The translations under genes were made by a program, and so were the position numbers. From an uncultured Verrucomicrobia subdivision 3 bacterium (GTDB taxonomy: Bacteria > Verrucomicrobiota > Verrucomicrobiia > Limisphaerales > UBA11358), in NCBI GenBank assembly GCA_903884535.1, contig CAISEZ010000067.1, positions 358 to 64,357 of the forward strand: a DNA stretch of 64,000 nucleotides. The letters run 5' to 3'. The notes under the pieces were generated by a model that was given only the letters and a program-made list of their open reading frames with translations, had not been told where the DNA came from and did not search any database. Below are positions 1 to 64,000 of this stretch, piece by piece (within the stretch, counting starts at the first letter, position 1; each line of letters opens with the position of its first letter).

Positions 1-516
1 GCAGGTGACGAGAAACTTAAAATTCGGATTTTCCTTTTCCAGTTCGCGGAATTCCGTGTTGAAAATGATGTCCTTGGGCTGGCGCACGCTGTAGAGCACC
101 GTGATTTTCGTCTCCAGTTTGCGGCGGGTGGCCTCGCGCGCAAACGCCCGGAACGGCGTCACGCCCGAACCGCCAGCGATGCAGACGAGGTGCTTGTTCG
201 GCTCCAGCACCGGCAGGAATTTGCCGACCGGCAGGATCACGAAAATTTTATCACCCACCTTCGCCCAGTCCACCATGCGCGTGCCCATCTTGCCGTCGCG
301 CTTGATGGTGACCTCATAAAAACCACGGTCCAGGGCGCAGGATGAAAGCGAATAGGCGCGTTTGTAGTTGGTGGTGTCCGGCCAGTAAAGCGTGATGAAC
401 TGCCCGGTCTTGAAATCGGGATTGTGGCCGTCGGGCCATTTGAGCTTGAGGGTCTTGGTGTCGGGCAGTTCCATCGTCGCAGTTTCGACGACCATTTCGA
501 GAATTTCTTTGGCCAT
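1..516 (-). CDS. FAD/NAD(P)-binding oxidoreductase, ferredoxin-NADP reductase-like; C-terminus lies beyond the window edge
   Basis: Hand-translated minus frame from ATG at 516: MAKEILEMVVETATMELPDTKTLKLKWPDGHNPDFKTGQF... with no stop down to base 1. It contains RAYSLSS (RxYS FAD motif) and IAGGSGVTP (nucleotide-binding motif). It is absent from the ORF track because no stop codon falls inside the window. Confidence 0.7.
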   Translation of the reverse strand, partial: MAKEILEMVVETATMELPDTKTLKLKWPDGHNPDFKTGQFITLYWPDTTNYKRAYSLSSCALDRGFYEVTIKRDGKMGTRMVDWAKVGDKIFVILPVGKFLPVLEPNKHLVCIAGGSGVTPFRAFAREATRRKLETKITVLYSVRQPKDIIFNTEFRELEKENPNFKFLVTC

Positions 517-648
517 AAATCAGGTGGGTTGGAGGTTAAATTAATTTTTCAGGCGCGGCAAGCGACGATGTGTTTTTTGGCGGCCGCAAATAAAATCATG
601 CGGAATTTTAAGGCACGGCCGGCGCCTGACTTTCCAAAATCTGCGATT

Positions 649-1479
649 TCATGGACAATTATTGGTGTTCAGCCGCGCGATGACTTCCTGCGCGAGCAAC
701 TGGTAAGCCGCCGAGCCGGAGCTGTATTTGTCATAATAAATGATCGGCTGGCCGTGACTCGGCGCCTCGGCGAGCCGCGTGGTGCGCGGAATCAGCGTTT
801 CAAACACTTTTGCGCCGAGCAGCCGGCGGACTTCGTCCACGACTTCGTTGGAAAGCTTTGTGCGGCCGTCGAACATCGTCATCACCACACCGAAGATTTC
901 CAGGCGCGGGTTGACGCCGGCAGCGCGAAGCTGGTCCAGCACGCGGTTCATCATCGAGATGCCTTCGAGTGCGTAATATTCGCATTGCAGCGGAATGAGA
1001 ATGCCGTCGCACGCAGCGAAGGCGTTCAGTGAAAGAATTCCAAGCGACGGCGGGCAGTCGAGCAGCACGAGGTCGAACCGTCCGCTATCGCGCACGGGCT
1101 GGAGCGCGAGGGCGACGCGATGCAGATGGTTTTCCAGCCGGGCGAGTTCGAGGTCGGCGGCGCACAAATCCACCTCGCTCGGAATGGCGGATAGATTTTC
1201 GTAGGCGGTCGGTTTTATTTTTTCCAGCAGACCGCCCTCACCCAACAGCACGAGATAGGCGCTGGCGCCGTCAATTTTTTCGAGGCCGACGCCGCTGGTG
1301 GCATTGGCTTGGGGATCCAGATCGAACAGCAAAACCCTTTTTCCTTCAGCCGCGAGGCAGGCGGCGAGGTTGACGGCAGTGGTGGTTTTTCCCACCCCGC
1401 CTTTTTGGTTGGCGACCGCGATGACTTTGGTTGGCACTCCGCAGATTAAATGAAAAACGCGGCGGCGTTTCAAGCGCAC
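649..1479 (-). CDS. parA: ParA/Soj-family partitioning ATPase
   Basis: Deviant Walker A motif VANQKGGVGKTTTAVNLA, plus DLDPQANAT and a ParA-like C-terminus. The true start may be the GTG at 1437 (VPTKVIAV...). No parB gene lies next to it. Confidence 0.9.
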   Translation of the reverse strand: MRLKRRRVFHLICGVPTKVIAVANQKGGVGKTTTAVNLAACLAAEGKRVLLFDLDPQANATSGVGLEKIDGASAYLVLLGEGGLLEKIKPTAYENLSAIPSEVDLCAADLELARLENHLHRVALALQPVRDSGRFDLVLLDCPPSLGILSLNAFAACDGILIPLQCEYYALEGISMMNRVLDQLRAAGVNPRLEIFGVVMTMFDGRTKLSNEVVDEVRRLLGAKVFETLIPRTTRLAEAPSHGQPIIYYDKYSSGSAAYQLLAQEVIARLNTNNCP

Positions 1480-1511
1480 ACCGCGTAAATCAAATTGTTT
1501 TTCGAATCAGT

Positions 1512-2027
1512 TCAGTTGCCGCTGCCCGTCGGCGAAAAGCTTGCCGCCTGAAACAAGCCCGAGGAGCCACCGGCTTGGCCGAACAGGGTGGTCACCGGCT
1601 GCAGGCTGGTCACGGGATTGGTGCTGGCCACGATGCCGGAGGCCTGAACGACGCCGCCAAGATCGGGACTGGTCACGGCTGCCAGCGACGGGGTCGGCTG
1701 CGAATCCGCCGTGGCCGTCAGAATATTTTTCGGCAGCGAATCGGGGCGTTCGGAAATGATGACGCCAATCACCAATAAAACAACCATGCTGGTGGCAAAT
1801 CCACCAATGACACCGGGACGGGTTTCGAATAACTGCAACAGCCAAGCCAGCCACGGTGCCTGATCGGCGATGCGTTCGGTGCTAGATTGGGCGCGGCCTT
1901 CGCCGGACTGGAGTCGTGAAATGACCTGATCGGAGAAAGTGTTGAAATAGCCCGGCGGCGGCACTTCGTGCTGCTTGAGTTTCAAGAGCTGGCGCAACGT
2001 TTTAAAATTATTATCGCTATGTTTCAT
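1512..2027 (-). CDS. putative membrane anti-sigma factor
   Basis: It lies immediately downstream of the ECF sigma gene, 4 nt after that gene's stop. MKHSDNNFKTLRQLLKL... is followed by one hydrophobic helix (GVIGGFATSMVVLLVIGVII) and a Ser/Thr/Pro-rich tail. The start is set at MKH rather than the longer ORF. Confidence 0.5.
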   Translation of the reverse strand: MKHSDNNFKTLRQLLKLKQHEVPPPGYFNTFSDQVISRLQSGEGRAQSSTERIADQAPWLAWLLQLFETRPGVIGGFATSMVVLLVIGVIISERPDSLPKNILTATADSQPTPSLAAVTSPDLGGVVQASGIVASTNPVTSLQPVTTLFGQAGGSSGLFQAASFSPTGSGN

Positions 2028-2031
2028 GCTT

Positions 2032-2655
2032 TCATGCTGGATTGATATATTCGGCCAAAAATCCCTGCAACTGCTGGCGCGCGTAAAACAACCGCGAACG
2101 CACCGTCCCAATATTGCAGTTCATCATCTCGGCAATCTCGTCGTGCGACACGCCCTGCACATCATGCAAGACCACGACCATTCTGTGAGGTTCAGACAGC
2201 TTGAGCAACGCCTCGTTCAATTTTTGTTGCAGTTCCGTCAAACCGACCTCGCGCACCGGGGTTTTATCCGAAATCAGCGCCATTAAATCCGGATCATGCT
2301 CGGCATTAAAATCCAGATCATTGAGGCTCATGTGCTGACGATTTTTCCGCTGTTTCAGGAAATTAATCGTCTTATTGACCGCTATCCGGTAAAGCCAGGT
2401 GTAAAATGTCGATCCGCCCTTGAAAGACGGCAACGCCTGAAATGCCTTGATAAAAGATTCCTGCGCGAGGTCGTTGGCGTCCTCGTGATTCGACGTCATG
2501 TGATAAATCGTCGCGTAGATGCGCTGCTGGTAACGCTTCACTAGCTCGTCATAGGCGGCAAAATCCCCCCGGCGCGCTTGCTTGACCAAATCCCCCTCCA
2601 GCATTCCAGCCGGTGTATTGGGGTCAATTATGGGATTCGGTTCGGACATAATCAT
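2032..2655 (-). CDS. ECF-type RNA polymerase sigma-70 factor
   Basis: Region 2 (DLAQESFIKAF, YTWLYRIAVN) and region 4 (VVVLHDVQGVSHDEIAEMMNCNIGTVRSRLFYAR) are present. The start is taken at MIMSEPN (2655), which overlaps the upstream gene's stop as ATGA. The 90-aa N-terminal extension in the ORF track is rejected. Confidence 0.9.
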   Translation of the reverse strand: MIMSEPNPIIDPNTPAGMLEGDLVKQARRGDFAAYDELVKRYQQRIYATIYHMTSNHEDANDLAQESFIKAFQALPSFKGGSTFYTWLYRIAVNKTINFLKQRKNRQHMSLNDLDFNAEHDPDLMALISDKTPVREVGLTELQQKLNEALLKLSEPHRMVVVLHDVQGVSHDEIAEMMNCNIGTVRSRLFYARQQLQGFLAEYINPA

Positions 2656-3701
2656 TGAACCGCCAAAGCCTCGGTTTGTTGCGCCAAATAATCTGTCATC
2701 GCCAGCAATCCGGTTCGACCCGACGACGCCGGGAGCGTCGCCAGGGCTTTCCGCGCCCGTTCCAGAAAGCCGTGAATCGCTTCGACCGTCGGGCCGAATG
2801 TCCGGTATTTCGCCAGCAAGGCGTTCACCGCCGCCAAGTTTTCCGGCTGCCAGTTTTGGATGGAATTTTCCAGGGCAGCGCGTTCCGCAGCGTTGGCGCG
2901 TTCCCAAGCTAGCAAGAGCGGCCAAGTCAATTTGCCTTTGGCCAGATCCGTGCCGAGCGATTTTCCGGCCTCGGCTTCGGTGCCGAACAAATCCACGCAG
3001 TCGTCATAAACTTGGTAAGCCGTGCCGAAGGCGGTGCCGAATTCACGCACGGCCGCACGCTGTTCCGTCGTCGCGCCGCCCAAAAATGCCGCCAGATCGC
3101 ACGCCAGCGTGAACAGCTCGCCGGTTTTCATTTCGATTACGCGAAAATAATCCTTCCGCGCCGCCACGAAATTCCGCCGCTGCTGCGTTTGCAAAATTTC
3201 GCCGGAACAAACCGTGTTCGTCGCCAGCGCCACGGCGCGGCAGACTTCGGTGGTCGGAAAACTCGCCGCGAGCCGCAAGGCCTCGGCAAACAAGCAATCC
3301 CCGAACAGCACCGCAATTTCATTCCCCCATTTCGCGGCGACCGTCGGGCTGCTGCGCCGGACGGTGGCTTCGTCCATCACGTCGTCGTGGACAAGCGTGG
3401 CGAGATGCACCATCTCAATGATGACCGCAACTTTAACGTGTGCGTCGGTCGGCTTGCCGAAACAGCCCGCCGCCAGCGCCACCAGCGTCGGGCGCAAATG
3501 CTTGCCGCCATTGTTCAGCGCGTGCTCGGCGTAGGGCACGATCTGCGGATCAAAGCCCTGCGCCTGCCGCATCAGTTGGTCCGTCACGGCATGAAGAAAC
3601 GGCTCGACCGGTTCCACGATTTTTTTCCAGGAACAAGTCGGGTCGCCATGAGAAACGCGTTCACTGATTGAACCCGTGACATTGATTGCAGCAGCCAGCA
3701 T
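2652..3701 (-). CDS. trans-polyprenyl diphosphate synthase (IspB/HepT-like)
   Basis: Both Asp-rich motifs are present: LVHDDVMDE (FARM) and YQVYDDCVD (SARM). The start is uncertain, either 3701 or 3767. Confidence 0.85.
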   Translation of the reverse strand: MLAAAINVTGSISERVSHGDPTCSWKKIVEPVEPFLHAVTDQLMRQAQGFDPQIVPYAEHALNNGGKHLRPTLVALAAGCFGKPTDAHVKVAVIIEMVHLATLVHDDVMDEATVRRSSPTVAAKWGNEIAVLFGDCLFAEALRLAASFPTTEVCRAVALATNTVCSGEILQTQQRRNFVAARKDYFRVIEMKTGELFTLACDLAAFLGGATTEQRAAVREFGTAFGTAYQVYDDCVDLFGTEAEAGKSLGTDLAKGKLTWPLLLAWERANAAERAALENSIQNWQPENLAAVNALLAKYRTFGPTVEAIHGFLERARKALATLPASSGRTGLLAMTDYLAQQTEALAVQ

Positions 3702-3866
3702 TGGCTTGAATTTAATTTCCACAGCGAGGCGAGTCAAACCTGTTATATTTTGTTCTGCGCGAAACAAAGCATGCTTTGTCCGCCGCCATCAAGAGTTTGA
3801 CTTGAAAAACCCGCGCCAGCGAGCATCATAGACCGGTTCGGTGCAGACGCCAAAAACATTCGTTAC

Positions 3867-4964
3867 ATGAAAAAAACATCTTTTGCCGTGCCCATTTCGA
3901 TGACCGCCGCCTTGGCGTGCGTCATTTCATTGAACCTGAGCTGCGGTAAGAACACGCCGCCGCCGTCCGCCAGCACGGAACCAGCGCCAAATCCCACCAA
4001 CACGAACCCCAATACCGCCGACGCCAATGCCGCTGTGACCGCAACGTCAACCAATCCCGCACCAGTTGCGGTAGCCGAACCGCCGGCCATCACCAATTTG
4101 CCGCTCGCCGCGACCACACCCGTGCCGCCGCCGGCCACACCGGAACCTGCGCCCACCGTGCCGCCGGTCGCCCCGCCGCACCACACCATCGTCGAAATGC
4201 CCGCGACTGTGCCGGTGGCCCCGACCAATTTTTACAGCGGCGACTTCGCCAAAAAAGCCAGTCGCTGCACGCTCGCCAAATGCCAGATGGAAGACGAGGA
4301 TGATTATTTCTCCTTCCTAGTCCGCGCCGGATACCAGCACGTCAATCACGGCGACAACAACGACACGTATTATGTGAGCGCCCGGGTCGCCGTCAACGGC
4401 GACGAACTCCGCGAACACGCCGGCAAAAATGCCTGGCTGATGCCGGACGCCTACGCCGAAATTTCCCACCAATATTTGCCCAAGCCCGACGACAGCAAAC
4501 ATCCCGGCTCCGGCGAAGGCATCCAATTCCGCGCCGACTTTTACTGGCCGTGGATGCACTGGACCAGCCAGATGTTCGCCCGCACCAACGCCGTTTGTCC
4601 CATGTGCCGGCCGCTCGCGCTCGGTTTCGGACCGACCGCCAATATCGGCTTCGACCAGCTTTTCGACGGCAGCCCGGCGCGGCTGGCGCGTTACGCCGGC
4701 GTGCGCGCCACGCTCAACCACGGTTTTATCGAATACGTTGTCGGCGGCACCGACGGCCTGTCCGGCGTCCGCAATCAAGTGCTCACCGAACTGCCGTTTT
4801 ATGCCAGCCGCAAAAACGGCGTGCGCTATTATTTCCGCGGCCTGTGGAACACCGGCTACAACAGCTCGCACGACGAATTGGAAGCCGGGCTGTTTGTGGA
4901 ACTGCCGATTGAAACGCTCGTCTCGCCGTGCAAATGGGGCAGCCTGATTCCCGGCCACAAATAA
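3867..4964 (+). CDS. hypothetical lipoprotein with Pro/Thr/Ala-rich linker
   Basis: A signal peptide with lipobox (ISLNLSCG) is followed by a long low-complexity PT/PA linker and a C-terminal ~230 aa globular region with no recognisable motifs. A strong terminator follows. Confidence 0.6.
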   Translation: MKKTSFAVPISMTAALACVISLNLSCGKNTPPPSASTEPAPNPTNTNPNTADANAAVTATSTNPAPVAVAEPPAITNLPLAATTPVPPPATPEPAPTVPPVAPPHHTIVEMPATVPVAPTNFYSGDFAKKASRCTLAKCQMEDEDDYFSFLVRAGYQHVNHGDNNDTYYVSARVAVNGDELREHAGKNAWLMPDAYAEISHQYLPKPDDSKHPGSGEGIQFRADFYWPWMHWTSQMFARTNAVCPMCRPLALGFGPTANIGFDQLFDGSPARLARYAGVRATLNHGFIEYVVGGTDGLSGVRNQVLTELPFYASRKNGVRYYFRGLWNTGYNSSHDELEAGLFVELPIETLVSPCKWGSLIPGHK

Positions 4965-4980
4965 ATTCTGATTCGCCAAA

Positions 4981-5010
4981 GCCCGGCGGGATTTCCCGCC
5001 GGGCTTTTTT
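4981..5010 (+). terminator. rho-independent terminator
   Basis: A perfect 10-bp stem gcccggcggg / cccgccgggc with a 4-nt loop, followed by TTTTTT. It starts 17 nt after the stop at 4964. Confidence 0.8.
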
Positions 5011-5157
5011 ATTTCTAAAAAATTCACGGATAGCCAGACGAAATACGGCTCGACAACTAGAACGGCCGGAAATACGGTCTAGCTGAAATGAGCCAGAAAA
5101 ATAAAACCAAGGATAGGCTGCGAAGCCCGCCGCCGAATCTTTGTTAGGCCGATTCGT

Positions 5158-5556
5158 ATGCTCCAACGCCAGTTCACATCAAAAAGTTTGCGGTTGGCAT
5201 TGCTAGGAGTCGCTGGCATTGGCATTACACATTTTTACATTTCAGATCTGGCTTGGTGTTTGGGGCTTTATGCCGCGTTGAGGCGTGGCCATGTGACATG
5301 GTCAGAGTTTTTCTATCACGCGACTTCATCCTTTGTTCTTTTAGCAGCTTTTATCATAGCTTTTGTCTTTGCTTGGCGGTTTCGGACATTTGCTGCGCCG
5401 CTGTTACTCGTTTCCATTTTGTCAGCTTGTCTTTGCTTTTATTACGATGCGAAGCATCATAACTACCAAATTCAGACGATGGAGATTGGCACAGGATGCA
5501 CGCATATTTATTTTACTTGGTGGTGGTATGATGACATTCACAATCCGAACAGATAG
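5158..5556 (+). CDS. hypothetical small integral membrane protein
   Basis: The 132-aa ORF has about four hydrophobic segments. It sits in a visibly AT-richer stretch bounded by two terminators. No family is recognised. Confidence 0.4.
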   Translation: MLQRQFTSKSLRLALLGVAGIGITHFYISDLAWCLGLYAALRRGHVTWSEFFYHATSSFVLLAAFIIAFVFAWRFRTFAAPLLLVSILSACLCFYYDAKHHNYQIQTMEIGTGCTHIYFTWWWYDDIHNPNR

Positions 5557-5603
5557 GCATCGGCCTAATTTGAAGATAGGCTGCGAACTAAGCTGGTAAA
5601 ATT

Positions 5604-5647
5604 AAAAAAACGCGGACGGCTTTCGCCATCCGCGCTTTGAATTTTTT
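5604..5647. terminator. bidirectional rho-independent terminator between convergent genes
   Basis: An A-run, then stem cgcggacgg / ccatccgcg (one mismatch), then a T-run. It reads as stem plus U-tract on either strand. It lies 9 nt downstream of the pnp stop. Confidence 0.7.
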
Positions 5648-5655
5648 CGGACGAA

Positions 5656-7806
5656 TTACGCCTGCGGTGCCGGAGCGCCAGCAGCGGCGGCTTCTTCCTT
5701 GTCGCGATCTTCCATCGCGGCTTTGCGGGAGAGACGGACGCGGCCTTTTTCATCCACGCCGAGGCACTTCACCGTGATTTCGTCGCCTTCTTTGACGATG
5801 TCTTCGGTGCGCTTCACGCGGAAGTTGGCGAGCTCGCTGATGTGGACCAAGCCGTCTTTTCCGGGGAGGAATTCAACGAACGCGCCGAATTCTTTCACGG
5901 TGACGACTTTGCCACGATAGATCTTGCCGATCTCGGCTTCGGCACCCATGCCGGTGATGGCGTCCACGGCGATCTTCATGCCTTCCGCCGAAACGGAGAA
6001 CACGTTGACCGTGCCGTCGTCTTCGATGTCGATTTCGCAGCCGGATTCTTCGACGAGGCGCTTGATGTTTTTGCCGCCAGGCCCGATGAGCATGCCGATC
6101 TTCTCGGGATTGATCTTGAGAACCTGAATGCGGGGCGCGTATTTGCTCAGTTCCTTGCGCGGTTCGGAAATGGTCTTGGCCATGTCAGCGAGGATGCTGA
6201 GACGGGCAACGCGGGCTTTTTCAACCGCAATTTCCATGAGCGCGTGCGGAATGCCTTTGAGCTTGAGATCAAGCTGGAAACCGGTGATGCCTTTTTCCGT
6301 GCCGGCGATTTTGCAATCCATGTCGCAATACGCATCTTCCCAGCCGATGATGTCGGTGAGCAACTGGTATTTGGAAATGGTGTCGCCGGAATATTCGGTG
6401 CAGATGCCGACGCTGATGCCAGCGACCGGACGAATCATCGGAACACCGGCGTCGAGCAGCGCGAGCGTGCCGCCGCAGACGGACGCCATCGAGGTGGAAC
6501 CGTTGGATTCCATGATCTCGCTGGTGACGCGGATGGTGTAAGGATAATTCTCGGTCGGAATCATGGATTCGATCGAGCGTTCGGCGAGCGCGCCGTGGCC
6601 GATTTCGCGACGGCCGGGGCCGGTGATGCGGCCGGTTTCGCCGACGGAGAAATTCGGGAAGTTGTAATGGAGAATGAATTTCTTCTCGGTGCCGCCGCCG
6701 GTGTAAGAATCAAATTCCTGCGTGTCGTCGCCGGTGCCGAGCGTGGCGAGCGTGACCGCCTGGGTTTCGCCACGGGCGAAAAGTGCGGAACCGTGAGCGC
6801 GCGGCAAAATGCTGACTTCGCTCGTGATCGGACGGACCACGTCAAAGCCGCGACCATCAAGGCGTTTGCCGCTTTCGAGGATCAATTTGCGGACGGCTTC
6901 TTTTTGGATGTAATAAAACGCGTCGTTGATAACGAACGGCGTGACTTTCTCCGCGCCGTATTTGGCAACAAGCTTTTCGCCGACTTCGTTCTTAATGGCG
7001 TTGCACGCGGCTTCGCGGTTGAGCTTGCCGGGCAGGAGCAACGCGGGGACGAAACGGTCGCCGGCGAGCGCCTTCGCATCGGCGAGGATTTCGTCGGGGA
7101 CAATCTTGAGCGTGATTTCGCGCTTCTTCTTGCCGACTTTCTTGACAAGTTCCTTCTGCGCTTCGATCAGCGGCTGGCAGCATTCCTGGCCGAATTTCAA
7201 CGCCGCAGCAAAATCAACTTCGGAAATTTCCTTGGCCGCGCCTTCATACATGACAATGTCTTTTTCATTGCCGACGTAGATGAGGTCGAGATCGCTCTCG
7301 GCCTGTTCTGCGTGTGTCGGATTGGCGATAAACTTGCCGTCAATGCGACCGACGCGCACCGCGCCAAGCGGTCCAGCCCACGGAATATCGCTGACCATCA
7401 ACGCCGCACTCGCGCCGACGATGCTCAAAATATCGGGATCATTTTCGCCGTCCGCGCTGAGCAGCACGGTCTGCACTTGCACTTCGTTATACCAGCCCTT
7501 CGGAAAGAGCGGACGGATCGGGCGGTCGGTGAGACGGCAGGTGAGAATTTCTTTTTCCGTCGGACGGCCTTCGCGCTTGAAGTAGCCGCCGGGGAATTTT
7601 CCAGCCGCCGCCGCTTTTTCGCGGTAGTCAACGGTGAGCGGAAAAAAGTCCTGGCCTTCTTTCGCCTTGGTGGCGGCCACGGCGGCCACGATGACGATGG
7701 TTTCGCCCATCTGGACGGTCACGGCCCCGTCAGCCTGTTTGGCCAGCTTGCCGGTTTCGATGGTGATTTGTTTGTCGCCGACTGTGGCGGTAATTTTCTC
7801 TGACAT
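5656..7806 (-). CDS. pnp: polyribonucleotide nucleotidyltransferase (PNPase)
   Basis: Full-length 716 aa with two RNase PH domains, a KH domain ([15 protein letters not shown]) and an S1 domain ([15 protein letters not shown]). It has the classic rpsO-pnp arrangement. Confidence 0.97.
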
Positions 7807-7958
7807 ATCTGACTTTCTGAACCACCGCCTCCTGAGGAACTTCAGTGAACCCCGAAAGATTTCGGAGCTGAATGAAATTTCCCGAAGGCGGCGGAATTTT
7901 CTTGCGCGAGGTTTTTGGTTGGGGAAACGAGCCTTCGCGGACGGCCCGGCTCCGGTTG

Positions 7959-7985
7959 GAAGGCGCGGGGAAAACCCGCGCCTTC
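7959..7985 (-). promoter_or_regulatory. perfect 11-bp hairpin in the rpsO-pnp intergenic leader
   Basis: gaaggcgcggg-gaaaa-cccgcgccttc, located 10 nt downstream of the rpsO stop on the minus strand, with no U-tract. This position matches the attenuator/processing hairpins known in rpsO-pnp leaders of other bacteria. Confidence 0.5.
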
Positions 7986-7994
7986 GCGGTGAAA

Positions 7995-8252
7995 TTATTT
8001 ACGCAGCTTGAGCTTCTTGGTGACCGCCTGATAACGGCCCACCGCAGTATTGGCGAGGTAATCCAGCAGCCGGCGGCGCTGGCTGACCATCAATAGCAGA
8101 CCACGGCGCGAGCTGTGATCCTTCTTGTTCGTCTGCAAATGCTCGGTCAAATGGTTGATGCGGTGCGTGAGCAGCGCGATTTGCACGTCGGCGGAACCCG
8201 TGTCCTTGGCGTGCGTTTTAAATGTGTCAATCGTCTTTGTCTTCGCTTCCAT
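7995..8252 (-). CDS. rpsO: 30S ribosomal protein S15
   Basis: [66 protein letters not shown] is typical S15. The start is set at MEAK, not the longer ORF. Confidence 0.95.
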
Positions 8253-8313
8253 ATAGTAAATTAGGGACGAAGAATAATTTTTTACACGACCGCTGTAAAG
8301 CGAATTTCTTCGC

Positions 8314-9735
8314 TTAAACGGCATGCCACGCCCAAACCAGCCGCCGGCGGGTCGCCGGCGTCAGCTTGAACGGCTCGCTGATCCGCAAACCTTCCACCCA
8401 AAACAGCTCGCCCGCCGCCGTGGTCGCCACCACCAACTCACGCCGCCGCTCGCGCGGAATTTTGGCGTTCACAAACAAATCCTGCAGCTTCACCGGCGAC
8501 GGCAAACCAATCGGCTGGAACCGGTCGCCCGCCCGCCAATGGCGCAGAATGATTTCGCCGCCGATTTTGTCCGCGTCAAAAAGTTCCGTGCAGTGGGGCG
8601 AGCGTCCACGCGAGCCGTTTTCTTTTTGGAGCGTGAAATCAAATTCAAGACGGCCAAATCTTGCCCGCCCCGCCCTGCCCGACAATTTTAATTTGATTTC
8701 ATCGGATTTGAATTTGGTTTCAACTGGTTCCAGCAACCGGATTTTTCCCGCCGCATCGCGTGCCACCGACAAACCTGGACCAACACTGACAACCTTCACC
8801 GGCGTTTCACGAAGCTGCTCGATTAGCTCAAAATCTGTTCCGACACCCAGCTCGATCAATTGAAGCTGCAAAACTCGCCGCTGCACCGCGACGGGCAGCC
8901 GTTCAAAAATTTCTTTACTGATGGTGGCAGCCGACGTGAGTCGGCTCTGGCTGTTTTTATGAGCGGACTCACGTCCGCTGCTACCAAGCCATCGCCGCGC
9001 CGCTTCGCCGGCAAACTCCGCCTCCGCGCCGGTGATTTCCATCAGCCGCAAAACGGTCTTGGTCAGTCCGGCCTGGTATTTTTTTTGCAGCAGCGGCAGC
9101 AGTTCGTTCCGAATCCGGTTGCGCAAAAAATCGGAAGACGCATTCGACGCATCCTCGCGAAACTTAATATTATTTTCGCGCCCAAAATCGAGCAGTTCTA
9201 TTTTTGTCAATCCCAGCAATGGCCGGACGAGCGTGAGCTTTTTGTCCACCGGCGACGGCGAACACCATTTCATGCCGGCCAGACCTTCGCCGCCGGCACC
9301 GCGCAGCACACGCAGGAAAAAAAGTTCCACCTGGTCATTGGCGTGGTGCGCAAGGGCGACCACGGAAATTTTCTGCGCCTTGGCCGTGTGCGCCAAAAAT
9401 TCGTGCCGCAATTTGCGCGCCGCCATTTCAATGGAAAATTTTGATTTTGCGGCGTAGGTTTTCACATCCGCGCGGCCGATAAAAACCGGCAGCGCCAAAT
9501 CCGCCGCCGTTTGACGGACGAGTTTTTCATCCGCGTCGCTGGCGCGCCCGCGCAATTGGTGATTGAAATGCGCGACAGAAATTTTCCAGAGAAATTTTGG
9601 CGCGAGCGAATGCAGTGCGTGCAGCAGCACCAGCGAATCCGCGCCGCCGGAAACGGCCACGAGAATTTCCCGGCCGCGCGGCAGCAGACCGCGCGAGACG
9701 ATTTCACTTTCAAGCGATTGAACAAACTGGCTCAC
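8314..9735 (-). CDS. tilS: tRNA(Ile)-lysidine synthetase
   Basis: N-terminal PP-loop [13 protein letters not shown], a TilS substrate domain and a C-terminal TilS_C-like region ([12 protein letters not shown]...[11 protein letters not shown]). Confidence 0.9.
8923..8985. repeat. 63-nt palindromic element (two 25-nt inverted arms, each itself a hairpin) embedded in frame in tilS
   Basis: The left arm is ggtggcagccgacgtgagtcggctc, the spacer is 13 nt, and the right arm is gagcggactcacgtccgctgctacc. The reverse complement of the right arm differs from the left arm at 3 positions, two of which are compensatory. A second, diverged copy lies at 23699-23767. Confidence 0.75.
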
Positions 9736-9783
9736 ACAGCCATCTTGCTTTTTTTTGAACCGCGGGGCAAGCGGCCCACAAAA

Positions 9784-12732
9784 TTATTGGATGAACTCGA
9801 GCCGGTAAAACTTCTTTTGAAAATTGGCTGCTTGCGGCTCGGTGAACTGCCAGAGGCCATTGGTGCCGGGCATGTTCGTGGCGACCGGCAGCCAGCCAGC
9901 TGGTGACAATAGATTAGTCGTGGCCTCCAAAACATAGCTGGCACCCGGCGTGCCAGTCAGATTCAAGGTGAAGCCGCCGTTGTGATTGGCGGCGACGCTC
10001 TGAATATTGAACACCGGCAGATCCACGATCAACGCGGCTACGCTGCTGGTGCTGCTGCCATAGACATTGGTGATGACGAGGCTGTAATTGCCGGCATTGG
10101 TTGTGGTGACGCCGGCAAGCGTGAGCACGTTGGTGGTGGCACCGGTGATGCCGGTTCCGTTGGCGATGATATTGCCATTCTTGAGCCATTGATAACCAAA
10201 CGGCGCGGCCCCGCTCGCTCTCGCGCTGAAAGTCGCCGAGTTGCCGGCCAGCACAGTGAGGTTGGTCGGCTGCAAAGTGATGGTCGGCGATGCCAGTGGT
10301 ATCACGCTGATATCATCAAGTCCAAAACCGTCCGGCGGATTCGCCGCGCCGAATTGGAGCGTGGTGCTGGCACCCGTGACCTTGACAACAAACGTAAGAT
10401 TCGTCCACGCCAATACCGGCGGGTTGTTGAGGAAATAAATTTGGTTACCGTTCCAATTAACAAGAAATTCCTGGCCGGCCCCGCTCACCGGATTGGCGAG
10501 CCAGAAGGATAAAAGATAACTTTGCCCGGGAGTCGTGGTCAGGGTTTGGGTCAGCGTGGCCGGCGTATTGTCGCCCATGAAAACGCCATACGTCCCGGAA
10601 TGAACGAAACTGGCACCGCCACTTAACGAACCGGCACTGACCACCACGTTGTAAATGGTCTGGCCCGATACGCCGTTGCCCACCAAGGTCCAACTGGTGA
10701 AACTGCCGGTCTCGAAGCCGCCGTTCTGAACGATGTTTGGGTTGAGGACTTGCAAGTCCACGGGACGGAGTTGCAGCACGGAGGTGGTCTGGTTGGAGAA
10801 AATCAAGTCGGCGTGGTAGCTGCCGGCCGCCAGACTGGCAACTGCGGAATTCAGACTGACAGTCACGGGCATCTGGCCGCCGGCCGCTAGCACGCCGTTG
10901 GTCGGCGACACCGTCAGCCAGGTTGGCGTGTTGGACAACTGCCAACTGAACGCGGCGGCGCCGGAATTCGTCAGCGTATAAATTTGCGAGGTCACGGTGA
11001 ACGGGCCGCCGGGATTGCCGCTGGAAACGAGTCCGCCGGCCGGAAAAATTCCCCATGTGTCCGCCAGTCCGAACAGCGCATTGATGAGATTTGTTCCCGC
11101 CGGCGTGCCCCAACCGGTGCAGAGATCGTAGCCGGTGGTCGCGGCAAACAAACTTGGACTGCTGCTCGAAAAATTATTTCCCATCGTCGTGTCGTGAAAA
11201 CAACTGGCATAATTGGGACCGCGTGCAATCGCGTAAAGCGACGGATTGGCAAAGCCCACCGGCGCGCGGCCCGCCGCCGCCGCCTGCTGGTTCACCAGCG
11301 CCATGAAGCCCGCCCACAACGGCGCGGCGCAGCTCGTGCCGCCGACGCTGCCGCTGGTGCCATTGCCGTAATAATCCTCGACATTATCCGCCGTCAGGGC
11401 CACGTCGGGAATATTCCGCATGGTTGTGGAACCGCTGTTGGCCGCCATGCTGATGCCCTGTTGCCAGGACGGGATGGAATAGGTGGTGCTAATGCCACCG
11501 CTGCTGCCCACGCCATTGCCCCGGTTCCACACGGTTTCCGAGTTGTAATCAGCGCCCGTGCCAGTGGTCAAAGTGGTGCCGCCAACCTGGGTGATGTTCA
11601 CACTTTCGGACGGAAACGACACCGCGCCGACGAATGCGTCGGAGTCGCCGGTGGCGTTGAAAAACGATTGGCCCTGCGCGGCCAGTTGTTTGAAAATATT
11701 TTCGGAGGTGGCGTTGGGGCTGCCGCCGCCCCACGAGGTGCTCAAATTTTTAACCAGATAATTTGTGGCCATCGCGTTCAAAACGTCGTTGAAATAGGCC
11801 AGGTTGTTGGGCGCCTCAAACACCACGATTTTCGCCAGGCCCGGTGCCATGGACATCGCCATCTCGATGTCCAGCGACACTTCGATATTACCGCTGTTGG
11901 CACCCGTCGTCGGTGTGCCGCTGAAACCGTCCAGCAAAACGGTTTGAATGACAATATTCGTCCGACCACCGCCTGCCAACGTCGCGTAGGTGGCGATGTC
12001 GCTGGCATAAAATCCGTCGAACTGCACCAGCCCGACCATCTCGCCCGCGCCGGTCAACGGCGTGCCCGGCACATACGCGTTTCGGAAATCATCACCGAGA
12101 TAAGTTCCACCCGAACCCGAACCCGCTTGCGGTGTGAGCGACCGACTCGCCGTGTCCTGCATCCGCAAATTCGGATGCAGCCGCGCAAAATCATTCAAGC
12201 CACTCACGTCCAAAACCGGCACGGCCGCATTCACCGTCGGCTCGGTGTCCGGCGCAAAAAAATCGCGGTTCTCCGTCGGATGCCGGTAGGTCCGCAACTT
12301 GATGTGAAACGCCTTTTCCACCGCCGCCGCCGGGCCAGCCACGTCGAGCAGCAGGCGGTTGCCATGCGTCGCGACAATCGTCAGGCCGTTCGTCCGGGCA
12401 AAATTTTGCACCGCCGCGTAATCCTGTTCGGTCGGGCCAAAACGCGCGGTGAACATTTCCGGCGTGAGATAATTGCGGAAATTCGGGCTGGCCGGATCCG
12501 AAACCTGGCCGAGAAATTGATCCAACCCCGCCGCATCGCGCAGCGGCACGCCGATGGCCAGATGCAACTGGTTGGTGGCCGGCACGCGCCCGGTGGCCGC
12601 CAGCCGACTCGTCACCGCCGGCACATGGCCGGACAAAGTTTTCAGGGCCGCGCCAAAAACGGGACAGCGGCCCAGCGACCAAGCCACAACAAACGTGGCA
12701 ATAATCTTGAGAAAACTACATTTCGACAACAT
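9784..12732 (-). CDS. secreted sedolisin (peptidase S53) family protease with Ig-like and C-terminal FYRL module
   Basis: A signal peptide is followed by a pro-kumamolisin activation domain (NFRNYLTPEMFTARFGPTEQDY) and the S53 catalytic Ser motif GGTSCAAPLWAGFMALVNQ. A CBM-like segment (VQNGGFETGSFTSWT), an Ig I-set-like repeat and the tail ...KKFYRLEFIQ follow. Confidence 0.85.
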   Translation of the reverse strand: MLSKCSFLKIIATFVVAWSLGRCPVFGAALKTLSGHVPAVTSRLAATGRVPATNQLHLAIGVPLRDAAGLDQFLGQVSDPASPNFRNYLTPEMFTARFGPTEQDYAAVQNFARTNGLTIVATHGNRLLLDVAGPAAAVEKAFHIKLRTYRHPTENRDFFAPDTEPTVNAAVPVLDVSGLNDFARLHPNLRMQDTASRSLTPQAGSGSGGTYLGDDFRNAYVPGTPLTGAGEMVGLVQFDGFYASDIATYATLAGGGRTNIVIQTVLLDGFSGTPTTGANSGNIEVSLDIEMAMSMAPGLAKIVVFEAPNNLAYFNDVLNAMATNYLVKNLSTSWGGGSPNATSENIFKQLAAQGQSFFNATGDSDAFVGAVSFPSESVNITQVGGTTLTTGTGADYNSETVWNRGNGVGSSGGISTTYSIPSWQQGISMAANSGSTTMRNIPDVALTADNVEDYYGNGTSGSVGGTSCAAPLWAGFMALVNQQAAAAGRAPVGFANPSLYAIARGPNYASCFHDTTMGNNFSSSSPSLFAATTGYDLCTGWGTPAGTNLINALFGLADTWGIFPAGGLVSSGNPGGPFTVTSQIYTLTNSGAAAFSWQLSNTPTWLTVSPTNGVLAAGGQMPVTVSLNSAVASLAAGSYHADLIFSNQTTSVLQLRPVDLQVLNPNIVQNGGFETGSFTSWTLVGNGVSGQTIYNVVVSAGSLSGGASFVHSGTYGVFMGDNTPATLTQTLTTTPGQSYLLSFWLANPVSGAGQEFLVNWNGNQIYFLNNPPVLAWTNLTFVVKVTGASTTLQFGAANPPDGFGLDDISVIPLASPTITLQPTNLTVLAGNSATFSARASGAAPFGYQWLKNGNIIANGTGITGATTNVLTLAGVTTTNAGNYSLVITNVYGSSTSSVAALIVDLPVFNIQSVAANHNGGFTLNLTGTPGASYVLEATTNLLSPAGWLPVATNMPGTNGLWQFTEPQAANFQKKFYRLEFIQ

Positions 12733-12862
12733 GGTTCAAAAATCTGACTCGCCTTATCGGATAAAAGCACGCCGCGTTCCAAAATTATTCAGGTCGCGGC
12801 TCGTTCAAAATAATGGGCTTTTCCACCAAGTCAAATTTGACGCGGCCAAAACAAAATATCCG

Positions 12863-12897
12863 CCGCTTTCCGCTTTCCGCCTTCCGCTTTCCGCTTT
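12863..12897. repeat. tandem heptamer microsatellite (CCGCTTT)x5, one unit CCGCCTT
   Basis: Read directly: ccgcttt ccgcttt ccgcctt ccgcttt ccgcttt. It ends 11 nt upstream of the GTG start at 12909. Confidence 0.9.
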
Positions 12898-12908
12898 AAC
12901 TTCATTTC

Positions 12909-13691
12909 GTGTCCGTCAAATTCACCATCCTCGGCAGCGGTTCCGCCGGCAATTGCGCCTATCTGGAAACCGCCGAGGCCCGCATCCTCGTGGACGCCGG
13001 CTTTTCGCCGCGCCAGATTCGCCAGCGCCTCGCCACGCTCGGCCGCACCCCGGAAAATCTCACCGCTATTTTAATCACGCACGAGCACAGCGATCACATC
13101 GCCGGTCTCACTGGCATTGCGCAGAAGCTGAACATTCCGATTTACTGCAACCGCGCCACGAAGGAGGCATTTGAATTTCAACTGGAGAAAAAATTCAACT
13201 GCAATCTGTTCGACACCGGCGCGAGTTTTGAGATTGCCGACACGCGCGTGGACACGTTTGCCATTCCGCACGACGCGCAGGACCCGGTCGGATATTTAAT
13301 CCGCACCGCCGCCGGCAATTTCGGTTTTGCCACCGACCTCGGCCATGTCACCAAGCTGGTGCTCGAACGCATCCGAATTGCGAATGTCCTCGTGCTCGAA
13401 TCCAATCACGACGTGAAAATGCTGCAGGATTGTCCGCGCCGCTCGTGGGCGTTGAAGCAGCGCATCCTCGGCCGGCACGGCCATATTTCCAATGTGACCG
13501 CCGCTGAAACCGTGGCGCAAATCATGTCCGCCGACCTGCGACATCTTTACCTCGCGCACTTGAGCCGCGAATGCAACAAACCCGAACTCGCGCATCACGT
13601 CATGGCCGAACAGCTCCACCACATCGGCGCGAAACATGTCGCGATGCAAATCGCCGCGCAGGAAGTGCCGTGTGCGACTTTGGAATTGTAA
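12909..13691 (+). CDS. MBL-fold metallo-hydrolase
   Basis: HxHxDH motif ITHEHSDHIAG and a beta-lactamase-fold pattern. It starts with GTG. Confidence 0.8.
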   Translation: MSVKFTILGSGSAGNCAYLETAEARILVDAGFSPRQIRQRLATLGRTPENLTAILITHEHSDHIAGLTGIAQKLNIPIYCNRATKEAFEFQLEKKFNCNLFDTGASFEIADTRVDTFAIPHDAQDPVGYLIRTAAGNFGFATDLGHVTKLVLERIRIANVLVLESNHDVKMLQDCPRRSWALKQRILGRHGHISNVTAAETVAQIMSADLRHLYLAHLSRECNKPELAHHVMAEQLHHIGAKHVAMQIAAQEVPCATLEL

Positions 13692-13693
13692 TC

Positions 13694-14512
13694 ATGCTCC
13701 GCCTCGAAAAAATTTCCTCGCTCGACCGGCTGGAACTCGAACCGTATCGCACGCTCAAGCGTTCCGGCGAGCACGCGGCGCTCGGCATTTTTGTGGTGGA
13801 AGGCGACAAGGTTTTTGAGCGCCTGCTGGAAAGCAATTTCACGATAGTTTCCGTTCTGCTGATCGAAGAGCGGCTGGCTGAATTCGAGCCGTTGCTGCGG
13901 GCGCGGCCGGAAAATGAAATCGCCGTTTACGTCTGCGAGAAAAATTTGCTGACCGGCATGGTCGGCTTTGAACTTTACCAAGGTGTGCTGGCCATCGCCA
14001 AAATCCCGCCGGCATTGTCGCTGGAAAAAATTCTCGCCACCAGTCCGCGCCCGCGTTTTTTGGTGGCGATGGACGGTTTGGCCAACGCGGAAAATGTCGG
14101 CGCGCTGATGCGCAACTGCGTGGCGTTCGGCGTCTCCGCTTTGATCGCCGGCGAAACGTGCAGCAGCCTGTTCCTGCGCCGCACGGTCCGCAACTCGATG
14201 GGCGCGCTGTTCAAACTGCCGGTGCTGGAATCCACGAATCTGGTGCAGACCTTGCATGAATTGCGCGTGCAGGGCATCCGCTGCGTCGCCGCGCATCCGC
14301 GCCCGGACGGAAAGGTCTTGTCGCATGCTAGTTTCACCAGCGATTGCTGCCTGGTTTTTGGCAGCGAAGGCCACGGCATTTCCCAGGAAGTTTTGGCCGT
14401 GTGCGATGAGGCGGCGGTGATTCCGATGCTGAATGATGTGGATTCACTCAACGTCAGCGCGGCAGCAGCGGTATTTCTTTATGAGGTGAACCGGCAGCGG
14501 GGAAAAAGCTGA
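13694..14512 (+). CDS. TrmH/SpoU-family RNA 2'-O-methyltransferase
   Basis: SpoU motifs are present: DGLANAENVGALMRNCVAFG, LVFGSEGHGIS and IPMLNDVDSLNVSAAAAVFLYE. The start is set at MLRLEK (13694), 2 nt after the MBL gene's stop. Confidence 0.8.
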   Translation: MLRLEKISSLDRLELEPYRTLKRSGEHAALGIFVVEGDKVFERLLESNFTIVSVLLIEERLAEFEPLLRARPENEIAVYVCEKNLLTGMVGFELYQGVLAIAKIPPALSLEKILATSPRPRFLVAMDGLANAENVGALMRNCVAFGVSALIAGETCSSLFLRRTVRNSMGALFKLPVLESTNLVQTLHELRVQGIRCVAAHPRPDGKVLSHASFTSDCCLVFGSEGHGISQEVLAVCDEAAVIPMLNDVDSLNVSAAAAVFLYEVNRQRGKS

Positions 14513-14549
14513 ACCGCCAAGCCGCCAAGGGCACCAAAACCCAAAGTTT

Positions 14550-15773
14550 TCAACTTGGCGGGCTGGGCGACTGGGCGGCTGAACAAATCTTCTCCGCAAA
14601 ATCCACCGCCTTGCGGCACAGTGGTTGCCAGTCAAGCTCGGCTTGAACGCGGACCGAAGAAGTGGCCGCGAGCGGCTGCCAGTTGGCTACCGGTTCATCC
14701 AGCCAGGCCAAAATCTTCCGGCCAAAATCGTCGCCGTTGAATTCGGAAAATTTCACCAACGGATCATTTTTGAAAAAGCTCCGAACGCTTTTCAGCGGCG
14801 TGCAAACCGTCGGCAGTCCGGTGGCGACGTATTCCACAATCTTCGCCACAAACGCGCAGTGCGTGCCGGCGGATTCCTCGTAGGGCACGATGCCCACCGT
14901 GGCGCTGGCGAGCATTTTTGAAACTTCGGCATAAGGCGTAAAACCCGTCGCCTCGAATTTGAAATTGGGAATGGCCTGCGCCCGTTGCAGAAATTTTTCC
15001 AGCCCGGCGGTGCGCTTGCCGACGAACCGAAAAATCGTCTCCGGTTTTTGCGCCACGACACATTTCACCGCGTCAAAGGCAATCTGGCCGAGGTGATGCG
15101 CGTCGAATGAGCCGTGCATGACCACGACCGGCGGCTGGCCCGCCGGCGGCAGTTGCCCGCGCAACGGAAAAGCCGACGCATCGTAGCCGTAATAAATTGG
15201 GCAGATTTTTTCGCGCGGATAGCCGCGCGCGGCGAGGCGGTCGGCAAATTCATCGGAGATGGCGCACACGCCGTCCACGCCGTAGCGCGCCGGCAGTGAC
15301 ATTTCATAACGCATTAGCGCTTGCACCAGCGGTTTGGGCGCGACGTAGGCCGGCCACGTTTCCATGAAGCCGGTGAGGAGGTCGGGGAAATTCATCACCA
15401 CCGGCACGCCGAGTTTCTTTTTTAATTTCCCGGCGGCCACGGCGGAAATGGCGTGCTGCGAAAAGATCAGATCGAATTTTATTTCCCGCGCGGCGGCGGC
15501 CACCAGGCGTTCGAGAAAAAAAGGATATGCGACGTATTTGAAATTGCGGAGCTTCGCGTAACGGCCCATCTGCCATCGGGTGAACGGATGCAGTTTGACG
15601 CCGAATTTTATTTCCACGCTTGCCGCATCATCAATCTCCGGGCCAAAAACATGAACCGCGTGGCCGCGCCGCGCCATTTCCTGCACCAGAAAAACGGCCT
15701 CGGCCGAACCACCGCCGGACGGCGGATAAAACGGCTCATGCGTGAGAAACGCGATGCAGAGTTGGGACGGCAC
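14550..15773 (-). CDS. glycosyltransferase family 4 (GT-B fold)
   Basis: N-terminal FYPPSGGGSAE motif and a C-terminal Rossmann half with VPYEESAGTHCAFVAKIVEYVATGLP (EX7E-like region). Confidence 0.75.
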   Translation of the reverse strand: MPSQLCIAFLTHEPFYPPSGGGSAEAVFLVQEMARRGHAVHVFGPEIDDAASVEIKFGVKLHPFTRWQMGRYAKLRNFKYVAYPFFLERLVAAAAREIKFDLIFSQHAISAVAAGKLKKKLGVPVVMNFPDLLTGFMETWPAYVAPKPLVQALMRYEMSLPARYGVDGVCAISDEFADRLAARGYPREKICPIYYGYDASAFPLRGQLPPAGQPPVVVMHGSFDAHHLGQIAFDAVKCVVAQKPETIFRFVGKRTAGLEKFLQRAQAIPNFKFEATGFTPYAEVSKMLASATVGIVPYEESAGTHCAFVAKIVEYVATGLPTVCTPLKSVRSFFKNDPLVKFSEFNGDDFGRKILAWLDEPVANWQPLAATSSVRVQAELDWQPLCRKAVDFAEKICSAAQSPSPPS

Positions 15774-15878
15774 AGGCAGACGCTAAAGATTTGGGCGCGG
15801 CGGTTCAACCAGATTTCGCGCGGCGAAATGTTTTGACTTGCGGCGGGGACAATTTAAATTGTGCCTCCGCATTTGGAC

Positions 15879-15954
15879 GGGGGATTAGCTCAGTTGGTAG
15901 AGCGTCTCAATGGCATTGAGAAGGTCAGCGGTTCGAGACCGCTATCCTCCACCA
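15879..15954 (+). tRNA. tRNA-Ala (anticodon GGC), CCA encoded
   Basis: Hand-folded cloverleaf: acceptor GGGGGAT/ATCCTCC with the G3:U70 alanine identity pair, D-arm GCTC/GAGC, and anticodon stem TCTCA/TGAGA with loop ATGGCAT. The T-arm is AGCGG TTCGAGA CCGCT, followed by a 3' ACCA. Confidence 0.95.
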
Positions 15955-16530
15955 TCCAAATACATGGCAAAAACCTGAGCGGTTTTGCATTGCTTGCTTT
16001 TTATTCCCGGTCGGATATTGGGTTCACAATTGCCGCGCCCGGTCCGACAAGCGCGGCAGGCTCTCGGCCAAGTCTGCTGTGGTTAAAAGTCGTTGTGGCC
16101 CCTTCGGCATAGGGCTTTTTTCTGGCACCACGTATTGATTTCCAATTTCTCATCGCTTAACAAAGCAAGGCTTGTGGCAATTTTGGGGCTAGTGTTACTG
16201 ACCAAAGCGGGTGACGTGATCCCCGTGTTACTCACCGGTGTGGAGCGACCAAACCAACGCCGGTGGGTGGATGCGTCGAACGTCGCCGTCCCGCTCATGG
16301 GCTTGAACCGCGACAGCCAGCATTAACGCAAGCAGTAGAGCGGCGATGGTATTCCCGGTGTTTTTGTTGCAACTTTGTAGCAATATGAAAAATTTGGTTT
16401 ATCAGCCGAATTTAGGGGCATTTGTTGCGTCAACGCGGACGGGATTTATTTTACAAAAATTGAGCGCTGACGCTGCCCAACCATCGTTTGTTCCTGTCAA
16501 AATCAACCCTGCCCTCAGCGAAACTAACGC

Positions 16531-17277
16531 TCAATGCGGATGGAGATGATGCAAAATATGCGGCCGCTCCAGCCCATGTGCGAGCATCAGCGGCTCGTCG
16601 GCGAGCAATTCCACGGTGCGCCCGTCGGCGATGATTTGGCCGTGATCTAGAATGATCGAGCGCGGACATAATTCCACGGCCATTTCCAAATCGTGCGTGG
16701 CGATGAGCTTGGTCGCCGGGATTTCCCGCAACAGCGCCTTGAACTCGCGCCGGCCGCGCGGATCGAGGTCGCTGGTCGGCTCGTCCAAAACCAGCATCGC
16801 CGGTTCGCACGCCAGCACGCCCGCGAGGCAGGCGCGGCGTTTTTCGCCGTGGCTCAGATGATGGGTGAAACGCTGCTCAAAGCCGGGTAACCCAACCTGG
16901 GCCAGAGCTAATTTCACACGCGCTGCAATTTCCGCTTCGCCCAGGCCAAGCTGTTGCGGACCGAACGCCACGTCCTCGGCCACTGTGGGGCAAAACAACT
17001 GGTCGTCCGGATCTTGAAATACCAGCCCGACCTGCCGCCGGATTTTAGCCAGATTTTCCGGCGCGAGCGCTTCGCCGGAAATTTTCACTGCGCCGTCGCC
17101 GATGATTTTTTCCGGGAGCAGCCCGTTCAAGTGCAGCAGCAACGTGGATTTGCCGGAACCGTTCGGCCCGAGCAGCGCAATGCACTCCCCCGGCGACACG
17201 CGAAAGCTGATGCCGCGCAAGGCCTCCGTGCCGTCGTGATAACGGTATTTCAGATTGGTGATTTCAATCGCGTTCAT
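16531..17277 (-). CDS. cbiO: ECF/CbiO-type ABC transporter ATP-binding protein (nickel/cobalt uptake)
   Basis: Walker A GPNGSGKST, signature LSHGEKRR and Walker B MLVLDEPTSDLD. It lies immediately downstream of cbiQ. Confidence 0.9.
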   Translation of the reverse strand: MNAIEITNLKYRYHDGTEALRGISFRVSPGECIALLGPNGSGKSTLLLHLNGLLPEKIIGDGAVKISGEALAPENLAKIRRQVGLVFQDPDDQLFCPTVAEDVAFGPQQLGLGEAEIAARVKLALAQVGLPGFEQRFTHHLSHGEKRRACLAGVLACEPAMLVLDEPTSDLDPRGRREFKALLREIPATKLIATHDLEMAVELCPRSIILDHGQIIADGRTVELLADEPLMLAHGLERPHILHHLHPH

Positions 17278-17889
17278 TTACTTCCAACCGCGCGCCGTCA
17301 TGGCGCTGTAAATCCGCTCGGCGCGTTCCGACGCGCGCACAAATAATTGTCCGACCACCGACGACAGCGTCTGCCATTGGAACCGTCGGCCGCGCGTGAA
17401 GGTCCGACTCGCGCGGGCGCGGCGCATCCGCTCCGTCTCGTCCGCCAGCACGAACAAATACCGGTGCATCAGCGTCAGCGTGGTGACAAACAGCCACGGC
17501 ACGCGCAGCCGTTGCAACACGCGCACCAGTTCCGTGAACGGCGTGGTGTTGGCCAGCAGAACCGTCGTGAGCAGACACAGGTTGGCCTTGACCATGACGG
17601 CCGCAAAAATCTTCCCGCCGCCCGGCTGAAACCACATCAGGCCCGCCACGCCCAGCACCAGCGGCTCCAGCAGCACCATCCGTTTCAACAAAAATAAAAA
17701 GGAAAGCCGGCTGAATACGAGCAAAGCTGTCAAGATGACTGCCACCACAAACAAGCCCGCTATCTGCGTGCGCGGCAGCAGCACGACGGCCAGCACCAGC
17801 GCCAGCGCGATGGCCAGTTTTAAACCGGCTGGCGAGCGGTGCAGCGCACTTTGGCCTTGGCCATGATCCATGAAATGACGGGCGGTCAT
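17278..17889 (-). CDS. cbiQ: ECF transporter transmembrane (T) component CbiQ/NikQ
   Basis: Multi-pass membrane protein with the C-terminal CbiQ-like ARASRTF...ERAERIYSAMTARG region. Its stop abuts the cbiO start. Confidence 0.8.
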   Translation of the reverse strand: MTARHFMDHGQGQSALHRSPAGLKLAIALALVLAVVLLPRTQIAGLFVVAVILTALLVFSRLSFLFLLKRMVLLEPLVLGVAGLMWFQPGGGKIFAAVMVKANLCLLTTVLLANTTPFTELVRVLQRLRVPWLFVTTLTLMHRYLFVLADETERMRRARASRTFTRGRRFQWQTLSSVVGQLFVRASERAERIYSAMTARGWK

Positions 17890-17930
17890 TGGCGGAAATT
17901 AATCGTTTGGACTTGACGGAGAAACTTAAA

Positions 17931-17958
17931 GTATTACGTTTTTGACTATTGGTAACAC
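17931..17958. promoter_or_regulatory. candidate NikR operator GTATTAC-N14-GTAACAC in the divergent cbiQO / cbiM-nikR promoter region
   Basis: An inverted repeat read directly in the 101-bp intergenic region. It overlaps a TTGACT -35-like hexamer at 17942-17947. As I recall it, it is one mismatch from the GTGTTAC-N13/14-GTAACAC NikR signal predicted by comparative genomics outside enterobacteria. Confidence 0.55.
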
Positions 17959-17990
17959 TTACCATAAGCCCGTAAGCCCGACAAGATTTT

Positions 17991-18938
17991 ATGCACATCC
18001 CCGATGGGTTTCTGGACGCCAAGACGCTCGCCCTCACCGGCGCGCTCTCGGTCGGCGGACTGGCCGTGGCGGCGCGGCAGGTCAACCGCTCGCTGCCACG
18101 CCACAAGATTCCGCTGATGGGATTGGGCGCGGCGTTTGTGTTCGCGGCGCAAATGTTGAATTTTCCTGTGGCCGGCGGCACTTCAGGCCACCTACTCGGC
18201 GGCGTGCTGGCCGGCGTGCTGCTCGGCCCCGGCGCGGCGGCGATTGTGATTGCCTGCGTGTTGACGGTGCAGGCACTGCTCTTCAGCGACGGCGGCGTGC
18301 TGGCGCTGGGCGCGAACATTTTTAATATGTCGTTCATCGGTGCGGTCGTCGGCTGCGCCATTTACCGGTCGGCGCGAAAAATTTTTCCAGGCTTACGCGG
18401 ACGCATCACGGCGGTGTTTTTCGCCGCCTGGCTTTCGACGGTGCTGGCGGCGGTGACATGCGCCGGAGAACTGGCCCTGTCCGGCACGCTGCCGCCGGAA
18501 GTGGTTTTTCCGGCGATGATCAGCGTCCATGTGCTCATCGGTGTCGGCGAAGGATTGATCACGTCGCTGGTGATTCTGGCGATTGCGCGGACGCGACCTG
18601 ATTTGCTCGAAGCGGAAGATGTCCCGACCACGCGTGGCACCGGCTGGGAATTTCTCGCATTCGGGTTGGTCATCGCGCTGGGGTTGGCGATTTTCGTTTC
18701 GCCTTACGCCTGCGCGTGGCCAGATGGATTGGACAAGATCGCGGCGAAATTCGGTTTTGCCGGCCATGCCGCCACACTCGTCAAGACGTGGATTCCCGAC
18801 TACAAAATGCCTGGCATCAGTTCGGCAGGTATCGCCACAGCCATCGCGGGAGCCGTCGGCACACTCATCATGTTCGGCCTCGCCTGCGTCGTTGGGCGCG
18901 TGCTGGTTCATAAAAAATCCGAAATGGACAAATCTTAA
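17991..18938 (+). CDS. cbiM: CbiM/NikM substrate-capture component fused to a C-terminal PDGLE domain
   Basis: The N-terminus MHIPDGFLD is the hallmark Met1-His2 metal-binding start. About seven TM helices are followed by ...CAWPDGLDKIAAKFGF (PDGLE motif) and a final TM helix. No separate cbiN is present. Confidence 0.85.
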   Translation: MHIPDGFLDAKTLALTGALSVGGLAVAARQVNRSLPRHKIPLMGLGAAFVFAAQMLNFPVAGGTSGHLLGGVLAGVLLGPGAAAIVIACVLTVQALLFSDGGVLALGANIFNMSFIGAVVGCAIYRSARKIFPGLRGRITAVFFAAWLSTVLAAVTCAGELALSGTLPPEVVFPAMISVHVLIGVGEGLITSLVILAIARTRPDLLEAEDVPTTRGTGWEFLAFGLVIALGLAIFVSPYACAWPDGLDKIAAKFGFAGHAATLVKTWIPDYKMPGISSAGIATAIAGAVGTLIMFGLACVVGRVLVHKKSEMDKS

Positions 18939-18944
18939 GCTTTT

Positions 18945-19373
18945 ATGAAAAGAGAAACCGCCACGCGCTTCAGCGTTTCGCTGCCGCCCGCGCTGCTCGA
19001 ACAACTGGATGAGATGACGCACGAAAAAGGCTATGACAACCGCTCGCTTGCCATTGCTGACATGATCCGCGCCCAGCTCGTGGAGCACCGCCAAAAATCA
19101 GATTCCGGCGAAATCGCCGGAACCATCACGCTGGTCTATGACCATCACAAGCCGCATTTGCAGGCGAGTCTCACAGACATCCAGCACGATCATCACGATG
19201 CAATTCTCTCCACGGTTCACGTCCACTTGGATCATCACAACTGCCTGGAAGTTTTGATCGTGCGCGGCAAGGCCAGCGTCATCCGCCGGATTGCCGACGA
19301 GCTCATCGCGGCGAAGGGCGTGAAGCACGGCAAGCTCACAGTGACGACGACGGGAAAAGATTTGCCGTCCTAA
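18945..19373 (+). CDS. nikR: nickel-responsive transcriptional regulator NikR
   Basis: N-terminal ribbon-helix-helix (RFSVSLPPALLEQLDEM). The C-terminal ACT-like domain carries HVHLDHHNC, which gives the H-x-H-x5-C spacing of the E. coli NikR high-affinity Ni site. Confidence 0.9.
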   Translation: MKRETATRFSVSLPPALLEQLDEMTHEKGYDNRSLAIADMIRAQLVEHRQKSDSGEIAGTITLVYDHHKPHLQASLTDIQHDHHDAILSTVHVHLDHHNCLEVLIVRGKASVIRRIADELIAAKGVKHGKLTVTTTGKDLPS

Positions 19374-19391
19374 ACCAACGTGGAAGGCCGG

Positions 19392-20573
19392 TCAACTTTT
19401 GCTCAAACGCTCCACCGGTTTTTCGAAAAACATCCGGTGCGCTTCTTCGAGGATGTCCGGGAGGCGGTCGGCAAACGGACTGTTCTTCAATACGCCGCGC
19501 AAATCGTGTTCGCGCAGTTTCGCGGCGTTCTCGCCGGGAAACCAGTGTTCAGCCTGGCCAAGTAGATTGTAGCGCATTTTGCCCCACGCCAGCAGGTCGA
19601 GCGGTTTGGCGTAGGTCCAAAGGCGCAAAATTTCCGAGAGGTTAATTTGGCCGGGAACATCCCCATAGTTCGGCAAACCTTCAAACCACCGTGCACACCA
19701 GTCGGCACCGAGAATTTTTTCCATTTCATTGCGCCAGCGTTTTTCAATCGGCGCAATTGTCGCGGGAATGTTATCGTAAAATTCCAGCGCGGCGACGTGC
19801 TCGTCAAAATCCGCCGGCTTCGCCGCGCCACAACTCAAGGTGTGAACTTCCGGACGATTGAGACAATAAAGATCATTGAACTGCATTGGCGTGAGCGGCG
19901 CAGACAGCGCTTTGATTTTTTCGCCCGGCTCCTGAAGTTTGCCGCCCTTGTCGTTCGGGCTGATGATGAACATACCCATGTCCAATTTGTTTGCGGCGAC
20001 GACCGCCGGCCAGTTCAGGTCGTTGACGAAATACCAGTGCAGGTTGACATAATCGAATTCGCCAGTATTGACAGCCTCCAAAATGGTATCCGTGGTGCCG
20101 TGCGTGGAAAAACCGATGTGATGGCAGCGGCCCTCCTTCTGCAGTTTCCGCGCGGCTTCAAGACAACCGCCTTTCTTCAGCGACCAGTCGAGCGTCTCGC
20201 GGTGGTTAATGCCGTGCAACGACAACAAGTCCACATGATCCAGCTTCAGGTAGTTCATCGAGTCGTCGAATGTCTTGAGAAATTCTTCCGCCGTCGCCTT
20301 GGGAGAAACCTTGGTCTGCACGATCATTTTGTCGCGCGGCAGTTTCGGCAACAACGCGCCGAGCTGCATTTCCGATGTGCCGTAACCGCGGGCGGTTTCG
20401 ATGTGATTGATGCCGAGTTCCAGCGCGCGATGAATGCAGGCCTCGAGGTTTTCCTGGTTGGCGCGGGGAATTTCCTGCGGCGGCACATCCTGCCATTTGT
20501 GCTGGTAACGCATCCCGCCGCAGGAAATGACCGGCATCTGCAAATTGGTCCGGCCAAAACGACGATATTTCAT
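19392..20573 (-). CDS. aldo/keto reductase family oxidoreductase
   Basis: [23 protein letters not shown]...[16 protein letters not shown] is a typical AKR N-terminus. The start is set at MKYRRF (20573). The 60-aa upstream extension is rejected. Confidence 0.8.
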
Positions 20574-20689
20574 GGAGCGGAAAGTAAATCGTGTTCGACC
20601 CCAACGCAAGCGGCGGGATGCGGCCGCGCACCCGCCGGGGAGCAGAATTCCCGCGTGACAGCCAGCGCGGCGTGAGGCATTGTCCCGCG

Positions 20690-21454
20690 ATGACAACGAC
20701 CGAAGCCGCGCAACTGCTGGACCGATTTCGCGACGGGAAAATCCCGCGCGCAAAAGTCCTGCACGCCTTTCAGGCCGCGCCGGTGGCCGACCTCGGTTTC
20801 GCGCAGGTGGACACGCACCGCGCGCTGCGGAAAAATTTCCCCGAAGTCATTTTCGGGGCCGGCAAGACGCCGGAACAAGTGGTGAAAATCGCGGCCAAAC
20901 TTTTGGAACACGGCCAGCAAGTGCTGGTCACCCGCATCACCGCCGACCATGCCCGCGCGCTCCGGAAAAAATTCAAACGCACCGTCCACCACACCCTCGC
21001 CCGCTGCGTGACCATCGAGAAAAAAACTTTACCCAAGCGCGCCGGCTTCATCGCCGTGGTCTGTGCCGGCACGAGCGATTTGCCGGTGGCCGAGGAAGCC
21101 GCCGTCACCGTCGAAGTGATGGGCAACCGCGTGGAACGCATTCACGACATCGGCGTGGCCGGCCTGCATCGGATGCTGGCGCGGATGGAAACCATTCAAG
21201 AGGCGAACGTCATCATCGCCGTCGCCGGCATGGAGGGGGCGCTGCCCAGCGTTGTTGCCGGCCTCGTTTCCAAGCCGGTCATCGCCGTGCCAACCAGCGT
21301 TGGCTACGGCGCGAGTTTCGGCGGGGTCGCCGCACTACTCGCCATGCTGAACAGTTGCGCCAGCGGCGTGACCGTGGTGAATATTGACAACGGCTTCGGG
21401 GCTGGTTACGCGGCAAGCCAGATCAATTCCTTGGCCACAGATAAACACAGATGA
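20690..21454 (+). CDS. larB: nickel-pincer cofactor biosynthesis protein LarB (PurE-like carboxylase/hydrolase)
   Basis: [31 protein letters not shown] and [16 protein letters not shown] are characteristic of LarB. The start is set at MTTTEAAQ. The last codons and the stop lie inside the CACAGAT repeat element. Confidence 0.9.
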
Positions 21455-21516
21455 AACACAGATTCTTTTGGCTTCTGTAACTTTCTCCCATCTGTGTTAA
21501 TCTGTGTGCATCCGTG
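21436..21516. repeat. AT-rich palindromic element: 3x CACAGAT then 3x ATC(T/C)GTG at about 10-bp spacing
   Basis: Direct copies are at 21436, 21446 and 21457. Inverted copies are at 21490, 21500 and 21510 (the last is ATCCGTG). It spans the larB stop (21452-21454) and ends 17 nt before the larC ATG. Confidence 0.7.
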
Positions 21517-21533
21517 GTTGAAATAATTTTTCG

Positions 21534-22865
21534 ATGAAAACGCTTTACCTCGACATTTTCAGTGGCATTGCCGGCGACATGTTCGTCGCCGCGCTGCTCG
21601 ACCTCGGCGTGGACGCCGGGAAGCTCGAATGCGAATTAAAAAAACTCAAGCTCGACGGCTACCATCTGCACATCTCCCGCGGACAAAAGTCCGCCATTGC
21701 CGGCGTAAAATTTAATGTGCACCTCGCCCATGCGCACGACGACCACGAACATTCCCATGAACATGGCCACCAGCACGGCCATCATCACCATGCGCACGAA
21801 CATCCGCATGGCCACGAGCACGAGGATCACCACCACGACTACCAGCAAAATTTTGCCGAAATTAAAAAATTGATTTCCCGCAGCAAACTTTCCGCGTGGG
21901 TGAAGCAAAAATCCATCGCTGTCTTCCAGCGCATCGCCGTGGCGGAAGGGAAAATCCACGGCTTGCCGCCGGGCGAAGTTCACTTCCACGAAGTCGGCGC
22001 GGTGGATTCCATCGTGGACATCGTCGGCGCGGCCATCGCCCTGGAAATGCTCGGCAAACCGCGCGTATTCGCCTCGCCGGTGGTCGAAGGCACGGGCTGG
22101 ATTCAATGTGCGCACGGGCGTTTTCCCGTTCCCGCGCCGGCCACATTGGCCATTCTCGGCGCGCGAAAAATTCCCATTTCACAATGCGAGGAACCCCACG
22201 AACTTGTCACGCCCACGGGTGCGGCGCTGCTCGCGGAATTTGTCGAGAGTTTTGGCCCGATGGAAAATCTGGTCGCCGAAAAAATCGGCTTCGGCCTAGG
22301 CACGCGCGATAACCAGACGCGGCCAAATGTGCTGCGCGCCGTGCTAGGCACGCAGGCCAAAGCCCAAGGCCCAAAGGCCAAAGCGAGCGTCGCGATGCAA
22401 TCATCTGCCCATTTAGATTGGGAAATGGATCGCATCGCGGTGCTGGAAACGAATTTGGACGATTGCGCCGGAGAAATTCTCGGGGCATTGGTTGAAACTG
22501 CGCTGGCAGCCGGCGCGCTCGATGTTTTTCACACGCCGATTCAGATGAAGAAAAACCGGCCCGGCGTGCTGCTCACGGTTTTGTGCGCCGAAACGGACGC
22601 CGACAAATTCAGCGAATTCATTTTGCGGGAGACGACGGCGTTTGGTGTCCGCAAGACCATTGCGGAACGGCGCAAGTTGCGGCGCGAATTTGCCGACGTG
22701 AAAACCGCTTTCGGCAAGGTCACGGTGAAAATCGGCCGGCTTGGTGGTAAAGTGGTTCAAGTGGCGCCGGAATTTGAATCGGTCAGAAGACTGGCGGCGC
22801 AAAAAAAAGTGCCGGTAAAACAGATATTCGAGGCGGCGGTTCAAGCCGCAAAAAATTTAAAGTAA
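21534..22865 (+). CDS. larC: nickel insertion protein LarC (DUF111 family), single unfused ORF with His-rich tract
   Basis: N-terminus MKTLYLDIFSGIAGDMFVAALLDLG, the His-rich stretch HAHDDHEHSHEHGHQHGHHHHAHEHPHGHEHEDHHHD, and a C-terminal LarC2-like domain. Confidence 0.9.
   Translation: MKTLYLDIFSGIAGDMFVAALLDLGVDAGKLECELKKLKLDGYHLHISRGQKSAIAGVKFNVHLAHAHDDHEHSHEHGHQHGHHHHAHEHPHGHEHEDHHHDYQQNFAEIKKLISRSKLSAWVKQKSIAVFQRIAVAEGKIHGLPPGEVHFHEVGAVDSIVDIVGAAIALEMLGKPRVFASPVVEGTGWIQCAHGRFPVPAPATLAILGARKIPISQCEEPHELVTPTGAALLAEFVESFGPMENLVAEKIGFGLGTRDNQTRPNVLRAVLGTQAKAQGPKAKASVAMQSSAHLDWEMDRIAVLETNLDDCAGEILGALVETALAAGALDVFHTPIQMKKNRPGVLLTVLCAETDADKFSEFILRETTAFGVRKTIAERRKLRREFADVKTAFGKVTVKIGRLGGKVVQVAPEFESVRRLAAQKKVPVKQIFEAAVQAAKNLK
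22356..22383. repeat. imperfect heptamer tandem repeat (GCCAAAG/CCCAAGG/CCCAAAG/GCCAAAG) inside larC
   Basis: Read directly. It encodes AKAQGPKAKA in the inter-domain linker of LarC. Confidence 0.7.
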
Positions 22866-23695
22866 TGAGCGAAGCGAATAACAAACTGGAAACATTGCGG
22901 GCACTGCTGAAAAGCTACGGCTCCTGCCTCGTGGCGTATTCCGGCGGCGTGGATTCGGTTTTTCTCGCGCGTGTCGCACACGACGTTCTCGGCGACCGCG
23001 CGCTGGCGGCCATTGCCGATTCGGCGAGTTTGCCGCGCCGCGAACTGGCGGAAGCCCTCGACATCGCGACAAAATTCGGCTTCCCCGTGCGCGTGCTGCA
23101 CACGCAGGAATTTGCCAACGAAAATTACACAACGAACCCGGCGAACCGCTGTTATTTCTGCAAGCACGAGTTGTTCGAGGAATTGGCACCGCTGGCGCGC
23201 GCGGAAAATTTCGCCGTGATTGCCTACGGCGAAAACGCCAGCGACATTGGCGATTTCCGGCCGGGCGCAAAAGCGGCGGCCGAATTTCAAGTGCGCGCGC
23301 CGCTCAAGAAAGTGGGTTTGACCAAGGCGGAAATCCGCGAGCTATCCGCGCAGCTCGGTTTGCCGACGGCGGACAAACCGCAAATGGCGTGCCTGAGCTC
23401 GCGCGTGCCTTACGGCGAGACCGTGACGCCGGAAAAACTGCGGATGATCGAGCTGGCGGAATATGCGTTGCGGGATCTTGGCTTTCACGACGTGCGCGTG
23501 CGGCATCATGAACTGCAAAAACAAAATCTCGCCCGCATTGAAGTCGGCCCGGCAGAAATGCAAAAATTTTTGACGGACGGCTTTATGGATAAAATCGCCA
23601 GCGCCTTGAAGGAAATCGGCTACGCGCACGTCACGCTGGATTTACAAGGCTATCGGCGCGGCAGCACGAATGAAGCGTTAGCTAAAGGTGTTTAG
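22865..23695 (+). CDS. larE: LarE ATP-dependent sulfur transferase (PP-loop ATP pyrophosphatase)
   Basis: PP-loop VAYSGGVDSVFLA. Three Cys residues are present (NRCYFCKHE and QMACLSSR). The ATG overlaps the larC stop. Confidence 0.9.
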   Translation: MSEANNKLETLRALLKSYGSCLVAYSGGVDSVFLARVAHDVLGDRALAAIADSASLPRRELAEALDIATKFGFPVRVLHTQEFANENYTTNPANRCYFCKHELFEELAPLARAENFAVIAYGENASDIGDFRPGAKAAAEFQVRAPLKKVGLTKAEIRELSAQLGLPTADKPQMACLSSRVPYGETVTPEKLRMIELAEYALRDLGFHDVRVRHHELQKQNLARIEVGPAEMQKFLTDGFMDKIASALKEIGYAHVTLDLQGYRRGSTNEALAKGV

Positions 23696-23698
23696 TTT

Positions 23699-23767
23699 GG
23701 TGGCACCCGGCATCAATCGGCCCAAATCATGCCCGGCAAGTTTGAGCGGACTCACGTCCGCTGCTAC
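23699..23767. repeat. diverged second copy of the tilS-type palindromic element, between convergent larE and the zinc-ribbon gene
   Basis: The right arm gagcggactcacgtccgctgctac (23744-23767) is identical over 24 nt to 8961-8984. The left arm ggtggcacccggcatcaatcggccc resembles ggtggcagccgacgtgagtcggctc. Confidence 0.55.
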
Positions 23768-23973
23768 GAGGTCGGTGGCTTTTCCTGAAGGCGACGGAGC
23801 TGGTTTTCCAATTGCGTGACGCGGCTGCTGAGGCGCTCTAAAATTTTCCGGGTTTCGACAGGTATGACGACGCAGTCCTCACAATGATGGCGCGTCGCGG
23901 CACTGCCCTTGACGGGATATTCAAATTTCTTACCGCAGGCGCGGCAGGTGCGGGGACGTTCTCCGGAAGGCAT
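23764..23973 (-). CDS. small zinc-ribbon protein with C-terminal coiled-coil
   Basis: A 69-aa protein with two Cys pairs, CRACGKKF...HHCEDC, followed by the helical tail ILERLSSRVTQLENQLRRLQE. It is the last gene of the minus-strand redox operon. Confidence 0.45.
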   Translation of the reverse strand: MPSGERPRTCRACGKKFEYPVKGSAATRHHCEDCVVIPVETRKILERLSSRVTQLENQLRRLQEKPPTS

Positions 23974-23988
23974 CTTCGTAAAAGGTTT

Positions 23989-25611
23989 TCAGCGTTGCCG
24001 TTTTTCCAGTTCATTCACCGCGCTGGTCACGCCGCCATCCATCAGCAGCCGGCGGTCGCGCGAACGGGTTTCGCCGATGGCGGTGACGCGGATGGCGGCC
24101 TCGTCGGTGACAGGACATTCATGCTCACAGATGCCGCAACCAATGCACAGCGCGGGATCCATGTAAGGCTGGCGCAGGGTAATGGAATTGCCGTCGCGCT
24201 TGATGATGGTGACTTCGCGCGAGAAAATGGCTTTGGGCGACACGGGACAAACTTCCTCGCAGACGACGCACGGCGTTTCCATGGCCCACGGCAGGCAGCG
24301 GCCACGGTCAAAGAAGGCGGTGCCGAGCTTGATCGGCCCTTCCGTCACGAACGGTCCGGTGCCGGTTTTTTCCTCAATGGTCACGCGCTGGATCGCGCCG
24401 GTGGGACAGACCTGGCCGCAGAGCGTGCAGTTCACCTCGCAGAAGCCGAGCTTCATGTTGAGGATCGGCGTCCAGACGCCTTCCAGGCCGGATTCGAAAA
24501 CAGCAGGTTGCAGCACATTCGTCGGGCAAGTGCGAATGCACTGATCACATTTTATGCAGCGGTCGAGAAAATCTTTTTCCTCCACGGAACCGGGCGGGCG
24601 GATGACTTTCTTGTCGTAATTGCGGTCGCTTGCGCCGGAGGTGCGGCCAAACGCGTAAAAACCCAATCCAATCAACGTGCCCAGAAAGGCGCGGCGGCCG
24701 GTCACGACGGGCGCGGTGACTTCCTGTTTGAGCGAAGGCAAAAATTTGAAGGAGAGCGCATCTTCCGGGCAATCCTCGATGCAGTTAAAACAAACGAAGC
24801 ATTCACTCTTGCGCAATTGCGTGTGCGGGTCGGACGCGCCTTCGCAACTTTTCAAACACAAATCGCAGTCCACGCACTTGGTAGTGTCGCGGTCAATGCG
24901 CCATAGCGCCGCTGTGGACAGCGTGCCGAGAAACGCGCCCAGCGGACACAGCACGCGGCAGAAGAAACGCGGGATGACGACATTCATGCCGACGAGGAAC
25001 AGCAGCATGAAACCAATAATCCACGCGCCGACGTGAAAGTATTGCCGGACGTAAATGGACGATGGGAAAAGCAAATTGAGCATCGGCAAAACTACGGTGC
25101 TCATGGAGCGATGAAACAGGCAGATTGGGTCGAGCCAGCCAATTTGCAACGTGCCGCCGATAGCCGCAGCGATCATCGCGATGAGGATGACGTATTTCAG
25201 CGAATATAATTTTTTGTAGCGGTTTGCTTCGATGCGCTCGCGTTCGTCGGCGTGGCGCTTGCCCAGCAGCCAGCCGGTGAAGTGATGCAGAATGCCGTAG
25301 GGACAAATCCAGTTGCAAAAAATACGTCCGAACAGCAGCGTCGGCAAAATCAGCAGCAAGCTCCACATCAGCCCCATATAAACCGTATGCGTGGTGATGG
25401 CCGTGGCAAAAGAAACGAGCGGATCGAGTTCGAGAAACAGCGAGACCGGATAGCCTTTGAGGTAGCGCAGGTCGGTGACGAAGACGAAAAACAAAAACAG
25501 CGTGAAGAAAAAAACCTGTGCAACGCGGCGGACGTTGCGCAGCTTGAGCAGATCCGAAAAATTGAATTTGAATTTCACGCCTGCACTTCTTTGTAAAGGG
25601 TGTTTTTCCAA
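23989..25611 (-). CDS. membrane-bound polyferredoxin (NapH/MauN-like 4Fe-4S binding protein)
   Basis: The N-terminal half has several TM helices and the CNWICPYG motif. The soluble half has multiple CxxCxxCxxxCP motifs ([55 protein letters not shown]). The start is uncertain because it overlaps the upstream gene by 37 nt. Confidence 0.8.
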
Positions 25612-26594
25612 TCCACTTTGCCGAGGCCCCGGTCGTTCGCTTTGTGCAGATAAGTCAGTTCGGCGATGTCGCGTTCGAGCAAATGCGAATAGCCGTAACT
25701 GTCCACGGCAACCATGTCCGTGCCGGCCACAATCGTATTCATCACCTTCACATCGGACAGGCGGCCACCGGTCGGGCCGTTGCTCATCAGCACATTCATG
25801 CCGTCAAGGATGACCAACGTGGGTTTCATCATCAGGGCAAAATCGGAGACGATGCTGTGGATGTGTTGATGAAATTGATTCCGTCGGCCGCCCAGCAGCC
25901 CATACCAGTTTTTAGTCGTCATCGAGGCATGGCAGAGGTTGTGATCCTTGCACGGTGCGAGGCCGATGACTTTCGTCGCGCGCTTGAAGGGCGTATTGAA
26001 AAAAGTCCATTCCTTCAAAATCTCGCCGTCAAGCGACAGCGGCGCGAAAGAATTTGTTTCGGGATACAGCAAATCCAGATTCATTTCCGACGCGACGGCG
26101 GTCAGACCGCTCTTGAGAAAACAGCCGGTCGGTGAATTGATCGGGTTGTCGGCAATGACGACTTTGTGCGCGCCGGCCTCAAAACAAAGTTTGGCCACGG
26201 CGCGCAGCGCGTCGGGATGCGTCGTGGCGGCGAGCGCGGGCGGACGATCGAACGCGACATTCGGCTTAATCATCACCACATCGCCGTTTTGAATGAAGCG
26301 CTCCATGCCGCCGAGAGCGGCCATTGCGGCGCGGATAGTCTTTTCATGTTCCGTGCCGTGCGCGATGGCAAGCGACGGATACACTTTACTGATTTCCGGC
26401 GCGTAGCTGCGGAGTTGCAGGCCTTTTACTTTTTCAAAACCGGGGACGAAGTGTTTCGGCTGCCAAAGCTTGCGGGCGGCCAGACCGGAGCCGGCAATGA
26501 GCGCGCCGGTGATGCCGAGACGCACCAAAAATTCGCGCCGGCTGACGGAATTTTCCGGTGACCGCGTTGAATCGTTCTGGTTCGATGAACTCAT
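25575..26594 (-). CDS. Tat-exported DUF362 domain protein
   Basis: Twin-arginine signal [18 protein letters not shown]. The body (VMIKPNVAF...[17 protein letters not shown]...VVIADNP...[10 protein letters not shown]...[11 protein letters not shown]...[10 protein letters not shown]) matches the DUF362 pattern as I recall it. Confidence 0.7.
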
Positions 26595-26615
26595 TTTAAT
26601 CGTTAGCTAATCTAT

Positions 26616-27803
26616 TCACTTAATCTCGCCGCGCAAATACTTTTCGATGAACGCCCGCGCCTTGGCCGCATCGGTTGCGTCGAACACGCCGCCGAGTTCA
26701 CCTTCGCGCTGATAAATGACTTTCCATTTGCCGAAAACTTGGGCGCTGAAAATTTTCCCGCCGTTCACGTCCGGCAGCACTTCCGCCTTGCCGAACCGCG
26801 CGCAAAAATCCTGAAACGATTGCCACGCCTTGGCCGCAGCATCCGGCGTGGCGACCATGATGAAAAACGGCAGTTCCGCGCCGTCAGAATTATATTTTGC
26901 CTGAAACACCTCCTTGAAATCCGCCTGGCCCTGCGCGTTTTCCGGCACGAACGACACGCTGTCGGCGATCATGCCGGCGGCGGGCAGCTTGCGTCGACCC
27001 GCCAGACCGGAATCATCCACCGGTAAAACTTGCGCGCGGTTTTGCGCAATCGCTTTCGCCAGCGCCAGTGTTTCCGGCTTCACATCCGACGCGATGATCT
27101 GAACATAGACGGCACCCTGCCGATAAAAGTAACCCATCTCGCCGGAATAACCATCAGGCGCAAAATCCAGCGGCTGGCCTTTCGGGTCACGTTCCAGCGC
27201 GAACATGCCGAACGCGTCCACCGGCGAGTCGAAACGGTATTCGTAAATGTCCACAAAACTACCGGCCGCCGCGACGACGCTGAATGTGCGGCAACGAAGT
27301 TGTTGGACGTTGAAGCTTTGATACGCCGGTGAACGGCCGTCAATTTTTTCGTAGAGATTGTCGGAATTATAAAATTCCGTGGGCGACATCGGCTTGAGGC
27401 CGTCGAGCGCGATTTCCATCGGTTCGCCTTTTTCGGCGGGCTTGGGTGTCGTGCCTGATCCTTCCGCGCCGCCTTCTGCCGAACCTTCCTCGGCGGCGGC
27501 CGGCTTTGCGGCCACCGGATTTTCCGCAGCCGGTTTTATTGCCGGCGTCGAAAGCGCAGTGCCGGTTTTGCCCTCGACGGCGACGGCGGTGGATTTCAGA
27601 GAGTCAGTGCGGACGGCGAAAAGATTCGGGTCAAAATGTTTCCCCTTGATCGCGATGGCGAGGCCAATGCCCGCAAGCAAAACAACGATGACCACACTGG
27701 CGAGGCGCTCGGCCAATGGAATGTTGGTGCGGACAAATTCGCGGCGGTTGCCGGCGGCAGATTTTTTCTCGTTCGCCATGAATTCAAAATTGAGAACCGC
27801 CAA
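26616..27803 (-). CDS. hypothetical N-terminally membrane-anchored periplasmic protein
   Basis: One TM helix (LASVVIVVLLAGIGLAIAI), an Ala/Pro/Glu-rich linker and a ~270 aa globular domain with no motif I recognise. The alternative start MANEKK is at 27779. Confidence 0.55.
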   Translation of the reverse strand: MAVLNFEFMANEKKSAAGNRREFVRTNIPLAERLASVVIVVLLAGIGLAIAIKGKHFDPNLFAVRTDSLKSTAVAVEGKTGTALSTPAIKPAAENPVAAKPAAAEEGSAEGGAEGSGTTPKPAEKGEPMEIALDGLKPMSPTEFYNSDNLYEKIDGRSPAYQSFNVQQLRCRTFSVVAAAGSFVDIYEYRFDSPVDAFGMFALERDPKGQPLDFAPDGYSGEMGYFYRQGAVYVQIIASDVKPETLALAKAIAQNRAQVLPVDDSGLAGRRKLPAAGMIADSVSFVPENAQGQADFKEVFQAKYNSDGAELPFFIMVATPDAAAKAWQSFQDFCARFGKAEVLPDVNGGKIFSAQVFGKWKVIYQREGELGGVFDATDAAKARAFIEKYLRGEIK

Positions 27804-27859
27804 ACCAGACGGGCTGGCAGCGAATAGATTTCAAGCCATATCTTCCCGCAGTTCCGCAA

Positions 27860-29086
27860 TCAGGCGAAGTAGCGCTCGGCGCGACGGATGATTTCCGGAT
27901 AGTCCGTCTTGGCGTGGCAGCCATCGCGCAACGCGGCGAGATCCACCTGCGAAGCATCCCGAACGGACGCCGGCAGCGCCTGGTAATAGTCGCGCGCCTC
28001 GAGGTTGCCGTCCTGTTCGTAGTAGGTGACGAACCGGGCGATGTCGTGGAAAGCAAAACCGGTTTGTTTGGCAAACGCCTCGCATGACGGACAGCCGGTG
28101 CACATGGTGCGGCGGCCGGCGAGCAGGGTTTCCCGGAGCAGTTCCATGTGCGCGAATTTGAGCGGCGCCTTGTAGCTGCGCGCGGCGGCGGTGCTGCTGG
28201 TCATCTGGTCCACGTTGTCAATCATGTTGCAGATGACGGAAATGCGCGGGTCGCTCCAGGCGGAATGCAGCACGGCCTGATGCGTGGTCAGGCCGAGCTT
28301 GTCGAGTTCCGGCAGGCGCTTCGGCACGTCCTTGGTGCTGCGCATCGTCTTCATCGCGACGAGGCCGATGCCGGCTTTGTGCGCGGCGTCAATCGCCTTG
28401 TCGAGCGGGCCGTCTTTGGGATAAAACGGATTGAACGCGAGCATGATGATGTCAATGAACCCGCCTTCTGCCGCCGCGTTCAAATAATCCGGCAACCGGC
28501 CGTCGTGACAGGAGAAACCGACCATTTTAACCTTGCCGGAGCTTTTCAATTTCTCGGCAACTTTTTTGTAGGCATCGCTCTTCGGCCAGTTCAAGGAATC
28601 CTCGCCGTATTCACGCGGGCCGAGACCGTGGATGTAAAACGCGTCGAGATAAGTCGTGCCGCACGCCGCAAGCCGCTTGTCAATCATCTCCAGCAACTGC
28701 TCCGGGCCTTGGTGAGGATGATCCTTGGAGACGAGAAAAATTTCCTTGCGGCGCTCCGGATATTTGGCGAGCCACTGGGCAAAGATCCCTTCCGACTTGC
28801 CCTTGAGATAACAATCAGCCGTGTCGAAATAGCGGATGCCCATGGACCACGCGATGTCAATGTAGTCCGTGTTTAGTGCGGCCATCATGCCGCCCATGCA
28901 GAGCATCGTGACCGCCGGTCCGCTATTGCCAAGCTGACGGCGCGGCAGCGCATCGGTGGACGCGGGCACCTCGGCAGCCATGGCGGCTTGCGTGAACAGC
29001 GACGGCGCAGCGGCCAGCGCGACGGGCAACGACATGGTGGATTTGAGAAAGTTACGGCGGGAAGTGGGCGGCAGGTTTTCTTTCAT
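27860..29086 (-). CDS. Tat-exported aldo/keto reductase with C-terminal CxxCxxC motif
   Basis: Twin-arginine signal SRRNFLKSTMSLPVALAAAP, an AKR core (IRYFDTADCYLKGKSE) and a C-terminal MCTGCPSCE cysteine motif. Confidence 0.8.
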   Translation of the reverse strand: MKENLPPTSRRNFLKSTMSLPVALAAAPSLFTQAAMAAEVPASTDALPRRQLGNSGPAVTMLCMGGMMAALNTDYIDIAWSMGIRYFDTADCYLKGKSEGIFAQWLAKYPERRKEIFLVSKDHPHQGPEQLLEMIDKRLAACGTTYLDAFYIHGLGPREYGEDSLNWPKSDAYKKVAEKLKSSGKVKMVGFSCHDGRLPDYLNAAAEGGFIDIIMLAFNPFYPKDGPLDKAIDAAHKAGIGLVAMKTMRSTKDVPKRLPELDKLGLTTHQAVLHSAWSDPRISVICNMIDNVDQMTSSTAAARSYKAPLKFAHMELLRETLLAGRRTMCTGCPSCEAFAKQTGFAFHDIARFVTYYEQDGNLEARDYYQALPASVRDASQVDLAALRDGCHAKTDYPEIIRRAERYFA

Positions 29087-29107
29087 AGCAGGCTGTTTTT
29101 TTCCACC

Positions 29108-29803
29108 CTAGCATCTGCCGAAAAAACTGCAATCCGATTTGAACCCCATTGCCAAGGTCACCCCCCCCTGTTTGCGGGCCAATTTCATGACCGCCTCGGT
29201 CTGGCTGTGAACATGCAACTTCTCATAGATGCGTTGAATGTAAGTGCGCACAGTGCTGAGGCTGATGCCCAGTTCGTTGGCTATTTCCTTGTAGGGATGA
29301 CCGCGGGAGAGCGACTGGAGCACCTCCAATTCGCGGGCGGTGAGCGATTCGGTTTCCTCGCAGGCGGCGGCATTTGCGGCAGCGTGGGATTGAAACGATT
29401 GCACGACTTTGCGGGCAATGTGGCCGGACATCGGCGAGCCGCCGTCAAACACCTCGCGGATGGCCTCGAGAATTTTCGCCGGGCGATTGCTCTTCACCAG
29501 ATAACCAAATGCTCCCGCCGATAAAGCCTGAAAAACCTGTTCCCCTTCCTCGAAGACGGTCAGCATAATGATCTTCAGCGTCGGCGTAACTTTGCGTAAC
29601 TTTGCGACGCATTCAATGCCGCTCATGCCGGGCAGGTTGATGTCCATCAGCACAACATCCGGCAGATGCAGCGGCAGGTCGGCCAGCGCGGCTTCGGCAT
29701 TCGCGTAGGCTTTCAGACAGCGATAACCCGGCTGTCCGGCAAAATAACGCACCAACGTTTCACGCAGCTTGGCATCGTCTTCGACAATGGAAACTTTTAT
29801 CAT
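29108..29803 (-). CDS. NarL/LuxR-family response regulator
   Basis: Receiver domain (IVEDD...VVLMDINLPGMSG) and a LuxR helix-turn-helix (LTARELEVLQSLSRGHPYKEIANELGISLSTVRTYIQRIYEKL). The start is set at MIKVSIVEDD. Confidence 0.9.
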   Translation of the reverse strand: MIKVSIVEDDAKLRETLVRYFAGQPGYRCLKAYANAEAALADLPLHLPDVVLMDINLPGMSGIECVAKLRKVTPTLKIIMLTVFEEGEQVFQALSAGAFGYLVKSNRPAKILEAIREVFDGGSPMSGHIARKVVQSFQSHAAANAAACEETESLTARELEVLQSLSRGHPYKEIANELGISLSTVRTYIQRIYEKLHVHSQTEAVMKLARKQGGVTLAMGFKSDCSFFGRC

Positions 29804-29947
29804 CGTGGATTCAAGGACGGCGACCGGATCGAGCCGCGTCACTGCCGAATTTACCACACCCATGTCTGGAACCATATTCATTTTCTACTGCCATCGTAGC
29901 CGGAAGCCGGATCAGCGGATAGTCGGATAAAGTGTGGACAAGCCGGA

Positions 29948-32900
29948 TCATGGTGCCGCCTCGGGGTTGCGGGGCGCCTGGAAAACGATGCGTGTGCCCT
30001 GCCCGGGCGTGCTGGTGCATTCCACCTGCCCGCCGACGCTGCGCAAACGTTCCTTCATGTTTCCCAAACCATTGCCGCCCCCCGCGCGCTTCGGCGGGGC
30101 CGCCACATCAAAACCAGCACCGTCGTCTTCGATGATAATTTTGAATTCATTCCCGGCGAGTGCCAACTGCACCCGCACGCGCCGGGCGTTGGCATGTTTA
30201 AGCACGTTGGTAAAAGCCTCCTTGGCGGCCAGAAAAACCTGATGCCGAACCTCGGTCGGCAACCCACAATTCGGCATTTCCGGCGGCAGATCGAAAACGC
30301 ATCGCACAAGACTGCCGTCAAAATAATCCTCCGCATATCGGCAGAGATAATTCACCAAATCGGCCAGCGTGTCATTGCGGGGATTGACGGCCCAGACCAC
30401 TTCCTCAAAGGAGCGAATGGTTTCGCGCGCGGTATCGGAAATCTCCTTCACATCGCCACTCGCGGTGGCCGGCAAGTCGGGGTTGCCTCCGGCCATCTCG
30501 CTCAACAGCGAAAGGCGCGTCAGCTTCGCGCCGACTTCATCGTGCATGTCGCGGGCAATGCGGGCGCGTTCCCGTTCCAGCGCCGACTGCTGCTCCAACC
30601 GCAGCATGCGCAGCCGCAGCCGGCGGAAAGAAACATAGCGCACAATCGCCACCACGCTCGCGGTGAAGGCGAGCAGCACCAGTGCGCGAAACCACCATTC
30701 CTGCCAGAAGAATGGCGCCACCACAATGGCCACCACCGCGCCGGTGTCGTTCCAAACGCCGGCATTGTTGCAGGCCAGCACGCGGAAGCGGTAATCGCCG
30801 GCCAGCAGATGGGGATACCGCGCGCTGCGTTCCGCTTTGCCTGCGTCCAGCCATTTTTCATCATAGTTTTCGAGGCGATAGCGGAATCGGACATTTTCCG
30901 GCGAGGCGAAACTCAAGGCGGCAAATTCAAATTCCACCTTGCGATGGCCAGGGGGAATGTGCAGCACCGCGTCGGCTTGGCGCAGATCGGGCAAGCCGGT
31001 GCCGTCCTCGGTTTGCACTGGCGAACCGCCGGCATAGAGCGCCGCCGTTTGGTCATCCACTTGCGCGCGTTCCACGACCACCGGCGGCGGCGCGGGATTG
31101 GCGCGGATGTTTTCCGGCTGCACCGTCAGCAGGCCGCTGCGCAGGGCAAACCACAAGCGTCCGTCATCGGCCTTGCAGACGTTGGGAAAGCTAGAAGTGT
31201 TTGGCTGAAAATTCGGCAACCCTTCGTTTCGGCCGAAGACCTGCGAGCGCAATTTTCCCGGCCGACCGCCGGCCACCGCCGCCAGTTCATTCGATTGCAC
31301 CTGGAACACGCCGCGGTTGCCAACGATCCAGAGATTTCCGCTCCGGTCCGCCAAAAGTTGCGAGGCGAAATCATCCATCAAACCATCGGCCTCGGTGATA
31401 CGGGTCATTTTCCCCGCCTGTAACCGGCCAATGCCCGCGCCGGCATAGCCCACCCACAAAGCCCCGTCGGCCGTGGTTTCCAATGCCCGCACCGGCGAAC
31501 TGTTTTCCTGCATGACCGCCGTTTCGACAACCAGCGACGAATCTTCGACTCGCAAAACCTGTCCTTCCAGCGTGCCGACCCAGAGGGTGCCGTCGTCGCT
31601 CTCGGTCATTGCGCGGATGGTGTGATTCACGCCGGGCAGCGGTAACGGATCCGCCAACTTGCCGTCGCGCAGCCGTTGTATCCGGCTGGGCGAACCGGTG
31701 ACAACCCAAACATCGTCATTCGCGGCCACAAAAATCAGATGCACCGCCCCGCCCCGCAGATTGTTTGTCCGCTGCCAAGATTGCCAGACACCGTTGTGGA
31801 AAAAATTCAAAGTGCGGTTGCGGGCGCCGACCCACACGCCGCCTTTTTTGTCCGCCGCCACACACGTCGCCGCATCGTTCGTCCAACCGGCATCCGCCCC
31901 GAATATTTCCCATTTACCGTTTTGCAATTTTGACAAAGTTCCACTTTGCGAAGCGACCCACATGACGCCTTCCGTGTCCTGGCAGACGGACGCCACCGAT
32001 TCAAACGGCAGGCCCGCGTCGCGCCCGATTAGTTTGACGGCGCTGGAGCGGATGAAATTCAAACCGCCGCCACGCGTGCCTGCCCAAATGTTGCCTTCGC
32101 GATCTTCACTCACGCAGTTCACCGATTGATGTGAGGTGGGGACTTTTTCCAACACGCCGGCTTTGAACCGGAAGAGTCCGTCCGCCGCGGTGCCAATCCA
32201 CAACGCGCCCGCACGAGTTTCAAATAGCACTTGCGGTTCAACATTGTTGGTGAACCGCGCGAGTGCCAACGGCGTTTGATTTTCCTCATATTTCAACAGG
32301 CTGGAGCCGACGCAAAGCCACAAACCTGAATTCGCCGCCCCCAAAATGCGGACGGACGTTTCATTGAAGGATAATTTTTGCTGAAACCGGCCATCGCGAA
32401 AGACGCCCACCTGCCCGCCTTTGGAAAGCCACAATTCGCCGTTGGCATCGCTGCATACCCAAGCATTGACGCCCGCTGGCAAACCTTCCGACGTGGAAAA
32501 CCGGCTGACCTTGTCATTCTTGATCCGGCACAGCGCGCCGGAAGAAATAATCCAGATCGCGCCTTCGCGATCCAGCGCCATGGACGTGATCCGCTCGGCG
32601 GACAACCCGTCGGCGGTGCCGAAGGTCCGCACTTTGTTGGCCTCCAAACAAATCACCGCCCCGGAATCCATCCCCAGCCAGAAATTTCCGTGAGGATCTA
32701 TCAGCATCGCGCGCACGGATTTTTTTAGCAGGCTCGGCAGCGGCACTGCCGAAAAACTCGTGCCATTGAAACGCATCAATCCGCCGTAGGTTGCCACCCA
32801 CAAATAACCGTCGGCAGTTTGCGCCACCCCCGTGACACTGTTGTCCGGCAAACCGTCTTCCGTCTGCCAGGCGCGAAACGACCAGTGGGACGTATCCGTC

Positions 32901-32983
32901 GCCACTTGAGCGCGCCCGAACTGCAAAGCAAAAACCAATGGCAACAAAAGCAAAAAAATCAAATATCTAAAGCGAACGGGCAT
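29948..32983 (-). CDS. sensor histidine kinase with periplasmic beta-propeller (Reg_prop repeats) and Y_Y_Y domain
   Basis: A signal or TM segment, then many repeats of the DGxLWVGTxxGL type, then Y_Y_Y-like FRYRLENYDEKW and a TM helix. The HisKA_3 H-box is ARDMHDEVGAKLTRL and the HATPase motif is DDGAGF...GGNGLGNMKERL. Confidence 0.9.
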   Translation of the reverse strand: MPVRFRYLIFLLLLPLVFALQFGRAQVATDTSHWSFRAWQTEDGLPDNSVTGVAQTADGYLWVATYGGLMRFNGTSFSAVPLPSLLKKSVRAMLIDPHGNFWLGMDSGAVICLEANKVRTFGTADGLSAERITSMALDREGAIWIISSGALCRIKNDKVSRFSTSEGLPAGVNAWVCSDANGELWLSKGGQVGVFRDGRFQQKLSFNETSVRILGAANSGLWLCVGSSLLKYEENQTPLALARFTNNVEPQVLFETRAGALWIGTAADGLFRFKAGVLEKVPTSHQSVNCVSEDREGNIWAGTRGGGLNFIRSSAVKLIGRDAGLPFESVASVCQDTEGVMWVASQSGTLSKLQNGKWEIFGADAGWTNDAATCVAADKKGGVWVGARNRTLNFFHNGVWQSWQRTNNLRGGAVHLIFVAANDDVWVVTGSPSRIQRLRDGKLADPLPLPGVNHTIRAMTESDDGTLWVGTLEGQVLRVEDSSLVVETAVMQENSSPVRALETTADGALWVGYAGAGIGRLQAGKMTRITEADGLMDDFASQLLADRSGNLWIVGNRGVFQVQSNELAAVAGGRPGKLRSQVFGRNEGLPNFQPNTSSFPNVCKADDGRLWFALRSGLLTVQPENIRANPAPPPVVVERAQVDDQTAALYAGGSPVQTEDGTGLPDLRQADAVLHIPPGHRKVEFEFAALSFASPENVRFRYRLENYDEKWLDAGKAERSARYPHLLAGDYRFRVLACNNAGVWNDTGAVVAIVVAPFFWQEWWFRALVLLAFTASVVAIVRYVSFRRLRLRMLRLEQQSALERERARIARDMHDEVGAKLTRLSLLSEMAGGNPDLPATASGDVKEISDTARETIRSFEEVVWAVNPRNDTLADLVNYLCRYAEDYFDGSLVRCVFDLPPEMPNCGLPTEVRHQVFLAAKEAFTNVLKHANARRVRVQLALAGNEFKIIIEDDGAGFDVAAPPKRAGGGNGLGNMKERLRSVGGQVECTSTPGQGTRIVFQAPRNPEAAP

Positions 32984-33086
32984 GATTCAATTTTAAATAA
33001 GAATGCGCTCCGCACAAGATTTGATGCAGGCACAAAAAGCGCCGCCGCGGTGTGAAGCCGTCTGATAAATAGCTTTGTTCATAATT

Positions 33087-34511
33087 TTATCGCGCGGTCA
33101 CTACATGACTGTCGGCAATAGATTTTGAGGACTTCACATAATCCACGGTCATATTTTGAGGAGTGACAGTGACCCGCACATGGCCCGAGTTGCCGCGAAA
33201 CACGCCCTGTTTATAGCCATAATTTTGCAAATCGCGGATGCGGTCGTCGCCGGCGAAGCTCGGTTGCGGCACCATCAGATACAAAATGCCGTCGAGTTCC
33301 TGTCGCGCGTAGAAATTGTCGTGCGCCCGGAAAACCGCGGTGACGTGGTTTTGCAAAAGCAATTTGTGAACCGGCATCGGCCAGCCGGGGCGATGCTGCG
33401 CGAAGCCCTCGCTGCTGTCAGAGTTTTTTCCGCCCCATTCATTGAACCCGGCAATTTCGACGCCGCCGCGTGAAGCCTGATCGCCGGCAAGCAGGTTGTG
33501 AATGAAAATGAATTTGTATTTCGCCGGGCTGCCCGCAAGTGTTTTTGCAAGCCAGTCGTATTGCTCGCGGCCGAGCGACCACGCCCAGCCGTCGCTGGTG
33601 CGCCCGCCCGAACGGAGTGAATAACGATACGGATCAAGCACCACGAACAGCGCATCGCCCCACGTCCACGAATAATAATTTTCCAGCAAGCCGCTCGGCG
33701 GTTTGGGAATGGAATCGCCAGAATAAAAACCATCAGGCACGGGATTCGGAAAATATTTTTTGCGGAGCGCGTTGGACCAGACGGCAAGGTCGTCGGGCGA
33801 ATCGTCGTCATAGCGGCTGCTTTCGCCGTCATGCACGCCCAGCGCAAGAAACAGCGGCGCACCGATCTGGCCGAGATAAAACCGCTGCGCGAAATATTGT
33901 CGTGCCGCCTCGTCGCGCGTGGCATGCTTGTCGGTCATAAACAGATTGCCGAGATCAATGTGAAAATCCGGCGCATCGGCGCGGATGTTGGCGAGCGATT
34001 GCTCATACACTTGCGCACTGGTGTGTTCGTCCAGGTGCACATCGGCAGTCATCGTGAACGTGAAACTACTTCCCGCCGGTCGCGCGGTGTGGAAAGAAAA
34101 TTCTGTGCGGTCTTTGAACTGTGCCGCACCAACTGCCCGCGAATGGAATTGGAAAATATATTTCGTATCCGCTTGCAATGAACCGATGACGAATACAAAT
34201 GGCACGCCCGCCTTGAGTTGGCGCGTCGCCGTTTGATTGGTGCCAGCGCCGGGTTGCATCCGATATGTCACAAAACCTTCCAGGTCGTGATATGCCAGCG
34301 CGCTCAACGTCACCGAATTATTTTCCGGTCGCGCGAGAATAAAATCGTAATCATGCGCGGGCACGGCGACGTTGAAAACATTGGCGCCCGATTGTGCGCG
34401 ATGCCCATGCGCCAGCTTGATGTCATTGGTGGGTGCGCCAAACCCGGACAAAGGAACAAGGCAAAGCAACAGGCGGCAGCTTGTCAAAATTTTATGAATG
34501 TCGGTGATCAC
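33087..34511 (-). CDS. secreted metallophosphoesterase-like protein with degenerate metal-binding motifs (paralog 1)
   Basis: It is clearly homologous to the ORFs at 36330-37880 and 41894-44419 (WTWGDALFVVLDPY, AKYKFIFIH, HRPGWPMPVH, SGHVRVTVTP). The canonical motifs are altered: GD to GN, GNH to GVH, and GHDH to AHDN. Confidence 0.7.
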   Translation of the reverse strand: MITDIHKILTSCRLLLCLVPLSGFGAPTNDIKLAHGHRAQSGANVFNVAVPAHDYDFILARPENNSVTLSALAYHDLEGFVTYRMQPGAGTNQTATRQLKAGVPFVFVIGSLQADTKYIFQFHSRAVGAAQFKDRTEFSFHTARPAGSSFTFTMTADVHLDEHTSAQVYEQSLANIRADAPDFHIDLGNLFMTDKHATRDEAARQYFAQRFYLGQIGAPLFLALGVHDGESSRYDDDSPDDLAVWSNALRKKYFPNPVPDGFYSGDSIPKPPSGLLENYYSWTWGDALFVVLDPYRYSLRSGGRTSDGWAWSLGREQYDWLAKTLAGSPAKYKFIFIHNLLAGDQASRGGVEIAGFNEWGGKNSDSSEGFAQHRPGWPMPVHKLLLQNHVTAVFRAHDNFYARQELDGILYLMVPQPSFAGDDRIRDLQNYGYKQGVFRGNSGHVRVTVTPQNMTVDYVKSSKSIADSHVVTAR

Positions 34512-34558
34512 AATTCGCCGTGGAAAACGTTTTTAAGGAGGATTGGGAACATGGGCAA

Positions 34559-36304
34559 TCAAGGGAGGGCCACGCCAATGCGGTAGAAACGCTGGGAACT
34601 GGCCGTGTTGGTGTCGCCGAGGAAGTCCACGCCACCGCTGCCGGCGAGATTGGTTTGCGTCGAGACCGGATTCCATGCGCCGGCGGTCAGGCTGGTGGCG
34701 TAAAACAGAGAGTATTTCCGGCTGGCCGAGGATTGATAATAGACCTTAATGCCGCCGGCGTTGGTGACGCTTTGAATCTTGAAATACGAAAGCGCATTCG
34801 TGGGATTAGTGTCGGCAACGTATTCGTTAAAATTGCTCACGCCGTCATGATCCGGGTCGCCACCGGCACAAGAGGCGGCGTTCGTCGTGGTGCCGCTACC
34901 ACCGAAGTATTGTCGCCGCCAGCCGTCGGGGATGCCGTCGCCGACGTGATCCACGCTGCTGTAGTTTCCGCCGCGCACCAACCGGACAAAATTAAAACTA
35001 CGAATCGCATCGCCTTGCGGACCGAATGAATATCCCTTGTAAACCACACCATTGTTGGTGACGAAATAAGTGATGGCGGGGAAGCTGTAAGGCGGCCCGG
35101 TCTTTGGATCACTGCGCTGCGCACCGGCACCGTGGACATCCACCCATTTGGGATTGGTGGACGGCCAGCCGAGCGCCCGGCCAAAGGCGACATAGTCTGC
35201 ATCCGTGCCGCCGGTGTTGTTGGTGCTGTAGCCGCCATGAGTGGTGGAAGTCCAGTAATACGGAAAATCCCGCTGCCCGGCCTCGTTGGTGATGACGGAG
35301 CAGGTGAAGTAATTTGTATCAACCGCCGGCAGGCCGTTGTAGTCGGGCGCATTCGAGTAGTTGACGATGCTTTGCAGTTCCTTGACGTTTGGCATTCGCC
35401 AGTCATTGTGACCAAGATACGTTGCGGTGTTCTGCGCCTGCACCCAGGCCAGAGCGTTCGACCAGAGAATGCCCGACGCATTATCAGTTTGCGACCATGT
35501 GAGTCCGGTGGCCACATCGGTAATGGTTCCATCCCCGTTGTTGGTGAAGTTGTTCATACCATAGTTCGTTCCAGCACGGACCAATTGCACATAAAATGTC
35601 TTGAGCGTATGGCTCAAAACATCCGTCTCGTCATAACCCTTGATGCGGCCGTCAGAGAAATTCACGCCGAAATCTTTTTCGAAGCCGGATTCGCTGGGGT
35701 CAAAAATAAACGTGGTGCTCGAAGCATACTGCTGGTCAATCAGCCGTTCGCCGAGAGCAGTGTTGCCATAGGCGAACAGAAAATAGTTCGTGTTGATAAA
35801 CGGCGTCAGGACGGAAGTGTCCGAACCCGTGTAACTGCTCGGATCCGTGCCGCGACAATCAAAGAGCGCATACAATTCCTTGAGCGTCGGCAGCCGCCAG
35901 TCGCTGAAGCCGCCCCAGTTGGTGGCGTTCACTTTCGTGACCCACGCGGGAATGTTGGTAAAAACCATCCGGTCGGTTTTGACGGGCGGCGTGAGCGTGA
36001 GATTCGGGCTGCGCATCCAAGTCAGACCCGTGTTGTTGTCGCGAACCGTCTTGCCATCGCCGCTCAGCGTGTAGCTGGACTGGTTGCCGAAGACCTGACC
36101 GTCCTGACCATAAAACGCCAGCCCCAACAATGGCGCATTGGTGATGCCGCTGGTGCTGTAACAGTTGGTCTGCATGGTATCTACGACGAACCAGGCAGGT
36201 GCGGCGGTGACATTACTGGCAGAACGTCCAACCGTCAGCAGTGCAAAAAAGATGAACCAGTTTTTCACGGCTTGATTCTGCGCGAAGAAACCTTTAGCAG
36301 ACAT
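34559..36304 (-). CDS. secreted DUF1566 (Lcl C-terminal-like) domain protein with FYRI C-terminal module
   Basis: Two DUF1566-type motifs (GLTWMRSP...FSDWRLPTLKELYALF and GLTWSQ...HNDWRMPNVKELQSIV), a GDPDHDGVSNFNEYVADTNPTNA calcium-binding-like linker, and the tail ...SQRFYRIGVALP. The start is set at MSAKGFF (36304). Confidence 0.7.
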   Translation of the reverse strand: MSAKGFFAQNQAVKNWFIFFALLTVGRSASNVTAAPAWFVVDTMQTNCYSTSGITNAPLLGLAFYGQDGQVFGNQSSYTLSGDGKTVRDNNTGLTWMRSPNLTLTPPVKTDRMVFTNIPAWVTKVNATNWGGFSDWRLPTLKELYALFDCRGTDPSSYTGSDTSVLTPFINTNYFLFAYGNTALGERLIDQQYASSTTFIFDPSESGFEKDFGVNFSDGRIKGYDETDVLSHTLKTFYVQLVRAGTNYGMNNFTNNGDGTITDVATGLTWSQTDNASGILWSNALAWVQAQNTATYLGHNDWRMPNVKELQSIVNYSNAPDYNGLPAVDTNYFTCSVITNEAGQRDFPYYWTSTTHGGYSTNNTGGTDADYVAFGRALGWPSTNPKWVDVHGAGAQRSDPKTGPPYSFPAITYFVTNNGVVYKGYSFGPQGDAIRSFNFVRLVRGGNYSSVDHVGDGIPDGWRRQYFGGSGTTTNAASCAGGDPDHDGVSNFNEYVADTNPTNALSYFKIQSVTNAGGIKVYYQSSASRKYSLFYATSLTAGAWNPVSTQTNLAGSGGVDFLGDTNTASSQRFYRIGVALP

Positions 36305-36329
36305 TAAGCCGGAAAATATTTTGCGGCAT

Positions 36330-37880
36330 TTACACATGAAGCACCTTTGCCTTAACGGTGTAACTGTGCGCGATGTCGCCGGTCTTATTCTGTGCCGTTT
36401 CGTCTTTCGGCAAAAAGCTGCGGACGTATTCCACCTTTACACTTTCCGGCGAGACGGTGACGCGCAAGTGACCGGAGTTCGGCAGCTTCACGCCAGATTG
36501 GTAGCGATCCTCATTGTAAGTCATGTAGCCGTGATCGGCCGGCATCGGCACTTCCTGGTAAACTATGCCGTCGCGTTCCTGCCGACAAAAAAGATGGTCG
36601 TGGCCCTGGAAAAAAATCGTGACGCCATGTTTCACCATGAGCTGATGCACCGGCAATTCCCAGCCGGGCCGACGTTCTTTGAATTCGTAGTCGCCGCGAC
36701 GATTTTTGCCGCCCCATTCATACAAATCACATTCGTCCACGCCGCCGCGACCGGTGCCGAGAACGTGATGCGCGAAGACAAATTTATATTTTGCCTTACT
36801 GGTTTCAAGCGTGCGTTTGAACCAATAATATTGCATGTCGCCAAGTGTTAGTTCCCACCAATCGCGTTGCCCGCGTCCAGCTTTGCCGCCGCCCATATCT
36901 TGCTCGCGAAACCCGCTGTCTACCTGCGCCGGGGAATGCCAGTAGTTGTCCAGGATCACAAACAATGCGTCGCCCCACGTCCACGCGCAATAATCTTTGC
37001 GTAGGCCAACCGACGGCAGCGTCTCGGTGTCGCCGGAATAAAACTTGTCCGGCGCCGGCGTGGGATAAAATTGGTTGCGCGCGTTTTGCACGTGAACGGC
37101 GACGGCGTGGCGTTCGTCGGTTTGATTGAAATTAAACAGCGACGCCTGTTCGTGATTTCCATTCAACAGAAACACCGGCGCAGACTGCGCGACGAGACCG
37201 AGAAACGGCCGTTGCAAAGTGTAGCGTTCAGCAACCGACTCAAAATTAACCTCGCGCACCGGCGTGACGCTGAAATCATCGCCCATGCAAATGTAAAAAT
37301 CCGGTTTGTCGGCGGCGGCGTTGAGCAAGGTGCGCGCATACAAGTTTGGTTCGCTCATCTGCGGACGTTCCGGATGCGAGTCGCCCTGAATCGCAAACGT
37401 AAACGTGTTGCCCGCCGCGCGCTGCGTGTGAAAACGGCACTCCGGTCGTGCGATGAAATTCGTTTCGCCCGGCTTGCGAAATTGCAGCCGGTAAAAATAC
37501 TGCGTGTTCGGCTGCAATTTCTCGAAAACGGTTTCGCCCGGTTTGTTCGCCGCAAACGTGAGCATGAAAGTTTTGTTCGAGTAATTCCCGGCCGAAGTTC
37601 CGTATTCAAAAAATCCTTCAATCGTTTCCTTGGCCAGCGAGTTCACAGACACCGCCTGATCGCTCACGCGGCCAAGCACCAGCGACAACCAACTGAACGA
37701 CGCGAGTTCTGGCGGCAGCACATAATCTTGCGCGTCGCGGTGATTGCGACCGCCGCCGCCGCCGCCAACTCTTCGGCGCTGGCCGGGTTCGTTGTTTTGC
37801 GCGGCTAGCGGCAGAGAAAACCACGCGAGCGTTGAAGACAGAAGCAGGAGGAATTTCCTACGATTAGCTGTGAATTTCAT
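36330..37880 (-). CDS. secreted metallophosphoesterase (paralog 2, intact motifs)
   Basis: A signal peptide is followed by GDSH, MGDDF, NGNHE, FAHH and GHDH, the full calcineurin-like phosphoesterase motif set. The start is set at MKFTANRRKF (37880). Confidence 0.75.
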   Translation of the reverse strand: MKFTANRRKFLLLLSSTLAWFSLPLAAQNNEPGQRRRVGGGGGGRNHRDAQDYVLPPELASFSWLSLVLGRVSDQAVSVNSLAKETIEGFFEYGTSAGNYSNKTFMLTFAANKPGETVFEKLQPNTQYFYRLQFRKPGETNFIARPECRFHTQRAAGNTFTFAIQGDSHPERPQMSEPNLYARTLLNAAADKPDFYICMGDDFSVTPVREVNFESVAERYTLQRPFLGLVAQSAPVFLLNGNHEQASLFNFNQTDERHAVAVHVQNARNQFYPTPAPDKFYSGDTETLPSVGLRKDYCAWTWGDALFVILDNYWHSPAQVDSGFREQDMGGGKAGRGQRDWWELTLGDMQYYWFKRTLETSKAKYKFVFAHHVLGTGRGGVDECDLYEWGGKNRRGDYEFKERRPGWELPVHQLMVKHGVTIFFQGHDHLFCRQERDGIVYQEVPMPADHGYMTYNEDRYQSGVKLPNSGHLRVTVSPESVKVEYVRSFLPKDETAQNKTGDIAHSYTVKAKVLHV

Positions 37881-37893
37881 GATTTCCTTTTGG

Positions 37894-40800
37894 TTAGCGG
37901 TGTGCGTTGATTCGGTAAAACAGATTGGTTCCACCGGCGGTGCCAGTAGGCAGCACTGAATTAGTGATGCTGGTGGGTGGCGGGTTGGTGAAGATGGCAG
38001 TCCATTGAGGTGCCGGAAGCGTCGGCGAACATTCGAGGTATTGCCAGGCGTTGACGCCGCCGATCCAAGTGAGGTTTACATTGGTGCCGACGACGTTGAG
38101 ATTGATGAAGGCTAAACGGGAAGCGGCATTCGTCGGATTGAGGTCGGCGGTGTAATTTTGCAGCGTCGTGTTGCCGTTCGAGTTGATGAGACTCGCGACG
38201 GACGCGAGCGTGGGATCGAAGCCGTATTTGATGGCCCAACCGTCGGGAATACCGTCGTTGGCGGAAGACCACACGTTCGGATCGAGGCCGTATTGAAATT
38301 CTTGAATATCCGTCAGCCCGTTGCCCGAATGACTGCTCGTGGCGGTGACGGCGGAGAGAGTGCCGAAGTGTGCGCGCACCCAGATGTCGGGCAGACCGAG
38401 GCCGACCGTGTCGGTCGCCGCGCCGTTGTAAGTTTCAATCGTGCCGCGCGGCGTCAAATCCTTGCCGGTGAAGCCGGAAAAATTCGTCGCGTAACGATGG
38501 ACTTTGAAAACTTCATTGAGCGTCTGTAGTGGAAAATTCGTGTTGCTGTTCGGATCGAATGGAATGGTGCTGCCCTGGGCCAGCGGAGTGGTGGTCACAG
38601 GACTGATGTATTTCCAAATGGTTTGCGAATTACTGGTGACTTCAAACAGCGTGCCGCGAATGCCAAAAGTGATGAGCGTGTCGCCGTTGGGTTCGCGTTC
38701 CACGCCGCCGATGTCCGCACCATAAAAATTCGTCGCCGGATTGTTGGTGTATTGCCAGAAATAACTCGTCGGCCCGAAATAGGTGTTGCCGACACGTGAA
38801 TAAAAACCATTCGCGTCCACCGGCGGCGCAATTTCATCAATCGAAGTGTAAGCCGGATTGGCGCGGTTGATTCCGTTGTCGTGAATGAGAATATGGCCCG
38901 CACCGGGACAATTGGTCGGAATCCAAATGGCGCAGTGCTGTTGCCAGAGCATTTCTTTGTGCGTCGCGTCGGTGAGATTGTTGACGGCCGGATTGCCCCA
39001 GCGATAAAGCAAGTCACCACCTTTGCCGTAGCGACCACCGGTATGGCCGGCAGCTTGCGCGGTCGTCGTGCTGTGGTCAATTACCCAAATTTCGCATTGA
39101 TTGCGCGAGCTGATGAGGATTTGGTCAAGCTGCGGGTTGTAATCAATGCCGTTAAAATGATTCCAGAACTGTTGGAGCGGGCCGCTATTGGCGTTGATTA
39201 GCTCTACGTGATTGCTGACCACGCCGTAGTTGGATTTGGTCACGTCATTTTGTTGGACGAGGTGATCCCAGACGTGCCACTGCCAGACAATCGTGCCGTT
39301 GGTCGTGCCGTCCTTCGCGGCGGGCTGCACTTCAACAATGGCGTCGGGCAGCAAGTAACCGCCGTTGGTGGTCACGCTAACTTGCGTCTGCGAATTCGTC
39401 TGAAAACCGGCGGCGAGAACTTCCGCCAAAGGCTTCTCCTCACACATAATCATCAGCACATTGCCGTTGGGCAAAAGCGCGATGTCGTGATGGCTGAGGT
39501 TCGTGATGGTGTTCTGTTCATAGCACCAGACCAGATTATTTTGCCAGTCGCGCTCTTCCAACCGACCGCCCTCCCCGCCGCCGGTGTTGAGCAGCGATTG
39601 CGAGCCGAGCGAACAAGTCCGCAGCAAATGGCCGTTGGGCATGAGATATTCCGAGCGGCCGGGGTTGTAAGTGGTCGTCCACTGGTGAACATACTGACCG
39701 GTGTTGTTGATCAGGTAAGTGGTGTCGGCCTGCATCGGCGAGAACAGCGTGTAACCCGGCTGCGCAGTCGCGAGGTTGGTGAACAGACCCACCGTCTGCG
39801 TCAGTTTTTCCTGACGCATCACCCGGAAGCCCGTTTGACTCCACTGACCGTAAGGATCGCCGGGCGGACCGCCGCCGAGAAAATACGACGGATCACGATT
39901 GGAAACCCGCGCGTGGCCGTAGTCGAAGTCGCTCGCCGAATTGCCGTTCCACCAAGTGCCCCCACGCAGGCAGCGGTAGGGCGAGCCGTTGAAATAATCA
40001 TTGGTGGTCAAAATGGAAAGCACCGGACCGGGTGGATTGGTGACAATGTTGTTGTTCGTGCAATAGGCGTAGTAATTGTTCATATACCAGTCGTTGCACC
40101 ACTCCCACACATTACCGCCCATGTCGTAGATGCCGTAGGGATTCGAGCCGTCGCTGGTCTGATAAGTCGTCTGGCTGCCGGGCCAGTTGTAATTCGTCGT
40201 GTAACGCAGCGCACCGTTGTAAAAGCCCACCGGTGTCGTGCAGGGATAATCGTTCGTCGTTTCAAACGGGTCGCCGGAATTTTCCCAGTTCGCATAGGAG
40301 CCGTCGGCGTTGGTATTCATGCCCCACGGGAACATGACGTAGGGATTGGTCTGCCCGCCGTGGGCGGCGTATTCCCACTCGGCTTCGGTTGGTAAGCGCC
40401 AGCCATTCGCGCTGATATCCACATCGCCGTTGGTAAGATTGTAACACGCGTTGAAACCATTCGTCTGGCTCAACCAATTGCAATACGCAATCGCGCCGAA
40501 CCACCGCACGCTCGTGACCGGATGCAAATCGCGGCTGCTTAGCACGACGAACGTTCCGCTCTGATACTGAATGCGGCTCGATGAGGAAGCGTCGTGCGTG
40601 TAAAAATATTCATTCGTGCCGCCGACGGCATAGACGACGTTATTGCTCACCGTGATCAAGCCCCGCGCCAGCGCGGCGTTCAAGTAGTCGCAATACTCAC
40701 GGCAGGTCACGAGCGTCGTGTCCATATAGAGCGGCGAGATGTAAACATTGTGAACCGGCACTTCGTCGGTGTAATGCTTGATGTCAATGTAGTCAAACTG

Positions 40801-41451
40801 GTCGCCCATCAGAAAATTCCCGCCGGGAATCCGCACGTATTGCGCCGTGAATGGAATGATGGCGTTGGAAGTGCCGGTGGTGGTCGTGAGGGCGATTTGG
40901 TCCAGAAAGATCCGGTTGCCGGTATTTCCTTCGCTGAATTCAAAGCGCAAGGTCAAATTGCTGACCAAGTCGCCGGGTTGAAGGTTGTAGGTGTAAAGTT
41001 GCCAGCTTTGGCTTGCGGAAGACTGACCAGAAAGGCGGGTTGTGAAACCCGTTCCAGGATTGATCTGCATCGCCCAACCGGCATTGCTGCTGGTGATATT
41101 GACCTGAAGATAAAACGTCAGCGTGGCGCTGTTGCCGCGAGCATCAATCGGCAACGTCGTGGTGATGGTGCTGTCGGTCAGATTGGTTGTGCCACTCTTG
41201 AACGAAAAACCGTTGGTATTGCCGCTGCCATAATTGGCATTCGGATTTTGCTCGAAGGGATTATTGACACTGAAAGTGACAGCCCAAGGATTATTGCAAC
41301 CCGAACCGGTCCAAGGCTTGACCACATTGGTCGCCATCGTTTCCAAAAAAACCACCGTGTTTGTCGTTGCCGCACTTGCGCTCCACACTCCGACCAATGC
41401 GGCCAGCAACAGCGTCATCCGAAGAAATAACTGATAGCGAATCGTTCTCAT
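37894..41451 (-). CDS. secreted multidomain protein: N-terminal lectin/CBM-like domain, FGE-sulfatase-fold (SUMF1/EgtB/PvdO-like) domain, arylsulfotransferase (ASST)-like beta-propeller, FYRI C-terminal module
   Basis: The FGE-fold segment is VRIPGGNFLMGD...RWFGAIAYCNWLS...GWRLPTEAEWEYAAHGG...GNVWEWCNDWY...RCLRGGTWWN...GFRVMR. The ASST-like segment is GYTLFSP...TYLINNTGQYVHQW...HHDIALLPNGNVLMI...DLLYRWGNP. An IPDGWAIKYGFDP linker precedes the tail ...NLFYRINAHR. Confidence 0.75.
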   Translation of the reverse strand: MRTIRYQLFLRMTLLLAALVGVWSASAATTNTVVFLETMATNVVKPWTGSGCNNPWAVTFSVNNPFEQNPNANYGSGNTNGFSFKSGTTNLTDSTITTTLPIDARGNSATLTFYLQVNITSSNAGWAMQINPGTGFTTRLSGQSSASQSWQLYTYNLQPGDLVSNLTLRFEFSEGNTGNRIFLDQIALTTTTGTSNAIIPFTAQYVRIPGGNFLMGDQFDYIDIKHYTDEVPVHNVYISPLYMDTTLVTCREYCDYLNAALARGLITVSNNVVYAVGGTNEYFYTHDASSSSRIQYQSGTFVVLSSRDLHPVTSVRWFGAIAYCNWLSQTNGFNACYNLTNGDVDISANGWRLPTEAEWEYAAHGGQTNPYVMFPWGMNTNADGSYANWENSGDPFETTNDYPCTTPVGFYNGALRYTTNYNWPGSQTTYQTSDGSNPYGIYDMGGNVWEWCNDWYMNNYYAYCTNNNIVTNPPGPVLSILTTNDYFNGSPYRCLRGGTWWNGNSASDFDYGHARVSNRDPSYFLGGGPPGDPYGQWSQTGFRVMRQEKLTQTVGLFTNLATAQPGYTLFSPMQADTTYLINNTGQYVHQWTTTYNPGRSEYLMPNGHLLRTCSLGSQSLLNTGGGEGGRLEERDWQNNLVWCYEQNTITNLSHHDIALLPNGNVLMIMCEEKPLAEVLAAGFQTNSQTQVSVTTNGGYLLPDAIVEVQPAAKDGTTNGTIVWQWHVWDHLVQQNDVTKSNYGVVSNHVELINANSGPLQQFWNHFNGIDYNPQLDQILISSRNQCEIWVIDHSTTTAQAAGHTGGRYGKGGDLLYRWGNPAVNNLTDATHKEMLWQQHCAIWIPTNCPGAGHILIHDNGINRANPAYTSIDEIAPPVDANGFYSRVGNTYFGPTSYFWQYTNNPATNFYGADIGGVEREPNGDTLITFGIRGTLFEVTSNSQTIWKYISPVTTTPLAQGSTIPFDPNSNTNFPLQTLNEVFKVHRYATNFSGFTGKDLTPRGTIETYNGAATDTVGLGLPDIWVRAHFGTLSAVTATSSHSGNGLTDIQEFQYGLDPNVWSSANDGIPDGWAIKYGFDPTLASVASLINSNGNTTLQNYTADLNPTNAASRLAFINLNVVGTNVNLTWIGGVNAWQYLECSPTLPAPQWTAIFTNPPPTSITNSVLPTGTAGGTNLFYRINAHR

Positions 41452-41456
41452 GGCGG

Positions 41457-41843
41457 TTAAGCAGGCAGGCCGTCTTTCTTCCCCACCAACGCCTCCAGCT
41501 TTTGTTCAGCAATTTCCATGTCAGACAATTTCGGGGCAGCAGCAGTGACTGTTTCCGGTTCGGTTGGCTGGACCACCGGCAACACCGGTTGACTAATTTT
41601 GCCAGTCTCCGGATATGCCATGCGGATCAACCAATTTCCGCGTAGCAGCCAAATGGCAACGGTCAGCGTAAAGGCAACCGGTAGGAAATTGGTTACGATG
41701 TTGATGAGCGGCGTGCTACGTGCCTGCGCCAGCACCATGAAGCTTTGCACGACGAGATCTTTCAGGCCGATGCAAAGGAAAAATAATCCAGTGAGCCGCA
41801 CCGCCAGCCGGAATATTTCCTTGTAGATATTTGTCTCTTTCAT
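41457..41843 (-). CDS. hypothetical small membrane protein
   Basis: A 128-aa ORF (MKETNIYKEIF...) with two hydrophobic helices and an acidic/coiled tail. It fills the gap between two large secreted-protein genes. The longer 354-aa ORF in the track overlaps the upstream gene and is rejected. Confidence 0.4.
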   Translation of the reverse strand: MKETNIYKEIFRLAVRLTGLFFLCIGLKDLVVQSFMVLAQARSTPLINIVTNFLPVAFTLTVAIWLLRGNWLIRMAYPETGKISQPVLPVVQPTEPETVTAAAPKLSDMEIAEQKLEALVGKKDGLPA

Positions 41844-41893
41844 GTTATTTGCTCTTTCTGTTTTGGTTGTTCTTTTCGGAATCATTGTTTTGC

Positions 41894-44419
41894 TTACCAC
41901 ATTAGCCGATAAAATTTCTTTGGCTGGCTTGAGACCGGATTGGTGTCGGTCCAGGTGTTGGTTTGTCCCACATTGAGATTGGTCCAAGTCATCAGCTCGA
42001 AGGACCACTGAACACAGTAGTTCAGCCCTGATTGTCCCGACCATTGCAAGATCATGTTGTTCGTGGCGATGGCACCATTGAGCAGGCCGTTTGCAGGAAT
42101 GTTGTAGCTGTAGCTGACCATCCGATTGGTGATGCCGGGGCCGGGCGAGGCCGGCGGATAGGCCGAAGAATACGAGCGCACATACTCCACCGTGACGATG
42201 ACTGGTGAGACGGTGACCCGCAAATGACCGGAGCTGCCAAAGAAAACGCCGCCTTGATAGTTGTATCCAAAGTTGGTGCCCGTGGCATAACTGTAGGAGT
42301 CGTAAGGGTAATGACTCGGTTGCGGAGTCTCCTGATAGATCAAATCTGGGCTGCCGTTGGTCGCGCCGCTGGCGTAGTAATCCTGTTTGCAAAAAAGATG
42401 GTCGTGACCGTGGAAAAATATTTGCGCGTGATTGGTCAACAGCAAGGCGCGGATCGGCATCGGCCAGCCCGGACGATGCGACGCAAAACCCGGCGTGCCG
42501 TTGGTATTCAGACCACCCCATTCAAAGTAAGGCGAAAACTCCAGCCCGCCGCGCGCCTGAGTGTCCCAACTGCCACCAATCAAGTGGTGAGCGAAAACAA
42601 ATTTGTATTTGGCCGTGCTGTTTTCCAGCGTGGACTTGAGCCAATAGTATTGATTCGTGCCGAGCGTCCACGCCCATGGGTCACTGGATTTGGTAACGCC
42701 TTGGTTGCTATACCAGAACGGGTCGAGCATCACGAACAGTGCGTCACCCCATTCAAAGGCGTAATACGCATCACGCGGTCGCTGCTGGTAATTGTCCACG
42801 CTGGTCGCACCTGAATAGAACCCACCGGGAATCGGGCACGCATAATATTGCTCCCGCGCGGTCGCGCCCCAAACCGGCGAGCAGTCATGTGGAGCACTGT
42901 TGCTCAACATCCAGCCCAGCTCGGGATCATGATTTCCGTTCACCAGAAACAGCGGCACTGAGTGGCCGATGATGCTGAAATATCTAGCCCGCGCATCGGC
43001 ACAATCAAAATTGAGGCTCGGCTGGGTCAGCGCATTGGTAATGCCGTAGTAATTATACAGCTTTTCACCCATGAACGTGTCGCCGAGGTCCACAAAGAAA
43101 TCCGGCTGATCGTTTAGAACATTGGTGTAGGTCTGCTTCCAAACGGCATCCACCGTTCCCCCGCTGCTAAGGCCGAAATCGCCATAATGCGGGTCCGCAT
43201 CAATGTCGAAAGTAAAGGTGCTGCCCCGTGCCCGCTGGGTGACAAAAGTGTGTTCCGCTCCGGTGTTGAATGAAGTCCCATTGTTGGTCGAGTAACACAT
43301 CCGGTAGAAATACCGTTGATTACGCTGAAGCTGGTCAATCATCAGCGGCGTTGGCACACCGTTGGTAATGGAAATGGTCGCGCTCAGGCCGGTGTAATAT
43401 CCCGATTGCGTGCCGTATTGGAAATACACTTGAAGATTTTGATTCGCGAGCACGCTCACGGCAATTGAAGTGTCCGTTGGCCGTCCCAGCATCAAATCAT
43501 AGCTCACAGCGGGTTGAACCGTGTAGCTGTAAGTTGAATTTGGCGCAGTCACCGGATTTGTCGCCGACAGGCTGGCAACGTCTGTGGCCGTCAGGAAATA
43601 ATTCACGGTCGTGCCGGAGGAAAATGCCGGAATTTGCCCGCCATAAATTCCGTCATCCGGGGCGCTGTCATGGTGCAGACCGTCGTCGAACATCACCACA
43701 TTCGTCCAACTGTCGCCACCGGTCGTCCCCACCACTGAAATCTGGTCTAGTAGAATCTTGTTCGTGTTTCCGCCGCCGGCAAACTCAAAGCGCAATTGAA
43801 GATTGGAAACCAATTCCGCAGAATGCAGATTATAATGGTAAAGCTGCCAGTTGTGAACAGAACCGGTCAGGTCGCTCATGCGGGTGACGAAGCCAGAACC
43901 AACGTTCAGTTGCATGGCCCAGCCGGTGTTGGTGATCAAATTTGCCGTCTTGATATAAAACTCGATGAATCCCGAATTTCCTTTGGCGTTGATACCGTTT
44001 CCGGTCGTGATGGTGCTGTCAGTGAGATTGACCGTTCCTCTGGTGAATTGTAATACGCAGGGATTGCCGCCGTAGTTTAAATTCGTGACCTGCGAGAACG
44101 GGTTTGTGCCGTTGTAGCCGACCGTCCATGGATTGTCGCAGCCCGACCCAGTCCACGGACTGAGGCCGCTCGCATTGGTGTCCATAGTTTCAAGAAAGAC
44201 GGTGTTGCTGAGAATCGGCGTCTCACTGGTAGTATAAGCCAGCGTTACGGATGCCAGGCTCACCGTATCTGTCACGCCCGCCGTGACCCAAACCGAATTG
44301 CCCTCAATCGCAACCGGGTTCGTCACGCTGAAAATTGCCGGCAATCCGTCGGCCATCGCCTGGCGGCTGACGGCAAGGACAAACGCCAGAGCAATAAACT
44401 TACGCAAGTAACTATTCAT
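41894..44419 (-). CDS. secreted metallophosphoesterase (paralog 3) with N-terminal lectin/CBM-like domain and FYRL C-terminal module
   Basis: The motif set ADPH, LGDTF, NGNHD, FAHH and GHDH is intact. The N-terminal ~150-aa domain is homologous to that of 37894-41451 (FLETM..PWTGSGC.NPW...NLTDSTITT...GWAMQ.N.G.GF.TR......WQLY.YNL...LVSNL.LRFEF). The tail is ...KKFYRLMW. Confidence 0.75.
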   Translation of the reverse strand: MNSYLRKFIALAFVLAVSRQAMADGLPAIFSVTNPVAIEGNSVWVTAGVTDTVSLASVTLAYTTSETPILSNTVFLETMDTNASGLSPWTGSGCDNPWTVGYNGTNPFSQVTNLNYGGNPCVLQFTRGTVNLTDSTITTGNGINAKGNSGFIEFYIKTANLITNTGWAMQLNVGSGFVTRMSDLTGSVHNWQLYHYNLHSAELVSNLQLRFEFAGGGNTNKILLDQISVVGTTGGDSWTNVVMFDDGLHHDSAPDDGIYGGQIPAFSSGTTVNYFLTATDVASLSATNPVTAPNSTYSYTVQPAVSYDLMLGRPTDTSIAVSVLANQNLQVYFQYGTQSGYYTGLSATISITNGVPTPLMIDQLQRNQRYFYRMCYSTNNGTSFNTGAEHTFVTQRARGSTFTFDIDADPHYGDFGLSSGGTVDAVWKQTYTNVLNDQPDFFVDLGDTFMGEKLYNYYGITNALTQPSLNFDCADARARYFSIIGHSVPLFLVNGNHDPELGWMLSNSAPHDCSPVWGATAREQYYACPIPGGFYSGATSVDNYQQRPRDAYYAFEWGDALFVMLDPFWYSNQGVTKSSDPWAWTLGTNQYYWLKSTLENSTAKYKFVFAHHLIGGSWDTQARGGLEFSPYFEWGGLNTNGTPGFASHRPGWPMPIRALLLTNHAQIFFHGHDHLFCKQDYYASGATNGSPDLIYQETPQPSHYPYDSYSYATGTNFGYNYQGGVFFGSSGHLRVTVSPVIVTVEYVRSYSSAYPPASPGPGITNRMVSYSYNIPANGLLNGAIATNNMILQWSGQSGLNYCVQWSFELMTWTNLNVGQTNTWTDTNPVSSQPKKFYRLMW

Positions 44420-44443
44420 AACAACTTGTCATGGACTGTCGGG

Positions 44444-46039
44444 TCAGTCGCCCTGGCCAACTGGTCGTTGATTTCCACTTTCGCGCTCGATGAAGACAGT
44501 CCGGTCGTAAGTAAACTTCAATTGCGCGCTGTCGAGCACGAGATCTTTCATGGCGGTGAGCAAAACGTTGCGATTGACCGCCGCCGGCGGCAAGGAAATT
44601 TCCACCGGCGCAGACAGCGCATAAACCGTGATGAAATACGTCTTCGCGCCCGGCCCTTTTGAGTGCGGCGGCGCGTAACCGAGACTGCGATTCACGCTGT
44701 TGTTCCCCGCGACGCCGATGCCGGTGGCGTTTTTTGGCAAGCTGTGAATGTCTGCAGGAATATTGTAGAGCGTCCAATACCACTTCACATCGCCCGGCCC
44801 GGGAAAATGATCCATGATGATGGCAAAATATTTTGTGCTGGCGGGCGCGCCACTCCACACGAGCGGTGGCGATGCGCTCGCACCATCGCCGGTGAATTCC
44901 ACCGGCAGCGAGCCGCCATTGGTGACCACACTGCTCGTCAAAATCAAATTTCCGCTGCGCTTCACGTTGATCATGACCGGCGCAACCGCGCCGCCGCGCG
45001 AATTTTCGAGACGCGAGCCGCGCTGATTTTCCGGCGGCGGATTGTCGCGCGGCGGCGGCCCGCCATTTCTACCGCCCGCACGATAAGTGGCTTCGCGCGT
45101 GGTGCCGTCGGCGTTGGAAAATTTAAATTTCCAAACTCCCGGGCCGACACTGGCGTAATTCACCGCCGCCGGCTGGCCGTTCACCGTATATTGCAAAGCA
45201 AACGTGTTCTCTTCCGGTGAATTGGTGAACGCGGTGATCTTCGCGCCGCGCAACGGCGGCTGGGCCGGGCGGATCGGCTGCGCGTGTGGCTGTGGATCAA
45301 CCTGCTCGTTCAACTCGACGACTTCGCCGTGAAAACCGCCCATGACATACGGATAACTCGTCGAGGCGTGATAGTGATAACCGAGCGCGACGGTTTCGTG
45401 TCCGTGAAATGCATCCAGACCCACCGGTGCAGCGCCGTCCAGTTCGGTCAGACCATAAATCGGATAGCCGTCGAGCGCGTAAGCGATGGGCAGATTTTTT
45501 CCGACGACGTTTTGCAACACGAGCGGCGCGACATGGTAATGATAATCATCCGCGCGTCCGCAATGTCCGCCCCACAAATCCAGTTCGCCGATCTCCTTGG
45601 AAATTTCGCCGCGATTGTTTTGCGGGTTGAAAATCGGAATGCCGTCCGCGCCGACTGCAATCGCGCCGCGCAAAAAATCATTTTTGATGCTGCGCGGATT
45701 TTTCGCCGGCACCGGATGCAGTGGAATCGCCCACGCATTCTCGCCGAAATACGGCTGCGGCAGCGGCACCTGCTGCTGCCAGGACGTGATGCCCACCATC
45801 ATGCCGTGGTCGGGCAAGCCGTTGTTCAGGACGTAAAGATATTTGTCATCCCAGGTCACCTTCAGGCGCGGCGCGAATTTCAAAAACGGCGCAGCCTGCG
45901 GCGGTGGATTGTTTGTGCCGCCGGACAGGCCCCGTCCGTTGCGGCTGCCAAACCAATCGGGCGCATTCGGCGCGGTGGTTTGTGCAAAAACTGCCGTGGC
46001 GGCCAAAATAATTTGGAGTTGTGGAATTATTTTTTTCAT
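44444..46039 (-). CDS. secreted YHYH-domain protein fused to a YbhB/YbcL (PEBP) family domain
   Basis: A signal peptide is followed by two YHYH motifs (CGRADDYHYHVAP and VALGYHYHAS). The C-terminal PEBP-like segment is PPLVWSGAPASTKYFAIIMDH...YWTLYNIP...YAPPHSKGPGAKTYFITVYAL. Confidence 0.75.
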   Translation of the reverse strand: MKKIIPQLQIILAATAVFAQTTAPNAPDWFGSRNGRGLSGGTNNPPPQAAPFLKFAPRLKVTWDDKYLYVLNNGLPDHGMMVGITSWQQQVPLPQPYFGENAWAIPLHPVPAKNPRSIKNDFLRGAIAVGADGIPIFNPQNNRGEISKEIGELDLWGGHCGRADDYHYHVAPLVLQNVVGKNLPIAYALDGYPIYGLTELDGAAPVGLDAFHGHETVALGYHYHASTSYPYVMGGFHGEVVELNEQVDPQPHAQPIRPAQPPLRGAKITAFTNSPEENTFALQYTVNGQPAAVNYASVGPGVWKFKFSNADGTTREATYRAGGRNGGPPPRDNPPPENQRGSRLENSRGGAVAPVMINVKRSGNLILTSSVVTNGGSLPVEFTGDGASASPPLVWSGAPASTKYFAIIMDHFPGPGDVKWYWTLYNIPADIHSLPKNATGIGVAGNNSVNRSLGYAPPHSKGPGAKTYFITVYALSAPVEISLPPAAVNRNVLLTAMKDLVLDSAQLKFTYDRTVFIERESGNQRPVGQGD

Positions 46040-47223
46040 CGGGTAAAGAATTGTTCATGCACCGCCACGAAGAGGTAATAAGCACCGCAAACAGAAATGG
46101 CCGACGCGCTGTAACGCAGCAACGCCGCACGACCTTGGTCCGACATTTTGTAACGGCTCAAAGCCAGCAGACCGAACAGCGGCAGCACCACCAACTGATG
46201 ACCGGCTTCCACACCGAGACTGAACGCACCCAATGCAATCCAGGTGCCGATGGCCGGCAAACCCGCCATCGCATCGAGCAAGCCGCCCGCAAAGCCAAGC
46301 CCGTGAATCAGGCCGAAACCGAACGCCACCGCCAGCCGAATTCGCGAACGCGCGCGCGCCGGCCAGAGGAGATTTTCCAGCGCGACGAACACGATGCTCA
46401 ACGCAATTACCGGCTCGACAATAAACGCTGGCAGTCGAAAAATGCCAAAGACGCACAGCGCCAGAGTCAGCGTGTGTGCAAAAGTAAATGCCGCGATGAC
46501 CTTGACCATTGCCCAAAAGGTTCTAGTGGCGATGACCAATGCGGAAATGAACAATAGATGGTCCCAACCGGTAAGGATATGCCTGCCGCCGTGCCAGAAA
46601 AATTCGCAAAACGTGCGCCAGCTCTGCGGTTGCGCGACGGCCTCCGATAACCTCGCCGATATTTCCAAGCCGGTCGGAATGATCGCCGGCTTTTGGCAAC
46701 CGAGCAGCCAAGTGGTCGCAGCTTCGTCGCCCGCGCGTTTTGCCCGGACGACATAGCTCACATCCCAGGCGGTGCCAGCGGCATAGGAATGTTCTTTGAG
46801 CATTTCATTTATGATGGTCACTTCGCCGGGCGGCGGGCGGCTCAGCGGATATTCCAATTCAAACTGGTAAAAAGTTTCTTCAGGCTCAGCAAGCGCAGGC
46901 GGGTATGTCAGCTTGATGCCGGTTCCCGCCAAAATATTTGGGCCAACAGAAAAGGTCAGATGTTTCAAAACATATTCACCGTGCTGCTCAAGCGCGCGAT
47001 TCAGAATCGCCGGCTCCAGGTTGGTGGTGGAACCGGCTGGAAGATTTTGCGCCACACAGATTTCTTTCAACGAAACATTCACGGCGACACGCATCAGCGA
47101 CGGCTCGAACTGAATCCACATCGCATCCTGCAAAATCGGATGGGCTGGCGCTGCGAGCACGCATCCAATCCAGATGAGGCAACGAAACAAGCGGGCTTTC
47201 ACGCAGAAAAAATACCTCGGCAA
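46036..47223 (-). CDS. HupE/UreJ_2-type membrane protein with N-terminal periplasmic domain
   Basis: The C-terminal half has HupE/UreJ-like TM helices (GGRHILTGWDHLLFISALV...AFTFAHTLTLAL...FGLIHGLGFAGGL...GVEAGHQLVVL). Its stop overlaps the start of the downstream YHYH gene as ATGA. Confidence 0.75.
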   Translation of the reverse strand: MPRYFFCVKARLFRCLIWIGCVLAAPAHPILQDAMWIQFEPSLMRVAVNVSLKEICVAQNLPAGSTTNLEPAILNRALEQHGEYVLKHLTFSVGPNILAGTGIKLTYPPALAEPEETFYQFELEYPLSRPPPGEVTIINEMLKEHSYAAGTAWDVSYVVRAKRAGDEAATTWLLGCQKPAIIPTGLEISARLSEAVAQPQSWRTFCEFFWHGGRHILTGWDHLLFISALVIATRTFWAMVKVIAAFTFAHTLTLALCVFGIFRLPAFIVEPVIALSIVFVALENLLWPARARSRIRLAVAFGFGLIHGLGFAGGLLDAMAGLPAIGTWIALGAFSLGVEAGHQLVVLPLFGLLALSRYKMSDQGRAALLRYSASAISVCGAYYLFVAVHEQFFTR

Positions 47224-47292
47224 ACCTTAAGAGAACATTAAGTAATTTTTCACCTTCCGAACAAAACTTCGTTGGCTTGCAGCCGTGCAAAA

Positions 47293-48852
47293 TTATTTTT
47301 CCGAGACCGGTGGCTTTGCGGCCTGCCAGCCGGCTTTCCACTCGACCATAAGTTGATTCACCAATGCGGCATTGGCGGGATCTTTGGCGACGTTGAGATT
47401 TTCCTGCGGATCGGTTTGGTGATCGTAAAGTTCGATAGCATCAATCTGCGAATGGTCCTTTTCCGAAACCCACACGGTGAAACGATAACGGTCGGTGCGC
47501 ATCGTGTAACCCATCAGATTAACGCTGTGCGTCGCCATCGCGCTGCGCGGATACTGGCTGAACGCCGCGGTTTTCCACGGACGCTTCGGGTCGTCCAGCA
47601 GCGGCTTCAGGCTCGTGCCTTCGAGAAATTTTGGCAGCGGCAACCCGGCAAGTTCCGCGAGCGTCGGATAAACATCCACAAACTCGACGAGCGCATCGGT
47701 GTGGGCACCGGCGTTTTTCATTCCCGGCATGGAAAGAATCAGTGGCGCGTTCACGTCAATTTCCACGTTGCTGTGCTTGGCCCACGCGTCATGCTCACCA
47801 AGTTTCCAACCGTGGTCACCCCACAAAATAACGATGGTTTTCGTTCGCAAATTCAGCCGGTCCAGTTCCGCGAGCACACGACCCACCTGCGCATCGGTGT
47901 AGCTCACGCAGGCAAAGTAGGCGTGCTTGAGTTGCGTGGCGAGCGCGTCGGGAAGATGTCCAGTCGGGATGCCGTGATACATCCGCATTTCATCGCCTTC
48001 GAGAATGGCATATTCCGGCGCGCCTTTGGGACGGAACGGATTTGGCGCAAGTTGAATTTCTTTCGGGTTATAGAGATCCCAATACTTTTTTGGCGCGACG
48101 AACGGCAAGTGCGGTTTGACAAAACCGACCGCCAGAAAAAACGGTTCTTTTTTTCCGGCAATGTTTTGCAGCGCCGCGACCGCCATGTCGCCCACCTTGC
48201 CGTCGGTGTAATAATTGTCGGGAACATCGGCGCACTCAAAGGCCGGGCCGCGCGTGTTGAGACGATTGGTCGCAATTTCGCCCGCCGCGTAAGGTTCCTT
48301 CTCGCCAGGCAGCGCTGCCTTGCTTTCGCCGTCGCCATCCGGTTCGCCGGCGGGTTTGTGCGCATTGAGCGCTTCATTTTCCGGCAACGCATAGACCGGT
48401 GCTTTGGGATTTTTCCAGGGAACCGACCACGACGGCGGATCGTTGAAACCTCCGTGATAAACCTTGCCCATGCCTTGCACGAAATATCCGTTCTGCTTGA
48501 AGAGTTGCGGCAGCGTAACGACATCGGGCAGCGCTACGCGAAAATGCGTTTTCAAATCCCAAACCTTGGTCGTGTCCGGTCGCGTGCCGGTCAGCAGGCT
48601 GGAGCGAGTCGGAGAACAGACCGCCTGTTGACAATACGCGCGATTGAAAACCATGCCTTGCGCCGCGATGCGGTCAATGTTCGGGCTCTTGATGTAAGTC
48701 TTGTCGTAGCAGCCCAACTCCGGACGCAAATCATCCACGACAATGAAAAGGACATTGGGTTTCATCGCGTTGGTGTCCGCAGCATTCAAAGTCGCAACGA
48801 ACAACAAAAATAAAAAACTCAAACCTGCGCCGACATATTTCTTGGTTTTCAT
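47293..48852 (-). CDS. family S1 sulfatase (iduronate-2-sulfatase-like)
   Basis: A signal peptide, then PNVLFIVVDDLRPELGCYD and the canonical formylglycine motif CSPTRSSLLTG. Confidence 0.9.
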   Translation of the reverse strand: MKTKKYVGAGLSFLFLLFVATLNAADTNAMKPNVLFIVVDDLRPELGCYDKTYIKSPNIDRIAAQGMVFNRAYCQQAVCSPTRSSLLTGTRPDTTKVWDLKTHFRVALPDVVTLPQLFKQNGYFVQGMGKVYHGGFNDPPSWSVPWKNPKAPVYALPENEALNAHKPAGEPDGDGESKAALPGEKEPYAAGEIATNRLNTRGPAFECADVPDNYYTDGKVGDMAVAALQNIAGKKEPFFLAVGFVKPHLPFVAPKKYWDLYNPKEIQLAPNPFRPKGAPEYAILEGDEMRMYHGIPTGHLPDALATQLKHAYFACVSYTDAQVGRVLAELDRLNLRTKTIVILWGDHGWKLGEHDAWAKHSNVEIDVNAPLILSMPGMKNAGAHTDALVEFVDVYPTLAELAGLPLPKFLEGTSLKPLLDDPKRPWKTAAFSQYPRSAMATHSVNLMGYTMRTDRYRFTVWVSEKDHSQIDAIELYDHQTDPQENLNVAKDPANAALVNQLMVEWKAGWQAAKPPVSEK

Positions 48853-48863
48853 ATGTTAACATT

Positions 48864-50102
48864 TCATTTTGAATAATCCGGTAACCAAGCGTTGCCAGAC
48901 ATGACTAGCAAACAGAGCAGATTCACCGAATCTTCAAAATAGCCATCCTTGCGATTTACGCCGTAGGCAAAAGTTTGATCTAGCCAAACCTGATGACCGG
49001 TGCCAACCGCCGCCACACCAGTTGGCGAAATAAAACAGGCCGAATCATAATTGCCACCTAACATGGTGCCATCGAGCCGGTAGCCGGGCTTGAAATTTTC
49101 CGGCTGTTTGGTCCTTGCTGTCACCCAGCGCATCAAACGGCCCAAAAAACGCCGCGCGCGGGCGTCGTCAAGCGTGGCTGCCGACCAACCGATGCGCCAC
49201 GGCACGCGGCAGGAGTTGTAGCTGAAATCACTGTCGTGTTTACTTTCTAAAAATTTCTTCTTCACCGGTTGCCAATGGCCTTTGCTCAAGACGGCAAAGT
49301 CTGGAATAAGTCCCGTGGCGGGCGCGGAGTTGGTTTGCAGTTCATCCAGCACGGCATAACAACGGTCTTCAACTTTCTGCCACAACGCATCGCCAGTGGC
49401 TTTTTCAAAAACATGAAAGTGCGTGGGCATGAAGTCGGATGGCCGCGTCTTTTCCGAATCAGACGATTCCGTATCCCAGTCACCCAGTCGCAGAGAAAAA
49501 TCTGGCCGCACCAGCGTGACGGCGATGTTTTGAATCAAGTTGGTGGCCTCTTGAAAATAAATTGCCTCACCCCATTGCCGGTGCGCCAGCAGCAACGCGA
49601 GCGCCATGTCCAGATCGCCGTCCGTGGCGCAATCGTCGCGCACCACGGCTTCATTGGTGGGAATCTGCCAGCACATCAGTCCCGGATTAATGCACGACGG
49701 ATAGCGTTTGCGGAAACGATTCAAACCATCGAAGCAGGCCTTCGCATTCGTATCGGCGCCGGCCATATAAGCCGTGACCAACATTCCATAACCCATCGCC
49801 TCGGAAACCGTCGTGCCTTTGCCGTCAAAATTGACCTTGTAGTCGCCGTTGATTTTAGCGGACGGCGCAAGGTAATGGCTCTTCCAGTAAAAATAATAAT
49901 CGCTGACAGCAGCGTTCACCTGCACCGGAGTTAGATTTGCTGGATATAAACCGAAAGCTGCAAATGAACCGGCCTGCGGAAAGGGATGAAGTATGCTGGC
50001 GTTGCAATCCGAAACGAAAACCAACCCAAGCACGAGCAACAGCCGACGGACAAACTTGTGAACGCCTGTCATTTCAATATCAGCCTGAACGCACGTTCGC
50101 AT
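48864..50102 (-). CDS. glycoside hydrolase family 8
   Basis: ATDGDLDMALALLLAHRQW fits the GH8 signature A-[ST]-D-[AG]-D-x2-[IM]-A-x-[SA]-[LIVM]-[LIVMG]-x-A-x3-[FW] exactly. The upstream SEAMGYGMLV motif is also present. The alternative start MTGVHKF is at 50072. Confidence 0.85.
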   Translation of the reverse strand: MRTCVQADIEMTGVHKFVRRLLLVLGLVFVSDCNASILHPFPQAGSFAAFGLYPANLTPVQVNAAVSDYYFYWKSHYLAPSAKINGDYKVNFDGKGTTVSEAMGYGMLVTAYMAGADTNAKACFDGLNRFRKRYPSCINPGLMCWQIPTNEAVVRDDCATDGDLDMALALLLAHRQWGEAIYFQEATNLIQNIAVTLVRPDFSLRLGDWDTESSDSEKTRPSDFMPTHFHVFEKATGDALWQKVEDRCYAVLDELQTNSAPATGLIPDFAVLSKGHWQPVKKKFLESKHDSDFSYNSCRVPWRIGWSAATLDDARARRFLGRLMRWVTARTKQPENFKPGYRLDGTMLGGNYDSACFISPTGVAAVGTGHQVWLDQTFAYGVNRKDGYFEDSVNLLCLLVMSGNAWLPDYSK

Positions 50103-50111
50103 CGGTGATTT

Positions 50112-53100
50112 TTATGGAGAGCGGAGCCGATAAAACCGCTGCGCGCTGTTGGTCGCATTCGAGTCGGTAAATTGAAAGAAACCGTTGGAGTTTTGCGTGG
50201 CGACGCCGAGCACCGGCCAATTGATCAACGGAATGGCCAAATTGGTGGTGCCAAGCACAGTCTGGGTGAAATTGGAATTGCCCTTGAACTGAATTTGAAA
50301 TTGGCCCGGCGAACCGACCATTCCAACTGAGCTGATCGTTGGCGGAATTGAGTTGGTCGTCGCCGCTGCACTGGCAAACGAGGCCTGAAAAGTCGCGCCG
50401 GGCGCGCTGCTGACATTCACGGACAGCACGATTTGCGGAGTGAGTTGCACCACGGTCACGCCGGCATCTGCCGACAAAACACTGGAAGCCGCCTGGTTCA
50501 ACGTCACGGTGACCGAACCCGGATTGACTTGCGTGGGGTCGGAAACGCCCACCGAGATACTGTTGGAATTTTGCAACGTGATGACCGAAGCCTGATTGTT
50601 CACTGAAATCAGGTCGGCGGAGTTATTGCCGCTGGTCCAGAAATTCGCCGCCACGACCCCGAGTGACGGCTTGCTCACCGCCTGCACGGTCGAGGTGTTG
50701 GTTAGCACGATGATGTCCGCTGCGGCGGCGTAGTTGCTGACGCTGGCGGCGCTCATGTTTGGGAGGAGGACATAGGCGTAGGTCGCGTTGGCTGGTCGCA
50801 CGCCGTGCTTGAAATACAGTTTCAAATAATTGTCCGTGTAGGTGGCCGAGTCGGAGGCGGTGGGGCGGATGTCCGTCCATTTGCCAGAGTTGGAGGTGAA
50901 GGTGGCGAGCAGATTGTTCGCGCCACCTGGAAAATAGTATCCGCCGACGCCATCAAGCGCACACCAAGAGGCGCTGGTGAGATTAGATCTCCAGCCGATG
51001 TTCGGGGCATTTTGCACGCCGTTGACCCAGAAATTATTCGTAGGCGAAGCGCCCAGCAGTCGGCGGTTTTCTACGGTGGTGTCCACCGCGTTGGGCTCGT
51101 TGCAACTTATTCCTGCCCCGAGGCAAATGATTTCATTGTCCAGCATGAACCAGGATTTTTTGGCGTTCAGGGTGGAGTAAACGCCGTTCGTGCCGAGGGG
51201 GTGCAAGGACATGCCAGCCACGCCGTAAGTATTCGCCACCTGCGCACCGCCAACCCAGTCTTGATCGGTCGTGTTTGGCAAAGCGTTCCAATTCGTCTCG
51301 GAAGTTGTCCCGGGCAGGTGATAATAATCCACGGTGGCCCAGTAGGTGTCGGTAAAGTTGGAGTCTGCGTTGCCCGCGTAAAGATAAGTCATACCGTCGC
51401 CGGTATCCCAGCCCTTCATATTATTGGCCGCGGAAGGGACAACGGTTTCGTTTTCGTAATTCGCAATTCTTGTGGATGACAGGCTCAAACCAAAACCAAA
51501 TCCGCTGCGTAGCGCTACTACGCGGTCCATGTTGTAGTAATGAAACTGCCCCGAAGCCAGTCGCGGCGTGTTCGCAAAGGTATTCAGTGCCGTTGCGACA
51601 TTCGTGTCCGTGGCAAACCCCGCGACGAAGCGGATGTCTGAAACAGCCTGGGCGCCGGCGGTGTATTCCGAGGTCGTTAAATCGCGTCCGCGCACCATGT
51701 CCATCAATGCCCCGTTGTAAATGAACGGCTCAAGATATGTGGCCCAGGCATAAACATTGGCCACGCCCGGATCGGTGATTTCCCACGGCGAGTTGTGTAG
51801 CAGATTCACGAGATTTCCAACCGTCTCCAACTGCACTAGCCCGTATTGGCCGTTGTAAGCCACATTACCGTGAAAAATATACGTGCCATCGCTGTAAAAC
51901 CCATCGCCGGCGGTTACATAAGGAAACGCGCGGCTCAAATTGGTCTGCGCTTCCACAATCTTGCCGTTGTTTTTGCCGAGAGCGCCGCGAACGATGCCCA
52001 CAAGAACAACACTGCTCAAGTTCGCGCCGGTCAATTGCGGCCAGCCGAAAGTCGCGTTGATCATCTTCGCGCTGTCAGGCCCGAAGTTATCCACCGCTGC
52101 GCAGTAATTGGAAATCTGCGTGGCGTTAAGAAACGGATAGAGTTCAACGACGGTGTTATTAAAAGCTTGCGCCCCGGAAATTTCCCAGTGAAACCAGTTG
52201 TCGTAAAAAGACGTTGCGGTTTTTGTGTAAACATTGGTGTTCATCCAATCCAATCCGTTGGCAATCGCGGTCGCCAGCGCGGCATTGGTGTAAAGCGAGC
52301 AGGTCGGCAGCGCATAAGCCAGCGCCATGGATTGCAAGCGCTGGAAGGTGCTGACCATGTTCGCCGAAACCGAACCTAACGGTAGGTCGCTCCACAAATA
52401 AAAACTGCCAGCGGACGGCGATGTGTTTATGGGACTACTACCCATCCAGTATTTGGTGGCGGTGCTAGCGACGCTCGTCGGTGTGGCGGCAGCGTTGAAT
52501 TGGTTGGTCAGCCAGACCAGCCTTAAGACGTCGAAGGGGTCGTAATTCAAGATGGTCAACGACGCGGGCGTGGAGGTCACAGCAACGGAGCAACCGCCAA
52601 AAGCCACGGCGCGATACTGGTAGCCGTTCATGTTGGTTGTGGTAGTGCCGGTGACGTAACTCGCTGTCGTGCCGCCCGTGCCATTGGTTACGTTAAGCCA
52701 GGTGAGACCGCCGTTCGCGCTGAACTGCCATTGGTAGGAAGCCGTGTTGATGGCGGTCAGGCTGAAGGTTGGCGTGAAACCAAAGCCAGTGATGACATTG
52801 ACGGGTGGAGTAATGACGTAGGCCAGATTGCTGCTGGGAGTTGCGACGTTGCTGTCAATCGACTTGGCGCTCTCACCGCCGCACGCCGCCACGGCGGTGA
52901 CCGCATAGACGTAATTGCTACCGTTAATCGCCGTCAAATCTGAGTAGCCGGTCGTGAAGCTATTTCCAATCGGCGTTCCATACGAACCGCCGTTCAGCTT
53001 CCGATATACGTTATAGTTGGCTGCGCCCGCGACGGAATTCCAACTCAAGGTCACCGGGCTGCAAACCGGAGTATTGGCCGCGACACCTGATGGCGCAGTA

Positions 53101-54440
53101 GAAGGCGGCGTGCAATCACCGAGCGCAAAATCGGATGACGCCGTCAAACTGATTCCCGCCGCAGAATAATTCGGCGCGGCAAATGTCGTCGGATATATGT
53201 TCGTGCTGCTTCCGTTGTAAGCCAGCAACACCGCTGAGTTCGCTGGAACATAGCCCGTGCCGTCCAAAGTCAAAGTAGCAACGTTGCCACTGCCCACCGA
53301 ACTCGCGACCGTCCAGTTGCGATTAGTGAACAGCGGCACTCCGGCTACGTTTGCGCTAAGCGAACTTGGCTCATGCGGCGTGACAGTGATGCTCGGCGTT
53401 CCGCTCAAGGTCGTGAGGTTCAGCGAAACCGGCCGGTAGTTGCCATTCGTGCCGATGGGATATGTTTTGGAAACGGCCGTGGAAAAGATTTGCGCCAGCG
53501 GTCCGCTGATGAATGTATTTGAAGTCGCGCCAAGAATTGCGCCCGCTGTTCCCATCGTCAGCAGATTCGCCGAGGTCGTTTTGAGAACGCCCGTGCTTAG
53601 GGTGAGATTTCCATTCACGGTGCAAGGTGCGCTCATTGTCACACCTGCCGCGTTGCTGATGGTTAAGTTATTGACCGCTGAAGGCAGCCCGGCAGTGACC
53701 TGCGCGGTGCTGCCGTTGAAAACAAAATTCGCCGTCGCATTCAGCGTCGGCGCGGTGACGTAATTCAGCATCGGCGTCGCCGAACCGCTGACAAAGATTC
53801 CATTTGGATTCGCGGTCTTGAGCGTTGCGCCTGAACCGAGAACGAAGGTGTTGTTAGCGTTGCCGTTGGCGTTGATGACTTGCGTGCCTGCGATCAAAGT
53901 TCCGTTCACCGTTAATTGCGTCGTGCCAGTGCCGCTCTTAAATTTGATCCCCGTGGTCAGCCCGGAAACGTCCAGCGTCACCCCGTTGGTCACGATCACG
54001 TAAAATTTTCCAGCCGAAGTGTCTCCTGATCCCGTCCAAGTCGCGTTGCCGGATGCAAAGGTGATTTTTGTCCCCGATGAACCTCCGTTGGCGAAGCCCG
54101 CGCTGCCGCTGTTGGAGTTGACCAAGTTGCCGTAAATATTAAGCGTGCTTTGACCTGAAGTAGTGACGTTCTCCAGCGCCCCGCCAGCATCAATAGTCAA
54201 ACCGCCGCACGAGACGGTGGTGGACGCATTTGTATCCACCACGACCACCGCGCCACTTCTGATTTCCACCGTATCGTTCGGGCCGGGTAATCCGTTAGGT
54301 GACCAAGTTGTCGCGGAACTCCAATTCGCTACTCCGTTATTTGTGGCTATGTAGGCGGTCGCTGAGGCACGCTGTGGAATCAGGCTTAATGCCGCCACTA
54401 AAACGCACGCCGTCGCAAAACGTTGAAGGAAGATAGACAT
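50112..54440 (-). CDS. large secreted polysaccharide lyase family 8-like enzyme with N-terminal beta-helix-type repeats, Fn3/Ig-like domains and FYRL C-terminal module
   Basis: The N-terminal ~450 aa consist of Gly/Thr/Asn-rich beta-strand repeats. Fn3-like (LSWNSVAGAANYNVYR) and Ig-like segments follow. The PL8-type core has DNWFHWEISGAQ and FYSDGTYIFHGNVAYNGQYG, comparable to the NWW..EIG and DGS.I.H....YTG.YG motifs of hyaluronate/chondroitin/xanthan lyases. The tail is ...AQRFYRLRSP. Confidence 0.75.
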   Translation of the reverse strand: MSIFLQRFATACVLVAALSLIPQRASATAYIATNNGVANWSSATTWSPNGLPGPNDTVEIRSGAVVVVDTNASTTVSCGGLTIDAGGALENVTTSGQSTLNIYGNLVNSNSGSAGFANGGSSGTKITFASGNATWTGSGDTSAGKFYVIVTNGVTLDVSGLTTGIKFKSGTGTTQLTVNGTLIAGTQVINANGNANNTFVLGSGATLKTANPNGIFVSGSATPMLNYVTAPTLNATANFVFNGSTAQVTAGLPSAVNNLTISNAAGVTMSAPCTVNGNLTLSTGVLKTTSANLLTMGTAGAILGATSNTFISGPLAQIFSTAVSKTYPIGTNGNYRPVSLNLTTLSGTPSITVTPHEPSSLSANVAGVPLFTNRNWTVASSVGSGNVATLTLDGTGYVPANSAVLLAYNGSSTNIYPTTFAAPNYSAAGISLTASSDFALGDCTPPSTAPSGVAANTPVCSPVTLSWNSVAGAANYNVYRKLNGGSYGTPIGNSFTTGYSDLTAINGSNYVYAVTAVAACGGESAKSIDSNVATPSSNLAYVITPPVNVITGFGFTPTFSLTAINTASYQWQFSANGGLTWLNVTNGTGGTTASYVTGTTTTNMNGYQYRAVAFGGCSVAVTSTPASLTILNYDPFDVLRLVWLTNQFNAAATPTSVASTATKYWMGSSPINTSPSAGSFYLWSDLPLGSVSANMVSTFQRLQSMALAYALPTCSLYTNAALATAIANGLDWMNTNVYTKTATSFYDNWFHWEISGAQAFNNTVVELYPFLNATQISNYCAAVDNFGPDSAKMINATFGWPQLTGANLSSVVLVGIVRGALGKNNGKIVEAQTNLSRAFPYVTAGDGFYSDGTYIFHGNVAYNGQYGLVQLETVGNLVNLLHNSPWEITDPGVANVYAWATYLEPFIYNGALMDMVRGRDLTTSEYTAGAQAVSDIRFVAGFATDTNVATALNTFANTPRLASGQFHYYNMDRVVALRSGFGFGLSLSSTRIANYENETVVPSAANNMKGWDTGDGMTYLYAGNADSNFTDTYWATVDYYHLPGTTSETNWNALPNTTDQDWVGGAQVANTYGVAGMSLHPLGTNGVYSTLNAKKSWFMLDNEIICLGAGISCNEPNAVDTTVENRRLLGASPTNNFWVNGVQNAPNIGWRSNLTSASWCALDGVGGYYFPGGANNLLATFTSNSGKWTDIRPTASDSATYTDNYLKLYFKHGVRPANATYAYVLLPNMSAASVSNYAAAADIIVLTNTSTVQAVSKPSLGVVAANFWTSGNNSADLISVNNQASVITLQNSNSISVGVSDPTQVNPGSVTVTLNQAASSVLSADAGVTVVQLTPQIVLSVNVSSAPGATFQASFASAAATTNSIPPTISSVGMVGSPGQFQIQFKGNSNFTQTVLGTTNLAIPLINWPVLGVATQNSNGFFQFTDSNATNSAQRFYRLRSP

Positions 54441-54453
54441 TTGTTTGCGGAAA

Positions 54454-56811
54454 TTATTTCACCAAAACAGGCTCACCTACCGCCGCATCATCCTTCACCC
54501 AAAGAACCGGCTGGGTGATGGCAATGTTCCGGCGCACTTCAGCATTCGTCGGATCGGGCGAAAGTTTTTTCCAAAGCTCGAGATACTTCGGCTCACCGAA
54601 TGCGAGGCCGGCAAAAAGCAAATTAGATTGGCGCGCCGGCCAGCCGTCCCACGCCATCACGTCAGGTTTGAGCGGCCATTTCGATTTGTCGGCGAGACAC
54701 GGGTAAAGATATTCCACGGCTTTGCGGATGCCTCGTCCATCAGGCAGTTCAAATTTCCAGAGATTATTGTCCGGAGTCGAAAGCACCTGGCAAAGTGTCG
54801 TCATGTTATCCAGTTGGAAAATTGAGTAGGCATAAGGCTTGGTGCGCTTGAGTTCGAGCGGGAAGCTGCCGTTGGTCGCCATCTGATTCGGCACAAAAAC
54901 TTCCATGAACTGCCGGCGACAATCCGCCAGCTTCACCTCGTCGCCGGTGAAACGTGCGTAGCACGCGAACTGCAGCCAGAACGCAACGGCGTGATTGTTT
55001 TTCGCGTTGGCTTCTTCGTGACCGTTTTTGCTAGTCGCCATCCACTCGGCTAGATCGGCAAACCACTTTTTTAAACCCGCCACCAGCTCCGGCGGGAATG
55101 CGGGCGACTTTTCCATCGCCACAATCGCCGCCGGAATTTCAATCATATGCAGGCCGTCAATAATGCCGAAGCCGCGGCCGTTGTCGCGGCCGGGAATTGC
55201 TTGAGCGTGCTCAAGGCTGGGATTCATGCGTGTCGCTTCATCGAGAAAGAAAACCCGCAGCAGCGTTGCGGCCTTTTGTGCGTAGCGCTCGTCGCCGGAA
55301 ATTTTGTAAGCCGCGCCCAGCGCCGCCACCGCGTCGCTCAACTGTCGCATCGCCATGCGGTGCTCATTGAAGTTGGCTGGATTGGTTTCACCGTCATGCT
55401 GAATGTAAGGCAGGCCGTTCGTCTTGGACGGATCGGGCCACCAATAATCAGCATTGGAGTAAAAATCATTCGGGCCGCCGACGCTGTGTTCGGCATGAAA
55501 CTTTGTGATGGTGATAGGCGCGAGGGTGAGGGCTGCGTCAGCCGCTTTCATAATCCGTTCCCGGTCAATCGCCCCGACATCCACGGATGGCTTGCCGTTG
55601 GTGAATTTGGGATAGAGCAATTGAAGACGCTGGTGGGCTGCATCAGGAAACCCGGCGAGTGTTTTTTCATACTTCGGGTCGTGATAGACGATCGCGGCCT
55701 GACGAAGCAGGGGCGCAAATTCGGACCGTTTGAAATTTTTAATCTGTTCGAAAGGCCATTTTTTTGATGGGTCCGCAATATACGGCAACAGATAGTCCAA
55801 GGCGGCGACCAGCCCGAATTTACCATTAGCAAGCCGGTGATGCCACAGGTCAACGCCGACATATTCGGATAACGTTGCCAGTGTGAAAGACGCATCGAGA
55901 TTGAACTGCGAATAGCTAAATGCCGCCGTCCGCGCCAATTCCAGCGGCTGTTTGCCATCCGGCTCGATTTGCGTTGCGATACGTTTTTGCTTGGCGTTCT
56001 CGGCGATTTGCTTGGCGACATCGTTATGCCCCAGCACCAGCGCTAGTTCAACCGCCTGCACGTCATACCACGTTCCGTGATTATTTCTGGAACTGGATTC
56101 AGCCTGGCCATGCTTGCTTGTGAGCAGCCAGTTAAAATATTTTTCCAACCACACCTTAAATTCGGTTTTGTCGTGCTCGGTCCACGCGGGCGAACCGGCG
56201 AGCAATTCCGCGGCGTCGGCCGCTTGCGAAACATGACGGCCTTCAAGAATGCCCGTGCCCCGACCGGTGTTTTCGCCGGGGACCGCCTGCGCGAATTCCA
56301 AGTTGGGATTCATCCGCGTCGCCGGATCGAGAAACCAGACGCGCAAAAAATTTGCGGCGTGTTCCGCGTAAGCCTCGTTGCCGGTGAAAAAATACGCCTG
56401 CGCCAAGGTCTCGACGCCATCACCCATTTCACCAATCCGACCGTGATCAAAACCTTCAACCCGACTTTCAGGATTCACCTTGCCGTCATGCCGGATGTAA
56501 GGCAACCCATTCGGTTTGGCGGGATCCGGCCAGTAGTATGGCGCGGTGCTCATGTAATCGTGTTTGTCGCCACTCGGCGGAATGTTGTTTTTGTCCACCA
56601 CCGAAACCGGCTCGTTCTTCAAAAGCTTATCGGCCACCTTGACGAGTGCGGCAAGCGCGGGCTGCAGCAATGGGTCATGTGCGGCCAACCGAGTTTTCAC
56701 ATTGCCCAGCGCACCGGGACTGACGGCAAAATAACGCGGCAAAGTTTCTTCGGCCTGGGCCAGCCCGCAAACCGCCAGCAGCAATAAAATGAAAGGCATC
56801 CGTTTAATCAT
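54454..56811 (-). CDS. secreted protein with two tandem alginate-lyase (PL5-like, alpha/alpha toroid) domains
   Basis: The two repeats are SGDKHDYMSTAPYYWPDPAKPNGLPYIRHDGKVNPE...NNHGTWY and GGPNDFYSNADYWWPDPSKTNGLPYIQHDGETNP...NNHAVAF. The start is set at MIKRMPFILLLL (56811). The 73-aa Arg-rich extension is rejected. Confidence 0.75.
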   Translation of the reverse strand: MIKRMPFILLLLAVCGLAQAEETLPRYFAVSPGALGNVKTRLAAHDPLLQPALAALVKVADKLLKNEPVSVVDKNNIPPSGDKHDYMSTAPYYWPDPAKPNGLPYIRHDGKVNPESRVEGFDHGRIGEMGDGVETLAQAYFFTGNEAYAEHAANFLRVWFLDPATRMNPNLEFAQAVPGENTGRGTGILEGRHVSQAADAAELLAGSPAWTEHDKTEFKVWLEKYFNWLLTSKHGQAESSSRNNHGTWYDVQAVELALVLGHNDVAKQIAENAKQKRIATQIEPDGKQPLELARTAAFSYSQFNLDASFTLATLSEYVGVDLWHHRLANGKFGLVAALDYLLPYIADPSKKWPFEQIKNFKRSEFAPLLRQAAIVYHDPKYEKTLAGFPDAAHQRLQLLYPKFTNGKPSVDVGAIDRERIMKAADAALTLAPITITKFHAEHSVGGPNDFYSNADYWWPDPSKTNGLPYIQHDGETNPANFNEHRMAMRQLSDAVAALGAAYKISGDERYAQKAATLLRVFFLDEATRMNPSLEHAQAIPGRDNGRGFGIIDGLHMIEIPAAIVAMEKSPAFPPELVAGLKKWFADLAEWMATSKNGHEEANAKNNHAVAFWLQFACYARFTGDEVKLADCRRQFMEVFVPNQMATNGSFPLELKRTKPYAYSIFQLDNMTTLCQVLSTPDNNLWKFELPDGRGIRKAVEYLYPCLADKSKWPLKPDVMAWDGWPARQSNLLFAGLAFGEPKYLELWKKLSPDPTNAEVRRNIAITQPVLWVKDDAAVGEPVLVK

Positions 56812-56819
56812 AGGAAAAA

Positions 56820-59267
56820 TTATTTTGCGTTTGGCACACTGAGAAAAACTGTTTTCAGACCGTCGCTGGAAACGCTGGCCATCGCCGCTTCGCCGGTGAG
56901 GAGCAGACTGATTTGTGCGCGACCGTTGTAAAGCTGCACGACGCGCGAACCGGTGGACGTGCCGAGGTTGTCGAGCAATTTTCCGTCGCCGGCAATTCCG
57001 AAGCGAATCGTGTTTGCAGCGTCGAGACACGGGACGCCAACTTTGTCAGATACTCGCGCCTCAATCGTGACGACATTGTTGCTTCGAGAAATTTCACTTA
57101 GTGTCAGCGTCGCCGGTTTGCTCCATGGCGCGGTCTGATACGACTGAGAAATTTCATCGGCGACTTCCACGCCACCAGATTTTCCGACAGCGCGCAAAAT
57201 GTTGGTGCCGTCATTCAGTTTGACGTTCCAGCGCAAACCGGCCGCGGGAAAATCCTGGCCGTTGCGCTGCTTCACTCCAGCCGAAACACCGTTGACGAAC
57301 AGCTCCACTTCGCGGCAGTTGGAAAATACTTTCACCATTTTTTCTTCGCCCGCTTTTCCCCAGCGCACCGGCCAGGTGTGACCGTAAATATGAATCATCG
57401 GCTTGTCCGCCCAGTAGCTTTGAAAAACGTAATAGCTTTCCTTCGGCGTGCCGTCGCGTTCGAGCACGCCCTTTTGATTCACACGCGGCACGGGATTTTC
57501 CGGCCGCAACGGCGTGGCGAAGTCCTTGAAAATCCACATCGCCGCACCGGTGAGATTTGTCATTGTCTCCTGTTCCTTCAAATGCCAGTCGAAGAGATTG
57601 ATGATGTAACTCTCCGACCAATCGCCATCGCGCGAGGCACGCGCCTTGCCACCGCTGGCTTTGTAGGCCTTGCCGACTTCCGCCGTCCCCTGCCCGGTTG
57701 CAACGGCGCCGAGGAATTTTTCCGGTTCTTCCGAATGCCGCCGCGCATGGCTGTCGCCGCCGTATTCCGCGTGAATGAAATGCGGCGTGTCGGCAATTCC
57801 TTTTTCAACCGAAGCGCGATATTCGGTGTAACGTCCACCATACCAGCCGGCCCAAATGCTCGGCGAATAAATGTCGGGAACATCCTTGCAAAAATCGCAG
57901 CGGCGAATCACGGTCTGCCGTGACGGGTCGAGTTGATGCGCCTGCGCATTCAACTTCGTCATGAAAGTGTGGATGGCGTCCTTGTCGAAAGTTTCGAAAT
58001 CGCCGGGCCAGTCGTTTTCATTTCCCAGTCCCCACAGAATGATGGACGGATGATTATAGTGCTGGTCAAGCATCGCCTTTTGCATGTCCAGCGCCTGCTG
58101 TTGATAATGTTCGCCACCAAGACCGCCGCGACACCACGGAATCTCTTCCCACGCAAGAATTCCAAGCTCATCGCACAATTCCAATACCAGCGGTGCCTGC
58201 TGGTAATGCCCCAGCCGCACAAAATTTGCGCCCATGTCTTTCATCGCCTGCAGCGTCTGGCGCACCACCGTGTCAGGCACGGCAGCGGCCACCCCGGCGT
58301 GGTCTTCATGATAATGCGTGCCGCGCAAGAGCAACCGTTCGCCATTCAGCTTGAACGGCCCATGCTCAACCCATTCGACCGAACGCACACCAAACTTTTC
58401 GGAAACTTGTTGCTCACCCTGCGCCGACTTGAGTGTGACGGTGCAACTATAAAGCGTTGGAACTTTCGGCGACCACAATTGCGGTGATATCATTTCAAAA
58501 GCCGCAATTTCTTTTTCGCCTGACCACGGAGAGAATTTTTGCGTCGAGGTTTGGACAACTTTTCCACTCGCGTCTTGAACTGCTACGGTCAGCTCTGTTT
58601 CGCCCTTCAGAATTGTCGGATTGTAAAGCCGACCGCGAATTTTCACGCTGGCCTTGCCGTCCGCTCCGAGCTTGGATTCGATGTGAATGCGCTCCAACGA
58701 AATCGCCGGAACATAAACCAAGCTGACATGTCGATAAAGTCCGCCGTAGCGGTTGAAGTCACTCAAATCAGACGGAATGCTCTCCGCATCACGCGAGTTG
58801 TCGCACATCACGGCCAAAGGCACTTCAGTTTCTTTCGCGACCGAATCAGTGATGTCCACATCCCATTGATCGTAGCCGCCCAGATGTTCGCCCACTTTTT
58901 TCAGGCCGACAAAGACCTGCGATTTTTGTCCGGCGCCGTCAAAGTGCAGCAGCGTGCGGCCGTTTGGAAACGGGTTGGCCACTTTCAAATGCGTGCGATA
59001 CCAGCCCAGCCCTTGATAATAATGAATATCGGGATCAACCGCGTCGCGGGCATTGAAACAATGCGGCAAGGTGACCGGCGACCAGGTGACATTGTCCGTC
59101 GCCTTGTCGCCGCGCCAGATTTCCCAGATGCTGCCAAGCGAGCCTTGATAAAATTCCCAGCCGCTGTCCAGCGGCTGGTGGTTCTGCGCGCTGCTCATAT
59201 TCGCGCAGGCCAGCAATGCCCCGGCCGCCAGCCACCGCAGCTTCATTAAAAAGTTTCGCTTTAACAT
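56820..59267 (-). CDS. glycoside hydrolase family 2
   Basis: A signal peptide, a sugar-binding N-terminal domain, and a TIM barrel with ANFVRLGHYQQ, NHPSIILWGLGNEN (acid/base) and IHAEYGGDS (nucleophile region). Confidence 0.85.
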   Translation of the reverse strand: MLKRNFLMKLRWLAAGALLACANMSSAQNHQPLDSGWEFYQGSLGSIWEIWRGDKATDNVTWSPVTLPHCFNARDAVDPDIHYYQGLGWYRTHLKVANPFPNGRTLLHFDGAGQKSQVFVGLKKVGEHLGGYDQWDVDITDSVAKETEVPLAVMCDNSRDAESIPSDLSDFNRYGGLYRHVSLVYVPAISLERIHIESKLGADGKASVKIRGRLYNPTILKGETELTVAVQDASGKVVQTSTQKFSPWSGEKEIAAFEMISPQLWSPKVPTLYSCTVTLKSAQGEQQVSEKFGVRSVEWVEHGPFKLNGERLLLRGTHYHEDHAGVAAAVPDTVVRQTLQAMKDMGANFVRLGHYQQAPLVLELCDELGILAWEEIPWCRGGLGGEHYQQQALDMQKAMLDQHYNHPSIILWGLGNENDWPGDFETFDKDAIHTFMTKLNAQAHQLDPSRQTVIRRCDFCKDVPDIYSPSIWAGWYGGRYTEYRASVEKGIADTPHFIHAEYGGDSHARRHSEEPEKFLGAVATGQGTAEVGKAYKASGGKARASRDGDWSESYIINLFDWHLKEQETMTNLTGAAMWIFKDFATPLRPENPVPRVNQKGVLERDGTPKESYYVFQSYWADKPMIHIYGHTWPVRWGKAGEEKMVKVFSNCREVELFVNGVSAGVKQRNGQDFPAAGLRWNVKLNDGTNILRAVGKSGGVEVADEISQSYQTAPWSKPATLTLSEISRSNNVVTIEARVSDKVGVPCLDAANTIRFGIAGDGKLLDNLGTSTGSRVVQLYNGRAQISLLLTGEAAMASVSSDGLKTVFLSVPNAK

Positions 59268-59354
59268 TTACGAATCATGTTTGCTGTTCACGGTCAAATC
59301 CGGATGATTTTTTTGTAAGCGCAGTTCGCTTGCTTCGAAATTTCATGCCGATTT

Positions 59355-60938
59355 TTAATTATCATCCACACCGAGCGGGTCATTGGCCGCAGCTTTTTTG
59401 GACTTTTTATTTCCCTTCGTTTTTGCGCCCTTTTCGCCCTGGAGTTCGCCAACGATCCGCTTGATCTCCTCGATGGTTTTATCCTTCAGCGGTTTTATGC
59501 CGACCTGGTCCTCCCATTGGGCCATCGCCACTTTCATGGTATTTACGGTGTCGGGATGTTCCGCGGCAAGATTGTGATGTTCGCCAATGTCTTCACGAAT
59601 GTTATAAAGCTCGTATTTGTTTTCATAGATAAAATGAACCAGCTTTATATCACCGTCCATCATCGCCGCCATGGCGGTATTCCCGGTTCCAATTTTCGCA
59701 TCATCAAAATACCAGTGGATGGGTTGCTTGCGCGGAGCGTTTGAATCTCCCTTAATCAACGGCGCAAAACTTTCGCCATCGAGATGCTCCTTGGGCCGGA
59801 GCGGAAGACCGGCAATATCCAGGAACGTCGGAAAATAATCAGTCCCCACCGTGGCACGATCCGTCTTCGTCCCCGGTTTCGTCACGCCCGGCCAATAAAC
59901 AATCAAGGGCACGCGCATGCCGCCCTCGTAAAGCCAGCCTTTGCCGGTGCGCAACGGCTTGTTGGACGTGGGCAGCGGCCTTCTGCCCAGCAGGTCGGAG
60001 GTCGAAAGCCCGCCGTTGTCTGACGAAAAAACAATCACGGTATTTTTGTCGTAGCCCAGTTCGGCCAGGGTTTGGCGAATGCGTGTCACACTATCGTCAA
60101 CACTCTTGATCATCGCCGCATAGACCGGAACATCTTGTTTGAGCTTCACCTTGCCGGTGTAATCATTTTCGTAATCCGGCCCTTCCATTTTCGGCATGGT
60201 CTTGAGCTTGTTTTCAAAATATTTCACATCCTCCGGTTTTGCTTCCAACGGCTCGTGAACTTGATAGTGAGCGAGGTAAATAAAAAACGGTTTACCCGGC
60301 GCCTCGGCTTTGTGCGCCTTGAGAAAATTGACTGTTTCATCGGTCAACCGGTCGGCCATGTATTCCCCTTTCTTTCCGGATTCCAATCCGTAGGGGGCAA
60401 CATTATGGGATTCATTCTTGCCAATGTCGGAAGGCTTGTCGGGCAGATAATACGGCCAAAAATGGGTGGCCAGCGCACCCAAAGCGCAACCGCCTTTGTT
60501 GATGTCAAATCCCCGGTGCTGCGGCCAGTAAGATTCGTCTCCGCCCAAATGCCATTTGCCGGCATAAAAGGTTTGATAGCCATTTTCTTGAAACGCCTTG
60601 CCGATTGTTCCCTGGTCCGCCGCCAAGCCACGCGGTCCCCGCAGTTCCGGGCGGTTATGATTCTTCCCGGTCATGATGGAATAGCGGGACTGGACGCAGC
60701 GCGGCGCGGCTTCATACGCGCGGGTGAACGACATGCCTTCCGAGGCCAGCTTGTCAATTCCGGGTGTCTCATAAAACTGACTGCCCATGAACGTGAGGTC
60801 TCGCCACCCGAGATCATCAATCAAGATGAATACGATGTTTGGCTTGTCCGCGTTCGCCACCGCCGCCGTTCCAGAAAAGCAGGCAGCCAAAACCGTCACA
60901 GATCCAATGGCAATTTTAATCAGTTTATTCATATCCAT
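59355..60938 (-). CDS. family S1 sulfatase with non-canonical active-site motif C-V-Q-S-R
   Basis: PNIVFILIDDLGWRD and GKWHLG are present. The formylglycine position reads APRCVQSRYSIMTG (DNA tgc gtc cag tcc cgc at 60684-60698), with Gln where Pro or Ala is expected. Confidence 0.85.
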   Translation of the reverse strand: MDMNKLIKIAIGSVTVLAACFSGTAAVANADKPNIVFILIDDLGWRDLTFMGSQFYETPGIDKLASEGMSFTRAYEAAPRCVQSRYSIMTGKNHNRPELRGPRGLAADQGTIGKAFQENGYQTFYAGKWHLGGDESYWPQHRGFDINKGGCALGALATHFWPYYLPDKPSDIGKNESHNVAPYGLESGKKGEYMADRLTDETVNFLKAHKAEAPGKPFFIYLAHYQVHEPLEAKPEDVKYFENKLKTMPKMEGPDYENDYTGKVKLKQDVPVYAAMIKSVDDSVTRIRQTLAELGYDKNTVIVFSSDNGGLSTSDLLGRRPLPTSNKPLRTGKGWLYEGGMRVPLIVYWPGVTKPGTKTDRATVGTDYFPTFLDIAGLPLRPKEHLDGESFAPLIKGDSNAPRKQPIHWYFDDAKIGTGNTAMAAMMDGDIKLVHFIYENKYELYNIREDIGEHHNLAAEHPDTVNTMKVAMAQWEDQVGIKPLKDKTIEEIKRIVGELQGEKGAKTKGNKKSKKAAANDPLGVDDN

Positions 60939-61056
60939 TCACAACTTACTTCCAGCATTTAAAGCGCAAAATATTTGAACCGGCATCCGGCATCACCAGA
61001 ACAGGATTACCGGCCAAATAAAATGCCCGCATGTTTCAAGCGCGCACGGCCGACAT

Positions 61057-62739
61057 TTATTTACTGGCCACCGCCGGCTTCGCGCCTTGCCAGCCGTTTT
61101 TCCATTGCGCCATCAACTTGGCAACCAGTTCGGCGTTCTCTGGTTTTTTGGCGATGTTGTAATTTTCCTGGGGATCAACCTGATGATCGTAGAGTTCAAC
61201 CGCTGCCACTTTTGAATGGTCCGTGTCGCCAACCCAAACCGTGAAGCGATAACGGTCGGTGCGCATCGTGTAGCCCATGAGTTTGCCCGCGCCGGTCTTG
61301 CCGGCGTTCCGCGGATATTGACTAAACGCTGCGGACTTCCATTCGCGTTTCGACTCATCGAGCAACGGCTTGAAACTCGTGCCTTCGAGATGGCTCGGCA
61401 GCGGAATGCCGGCCAGATCACACAGCGTGGGATACATGTCCACAAACTCTACCAATGCGTCCGTGTGCGTGCCGGCATTTTTCATGCTCGGAACAGATAG
61501 AATCAACGGGGCGTTCACGTCGTTTTCCACATTGCTATGTTTGCCCCACGCCATATGTTCGCCGAGTTTCCAGCCATGGTCGCCCCAGAGAATGATGATG
61601 GTGTTGCTGCGCAGATTGAGGTGGTCCAGTTCCGCCAGCACCTTACCGATTTGCGCGTCGGTATAGCTGGTGCCGGCGAAGTAGGCCTGCTTGAGCTTGT
61701 GTTGAATTTCCGGCGGAATCGGGCCGCTCGGAGGGACGCCCTTGTAAGCGCGGACTTCACCATCATTTGGAAGCACCGTATATTCTGGCGCGTCAACGGG
61801 CAGAAACTGATTGGGCGCGAGATCAATCTTCGCGGGGTCATACATGTCCCAATATTTTTTCGGCGCGACCCACGGCAGGTGCGGCTTGTGAAAACCCACG
61901 GCGAGAAAAAACGGCTGTGACTTCTTGCTGATGTCGTCCAAGGTTTTGACCGCGAGGTCGGCCGTCTTGCCATCAACGTAAGTATTATCCGGCACGTCGG
62001 CACATTCATAGATCGGACCACGTGAATTGGCCTTGCCGCCTTCAGCGCCACCCGAATTGGCCGCGGTTATTTCCGCATTTGCCGCTGCTTTACCTTTGGC
62101 CTTCTTGCCATTTTTCTTTCCCTTTTTAACCGGAGTCTCGCCGGCAATGGTTTCGTTATTTAAAGTATTTGTCTTCGGCAGCGAATAAGCTTCCGGCGAA
62201 GCGCCTTTGTTACCCTTGCCATCTTCATCCACCGGTTGAACATTCACTCCAACCAATGCCGCATTTTCCGCCAGCGCGTAAACTGGCGCCTTGGGTTCCT
62301 GCCACGGCACGGACCACGTGGCCGGGTCATCCAGCCCGCCATGAAATATTTTGCCCATGCCTTGGACAAAATAGCCGTTCGTCTTGAACTGCTGCCCGAG
62401 CGTCACGACATCCGGCAAGTTCGAGCGGAAATGGGTGACCAAATCCCAAACCTTCGAAGTGTCTGGCCGCACACCGGTCATCACGCAAGTCCGCGACGGC
62501 GAGCAAACCGCCTGCTGGCAATAGGCGCGGTTAAAAACCATGCCGACGCCGGCGAGTCCGTCAATATTGGGACTCTTGATATAGTCCTTGCCATAGCAGC
62601 CCAGCTCCGGCCGCAAATCGTCCACAACGAGGAAGAGCACGTTTGGTTTTTGCGGCACCGGATCGGCGGCAACCACCGGCAACGCGCCCGTCGCCAATAT
62701 CAGGGCTACAATCTGGAGTAGATTTGTTTTTAATTTCAT
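61057..62739 (-). CDS. family S1 sulfatase (paralog of 47293-48852) with Lys/Gly/Ala-rich insertion
   Basis: PNVLFLVVDDLRPELGCYG and CSPSRTCVMTG are present. It aligns along its whole length with 47293-48852 except for an extra low-complexity segment (...PVKKGKKNGKKAKGKAAANAE...). Confidence 0.9.
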   Translation of the reverse strand: MKLKTNLLQIVALILATGALPVVAADPVPQKPNVLFLVVDDLRPELGCYGKDYIKSPNIDGLAGVGMVFNRAYCQQAVCSPSRTCVMTGVRPDTSKVWDLVTHFRSNLPDVVTLGQQFKTNGYFVQGMGKIFHGGLDDPATWSVPWQEPKAPVYALAENAALVGVNVQPVDEDGKGNKGASPEAYSLPKTNTLNNETIAGETPVKKGKKNGKKAKGKAAANAEITAANSGGAEGGKANSRGPIYECADVPDNTYVDGKTADLAVKTLDDISKKSQPFFLAVGFHKPHLPWVAPKKYWDMYDPAKIDLAPNQFLPVDAPEYTVLPNDGEVRAYKGVPPSGPIPPEIQHKLKQAYFAGTSYTDAQIGKVLAELDHLNLRSNTIIILWGDHGWKLGEHMAWGKHSNVENDVNAPLILSVPSMKNAGTHTDALVEFVDMYPTLCDLAGIPLPSHLEGTSFKPLLDESKREWKSAAFSQYPRNAGKTGAGKLMGYTMRTDRYRFTVWVGDTDHSKVAAVELYDHQVDPQENYNIAKKPENAELVAKLMAQWKNGWQGAKPAVASK

Positions 62740-62769
62740 ATTGAGTAATATTTTTTTGGTTCGCTTGAA

Positions 62770-64000
62770 TTAATCGTTTGGACCGTTGACGGTTTCACTG
62801 TTCACGGCATTGGTATCAACGCCGCTCTGGGATTTTAGCTTTAACCGGGCCGCCTTTTTAACTGCTTTGTTCTCCCGGTTGGCGTGCCGGCCCGAACCGT
62901 CACCTGGATCCATGATTCCACCGGCAGGGTTAAGCTGGTCAAGAATAGATTGCAGATGCGCCCGGGCAGCGATCGCCGCCTGACTTTGCGTATTGGTGGA
63001 CACGAGCGGCTCGGCATACGGCGCGTTTTTCATGTCGAATAAGTCGGCCGATTGATCCAACTTCCAATCCACCTCGCGGTCATACCAATGACGGCCCAGT
63101 TCAACAAAAATCCAGTCCCGCGGCCACACGTCGGACTGACCAAGCAATTGCGGTGCGAAATCTTTTCCATCTATGACCAGCTTCGACGGTATTTTGGCTC
63201 CGACGATGTCGGCGAACGTCGGGAAGAAATCGGCCAAGCTGATAAAGTTCTGCGTTACCTTGCCGACCGGAGTCCTGCCCGGCCAACTGGCCATACAAGG
63301 CACCAGCGCCCCGCCCTCAAGCATGGTTCCCTTGTGACCGGAAATGGCTCGACCACCATTGATCGTGCAGCGATCAGCATAGCCCGGAGCCGTCCCGTTA
63401 TCGCCAGCAAATACAATCAAGGTATTATCGCGCAAATTCAACCGGTCCAGTTCAGCCAAGAGTTTGCCGACCAGCTTGTCCATGTAAGTGACATTGTCCT
63501 GGTATATTTTGAACTGATCCTTGGTTCCCGGGACCGTGTCGGGCGTGGGCAGGATATCTTCATGAACATGCGACATGGCATAATAAACGTAGAACGGCTG
63601 GTCTTTGTGCTGGTTGATGAAGTTCAAGACAAAAGTCTGCATCTTGTCGGGCAGGTATTCTCCATCCAGCAACGGCGTCTCCTTGCCATTCACAGTATAA
63701 GTCTTGGCGCGCTCCTGGGTATTCCAATAATCACCACTTCCCTTGAACCGTAAATACTCGTCAAAATCCCAGTCGCTCGGCTGCAGCGGCAACTGGTTCC
63801 ACTTTCCCACCATCGCCGTCACATAGCCGGCTGGCTTAAGGATCGCGGGCATCATGGTCTCTTTGTCGGGTTTCAACAGCGGACCGCTGTCGTTGCCGGT
63901 CATGCCGGTGTGATAAGCGTAACGGCCCGTCATCAGTAAGGCACGCGACGGCCCGCAAAGCGGCGCGGCGTAACAATGCGCAAAGCGAATGCCGCCTTGC
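62770..64000 (-). CDS. family S1 sulfatase; N-terminus lies beyond the window edge
   Basis: The frame stays open upstream of the Met at 63933. Hand translation of 63934-64000 gives QGGIRFAHCYAAPLCGPSRALL, which contains the CxPxR motif. The gene therefore continues past 64000. Confidence 0.9.
   Translation of the reverse strand, partial: QGGIRFAHCYAAPLCGPSRALLMTGRYAYHTGMTGNDSGPLLKPDKETMMPAILKPAGYVTAMVGKWNQLPLQPSDWDFDEYLRFKGSGDYWNTQERAKTYTVNGKETPLLDGEYLPDKMQTFVLNFINQHKDQPFYVYYAMSHVHEDILPTPDTVPGTKDQFKIYQDNVTYMDKLVGKLLAELDRLNLRDNTLIVFAGDNGTAPGYADRCTINGGRAISGHKGTMLEGGALVPCMASWPGRTPVGKVTQNFISLADFFPTFADIVGAKIPSKLVIDGKDFAPQLLGQSDVWPRDWIFVELGRHWYDREVDWKLDQSADLFDMKNAPYAEPLVSTNTQSQAAIAARAHLQSILDQLNPAGGIMDPGDGSGRHANRENKAVKKAARLKLKSQSGVDTNAVNSETVNGPND

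Follow-up and report, generated by a model that had tools for sequence, protein, structure and literature searches.

A probable RAYT-type REP doublet translated in frame within the TilS linker of an uncultured verrucomicrobium

The host gene and the position of the insert

The question raised by this locus is how a long palindromic sequence came to be translated within tilS, and whether it has any role there. The window, that is, the whole stretch of 64,000 nucleotides that was analysed, comes from an uncultured verrucomicrobium, and the two features that pose the question are the following.

8314..9735, minus strand: tilS, the gene for tRNA(Ile)-lysidine synthase, an intact ORF of 473 amino acids with the PP-loop motif SGGADS
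8923..8985, minus strand: the 21 codons as first delimited, TilS residues 251-271, a disordered loop in the structural model

The identity of the host gene is indicated by several matches. The ORF 8314..9735 scores 184.5 bits against TIGR02432 (cutoff 93.6) and 29.6 bits against TIGR02433 (cutoff 20.2), Pfam places PP-loop at residues 24-211 and TilS_C at residues 397-468, and the best PDB match by both sequence and fold is 3A2K (E = 3e-26 for the fold match). By its domain content, the product is TilS, with both the PP-loop lysidine synthase domain and the TilS C-terminal domain present. The element is read in frame within this gene, as the first-pass annotation had stated, and makes up residues 251-271 of the intact ORF. 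The same annotation placed it between the catalytic part and the C-terminal domain; it does follow the PP-loop domain and the long helix of that domain, but lies where the protein passes into its middle part and not directly before the Pfam TilS_C domain. The AlphaFold model of the window TilS is of only moderate quality overall (pLDDT 68). In this model, the segment 255-273 lacks secondary structure, has pLDDT values below 50 and is located between the helix 224-260 and the helices 275-295. The surface loop for which structure prediction had been proposed as a check is thus represented by a low-confidence, unstructured segment between helices, and the model fits a tolerated loop.

Anatomy of the palindromic element

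In whole-stretch numbering, positions 8923-8985 read GGTGGCAGCCGACGTGAGTCGGCTC-tggctgtttttat-GAGCGGACTCACGTCCGCTGCTACC, which bears out the earlier description of two 25-nt arms, a 13-nt spacer and a 7-bp hairpin in each arm (AGCCGAC-GTGA-GTCGGCT at 8929-8946 and AGCGGAC-TCAC-GTCCGCT at 8962-8979). When compared with the dispersed repeats described below, which are here denoted family A, the element resolves into the following parts.

8924..8984, no strand assigned: family-A REP doublet (REPIN) that runs over 61 nt, GTGG to CTAC, with heads outward, a long imperfect hairpin
8924..8947, plus strand: REP unit of the CCGAC subtype, GTGGCAGCCGACGTGAGTCGGCTC, with the head GTGG, not GTAG; 7-bp stem and GTGA loop at 8929-8946
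8948..8960, no strand assigned: spacer tggctgtttttat, 13 nt, A/T-rich, differing between copies and between orthologues
8961..8984, minus strand: REP unit of the CGGAC subtype, reading GTAGCAGCGGACGTGAGTCCGCTC on the minus strand, with its stem-loop at 8962-8979

RAYT-type REPs are recognised by a GTAG head that precedes a hairpin. The minus-strand unit, GTAGCAGCGGAC-GTGA-GTCCGCTC, is a palindrome with precisely this head and exactly matches the unit that flanks RAYT genes in relatives, and the plus-strand unit, with a single mismatch to the family consensus GTAGCAGCCGACGTGAGTCGGCTC, has the head variant GTGG that is also frequent within family A. The two units form an inverted pair of the REPIN kind, separated by the 13-nt spacer and foldable into a long hairpin with two internal mismatches. 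Of the three differences between the arms, two constitute a C-G to G-C swap at the fourth stem pair, so that each arm retains its own intact hairpin at the cost of the two mismatches in the long arm-to-arm hairpin. The size of the element proper is 61 nt (8924-8984) because the family unit runs from GTAG to CTAC; the G and the C that flank these 61 nt are not conserved in family A, and the net length difference between tilS with the element and insert-free orthologues is about 60 nt. The earlier figure of exactly 21 codons accordingly holds for the 63 nt that are read in frame but not for the mobile unit, and stems from the way the arms were delimited and from selection for the frame. No direct repeat that could represent a target-site duplication was found around the element (...ACTGATG / element / CAAGCCA...).

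The element is the longest and strongest inverted repeat in the 64-kb window. Its DNA fold has a predicted energy of -25.6 kcal/mol (z = -7.0) and its RNA fold is very stable, at -43 kcal/mol (z = -6.9); none of 200 shuffled sequences equals either value. The stability of the RNA fold speaks for a function specific to tilS, whereby the hairpin would make ribosomes pause where one half of TilS gives way to the other or determine how stable the mRNA is, or the DNA structure would bind a host protein, in other words, for a domesticated regulatory element. However, a search of Rfam 15 at gathering and relaxed thresholds yielded no family match, only generic microRNA-precursor hairpins of at most 25 bits, against cutoffs of at least 74. 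The evidence from orthologues that bears on this possibility is considered below.

A dispersed family of REP heterodimers

The right arm of the element occurs exactly in more than 117 contigs, and the first 80 matches listed include at least 57 species-level Verrucomicrobiota genomes. Of 121 occurrences, 97 have the left arm GTAGCAGCCGACGTGAGTCGGCTC within 90 nt of the right arm, with the same C/G asymmetry of the stems. The doublets are 58-95 nt long, most often 70-71 nt, and their spacers are variable. The family-A doublet combines two REP subtypes, with CCGAC and CGGAC stems, in a heterodimer, and this arrangement is fixed across the family. The compensatory differences between the arms, which had been taken as a sign of selection on structure, are real inasmuch as the stem swap exists, but they are a fixed feature of the whole family and provide no evidence for selection on the tilS copy.

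One more copy is present in the window.

23700..23767, no strand assigned: second family-A doublet, intergenic, with an intact CGGAC-type arm (23744-23767) separated by 20 nt of spacer from a decayed arm (23700-23723)

The doublet begins 5 nt past the stop codon of a PP-loop ATPase ORF (22865..23695). Its intact arm matches that of the tilS element exactly over 24 nt, with no such match expected by chance, and the decayed left arm agrees with the family arm at 16 of 24 positions. The diverged intergenic copy with 24 shared nucleotides that the first-pass annotation reported is thereby confirmed in both its exact match and its placement, and the further copies of the arm that it proposed to look for in the genome exist in abundance across relatives (more than 117 contigs), in intergenic as well as in in-frame coding positions. 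With two loci in the 64-kb window, the copy number of family A in the genome from which the window derives may be modest. Several family-A contigs per MAG are found in relatives (e.g., TGS_VER2 and MFD05684), and extra contigs from the source lake metagenome match the element only.

Membership in this family bears directly on the suggestion that the 21 codons are an ordinary lineage-specific linker peptide of TilS, maintained by protein-level selection, for instance for a contact with tRNA, with the palindrome being incidental. The peptide is hydrophilic. Moreover, by analogy with the 3A2K complex, the insert would be positioned near what we take to be the junction of the domains that hold the tRNA. 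Nevertheless, the DNA of this segment belongs exactly to a family of dispersed repeats for which no chance matches are expected, and elsewhere family A is read in other frames (e.g., as VAADVSPL).

Neither the tilS copy nor any of 96 family-A copies shows a target-site duplication, and in 67 of these 96 copies the palindrome extends by 0 bp beyond GTAG/CTAC. The only indication of a target motif is that pyrimidines are favoured in the two positions (-1 and -2) that precede GTAG. A classical MITE, that is, a derivative of a DDE transposon, is rejected on the strength of the missing target-site duplications. Of the earlier assignment to a REP/MITE-type element, the REP part is borne out by the GTAG units and their association with RAYT genes in relatives, but the classical MITE part is not.

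The RAYT transposase in related genomes

In two loci from relatives (L064 and L083), clusters of family-A units surround an ORF of 204 amino acids that contains the HUH motif MPDHIHLVW and the tyrosine motif VCFYIMDNARKDGLV. One CGGAC-type unit is located 7-9 nt before the ATG of this ORF and a doublet 3-4 nt after its stop codon. The protein aligns with the NCBIfam model NF047646 (REP-associated tyrosine transposase) over positions 7-146 of 146 with E = 8e-11, although the score of 42 bits is below the equivalog cutoff of 80, and a single sequence matches Pfam Y1_Tnp with E = 0.004 and 17.6 bits, below the cutoff of 23. A phmmer search of PDB with a single RAYT sequence produced nothing meaningful, and a profile was needed: with a profile of 24 sequences, the best PDB match is 4ER8 (TnpA-REP; E = 2.7e-4), with the HUH and tyrosine motifs aligned, followed by the ISDra2 TnpA. 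Many of the homologues are named RayT by JGI. Judging from these motif and profile matches, the 204-aa protein appears to belong to the RAYT branch of the HUH/Y1 (IS200-like) superfamily.

Comparison of the flanks of 76 RAYT loci shows that the repeat type changes with the transposase. RAYT proteins with at least 82% identity have family-A flanks, and in eleven loci family-A units are present at both ends. At 61-65% identity, the flanks consist of GTAGCAGCCGACGTGAGGAGGCTC, and at 53-59% identity, of GTAGCCGCG... types; the flanks of loci L243 and L211 carry GTAGGAGAC.... This co-variation of flanks with RAYT clades is the strongest evidence for cognate REP-RAYT systems.

A tblastn search detected no RAYT gene in the 64-kb window. 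The one weak hit, at 60446-60526, is spurious and falls within a sulfatase gene. The regions between paired elements in two other loci (L014 and L022), likewise considered as RAYT candidates, contain ordinary genes for an oxidoreductase and thiG. Many of the RAYT contigs reach a length of only about 1 kb, and REP-flanked regions break assemblies.

The element in tilS orthologues

The tilS site was compared across an alignment of 120 TilS homologues with 61-100% identity. About a third of these proteins have no insert at this position (e.g., ...AAWLAK-PEMAFEELP...), the closest REP-free homologue, with 77% identity, has a different short sequence of the GCGGAAA type, and the source lake metagenome also contains a related, co-occurring tilS contig in which 26 nt correspond to 86 nt of the window. 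The 21 residues are therefore a lineage-specific insertion, the outcome for which the alignment with orthologues had been proposed. An orthologue with 81% identity, which was found in two further samples, has the same element in the same place. Because the element is common to both genes, the insertion predates their split.

Between these two genes, the arms are identical at 48 of 48 positions, including 16 of 16 third codon positions, and the spacer at 8 of 13; identity is 84% over the gene as a whole and 75% at third positions elsewhere. Such identity of the arms in an otherwise diverged gene indicates that they are held constant at the nucleotide level. Perfectly preserved arms in a coding region are unlike a purely neutral passenger and require either selection on DNA or RNA or gene conversion; the cause could be family-linked selection or conversion from other copies.

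The invariance of the arms is also an argument for the tilS-specific function introduced above, together with the fact that most lineages have some palindromic insert at the tilS site. The 24-nt units, however, vary just as little beside RAYT genes and at over 100 unrelated sites, most of them intergenic, so that the constraint belongs to family A and not to tilS. About a third of the orthologues have no insert, other species have unrelated sequences at the same site, and the arms are decayed, at about 8 mismatches, in one tilS gene that carries family A (L119). A function in tilS is accordingly improbable. For the linker-peptide explanation, the prospects are much poorer still: synonymous positions in the arms are invariant and the peptide is missing in many orthologues. 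The spread of the family and the synonymous invariance effectively refute it.

No strain-level polymorphism for presence or absence of the element was seen, and four assemblies are identical in DNA sequence over tilS. The identity of the tilS DNA in the three independent metagenome assemblies other than that of the window also argues against an artefact of assembly or binning, in which the repeat would have been collapsed into the tilS contig. Such artefacts are conceivable, given that REP-flanked regions do break assemblies and that many RAYT contigs measure about 1 kb, but a 2.6-kb Logan contig spans the region with no differences, and the 81%-identical orthologue has the element in the same place in its two samples. 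We regard this explanation as hardly credible.

In-frame insertion across the family

Translation of a family-A doublet is not peculiar to tilS. Among 121 copies, 23 are located in stop-free stretches that are open for at least 140 amino acids on both sides; a threshold of 60 amino acids on both sides, which 43 of the 121 pass, proved too lax in these GC-rich genomes and was raised to 140 in combination with a Pfam check. All 17 long ORFs that were tested encode real proteins in which Pfam domains flank or span the insert, so that at least 14% of the sampled copies (at least 17 of 121) are intragenic. UvrA and MutS contain two family-A inserts each; the other hosts include an HrpB-like helicase, MurG, NadE, GcvT, HsdM, a radical-SAM CofH/MqnE-like enzyme, a Ser/Thr kinase, an MFS transporter and several more. 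The insert in one of the MutS proteins (L041) is absent from 24 other MutS sequences; because MutS is too conserved, the 80 MutS loci listed come mostly from distant phyla, and the comparison establishes no more than the lineage-specific character of the L041 insert. A 42-aa tandem of two variants of the encoded peptide, compared with a collection of 5.8 billion proteins, gave no match, an uninformative outcome for a count of the proteins that carry it. Each arm has stops (TAG and TGA) in one of its three frames, and proteins other than TilS translate the element in other frames, as in the VAADVSPL example.

Recurrent occupation of the tilS site

No other internal position of the 120-protein alignment has a major indel, and in different species the site of the insert is occupied by six or more palindromic families as well as by two heptamer repeats, as follows.

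Family A: the window, L275 and L119
Family B, GTAGGAGACGAGGTGACGAGTCTC: L121 and L129, with a hybrid doublet in L118
Family C, GGGAGCGCCGGCATCCTGCCGGC: L125 and L128
Family D, GGTAGGGCCGACCTGC...GCGTCCCTACC: L126, L137, L155 and L172
Family E: L127 and L132
Family F: L154
In-frame heptamer repeats: L131, L133 and L177

On a neighbour-joining tree of the 120 TilS sequences, the class of insert changes at least 38 times (shuffled labels: mean 69, minimum 60), a number that is likely to be an overestimate because the TilS tree is weakly resolved at such divergence. Families A and B begin at the same nucleotide in tilS, 4 nt after a Trp codon, and in an orthologous pair of kinases, families A and D also begin at an identical nucleotide. 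It can be tentatively proposed, without much confidence, that the tilS linker and comparable sites serve as a reusable landing pad at which REP doublets of different RAYT-linked families replace one another, perhaps because the resident GTAG/CTAC ends or the pyrimidine-rich flank are a RAYT target. If so, the REPINs in coding regions of these Verrucomicrobia would turn over as exchangeable cassettes. Alternatively, the loop could be uniquely permissive under a high flux of random insertions, with the frame constraint yielding coincident junctions; the observations fit either. The occupation of a single tilS linker by multiple families is possibly new.

Origin of the tilS element

Altogether, the tilS element is very probably a RAYT-type REP heterodimer (REPIN), a non-autonomous mobile repeat that became fixed in frame in the TilS linker. 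Family A would be mobilised in trans by a single-copy HUH/Y1 RAYT, presumably also in the window organism. By analogy with the E. coli TnpA-REP and with IS200/IS605, this enzyme would bind the REP hairpin in single-stranded DNA and cut beside the tetranucleotide head, without generating a target duplication. For most REPINs, to our knowledge, mobilisation has not been demonstrated in vivo. One copy would have inserted into the TilS linker, behind the long helix next to the PP-loop domain, before the window gene and its 81%-identical orthologue diverged. Since the decoding of AUA depends on tilS, an insertion could persist only if it preserved the frame and brought in no stop codon. As 61 nt cannot be divided evenly into codons, an adjustment of 1-2 nt must have been part of the initial insertion. 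The element now appears to be merely translated, as a hydrophilic and probably disordered insert of about 20 residues that is likely to be neutral for the function of TilS. The original idea of a mobile repeat tolerated in a coding linker is therefore supported by family membership, by the insert-free orthologues and by the low-confidence loop in the model.

Relationship to known REP systems

In-frame palindromic repeats have reportedly been known since 2000 in Rickettsia. The basic phenomenon, as it applies to REPs, has been in the published literature since 2013, and the tilS element adds a new case. The new REP family with its RAYT joins a short list of lineages that routinely write selfish palindromes into proteins, here including core enzymes such as TilS, MutS, UvrA, MurG and NadE. 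Unexplained low-complexity inserts of 20-30 residues that gene callers and homology tools encounter in Verrucomicrobiota MAGs now become recognisable, and the reuse of the tilS site, together with the perfect arms in coding sequence, provides a natural data set for the study of REPIN target choice and arm upkeep.

The closest precedent is Opitutus terrae, another verrucomicrobium, in which GTAG-tagged REPs and the GTGG head variant have been described (Di Nocera, De Gregorio and Rocco 2013, BMC Genomics 14:522, PMC3733652). The same study reported heterodimers of units that differ in stem bases, intragenic REP dimers that encode 20-30 amino acids and are most numerous in O. terrae, RAYT genes flanked by REPs, denoted 'REPtrons', and a high frequency of REPs in repair genes, with uvrA hit twice (PMC3733652). 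Family A shares with these repeats the GTAG/GTGG head, the stem of 6-9 bp and the inverted heterodimers that can fold into one large hairpin, as well as the dimers of 20-30 amino acids within ORFs, the prominence of Verrucomicrobia as the richest group, the REP-flanked RAYT and the impact on DNA-repair genes, including uvrA struck twice, as in L005 here (PMC3733652). The stem and loop sequences are different, and no SAAT, GRESA or ADVS strings appear in the peptide table of that study; tilS is absent from its gene list, and the host here belongs to an uncultured Limisphaerales/Pedosphaerales-like lineage (PMC3733652). That many families may use a single site repeatedly is no more than suggested in that study, for recB of Xanthomonas (PMC3733652).

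As in the REPIN-RAYT system of Pseudomonas fluorescens SBW25 (Bertels and Rainey 2011, PMC3116915), the replicating unit consists of a pair of inverted REPs and the spacer between them, a single RAYT is flanked by REPs, the system persists vertically, and the arms are conserved whereas the spacer is variable. In contrast to the REPINs of Pseudomonas, which were described as extragenic (PMC3116915), at least 14% of the sampled family-A copies are in frame, and the RAYT is only distantly related. The mosaic inverted pairs of two REP subtypes resemble the BIMEs of E. coli, with their Y/Z REP pairs, and the TnpA-REP of E. coli is an HUH/Y1 enzyme that likewise recognises a hairpin with GTAG, its structure 4ER8 being the best structural-database relative of the RAYT described here. 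The stem sequences nevertheless differ from those of E. coli, and the homology of the RAYT is remote (profile E = 2.7e-4). We know of no E. coli REPs that are translated as protein.

Finally, the Rickettsia palindromic elements (RPE) are similar in that a palindrome is inserted in frame in housekeeping genes as a tolerated surface segment, but RPE-1 is longer, RPE-4 and RPE-6 carry CGTC tags, and no dedicated transposase is known for them (PMC3733652). Membership of the tilS element among the RPE is rejected on account of the different phylum and sequence, the GTAG head and the RAYT link, and the resemblance is one of behaviour only.

Recurrent insertion in the tilS linker

The linker position is the only site of major internal indels in TilS among the 120 homologous proteins compared (P0001-P0120), and its contents differ between species of Verrucomicrobiota. 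In the loci examined (L118-L187), the site homologous to window positions 8923-8985 is either empty or occupied by members of at least six palindromic repeat families. On the neighbor-joining tree of the 120 sequences, at least 38 changes of the insert class are required, a number that is likely to be an overestimate given the weak resolution of this tree.

In some species, the same site is occupied by in-frame tandem heptamers (loci L131, L177 and L133; proteins P0004 and P0080, among others). These arrays are of two types, namely (GCGGAAA)n, which is translated as KSGKRKAESG, and (AAATCGA)n. The spacer of the family B doublets likewise consists of the GCGGAAA array. Slippage of a 7-nt repeat by a single unit would shift the reading frame of tilS, an essential gene.

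In-frame inserts in other proteins

Two orthologous Ser/Thr kinase genes (L052 and L058) carry in-frame REPs of two different families (D and A) at exactly the same nucleotide position, which is flanked by the conserved kinase domain motifs ...LNHPGIVTL(Y/F)EF and FFLMEFVDG. Two or more in-frame palindromic inserts are present within a single protein in L005 (UvrA), L041 (MutS), L113 (kinase), L021 (helicase) and, again, L052. Such multiple inserts at times belong to different families and are translated in different reading frames (e.g., VAADVSRL..., GRADLPVS... and AVCDRRGGDAHRAPLQ).

Extended and unrelated repeats

A subfamily of the family A doublets, found in L009, L010, L022, L036, L077, L092 and L093, among other loci, possesses longer, mutually complementary flanks, with ...CCCTGAACC preceding the doublet (GTAG...CTAC) and GAGGTTCA(C/T)GG... 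following it. The complementarity of these extended flanks hints that the doublets are part of a larger, composite unit with a length of about 100 nt. The window additionally contains an unrelated A/T-rich inverted repeat (21435-21517; CCACAGATAAACACAGATG ... CATCTGTGTTAATCTGTG), with arms of 18-21 nt that are 81-94% complementary.

RAYT genes and their REP flanks

Several metagenome-assembled genomes with REPs, TilS and RAYT genes of the Verrucomicrobiota type are titled Bifidobacteriaceae, Klebsiella, Methylomirabilota, Acidiferrales or Chitinophaga; these labels are probably wrong. RAYT genes with flanking REPs are located at the 3' end of a gene for a UbiD-like decarboxylase in two loci (L064:4380-6200, JAHCLO010000072.1; L083:2200-3120). 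L064 shows a tandem duplication of the RAYT gene, together with three repeats of an approximately 50-codon fragment from the ubiD 3' end. In many loci (L210-L233 and others), the TAG stop codon of the RAYT gene is the TAG within the GTAG head of the downstream REP, so that the gene terminates within its own recognition repeat.

Follow-up and report, generated by a model that had tools for sequence, protein, structure and literature searches.

What do five closely spaced genes on one strand, lying beside the genes for a nickel-pincer cofactor, do together? The question arises from the window analysed here, a 64,000-nt stretch of DNA from an uncultured Verrucomicrobia subdivision 3 bacterium, in which the preliminary description had grouped five co-directional genes (23764-29086) into one unit. 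We confirmed the five ORFs, their strand and their coordinates, and found two regulatory genes directly upstream on the same strand:

27860..29086, minus strand: predicted Tat-exported aldo-keto reductase (Tat-AKR), 408 aa (PF00248 and Tat signal)
26616..27803, minus strand: DUF6599 protein, 395 aa (PF20244, 1.6e-34)
25575..26594, minus strand: Tat-signal DUF362 protein, 339 aa (PF04015, 1.5e-42; TIGR01409 passed)
23989..25611, minus strand: polytopic polyferredoxin, PFD (NCBIfam NapH and NapG)
23764..23973, minus strand: zinc-ribbon protein, 69 aa (CxxC...CxxC; weak zinc-ribbon matches)
29108-29881, minus strand: NarL-type response regulator (Pfam, NCBIfam)
29948-32983, minus strand: Reg_prop/Y_Y_Y/HisKA_3 sensor kinase (Pfam, NCBIfam)

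A conserved five-gene cassette

The intergenic gaps in the operon are 56, 21 and 15 nt, and the DUF362 and PFD genes overlap, by 37 nt with a TTG start of PFD or by 4 nt (GTGA) with GTG 25578, which is the likely start; in relatives this junction is a 4-nt overlap. The genes and two of the junctions are covered by metatranscriptome contigs from relatives with ~88% identity. The NarL-type regulator and the sensor kinase, 21 nt before the AKR start, may be the local regulator of the operon, and the pair is not conserved beside the cassette in relatives. A glycan-degrading island, as well as the Y_Y_Y sensor, adjoins the operon in the window.

Synteny was examined in 41 evaluable GTDB loci anchored on DUF362, each with 4.5 kb or more of sequence to either side of it, and in 19 evaluable metagenome loci anchored on the AKR. 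Among the GTDB loci, PFD was present in 39/41, DUF6599 likewise in 39/41 (in 39 directly upstream of DUF362), the AKR in 31 (76%) and the zinc-ribbon gene in 18, where it lies downstream of PFD, mostly in Verrucomicrobiota. The AKR-anchored loci contained DUF362 in 17/19, PFD in 17/19 and DUF6599 in 16/19 cases (core ~89%). The core of DUF6599, DUF362 and PFD occurs together in ~95% of evaluable loci and in more than 10 phyla; the cassette is found in Verrucomicrobiota, Kiritimatiellia, Planctomycetota, Armatimonadota, Latescibacterota and Poribacteria, and further in Myxococcota, Desulfobacterota, Gemmatimonadota, Hydrogenedentota and Leptospirales, in aerobes and anaerobes alike. No other recurrent gene family was found near the cassette in the GTDB loci. 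In ten of these 41 no AKR lies within reach, yet DUF362 and PFD stay coupled by the 4-nt overlap. Some relatives carry tandem AKR paralogues. The five genes are thus a conserved cassette, far beyond chance clustering, of which no description was found in the literature searched. The synteny of Tat-DUF362, NapH-like ferredoxin and Tat-AKR, proposed as a check across PVC genomes, extends past that group.

The polyferredoxin and its partner proteins

The polyferredoxin had been described as a NapH-like protein with at least five clusters. The count held, with six 4Fe-4S-type motifs besides two CX3CP, but the protein is a fusion of NapH (residues 26-291) and NapG (316-510) according to NCBIfam, rather than NapH alone. 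Its NapH-like half has four TMDs, the two CX3CP and two cytoplasmic 4Fe-4S motifs; an internal twin-arginine motif (TGRRAFLG) then precedes a weakly hydrophobic TMD5 (hydropathy 0.94 versus 1.5-2.3 for TMD1-4), and the NapG-like half carries four periplasmic 4Fe-4S motifs. All Cys and R306 are kept in 66 homologues. The same arrangement is seen in the MLMS-1 PFD (Q1NSB0; Tooke et al., eLife 2017, PMC5449189), which has five TMDs, a twin-arginine motif right before a weakly hydrophobic TMD5, with positive charges following, two CX3CP, and two cytoplasmic and four periplasmic NapG-type cluster motifs. This NapH-NapG fusion experimentally needs both Sec and Tat for insertion (PMC5449189), and by its motifs the PFD of the cassette is predicted to be of the same known, dual Sec/Tat-inserted kind, which would make three Tat-dependent parts in the cassette (AKR, DUF362 and PFD). 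In contrast to NapGH and the MLMS-1 protein, it has no nap, nos or mau catalytic genes at its locus, and its partners are DUF362, DUF6599 and the AKR, which are not addressed in PMC5449189, where the physiological function of the MLMS-1 PFD was left open. Given the conserved unit, two N-terminal Tat substrates and a quinone-type polyferredoxin, an electron-transfer module that faces the periplasm, as proposed earlier, is the natural interpretation.

The DUF362 protein carries an SRREFL motif that passes the TIGR01409 Tat model, and across 88 aligned sequences (27-46% identity) at least 90% of this subfamily retain the RR motif, and K110, N112, K216, H218, K228, R238, H242 and D264 are invariant. 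Its AlphaFold2 model (pLDDT 91.7) has its sole strong PDB matches in the LarA superfamily (PDB 5HUQ, 2YJG, 9EIA, 6D6Z, 9Q3J): the top 18 fold matches are all of the LarA family, with a match probability of 1.00 down to rank 14 and of 0.97-0.99 for the other four, although the TM-scores are only 0.33-0.45. DUF362 and LarA_N share the Pfam clan CL0471 (PMC11770544), and the model shows a LarA-like fold. At the residue level, two hhalign runs placed H218 on LarA His174 and K228 on Lys184 with a match probability below 1%; an equivalent of LarA His108 is absent, and a nickel-ligand His is not assignable from the hhalign alignments. By eye, a strand-loop Asn/Asp-Arg-Pro resembles the LarA cofactor-phosphate site D72...R75-P76 (residue roles from PMC12611868). 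Unlike LarA, DUF362 is ~150 aa shorter, matches PF04015 and neither LarA_N nor LarA_C, and is predicted to be Tat-exported and translationally coupled to the polyferredoxin; no Cys cluster was found in it. Tat export stood as first described, and so did the lack of an established function, in that activity or cofactor is known for no DUF362 protein, but with this fold and clan the protein is not featureless. DUF362-CBM9 fusions occur elsewhere. Some family members are fused to a dockerin and presumably secreted via Sec, which means that a cofactor made in the cytoplasm is not obligatory for the family.

The 395-aa protein had been called membrane-anchored and without a recognisable motif. The anchor is there, as a single N-terminal TM helix (residues 34-52; true start likely ATG 27779) followed by an Ala/Pro/Glu-rich linker and a periplasmic domain, but the protein is not motif-less, as it belongs to Pfam DUF6599. 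Y233 and K153 are conserved; its homologues have no conserved Cys or His, and no PDB relative was found. The zinc-ribbon protein, with C10, C13, C31 and C34 and a helical C-terminal tail, is cytoplasmic and a putative accessory.

The aldo-keto reductases and the nickel-pincer genes

The Tat-AKR carries TSRRNFLK plus an AMA|AE signal, read from the sequence (the TAT_signal model match is weak). The D88/Y93/K121/H153 catalytic tetrad is present, as is a Cys4 site near the C-terminus, C329-x2-C332-x2-C335...C390. The CTGCPSC motif of the preliminary description corresponds to the first three of these Cys; no Fer4 model matched this region. Both MAFFT and BLASTP aligned H194 and K246 with His144 and Lys200 of NphT, an NPMN-dependent hydride transferase of the AKR superfamily (PDB 9YEB; Semersky et al., Nat Chem 2026, PMC13524815), where they are the nickel-ligand and thioamide-tether positions; this His/Lys motif defines the NphT nickel-pincer AKRs (PMC13524815). 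Canonical AKRs have the Phe of SNF and the Ser of YSPL at these positions, and the nicotinamide-binding Asn of SNF is replaced in the Tat-AKR. In an unbiased set of AKRs gathered through DUF362 linkage, 52/52 keep His/Lys, tetrad, RR signal and the four Cys. With the PF00248 scaffold and D-Y-K-H tetrad also shared with NphT, the Tat-AKR appears to have the sequence signature of nickel-pincer cofactor enzymes, the His/Lys motif serving as a proxy. Identity to NphT is only 24%, and 9YEB is absent from the Tat-AKR PDB matches at E<=0.01. NphT is a cytoplasmic monomer that catalyses redox-neutral disproportionation (PMC13524815), whereas the Tat-AKR has a twin-arginine signal, which would place it in the periplasm, an extra C-terminal domain of ~100 aa with the four conserved Cys, and a position within a polyferredoxin cassette; PMC13524815 makes no mention of a signal peptide, periplasm or Fe-S. 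The AKR could thus be matched to an enzyme family, but neither it nor DUF362 to an already defined pathway.

The neighbouring genes are:

16531-17277, minus strand: cbiO (Pfam/NCBIfam)
17278-17889, minus strand: cbiQ-like (ORF and TM content only)
17991-18938, plus strand: cbiM-PDGLE (Pfam/NCBIfam)
18945-19373, plus strand: nikR (Pfam/NCBIfam)
19392..20570, minus strand: AKR#2, cytoplasmic NphT-family AKR (best PDB match 9YEB)
20693-21454, plus strand: larB (NCBIfam equivalog above cut-off, 306 bits)
21534-22865, plus strand: larC (NCBIfam LarC1 and LarC2 equivalogs above cut-off)
22865-23695, plus strand: larE (NCBIfam equivalog above cut-off, 317 bits)

The larB-larC-larE genes for nickel-pincer nucleotide biosynthesis, which pass their equivalog cut-offs, are convergent on the operon, and the cbi and nikR genes are, by annotation, nickel supply and control. 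No LarA was found in the window; NphT, too, has larB, larC and larE beside its gene but no larA. The cofactor genes had been said to lack an obvious client enzyme, which proved wrong: AKR#2, between nikR and larB, matches NphT (9YEB) with E=4.5e-25, the next match being 3.8e-11, and on this similarity is the obvious first client, keeping the nickel-ligand His with the covalent Lys changed to Ser; the Tat-AKR, with both residues, also lies beside larB, larC and larE. The cassette also has lar genes beside it in four other loci (L026, L038, L093, L112), which represent at least two further gene arrangements; the LarB of L112 is 90% identical to that of the window and lies beside a different, divergent cassette copy and two more His/Lys AKRs. 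Overall, lar genes are within 10 kb of the cassette in only 5/161 loci and absent from most close relatives' loci.

A possible mechanism and its alternatives

Tentatively, and with some doubt, we propose that the cassette encodes a Tat-exported periplasmic nickel-pincer oxidoreductase that is linked to the quinone pool through Fe-S clusters and probably oxidises sugars or hydroxy acids; both its cofactor and the direction of electron flow are inferred. The complex would be assembled in the cytoplasm, exported folded and face the periplasm. LarB, LarE and LarC, the putative cofactor supply of the cassette, would make the nickel-pincer cofactor in the cytoplasm, where it would be tethered to Lys246 of the Tat-AKR and DUF362 might bind it as well, through its invariant residues His218, Lys228 and His242; an Fe-S cluster would be put into the Cys4 site. 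The loaded AKR, DUF362 and the NapG half of PFD would then cross via Tat; loading before export would let a nominally NAD(P)H-type enzyme function in a compartment devoid of NAD(P)H. Once in the periplasm, it would transfer a hydride to its bound cofactor from a substrate that is an alcohol, an aldose or a 2-hydroxy-acid. The electrons would then pass singly from the AKR cluster to the PFD clusters and through the membrane to a quinone site of the NapH type, with DUF6599 as an anchor or scaffold for the soluble partners and the zinc-ribbon protein as a helper in the cytoplasm. The tandem AKR paralogues of relatives suggest that different substrate modules can be exchanged on a single electron conduit. 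Besides the synteny, the His/Lys motif, the fold of DUF362, the PFD architecture and the lar linkage, the lack of LarA in the window, the glycan-degrading island, the Y_Y_Y sensor, the DUF362-CBM9 fusions and the metatranscriptome contigs speak for the proposal.

Zymomonas glucose-fructose oxidoreductase, PQQ glucose dehydrogenase and FAD gluconate 2-dehydrogenase are likewise cofactor-loaded and Tat-exported or periplasm-facing. Such enzymes hold the hydride on a non-dissociating cofactor, and their oxidation of sugars or sugar acids, which takes place outside the cytoplasm, delivers electrons to the quinone pool. Their folds and cofactors differ from those of the cassette (Gfo/Idh/MocA with NADP for the first, PQQ or FAD with haem c for the others), and with no sequence relationship the analogy is in the way of working only. 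To our knowledge, there is no precedent for a pyridinium-type cofactor passing its hydride to Fe-S carriers, which take up one electron each, without a flavin, and this counts against our proposal. So do the 24% identity to NphT with no 9YEB among the PDB matches, the lar linkage in only 5/161 loci, the weak hhalign matches of DUF362 to LarA with the missing His108 equivalent, the lack of a Fer4 match in the Cys4 region, the ~1/4 of cassettes without a nearby AKR and the dockerin fusions of DUF362.

In a somewhat unlikely alternative, the same exported, Fe-S-wired module works without the nickel-pincer cofactor: the Tat-AKR would hold a permanently bound NAD(P), like periplasmic glucose-fructose oxidoreductase, or use its Cys4 metal site only, DUF362 would bind another ligand or metal, and the lar genes would serve AKR#2 alone, their adjacency being incidental. 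The rare lar linkage, missing from most close relatives, the sufficiency of AKR#2 as a lar client, the low overall Tat-AKR/NphT similarity and the weak mapping of DUF362 residues onto LarA fit this alternative, as do DUF362-CBM9-dockerin proteins, which suggest that part of the DUF362 family does without a cofactor loaded in the cytoplasm. It is, however, at odds with His and Lys at both NphT cofactor positions in every one of the 52 AKRs, across phyla, with the replaced nicotinamide-binding Asn, with the different cassette copy in a relative that also adjoins lar genes, and with the Tat signal of the DUF362 subfamily, which implies folded, probably cofactor-loaded export.

Electrons might also run the other way, PFD oxidising quinol as in NapGH and feeding the AKR and/or DUF362, with or without the nickel-pincer cofactor, to reduce a periplasmic compound (a reactive carbonyl, quinone or oxidised sugar) and so to protect or repair, much as MsrPQ does. 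NapGH is a characterised quinol dehydrogenase and the MsrPQ parallel has been drawn (discussion of PMC5449189), AKRs are mostly reductases (PMC13524815), and occurrence in aerobes and anaerobes fits a housekeeping role. We nevertheless consider reverse flow unlikely, since by established redox potentials aldehyde or ketone reduction by (mena)quinol is uphill and aldose or alcohol oxidation to quinone downhill, NphT oxidises aldoses, and the genes nearby belong to glycan degradation instead of stress response. That DUF362 and DUF6599 are no enzymes but serve to assemble, dock or anchor the polyferredoxin, with the AKR as sole catalytic subunit, would agree with the missing Cys cluster and His108 equivalent of DUF362 and with a DUF6599 protein lacking conserved Cys or His and any known relative. 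This is very unlikely in view of the coupled DUF362-PFD pair in the cassettes without an AKR in reach, and of the invariant DUF362 residues (K/N/K/H/K/R/H/D), which sit on a LarA enzyme fold and are of the kind typically seen at active or cofactor sites.

If our proposal of a nickel-pincer oxidoreductase wired to the quinone pool is true, the cassette would provide the first nickel-pincer AKR-type enzyme that is not cytoplasmic, and also the first with a link to the respiratory chain.

Layout, expression and conservation of the operon

All five ORFs listed in the preliminary description are present on the minus strand at 23764-29086, and they were assigned as follows, together with the neighbouring two-component genes:

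27860-29086, minus strand: Tat-AKR, a twin-arginine-signal aldo-keto reductase (AKR), 408 aa, PF00248
Within 23764-29086, minus strand: 395-aa protein with one N-terminal membrane helix, an Ala/Pro/Glu-rich linker and Pfam DUF6599 at 1.6e-34
25575-26594, minus strand: DUF362, 339 aa, PF04015 at 1.5e-42, with an SRREFL motif that passes the TIGR01409 Tat model
23989-25611, minus strand: polyferredoxin (PFD), 540 aa, NapH over residues 26-291 and NapG over residues 316-510
Within 23764-29086, minus strand: 69-aa CxxC...CxxC zinc-ribbon protein
29108-32983, minus strand: Reg_prop/Y_Y_Y/HisKA_3 sensor kinase and NarL-type regulator

The 395-aa protein, previously said to have no recognisable motif, is thus a DUF6599 protein. 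Its N-terminal 'RREF' was rejected as a Tat motif, since 12 mostly polar residues lie between it and the helix, and PDB searches with this protein, as a single sequence and as a profile, gave nothing meaningful.

The intergenic gaps within the operon are 56, 21 and 15 nt, and the DUF362 stop overlaps a GTG of the polyferredoxin (GTGA), an arrangement also found in relatives. As the NarL-type regulator, which has the Reg_prop/Y_Y_Y sensor kinase upstream, ends 21 nt before the AKR start, the transcription unit may comprise seven genes. The two-component system was rejected as a conserved member of the cassette, since the pair is not adjacent to the cassette in relatives. A promoter and terminator scan gave counts no higher than in shuffled sequence. 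Metatranscriptome contigs from freshwater sediment, belonging to relatives about 88% identical, cover the cassette genes and span two junctions, AKR/DUF6599 and PFD/Zn-ribbon. These assembled contigs lend weak support to expression and co-transcription and are no proof of an operon. Next to the two-component genes, positions 33087-64000 of the window (minus strand) hold a long series of co-directional genes for secreted enzymes of the kind that degrade sulfated glycans. They comprise four sulfatases, a PL8 lyase, an 'alginate lyase' of heparinase-like type, GH8 and GH2 enzymes, a fusion of FGE-sulfatase and arylsulfotransferase, PhoD-like and PBP/YHYH proteins and two metallophosphoesterases.

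The conservation of the cassette was examined in 80 DUF362-anchored loci from GTDB contigs (one genome per species), whose ORFs were searched with the proteins of the window. The locus scan used a 16-sequence DUF362 alignment, the 88-sequence one being too diverse, and loci were taken as evaluable if they extended at least 4.5 kb to either side of DUF362, which left 41.

Genes found near DUF362 in the evaluable loci
Polyferredoxin: 39/41
DUF6599: 39/41
AKR: 31/41
Zn-ribbon: 18/41

The linkage of DUF362, a NapH-like ferredoxin and a Tat-exported AKR, which the preliminary description proposed to check, is therefore conserved across many phyla. The hosts include Verrucomicrobiota, Kiritimatiellia, Planctomycetota, Armatimonadota, Sumerlaeota, Latescibacterota, Poribacteria, Myxococcota, Desulfobacterota, Gemmatimonadota, Hydrogenedentota, Leptospirales and others; among cultured carriers, Desulforhabdus sp. 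TSK (L072) has the complete cassette, AKR included. When metagenome contigs were anchored on the AKR instead, 19 loci were evaluable, of which 17 had DUF362, 17 the polyferredoxin and 16 DUF6599. From both sets of counts, DUF6599-DUF362-PFD is the conserved core and the AKR is its frequent, almost exclusive partner; clustering of all neighbouring ORFs of the 80 loci gave no further recurrent family. The cassette is abundant in Verrucomicrobiota of lakes, peat and sediment, as well as in many phyla that are uncultured, and the metatranscriptome contigs point to its transcription in sediment. The window itself derives from a Limisphaerales-like member of the Verrucomicrobiota in lake water.

The gene order is variable, with the AKR upstream in Verrucomicrobiae, often as two or three tandem paralogues, and elsewhere downstream of the polyferredoxin. 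A single DUF6599-DUF362-PFD core with two or three tandem Tat-AKR paralogues was seen at loci L001, L002, L003, L007, L014, L083, L085, L086, L117 and L123, which suggests that the paralogues are diversified, substrate-specific modules. Three loci that are 75-92% identical to the Verrucomicrobiota-type cassette (L001, L006 and L018) carry the GTDB title 'uncultured Bifidobacteriaceae bacterium', and these titles look wrong. In two Desulfobacterales loci (L067:1653-11540 and L073:5061-15994), a DUF6599-DUF362 pair without the polyferredoxin faces, in convergent orientation, true LarA homologues together with a PdxA-like dehydrogenase, a kinase of the DUF1537 type and a TRAP transporter, a neighbourhood that looks like an acid-sugar catabolic cluster. 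In non-Verrucomicrobial loci, a Zn-ribbon gene on the opposite strand follows the AKR, beside a small NapG/ferredoxin-like ORF, so that the Zn-ribbon protein may have an Fe-S partner of its own:

L030:13897-14663: Zn-ribbon gene and NapG/ferredoxin-like ORF
L031:5227-6056: Zn-ribbon gene and NapG/ferredoxin-like ORF
L119:3671-4437: Zn-ribbon gene and NapG/ferredoxin-like ORF

Export signals and putative cofactor motifs of the polyferredoxin, Tat-AKR and DUF362

Polytopic NapH-NapG fusions with a twin-arginine motif before a poorly hydrophobic TMD5 were described by Tooke et al. (eLife 2017), who used reporter fusions to show that Sec and Tat act together in inserting the MLMS-1 PFD and left the partners and function of these proteins open (PMC5449189). 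In the PFD of the window, the NapH-like half has four TM helices, CX3CP motifs at C99/C103 and C218/C222, and two cytoplasmic 4Fe-4S motifs (C246-C256 and C271-C281), its Cys motifs all being conserved in 66 homologues. It is followed by TGRRAFLG, a weak fifth helix (hydropathy 0.94 vs 1.5-2.3 for TMD1-4) and positive charges, and then by the NapG-like half (316-510) with four further 4Fe-4S motifs; the 66 homologues retain all eight Cys motifs as well as R306 and R323. As judged from its sequence, this protein has every architectural feature of the Sec/Tat polyferredoxin family. Tat-dependent export of the C-terminal domain was established by experiment for the MLMS-1 PFD and is predicted for the protein of the window. 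The earlier designation 'NapH-like' therefore holds for residues 26-291 of what is a NapH-NapG fusion. Tat-AKR and DUF362, the two Tat substrates first proposed, both have twin-arginine signals, and the match of the PFD to the dual Sec/Tat architecture would add a third Tat-dependent part to the operon. An accessory module of the Nap, Nos or Mau type was rejected because the catalytic partner genes are absent; napA with napB, napC or napD was not found when the ORFs and Pfam matches across the window, and the recurrent families of the 80 loci, were examined.

Tat-AKR matches PF00248 at 1e-20 and opens with a classical twin-arginine signal, in which TSRRNFLKS is followed by a hydrophobic segment and AMA|AE; its C-terminus contains C329-x2-C332-x2-C335 and C390. 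In the nickel-pincer AKR NphT (PDB 9YEB), His144 is the nickel ligand and Lys200 tethers the cofactor through a covalent thioamide; this pair is not found in canonical AKRs, and the D47/Y52/K75/H106 tetrad is kept (PMC13524815). MAFFT and BLASTP agree in aligning H194 (GFSCH) of Tat-AKR with His144 and K246 (AMK) with Lys200, positions at which the canonical AKR 6KIK has Phe (in SNF) and Ser (in YSPL). The tetrad corresponds to D88/Y93/K121/H153 in Tat-AKR and is conserved in all cassette AKRs, and the nicotinamide-binding Asn of 6KIK is replaced by Cys. The His, the Lys, the tetrad and the four C-terminal Cys occur in 52/52 AKRs found through the DUF362 anchor, an unbiased set, nearly all of which keep the RR signal. 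The same features are found in 88 metagenome AKRs, where the Lys was partly fixed by the search pattern.

NphT was discovered as an AKR that has larB, larC and larE close by and lacks a larA within about 20 ORFs (PMC13524815). Tat-AKR likewise combines the AKR fold and tetrad, the His/Lys motif and nearby larBCE genes (20693-23695, four genes away) without larA. The NphT class is further defined by a shortened cavity with no room for the AMP half of NAD(P), and by covalent NPMN (+450 Da) with nickel; visual inspection suggests that the C-terminal NAD(P)-phosphate motif of Tat-AKR (ICNMIDNVDQM) lacks its usual Lys/Arg. Since its identity to NphT is 24% and 9YEB is absent from its PDB matches at E<=0.01, Tat-AKR is best classified, on sequence grounds, as a separate AKR lineage with the NphT motif and not as an NphT orthologue. 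Pfam gave no Fer4 model in the C-terminal domain of 12 diverse members, so that the four conserved Cys, in a CxxCxx(x)C...C(P) pattern, are the basis on which Fe-S binding by this region is proposed.

PDB searches with DUF362, as a single sequence and as a profile, gave nothing meaningful. AlphaFold reached a pLDDT of 91.7 with 87 diverse homologues and of 44 with 22 near-identical sequences. In a Foldseek search of the PDB with the DUF362 model, the top 18 matches all belonged to the LarA family of NPN-dependent racemases and epimerases (lactate and malate racemases, LarA-like NPN enzymes and 4NAR), with a probability of 1.00 down to rank 14 and of 0.97-0.99 for ranks 15-18, E-values from 1.7e-5, alignments of 221-317 columns and TM-scores of 0.33-0.45. 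The predicted model has the two-domain alpha/beta fold of LarA, and DUF362 and LarA_N belong to one Pfam clan, CL0471 (PMC11770544). The LarA_N (PF09861/DUF2088) and LarA_C (PF21113) models gave no match in DUF362, which matched PF04015 only. DUF362 is a sister family of LarA within the clan and is not to be filed as a LarA member.

Across 88 DUF362 sequences (27-46% identity), K110, N112, P127, K216, H218, K228, G232, R238, H242, D264 and P274 are invariant, and the RR motif is kept in at least 90%. Two hhalign runs, against LarA alone and against a 123-sequence LarA profile, agreed in pairing H218 with the catalytic His174 of LarA and K228 with the tethering Lys184, at a probability below 1%. 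H242 lies 14 residues past K228, compared with 16 between Lys184 and the nickel-ligand His200 in LarA, and hhalign did not pair H242 with His200. DUF362 has no conserved His at the position of His108, the other catalytic His of LarA; LarA homologues with one catalytic His exist (PMC12611868). Global hhalign gave a nonsense alignment, local hhalign against a 3-sequence LarA profile a different, weak match, and the DUF362 HMM no usable alignment to 123 LarA sequences. Because only two statistically weak runs agree and other settings differ, we treat the possible correspondence of H218 and K228 to LarA residues as a lead and not as a result. By its model, DUF362 is a LarA-fold protein with a plausible candidate cofactor pocket.

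DUF362 domains often occur alongside Fe-S domains and are also fused to CBM9 and dockerins (PMC5742341). The former association is consistent with a redox role; the fusions hint at carbohydrates, and show that a cytoplasm-loaded cofactor cannot be a requirement for every DUF362. The family is large, with 4666 clusters at 50% identity matching the DUF362 of the window.

The lar genes, the nickel genes and a second AKR

LarB, LarC and LarE, which synthesize the nickel-pincer cofactor, score above the NCBIfam equivalog cut-offs, and the LarA HMM had no match in any frame of the 64-kb window. The neighbours of larBCE include cbiM-PDGLE, nikR and cbiQ/cbiO, as well as a cytoplasmic AKR (AKR#2):

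16531-17277, minus strand: cbiO, divergent from cbiM-PDGLE and nikR
17278-17889, minus strand: cbiQ-like gene, divergent from cbiM-PDGLE and nikR
17991-18938: cbiM-PDGLE
18945-19373: nikR
19392-20570, minus strand: AKR#2, without a signal peptide, between nikR and larB
46036-47223, minus strand: HupE/UreJ-type permease, elsewhere in the window

LarC (21534-22865, plus strand) carries at residues ~57-101 a long His-rich insert, HAHDDHEHSHEHGHQHGHHHHAHEHPHGHEHEDHHHD, which is presumably a nickel-binding or nickel-storage stretch.

The best PDB match of AKR#2 is NphT 9YEB (E=4.5e-25; next 3.8e-11), so that the lar genes, previously thought to lack an obvious client, have one in this enzyme. AKR#2 has the nickel-ligand His, a Ser in place of the covalent Lys, an E-Y-K-H tetrad and a Cys-free C-terminal extension of ~140 aa. 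By these residues it falls in the 'His without Lys' class, which makes up 40% of lar-linked AKRs (PMC13524815).

The lar genes adjoin the cassette in four more loci (L038, L026, L093 and L112), which like the window fit the neighbourhood by which NphT was discovered. L038 has the arrangement of the window, and L026 (Puniceicoccaceae) has the order AKR, larE, one unassigned ORF, larC and larB. On the peat contig L112, LarB is 90% identical to that of the window, and a divergent, different cassette copy and two more His/Lys AKRs precede the lar genes. The order at L112:741-9565 is DUF6599-DUF362-PFD-Tat-AKR, an opposite-strand AKR with a Tat signal, a further His/Lys AKR, larB and larC; relatives may have two cassette types around the lar genes. 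Since a lar gene within 10 kb is missing from most cassette loci, this linkage recurs without being general.

A proposed periplasmic oxidation module and its alternatives

What the sequences show directly is the architecture of the proteins, their export signals, the conservation of the partnership, the residues of the cofactor motifs and the neighbouring genes for the cofactor and for nickel. The mechanism that we consider the likeliest of those weighed would begin in the cytoplasm, where the AKR, and perhaps DUF362, would be loaded with the nickel-pincer cofactor and Fe-S before crossing by Tat, while the NapG half of the PFD would leave by way of its internal Tat signal. As there is no pool of NAD(P)H in the periplasm, an AKR working there would need a tethered hydride carrier. 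Oxidation of the substrate would place a hydride on the cofactor, and electrons would then pass from the AKR cluster through the six PFD clusters to a NapH-type quinone site. The substrates are suggested to be sugars or sugar acids, from those of NphT, the 2-hydroxy-acid chemistry of LarA, the Y_Y_Y sensor and the adjacent glycan island, and this is the weakest step of the proposal. A pyridinium-type hydride normally reaches one-electron carriers via a flavin, and none is evident; this step without a flavin is a real chemical difficulty.

A more far-reaching reading is a nickel-pincer-dependent respiratory dehydrogenase, in which the cofactor, instead of shuttling hydride in a closed circuit, would act as a hydride-to-single-electron converter wired to Fe-S and would sit on two unrelated scaffolds in one exported complex, the NphT-type AKR and the LarA-derived DUF362. 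These would carry out successive periplasmic oxidations, for example of an aldose to an aldonate by the AKR and of the aldonate, a 2-hydroxy acid, to a 2-keto-aldonate by DUF362, with electrons passing via the NapH-NapG polyferredoxin to quinone. We put this forward as a speculative reading that is unlikely to be correct as a whole. It is also doubtful that the same module operates without nickel-pincer chemistry and that the lar genes serve AKR#2 only; the NphT match of AKR#2 and the many loci without nearby lar genes agree with this, and the His/Lys pair of the cassette AKRs and the recurrent lar linkage speak for the nickel-pincer cofactor. The module could also run in the NapGH direction, as a quinol-driven periplasmic reductase or repair system, which we likewise consider improbable: the oxidative direction is favoured by thermodynamics (established redox potentials) and by the oxidation of aldoses by NphT. 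That DUF362 and DUF6599 are assembly or anchoring factors would fit the missing counterpart of LarA His108 in DUF362 and sits less easily with the LarA-like model of DUF362, and is very unlikely.

Each part of the cassette belongs to or resembles a known family, and it is their combination that is undescribed in the literature searched: a His/Lys AKR that has a Cys4 site and is exported, together with DUF6599, a DUF362 of LarA fold and a Sec/Tat polyferredoxin. That literature contained no link of nickel-pincer enzymes to the periplasm, Tat or Fe-S, and no mention of DUF6599 or of the cassette. To our knowledge, the known nickel-pincer enzymes (LarA racemases, NphT and an ornithine cyclodeaminase) are all cytoplasmic and redox-neutral. 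If the nickel-pincer dehydrogenase is real, this cofactor would, in an exported member wired to Fe-S, reach the periplasm and enter energy metabolism, and AKR activity without NAD(P)H would be explained by a tethered hydride carrier brought through Tat. DUF362 would in that case represent a third structural class among nickel-pincer enzymes, and a general NPN-to-Fe-S chemistry would account for how often it is paired with Fe-S domains. For electrode-driven biocatalysis, a hydride enzyme that has its own electron outlet would also be attractive.

The cassette provides testable hypotheses for two large orphan families, DUF362 and DUF6599, and candidate partners for the Sec/Tat polyferredoxin, which the 2017 study did not settle. 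Its substrate could be relevant to carbon turnover. Many genomes without LarA retain larBCE, and the proposal bears on the purpose of nickel-pincer biosynthesis in these genomes.

Follow-up and report, generated by a model that had tools for sequence, protein, structure and literature searches.

A widespread cassette of exported proteins, putatively processing phosphate and sulfate esters, in an uncultured Verrucomicrobia subdivision 3 bacterium

The window analyzed here comprises 64,000 nt (positions 358-64,357 of contig CAISEZ010000067.1, assembly GCA_903884535.1) from an uncultured Verrucomicrobia subdivision 3 bacterium. We read one of its loci, with a probability of about one half, as a rearranged copy of a self-contained, widespread cassette of exported proteins that putatively processes phosphate and sulfate esters outside the cytoplasm. 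The core of the cassette is a pair of metallophosphoesterases (MPEs), one C-type and one A-type, together with a PEBP-domain protein (YHYH-PEBP in the window). Many genomes add an aryl sulfotransferase (ASST)-type propeller, a cysteine-less domain resembling the formylglycine-generating enzyme (FGE), DUF1566 modules, and a HupE/UreJ-type permease. In the window's lineage, a third MPE (F-type) was gained and the A-type copy lost three metal ligands.

Gene organization

Open reading frames and public gene calls agree on six minus-strand genes at 33087-44419, packed as tightly as an earlier note on this DNA had described (gaps of 5-50 nt). Going from MPE_F to the small protein, the fusion, MPE_C, the DUF1566 protein, and MPE_A, the intergenic distances are 50, 5, 13, 25, and 47 nt, with the ATG chosen by the public gene call as the start of MPE_C. 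A 354-aa reading frame at 41457-42521 was rejected as an out-of-frame artefact, except for its last 128 codons, which are the small membrane protein. Transcription of the six genes runs toward lower coordinates; this places the kinase/regulator pair downstream of them and the sulfatase/lyase genes upstream, the reverse of the orientation given in the earlier note. Moreover, the stretch 57030-23989 is a single co-directional array that includes the six genes, so the borders formerly set at 33087 and 44419 are arbitrary; the YHYH-PEBP and HupE/UreJ permease genes (44444-47223) also belong to the cassette. The features are as follows, from upstream to downstream:

47293..48852, minus strand: formylglycine-type sulfatase, directly upstream (Pfam Sulfatase)
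46036..47223, minus strand: HupE/UreJ_2-type permease with an N-terminal extracytoplasmic domain of ~200 aa (Pfam HupE_UreJ_2, 3.8e-35)
44444..46039, minus strand: secreted YHYH-PEBP fusion (Pfam YHYH and PBP)
41894..44419, minus strand: MPE_F, with signal peptide, CBM-like and FN3-like domains, intact binuclear metallophosphoesterase, and FYR tail (Pfam PhoD and Metallophos)
41457..41843, minus strand: small membrane protein, 128 aa, two hydrophobic segments (hydropathy)
37894-41451, minus strand: fusion gene, whole
40873..41352, minus strand: fusion residues 34-193, CBM-like beta-sandwich module (identity to MPE_F, model, Foldseek)
39817..40854, minus strand: fusion residues 200-545, FGE-like domain of C-type-lectin-like fold (Pfam FGE-sulfatase, 3.3e-41)
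38422..39810, minus strand: fusion residues 548-1010, ASST-type beta-propeller (Pfam Arylsulfotrans, 1.5e-16)
37894..38421, minus strand: fusion residues 1011-1185, Asp-rich calcium-binding-like linker and FYR tail domain (sequence, FYR-tail alignment)
36330..37880, minus strand: MPE_C, with Tat signal, FN3-like domain, and intact binuclear metallophosphoesterase of PhoD/purple-acid-phosphatase type (Metallophos, 3e-8)
34559..36304, minus strand: secreted DUF1566 protein, two Lcl_C modules and FYR tail (Pfam Lcl_C, 1.8e-40, two stretches)
33087..34511, minus strand: MPE_A, secreted degenerate MPE paralogue (Metallophos under the Pfam cut-off)
29108..32983, minus strand: propeller/Y_Y_Y histidine kinase and LuxR-type regulator, downstream neighbors (Pfam)

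The YHYH-PEBP gene overlaps the HupE gene by 4 nt and is separated from MPE_F by 24 nt. Its product has PDB matches to PEBP/YbhB, and among 80 MPE-centred loci a PEBP is encoded beside MPE_C-type genes in 25 and a YHYH domain in 11; we count YHYH-PEBP among the core components that accompany the phosphoesterases. The HupE gene directly follows the fusion gene both in the closest relative with a fetched flank (L161, 89% identical) and in a 9.3 kb lake metatranscriptome contig, and is also found in L005, L006, L017, L021, and L087. The small membrane protein is among the called genes of L001 and L161 and is covered by RNA contigs (which may contain DNA); it has no Pfam match and no homologue in more distant loci, and is thus conserved in close relatives only. 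In L005, the fusion gene is immediately preceded by a 65% orthologue of the sulfatase at 47293..48852, and a sulfatase-Ig-MPE_F fusion protein occurs in L003. Most related loci do not keep this sulfatase, which in the window's lineage may be accessory to the cassette.

The metallophosphoesterases

The three MPEs are paralogues, as previously proposed, with pairwise identities of 35-38% across ~450 aa and Pfam Metallophos/PhoD matches in all three (MPE_A scoring just under the cut-off). The metal motifs are all intact in MPE_F (ADPH/GDTF/GNHD/AHH/GHDH) and in MPE_C (GDSH/GDDF/GNHE/AHH/GHDH). MPE_C additionally carries a twin-arginine NRRKFL motif, whose RR-x-F is nearly invariant across orthologues. 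Its structure model (pLDDT 84) has PhoD (2yeq) and plant purple acid phosphatases/phytases as top matches, while at the sequence level no match to solved structures was found at E < 0.001. The assignment to phosphoesterases resembling secreted PhoD and purple acid phosphatases therefore holds. PhoD of B. subtilis (2YEQ) and the purple-acid-phosphatase-like Rv2577/MapH of M. tuberculosis, the best structural matches of the model, likewise combine a Tat-type signal with FN3-like and binuclear MPE domains, the three-part layout of Rv2577 being the same as that of MPE_C. Rv2577 acts at the cell wall as a phosphatase and phosphodiesterase. There are also differences: motif II of MPE_C (GDDFS) lacks the tyrosine of purple acid phosphatases, its motifs are canonical MPE motifs instead of the Fe/Ca site of PhoD, and unlike PhoD or Rv2577 it is always encoded as one member of a C-type/A-type pair of genes, alongside a PEBP partner.

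Not all the MPEs are intact. In MPE_A, three metal-ligand positions are replaced (GNLF, GVHD, AHDN), and these degenerate motifs are shared by the window gene and its counterparts in 10 Verrucomicrobiota loci (identity down to 65%), all of which also encode an intact MPE_C-type protein. Judged from these motifs, MPE_A is a conserved, pseudo-enzyme-like partner of MPE_C.

The fusion protein

Pfam matches to FGE-sulfatase and Arylsulfotrans bear out the lectin/FGE-fold/ASST-like fusion described before. The structure model of the whole protein is of moderate confidence only (pLDDT 64). Its N-terminal CBM-like module is 54% identical to residues 74-234 of MPE_F, is modeled at a pLDDT of ~70-84 over residues 50-190, and has the CBM 3jxs as its Foldseek match; the C-terminal region (37894..38421) has low model confidence except for the last ~70 aa.

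The FGE-like domain has PDB sequence matches to FGE, PorK, and PvdO. Formylglycine-generating enzymes carry two catalytic, copper-binding cysteines after RGG, both of which are absent here (the segment after RGG, RGGTWWNGNSASDFDYGHARVSNRD, contains no Cys), and a catalytic FGE role is for that reason not supported. With its missing cysteines the domain is closer to the binding/scaffold relatives PorK/GldK than to the sulfatase maturase, and it is probably a binding module.

For the propeller, the ASST-like assignment is strengthened by the residues HHD654-656, H765, N767, R783, and H839 (codon 38935-38937), which are invariant across 45 homologues. A profile alignment to E. coli AssT (3elq) matches fusion residues to H356/N358/R374/H436, which belong to the catalytic and sulfuryl-binding residues listed in PMC13426309; equivalents of AssT His252 and Thr501 could not be aligned in the propeller. 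On this alignment, the propeller keeps the predicted catalytic His (His436 in AssT) and the sulfuryl-binding residues of ASST. Top Foldseek matches are Cpz4 and AssT. Like these PAPS-independent aryl sulfotransferases (AssT 3ELQ; Streptomyces Cpz4 9KF4/9KF6), the fusion has an extracytoplasmic beta-propeller, yet the identity is just ~12-14% and the N-terminal beta-sandwich of AssT is absent. Unlike AssT and Cpz4, the fusion joins its propeller to CBM-like and FGE-like modules and a tail domain. Whereas their genes lie beside dsbL/dsbI or in an antibiotic cluster, the fusion gene sits in a cassette with phosphoesterases.

DUF1566 modules, tail domains, and export

The DUF1566 protein (Pfam Lcl_C) is 59% identical to Bacteroidota cassette homologues, has no match among PDB sequences, and in many cassettes adjoins or is fused to FGE. 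The only characterized DUF1566 domain, the C-type-lectin-like C-terminal domain of the secreted/surface-located Legionella Lcl, binds sulphated glycosaminoglycans. The window protein is also secreted, but it has two modules and an FYR tail and lacks the collagen-like stalk of Lcl.

As the earlier note had seen, FYR[LI] tails end three proteins, namely the DUF1566, fusion, and MPE_F proteins (the last with KKFYRLMW). The tail also closes two unrelated secreted enzymes in the window (five tails were aligned in total) and is therefore not specific to the locus. At the N-terminus of every large protein there is a hydrophobic segment resembling a signal peptide, as assessed from hydropathy and by eye, in agreement with the signal peptides formerly reported. 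Export is further corroborated by T9SS sorting domains on all ten cassette proteins scanned from Bacteroidota and Ignavibacteriota (L021, L035), which indicates that the system works outside the cell. The T9SS cargo domain (Por_Secre_tail) occupies the same C-terminal place in the same protein families as the FYR tail domain, although no sequence similarity between the two was found; Verrucomicrobiota are not known to possess a T9SS. A sorting role of the FYR tail may be inferred from this position.

Distribution of the cassette

The synteny comparison proposed earlier shows that the families co-occur far beyond the window's genome. In 18 of 31 loci, MPE genes are found no more than 10 kb from FGE+ASST genes, as against 1 of 48 loci carrying a single one of these two domains (p=1e-8), so the grouping is not due to chance. 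The 31 loci span Verrucomicrobiota, Lentisphaerota, Bacteroidota, Ignavibacteriota, Myxococcota, Chloroflexota, and Planctomycetota. Domain fusions link the families as well: many homologues are DUF1566-FGE(-ASST) fusions, and a single polypeptide (P0044) combines MPE, DUF1566, FGE, and ASST. In L161 the cassette forms one clean seven-gene unit, and the 9.3 kb contig shows the same gene order. No phosphate, sulfate, or oligosaccharide transporter is conserved beside the cassette.

In the MPE-centred scan (80 loci), an LTXXQ-like partner was found in 35 loci and FGE+ASST in 10-13. With FGE+ASST in only ~15% of the MPE-pair loci, the two halves can work apart. That the MPE pair is far commoner than its linkage to FGE+ASST would also suit plain phosphorus scavenging, where the pair and PEBP act as a secreted alkaline phosphatase/phosphodiesterase like PhoD or Rv2577 and the ASST, FGE, and DUF1566 parts are loose passengers. 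The resemblance of MPE_C to PhoD and purple acid phytases, its PhoD- and Rv2577-like Tat signal, the lake-water source, and the presence of the genes in lake metatranscriptomes fit this explanation. We nevertheless consider it quite improbable: no pst/pho genes lie nearby, the kinases adjacent to the cassette are devoid of a PAS domain and match metal sensors with higher scores than PhoR, P0044 unites all four families, and scavenging alone hardly explains a conserved degenerate MPE_A.

The six genes could also be part of a surrounding sulfated-polysaccharide utilization array (alginate-lyase-like, PL8, GH8, and sulfatase genes) under the propeller kinase/LuxR pair. The unbroken co-directional string, whose gaps are short and in which terminator-like sites are not enriched, is consistent with this, as are the adjacent sulfatase, the sulfatases interleaved in L005 or fused to MPE_F in L003, and the ligands of Lcl. 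However, homologues of PL8, GH8, and the propeller kinase/LuxR pair are absent beside the cassette in L002-L080, and in L081-L160 PL8 and GH8 are likewise missing, with only weak (27-35%) two-component-system matches in three loci. The flanks are unrelated from genome to genome, and even relatives of 82-89% identity carry the cassette in very different surroundings, including mobile-element genes. As the kinase moreover lies downstream of the six genes, this is the least probable of the alternatives. A propeller kinase/LuxR pair linked to the cassette is seen in 0 of the ~160 related loci, and the lyase genes have no conserved place next to it either.

Regulators

Control by the neighboring propeller kinase is thus not ancestral. 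Relatives instead have a CopS/CusS-like two-component system, as in L161, whose cassette has its own divergent one, or an ECF sigma/anti-sigma/Spy-like trio. The observations of the earlier note are hence confirmed, while of its interpretation co-occurrence and export stand and the kinase link and the borders do not.

These regulators raise the possibility that the cassette responds to metal stress (copper or another cation) or to envelope stress, its proteins protecting or remodeling the envelope upon activation of a periplasmic metal sensor. In that case, the phosphoesterases would free surface polymers of metal-binding phosphates, the metal itself would be handled by HupE, YHYH, and Spy-like proteins, and phenolic ligands would be acted on by the sulfotransferase and, in certain genomes, also by a multicopper oxidase. 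Cassette-adjacent kinases (L003, L013, L161) score best against the heavy-metal-sensor subfamily (250-284 bits) and regulators (L013, L161) against the heavy-metal regulator subfamily (212-246 bits), but every match is under the family cut-off (292.55 and 279.2, respectively). Loci L017, L018, L021, and L035 encode an ECF sigma factor, a Metal_resist/LTXXQ protein, and a small membrane protein together with the cassette, and the LTXXQ-like partner and the permease within the operon point the same way. A multicopper oxidase is present in two loci only (L005, L006), there is no conserved efflux pump, CopC/CopD, CusF, or metallothionein-like gene, ASST and PhoD-like enzymes have no known tie to metal tolerance, and none of the relatives' regulators is in the window. 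We regard this explanation as unlikely, if the least so of the three. For the relatives, the regulators and accessory genes (heavy-metal-sensor-like kinase, Metal_resist/LTXXQ, HupE, multicopper oxidase) suggest metal or envelope stress as much as nutrient or polymer processing.

Proposed function

In the favored reading of an ester-processing cassette, the proteins would be exported by Sec, and MPE_C by Tat. The FYR tail domain, by position a counterpart of the T9SS domain, would hold them at the cell surface or free them from it. The CBM-like, FGE-like, and DUF1566 modules would bind an anionic glycan or polyphenolic substrate, whose phosphate esters the intact MPEs would hydrolyze, while the ASST propeller would shift sulfuryl groups between hydroxyls, or to water, via a sulfo-histidine on H839. 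Handling of the metal cofactor, or of the anion set free, would fall to the permease and YHYH-PEBP. Phosphorylated or sulfated polymers or phenolics, as put forward in the earlier note, are plausible as putative substrates of this so far undescribed cassette, which is widespread in at least seven bacterial phyla.

Gene content and layout of the locus

The window sequence stems from a lake-water metagenome scaffold (ENA ERZ18668215), and its nearest relatives in a scan with the fusion protein are MAGs labelled Verrucomicrobia subdivision 3. A single long run of minus-strand genes extends from 57030 to 23989. It includes the six genes between 33087 and 44419 that had been delimited from the sequence alone, and the contig's public gene calls likewise show six genes within these borders.

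Genes of the locus in the order of transcription, with the basis of each assignment
41894-44419, minus strand: metallophosphoesterase MPE_F (public gene calls and Pfam Metallophos/PhoD)
41457-41843, minus strand: small protein of 128 aa with two transmembrane segments (public gene calls)
37894-41451, minus strand: fusion protein of 1185 aa (Pfam FGE-sulfatase and Arylsulfotrans)
36330-37880, minus strand: metallophosphoesterase MPE_C (public gene calls and Pfam Metallophos/PhoD)
34559-36304, minus strand: DUF1566 protein (Pfam Lcl_C)
33087-34511, minus strand: metallophosphoesterase MPE_A (public gene calls and Pfam Metallophos/PhoD)

The intergenic gaps, in the same order, are 50, 5, 13, 25, and 47 nt. 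Pfam bears out the domain content described in the earlier note (metallophosphoesterases, DUF1566, FGE-like, and ASST-like domains), and the three metallophosphoesterases (MPEs) are indeed paralogues with 35-38% mutual identity. Signal-like N-termini are seen on the large proteins, which had been described as exported, and the C-terminal FYR[LI] tails are real and found on three proteins of the locus. A 354-aa ORF (41457-42521) that runs out of frame over MPE_F is an artefact, with the exception of its last 128 codons, which encode the small membrane protein and are backed by gene calls and RNA contigs.

The order relative to the neighbors had been read the wrong way round: in the sense of transcription, the sulfatase/lyase genes precede the locus and the propeller kinase/LuxR regulator pair (29108-32983) follows it. 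Beyond this pair, the stretch 19392-29086 carries two aldo-keto reductase paralogues (19392-20753 and 27860-29086, the latter with a twin-arginine-type signal) along with genes for a multi-4Fe-4S protein and for DUF6599 and DUF362 proteins. A LarC-like nickel-insertion gene (21534-22865) lies in the same stretch.

Conservation of the gene set

The genes of the locus belong to an enzyme cassette that is conserved and transcribed and whose products are extracytoplasmic. Scanning with the fusion protein, with one genome per species, yielded 79 loci, in which homologues of the window proteins were counted by tblastn because simple ORF calling errs in some high-GC loci (e.g., L030 and L056). An MPE homologue was present within 10 kb in 18 of the 31 loci combining FGE-like and ASST-like domains vs 1 of the 48 single-domain loci (Fisher p=1e-8), and DUF1566 and YHYH/PEBP homologues were likewise enriched in the former. 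The MPE-bearing loci belong to Verrucomicrobiota, Lentisphaerota, Bacteroidota, Ignavibacteriota, Myxococcota, Dehalococcoidales, and Planctomycetota, and their flanks are unrelated between genomes (McrBC, GroEL, alpha-2-macroglobulin, and molybdopterin oxidoreductase genes, for example). DUF1566 is joined to FGE-ASST in many homologues; one of them (P0044, 2055 aa) unites Metallophos, DUF1566, FGE, and ASST domains on one chain, and an 82% relative (L003, 13565-17167) encodes a 1200-aa sulfatase-Ig-MPE_F fusion. Judged by these sequence comparisons, the grouping of the cassette families exceeds chance, and the domain fusions point the same way. The idea of the earlier note, which a lack of conserved co-occurrence in relatives would have refuted, is partly supported. 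As a further architecture, L014 (6143-13300) combines DUF1566, FGE, and a CBM-like module with three ASST propellers on one chain of 2385 aa.

A second scan, performed with the MPE alignment, added 80 loci from many more phyla. Here, the MPE_C-type gene is usually followed by an A-type paralogue and preceded either by a YHYH-PEBP gene or by a conserved gene for an LTXXQ/Metal_resist-like protein of approximately 425 aa, which may be accompanied by PEBP. PEBP was found in 25 of these 80 loci and the FGE+ASST combination in 10-13. On the basis of these frequencies, the MPE pair together with PEBP is the deepest conserved unit, to which FGE, ASST, and DUF1566 are a frequent addition. The PhoD/PAP-like MPE pair occurs in hundreds of species of many phyla, and no description of it was found in the searchable literature. 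Among culturable carriers, Inhella proteolytica 1Y17 has the MPE pair (L136), and Victivallis vadensis has MPE, FGE+ASST, and PEBP (L132). The LTXXQ-like protein occurs in 35 loci overall (L081 8094-9371 and 34 others) and stands upstream of the MPE pair more often than any other partner; the family is helical, gives weak LTXXQ/Metal_resist matches, and retains 41-61% identity across phyla. The window lacks it and has a YHYH domain ahead of PEBP instead.

Borders, rearrangement, and regulation

The closest relative with a fetched flank (L161, whose fusion protein is 89% identical) holds one compact array in the order MPE_F, small TM protein, fusion, HupE, YHYH-PEBP, MPE_C, and MPE_A, preceded by a divergent OmpR-type regulator and a HAMP kinase. 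As this order differs from that of the window, the window contains a rearranged copy of the cassette: HupE and YHYH-PEBP (44444-47223) are now at the front, a DUF1566 gene lies between MPE_C and MPE_A, and the cognate two-component system is missing. The borders chosen in the earlier note were therefore too narrow, since HupE and YHYH-PEBP belong to the L161 array too. In L161 (1-23564), type I restriction-modification methylase genes border the array at one end and a TrwC-type relaxase gene borders it at the opposite end, which suggests that the cassette lies in or beside a mobile element.

With the kinase pair and a PL8 lyase gene (50112-54440) in the same window, the locus could be taken for a polysaccharide utilization locus under the control of the propeller kinase. 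Such a locus requires a conserved linkage of the enzyme genes to the kinase and to glycan-degrading enzymes or transporters, which was not observed: no homologues of the propeller kinase, PL8, or GH8 were found beside the cassette in related loci, no SusC/D-like genes were seen there, and neither SusC/D nor Pst transporters were found beside the Bacteroidota cassettes. This explanation is therefore unlikely. Control by the propeller kinase was rejected as a conserved feature of the cassette, and the link to the adjacent kinase in the earlier note is not supported. The small membrane protein was likewise discarded as a conserved cassette member outside close relatives.

The two-component kinases and regulators adjacent to the cassettes of relatives match heavy-metal NCBIfam subfamilies best, just below the cut-offs; none of these heavy-metal-type regulators is present in the window. 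In Bacteroidota and Ignavibacteriota, the cassettes come with a Metal_resist/LTXXQ protein, an ECF sigma factor, and a small membrane protein. A copper or heavy-metal resistance operon of the cop/cus/czc type would combine a heavy-metal sensor two-component system with dedicated metal-handling proteins such as an efflux pump or CopA/CopC/CusF-like proteins. Possible metal-handling genes in related loci are those for HupE and Metal_resist/LTXXQ and, in two Verrucomicrobial cassettes, one for a multicopper oxidase. The latter is situated between the fusion and YHYH genes (L005 13574-15583, and the corresponding position of L006) and was rejected as a general partner as it occurs in these 2 loci only. 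No efflux or Cop/Cus proteins were seen beside the cassettes. Taken together, the regulators and accessory genes of the relatives speak for phenolic substrates or for a role in metal or envelope stress, and none of them is decisive. Sulfatase genes are also interleaved in the cassettes of L005 and L006, with three in L005.

Public DNA runs containing the window sequence are lake metagenomes only. No public RNA run with this organism was found, and lake metatranscriptomes hold a relative of approximately 87% identity. There, a 9.3-kb RNA contig spans five cassette genes (small TM protein, fusion, HupE, YHYH-PEBP, and MPE_C) in the exact order of L161, and shorter RNA contigs from three other runs agree in part with that order. 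The long contig supports co-transcription in this relative, with the proviso that DNA may be present in RNA libraries of this kind. Scans of the window for consensus promoters and terminators gave neither enrichment nor sites in the gaps and are therefore uninformative on operon structure.

Metallophosphoesterases

The five metal-binding motifs of the binuclear, calcineurin-like metallophosphoesterase superfamily (DxH, GD, GNH[DE], H, and GHxH) are complete in MPE_C and MPE_F. In MPE_A they read ADVH, GNLF, GVHD, IHN, and AHDN, so that Asn replaces the bridging Asp, Val the Asn of motif III, and Asn the last His. The GNLF/GVHD/AHDN combination recurs in 10 further Verrucomicrobiota loci, down to 65% identity, each of which also holds an intact MPE_C-type gene.

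Loci of the degenerate A-type clade
Window, 33087-34511, minus strand: MPE_A
Related loci: L003, L081-L085, L087, L090, L093, L097

Because the same changes recur across loci, MPE_A is a maintained altered paralogue and no decaying gene, and its clade may represent a pseudo-enzyme subunit.

The predicted structure of MPE_C (pLDDT 84) combines an FN3-like N-terminal domain with the MPE fold, and Pur_ac_phosph_N matches are found in MPE homologues. The best structural matches of this model are Tat-exported PhoD and plant purple acid phosphatases/phytases (Foldseek 2yeq, 7e-20; plant enzymes, 2e-18 and beyond). The twin-arginine motif of MPE_C is nearly invariant among orthologues, and in its layout of Tat signal, FN3, and MPE domain the enzyme corresponds to M. 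tuberculosis Rv2577, which acts at the cell wall as a phosphatase and phosphodiesterase. The tyrosine ligand of purple acid phosphatases lies in motif II, GDxxY (also after Rv2577 Y220). Motif II of the window enzymes has no Tyr (GDDFS in MPE_C and GDTFM in MPE_F), and an assignment as purple acid phosphatases in the strict sense was dismissed. PDB sequence searches gave no match with the MPE profile and, with MPE_C alone, marginal purple-acid-phosphatase matches only (E 0.0024 and worse).

The fusion protein and the lectin-like modules

The ASST-like domain of the fusion protein is recognized by Pfam PF05935 with 60.9 bits (cut-off 24.2), and Foldseek places its predicted six-bladed beta-propeller, a part of the model of moderate confidence, closest to Cpz4 and AssT (E 2e-13 to 1e-9). 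A direct PDB sequence search with the domain gave no match, and a profile of its homologues finds E. coli AssT (3elq), with H356, N358, R374, and H436 corresponding to H765, N767, R783, and H839 of the fusion. The catalytic, transiently sulfated histidine of AssT is His436, and its sulfuryl-binding residues are His252, His356, Asn358, Arg374, and Thr501 (reviewed in PMC13426309). Of the latter, His356, Asn358, and Arg374 align with the fusion, the counterpart of His252, which lies outside the aligned stretch, is probably one of the invariant residues HHD654-656, and no residue could be matched to Thr501. H839 takes the His436 position within an invariant QQH motif when the profile is aligned with 3elq and with 4p04 (H436N mutant); together with H765, N767, R783, and the HHD motif, it is invariant across 45 homologues. 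With 5785 clusters at 50% identity, the propeller family is a large one. What aryl sulfotransferases act on and do in bacteria under natural conditions has yet to be established (PMC13426309).

The FGE-like domain (Pfam PF03781, 142 bits) has the FGE-sulfatase fold and matches FGEs (4e-13 and better), PorK/GldK, and PvdO in the PDB. The catalytic, copper-binding cysteine pair of true FGEs follows the RGGS motif. The segment after RGG in the fusion, TWWNGNSASDFDYGHARVSNRD, contains no Cys (the HMMER alignments to FGE structures end short of it). As the cysteine pair is absent, the domain is not a sulfatase maturase, and we read it as a putative binding module. The first approximately 160 residues of the fusion form a carbohydrate-binding-module-like domain with 54% identity to one module of MPE_F.

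DUF1566 is a C-type-lectin-like domain, the sole studied member of which binds sulfated glycosaminoglycans. A PDB sequence search with the window protein gave no match. This protein (34559-36304) shares 59% identity with homologues from Bacteroidota cassettes (L017, L021, and L022) vs only 46-49% with Verrucomicrobial ones, and for this reason its gene may have been exchanged between phyla.

Export and the FYR tail

In one Bacteroidota and one Ignavibacteriota locus (L021 and L035), a T9SS sorting domain ends every cassette protein scanned (DUF1566, FGE, both ASST paralogues, both MPEs, and YHYH), and the system therefore works on the cell surface or beyond it. The FYR tail takes the same C-terminal position on three proteins of the window locus, and by analogy we infer a similar sorting or anchoring role. 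The same tail of approximately 70 aa also ends a kumamolisin-like peptidase (9784-12732) and the PL8 lyase. It is consequently no mark of the locus and denotes a general secreted class; it looks like a general C-terminal sorting/anchoring domain of this organism, for which neither Pfam nor NCBIfam holds a model.

Proposed function and significance

A literature search for this domain combination returned nothing relevant, and the cassette was not found described in the searchable literature. In the working model we consider most likely, the cassette would process, outside the cell, the phosphate and sulfate esters of a substrate that is either an anionic glycan or polyphenolic; the lectin-like modules would target the enzymes to it, and the permease and PEBP-type protein would handle a metal or anion. 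The analysis shows the gene set and its conservation, the fusions, the state of the catalytic residues, and export signals in further phyla. The substrate, the direction of sulfuryl transfer, the roles of MPE_A, HupE, and YHYH/PEBP, and the regulation are the parts that we infer.

A more specific and tentative reading, to which we give roughly one chance in four, joins these elements into an extracellular ester-exchange system, made up of a lectin-targeted, PAPS-independent sulfotransferase, paired phosphoesterases, and a metal- or envelope-sensing switch. Environmental aryl sulfates would serve as donors, and a surface or dissolved polymer would be sulfated or desulfated. The paired phosphoesterases, one of them a regulatory pseudo-enzyme, would strip phosphate from the same polymer, and a periplasmic metal or envelope sensor would turn on expression.

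The cassette is a concrete unit in which ASST-type and phosphoesterase-type enzymes are linked with a PEBP protein, a metal permease, and lectin-like modules. It is relevant to the processing of organic phosphate and sulfate esters by freshwater and soil bacteria, and it offers a natural pair of MPE and pseudo-MPE for study. If the ester-exchange reading is true, it would for the first time place environmental ASST-type enzymes, and also the very widespread PhoD-like/PEBP gene pair, in a physiological setting.
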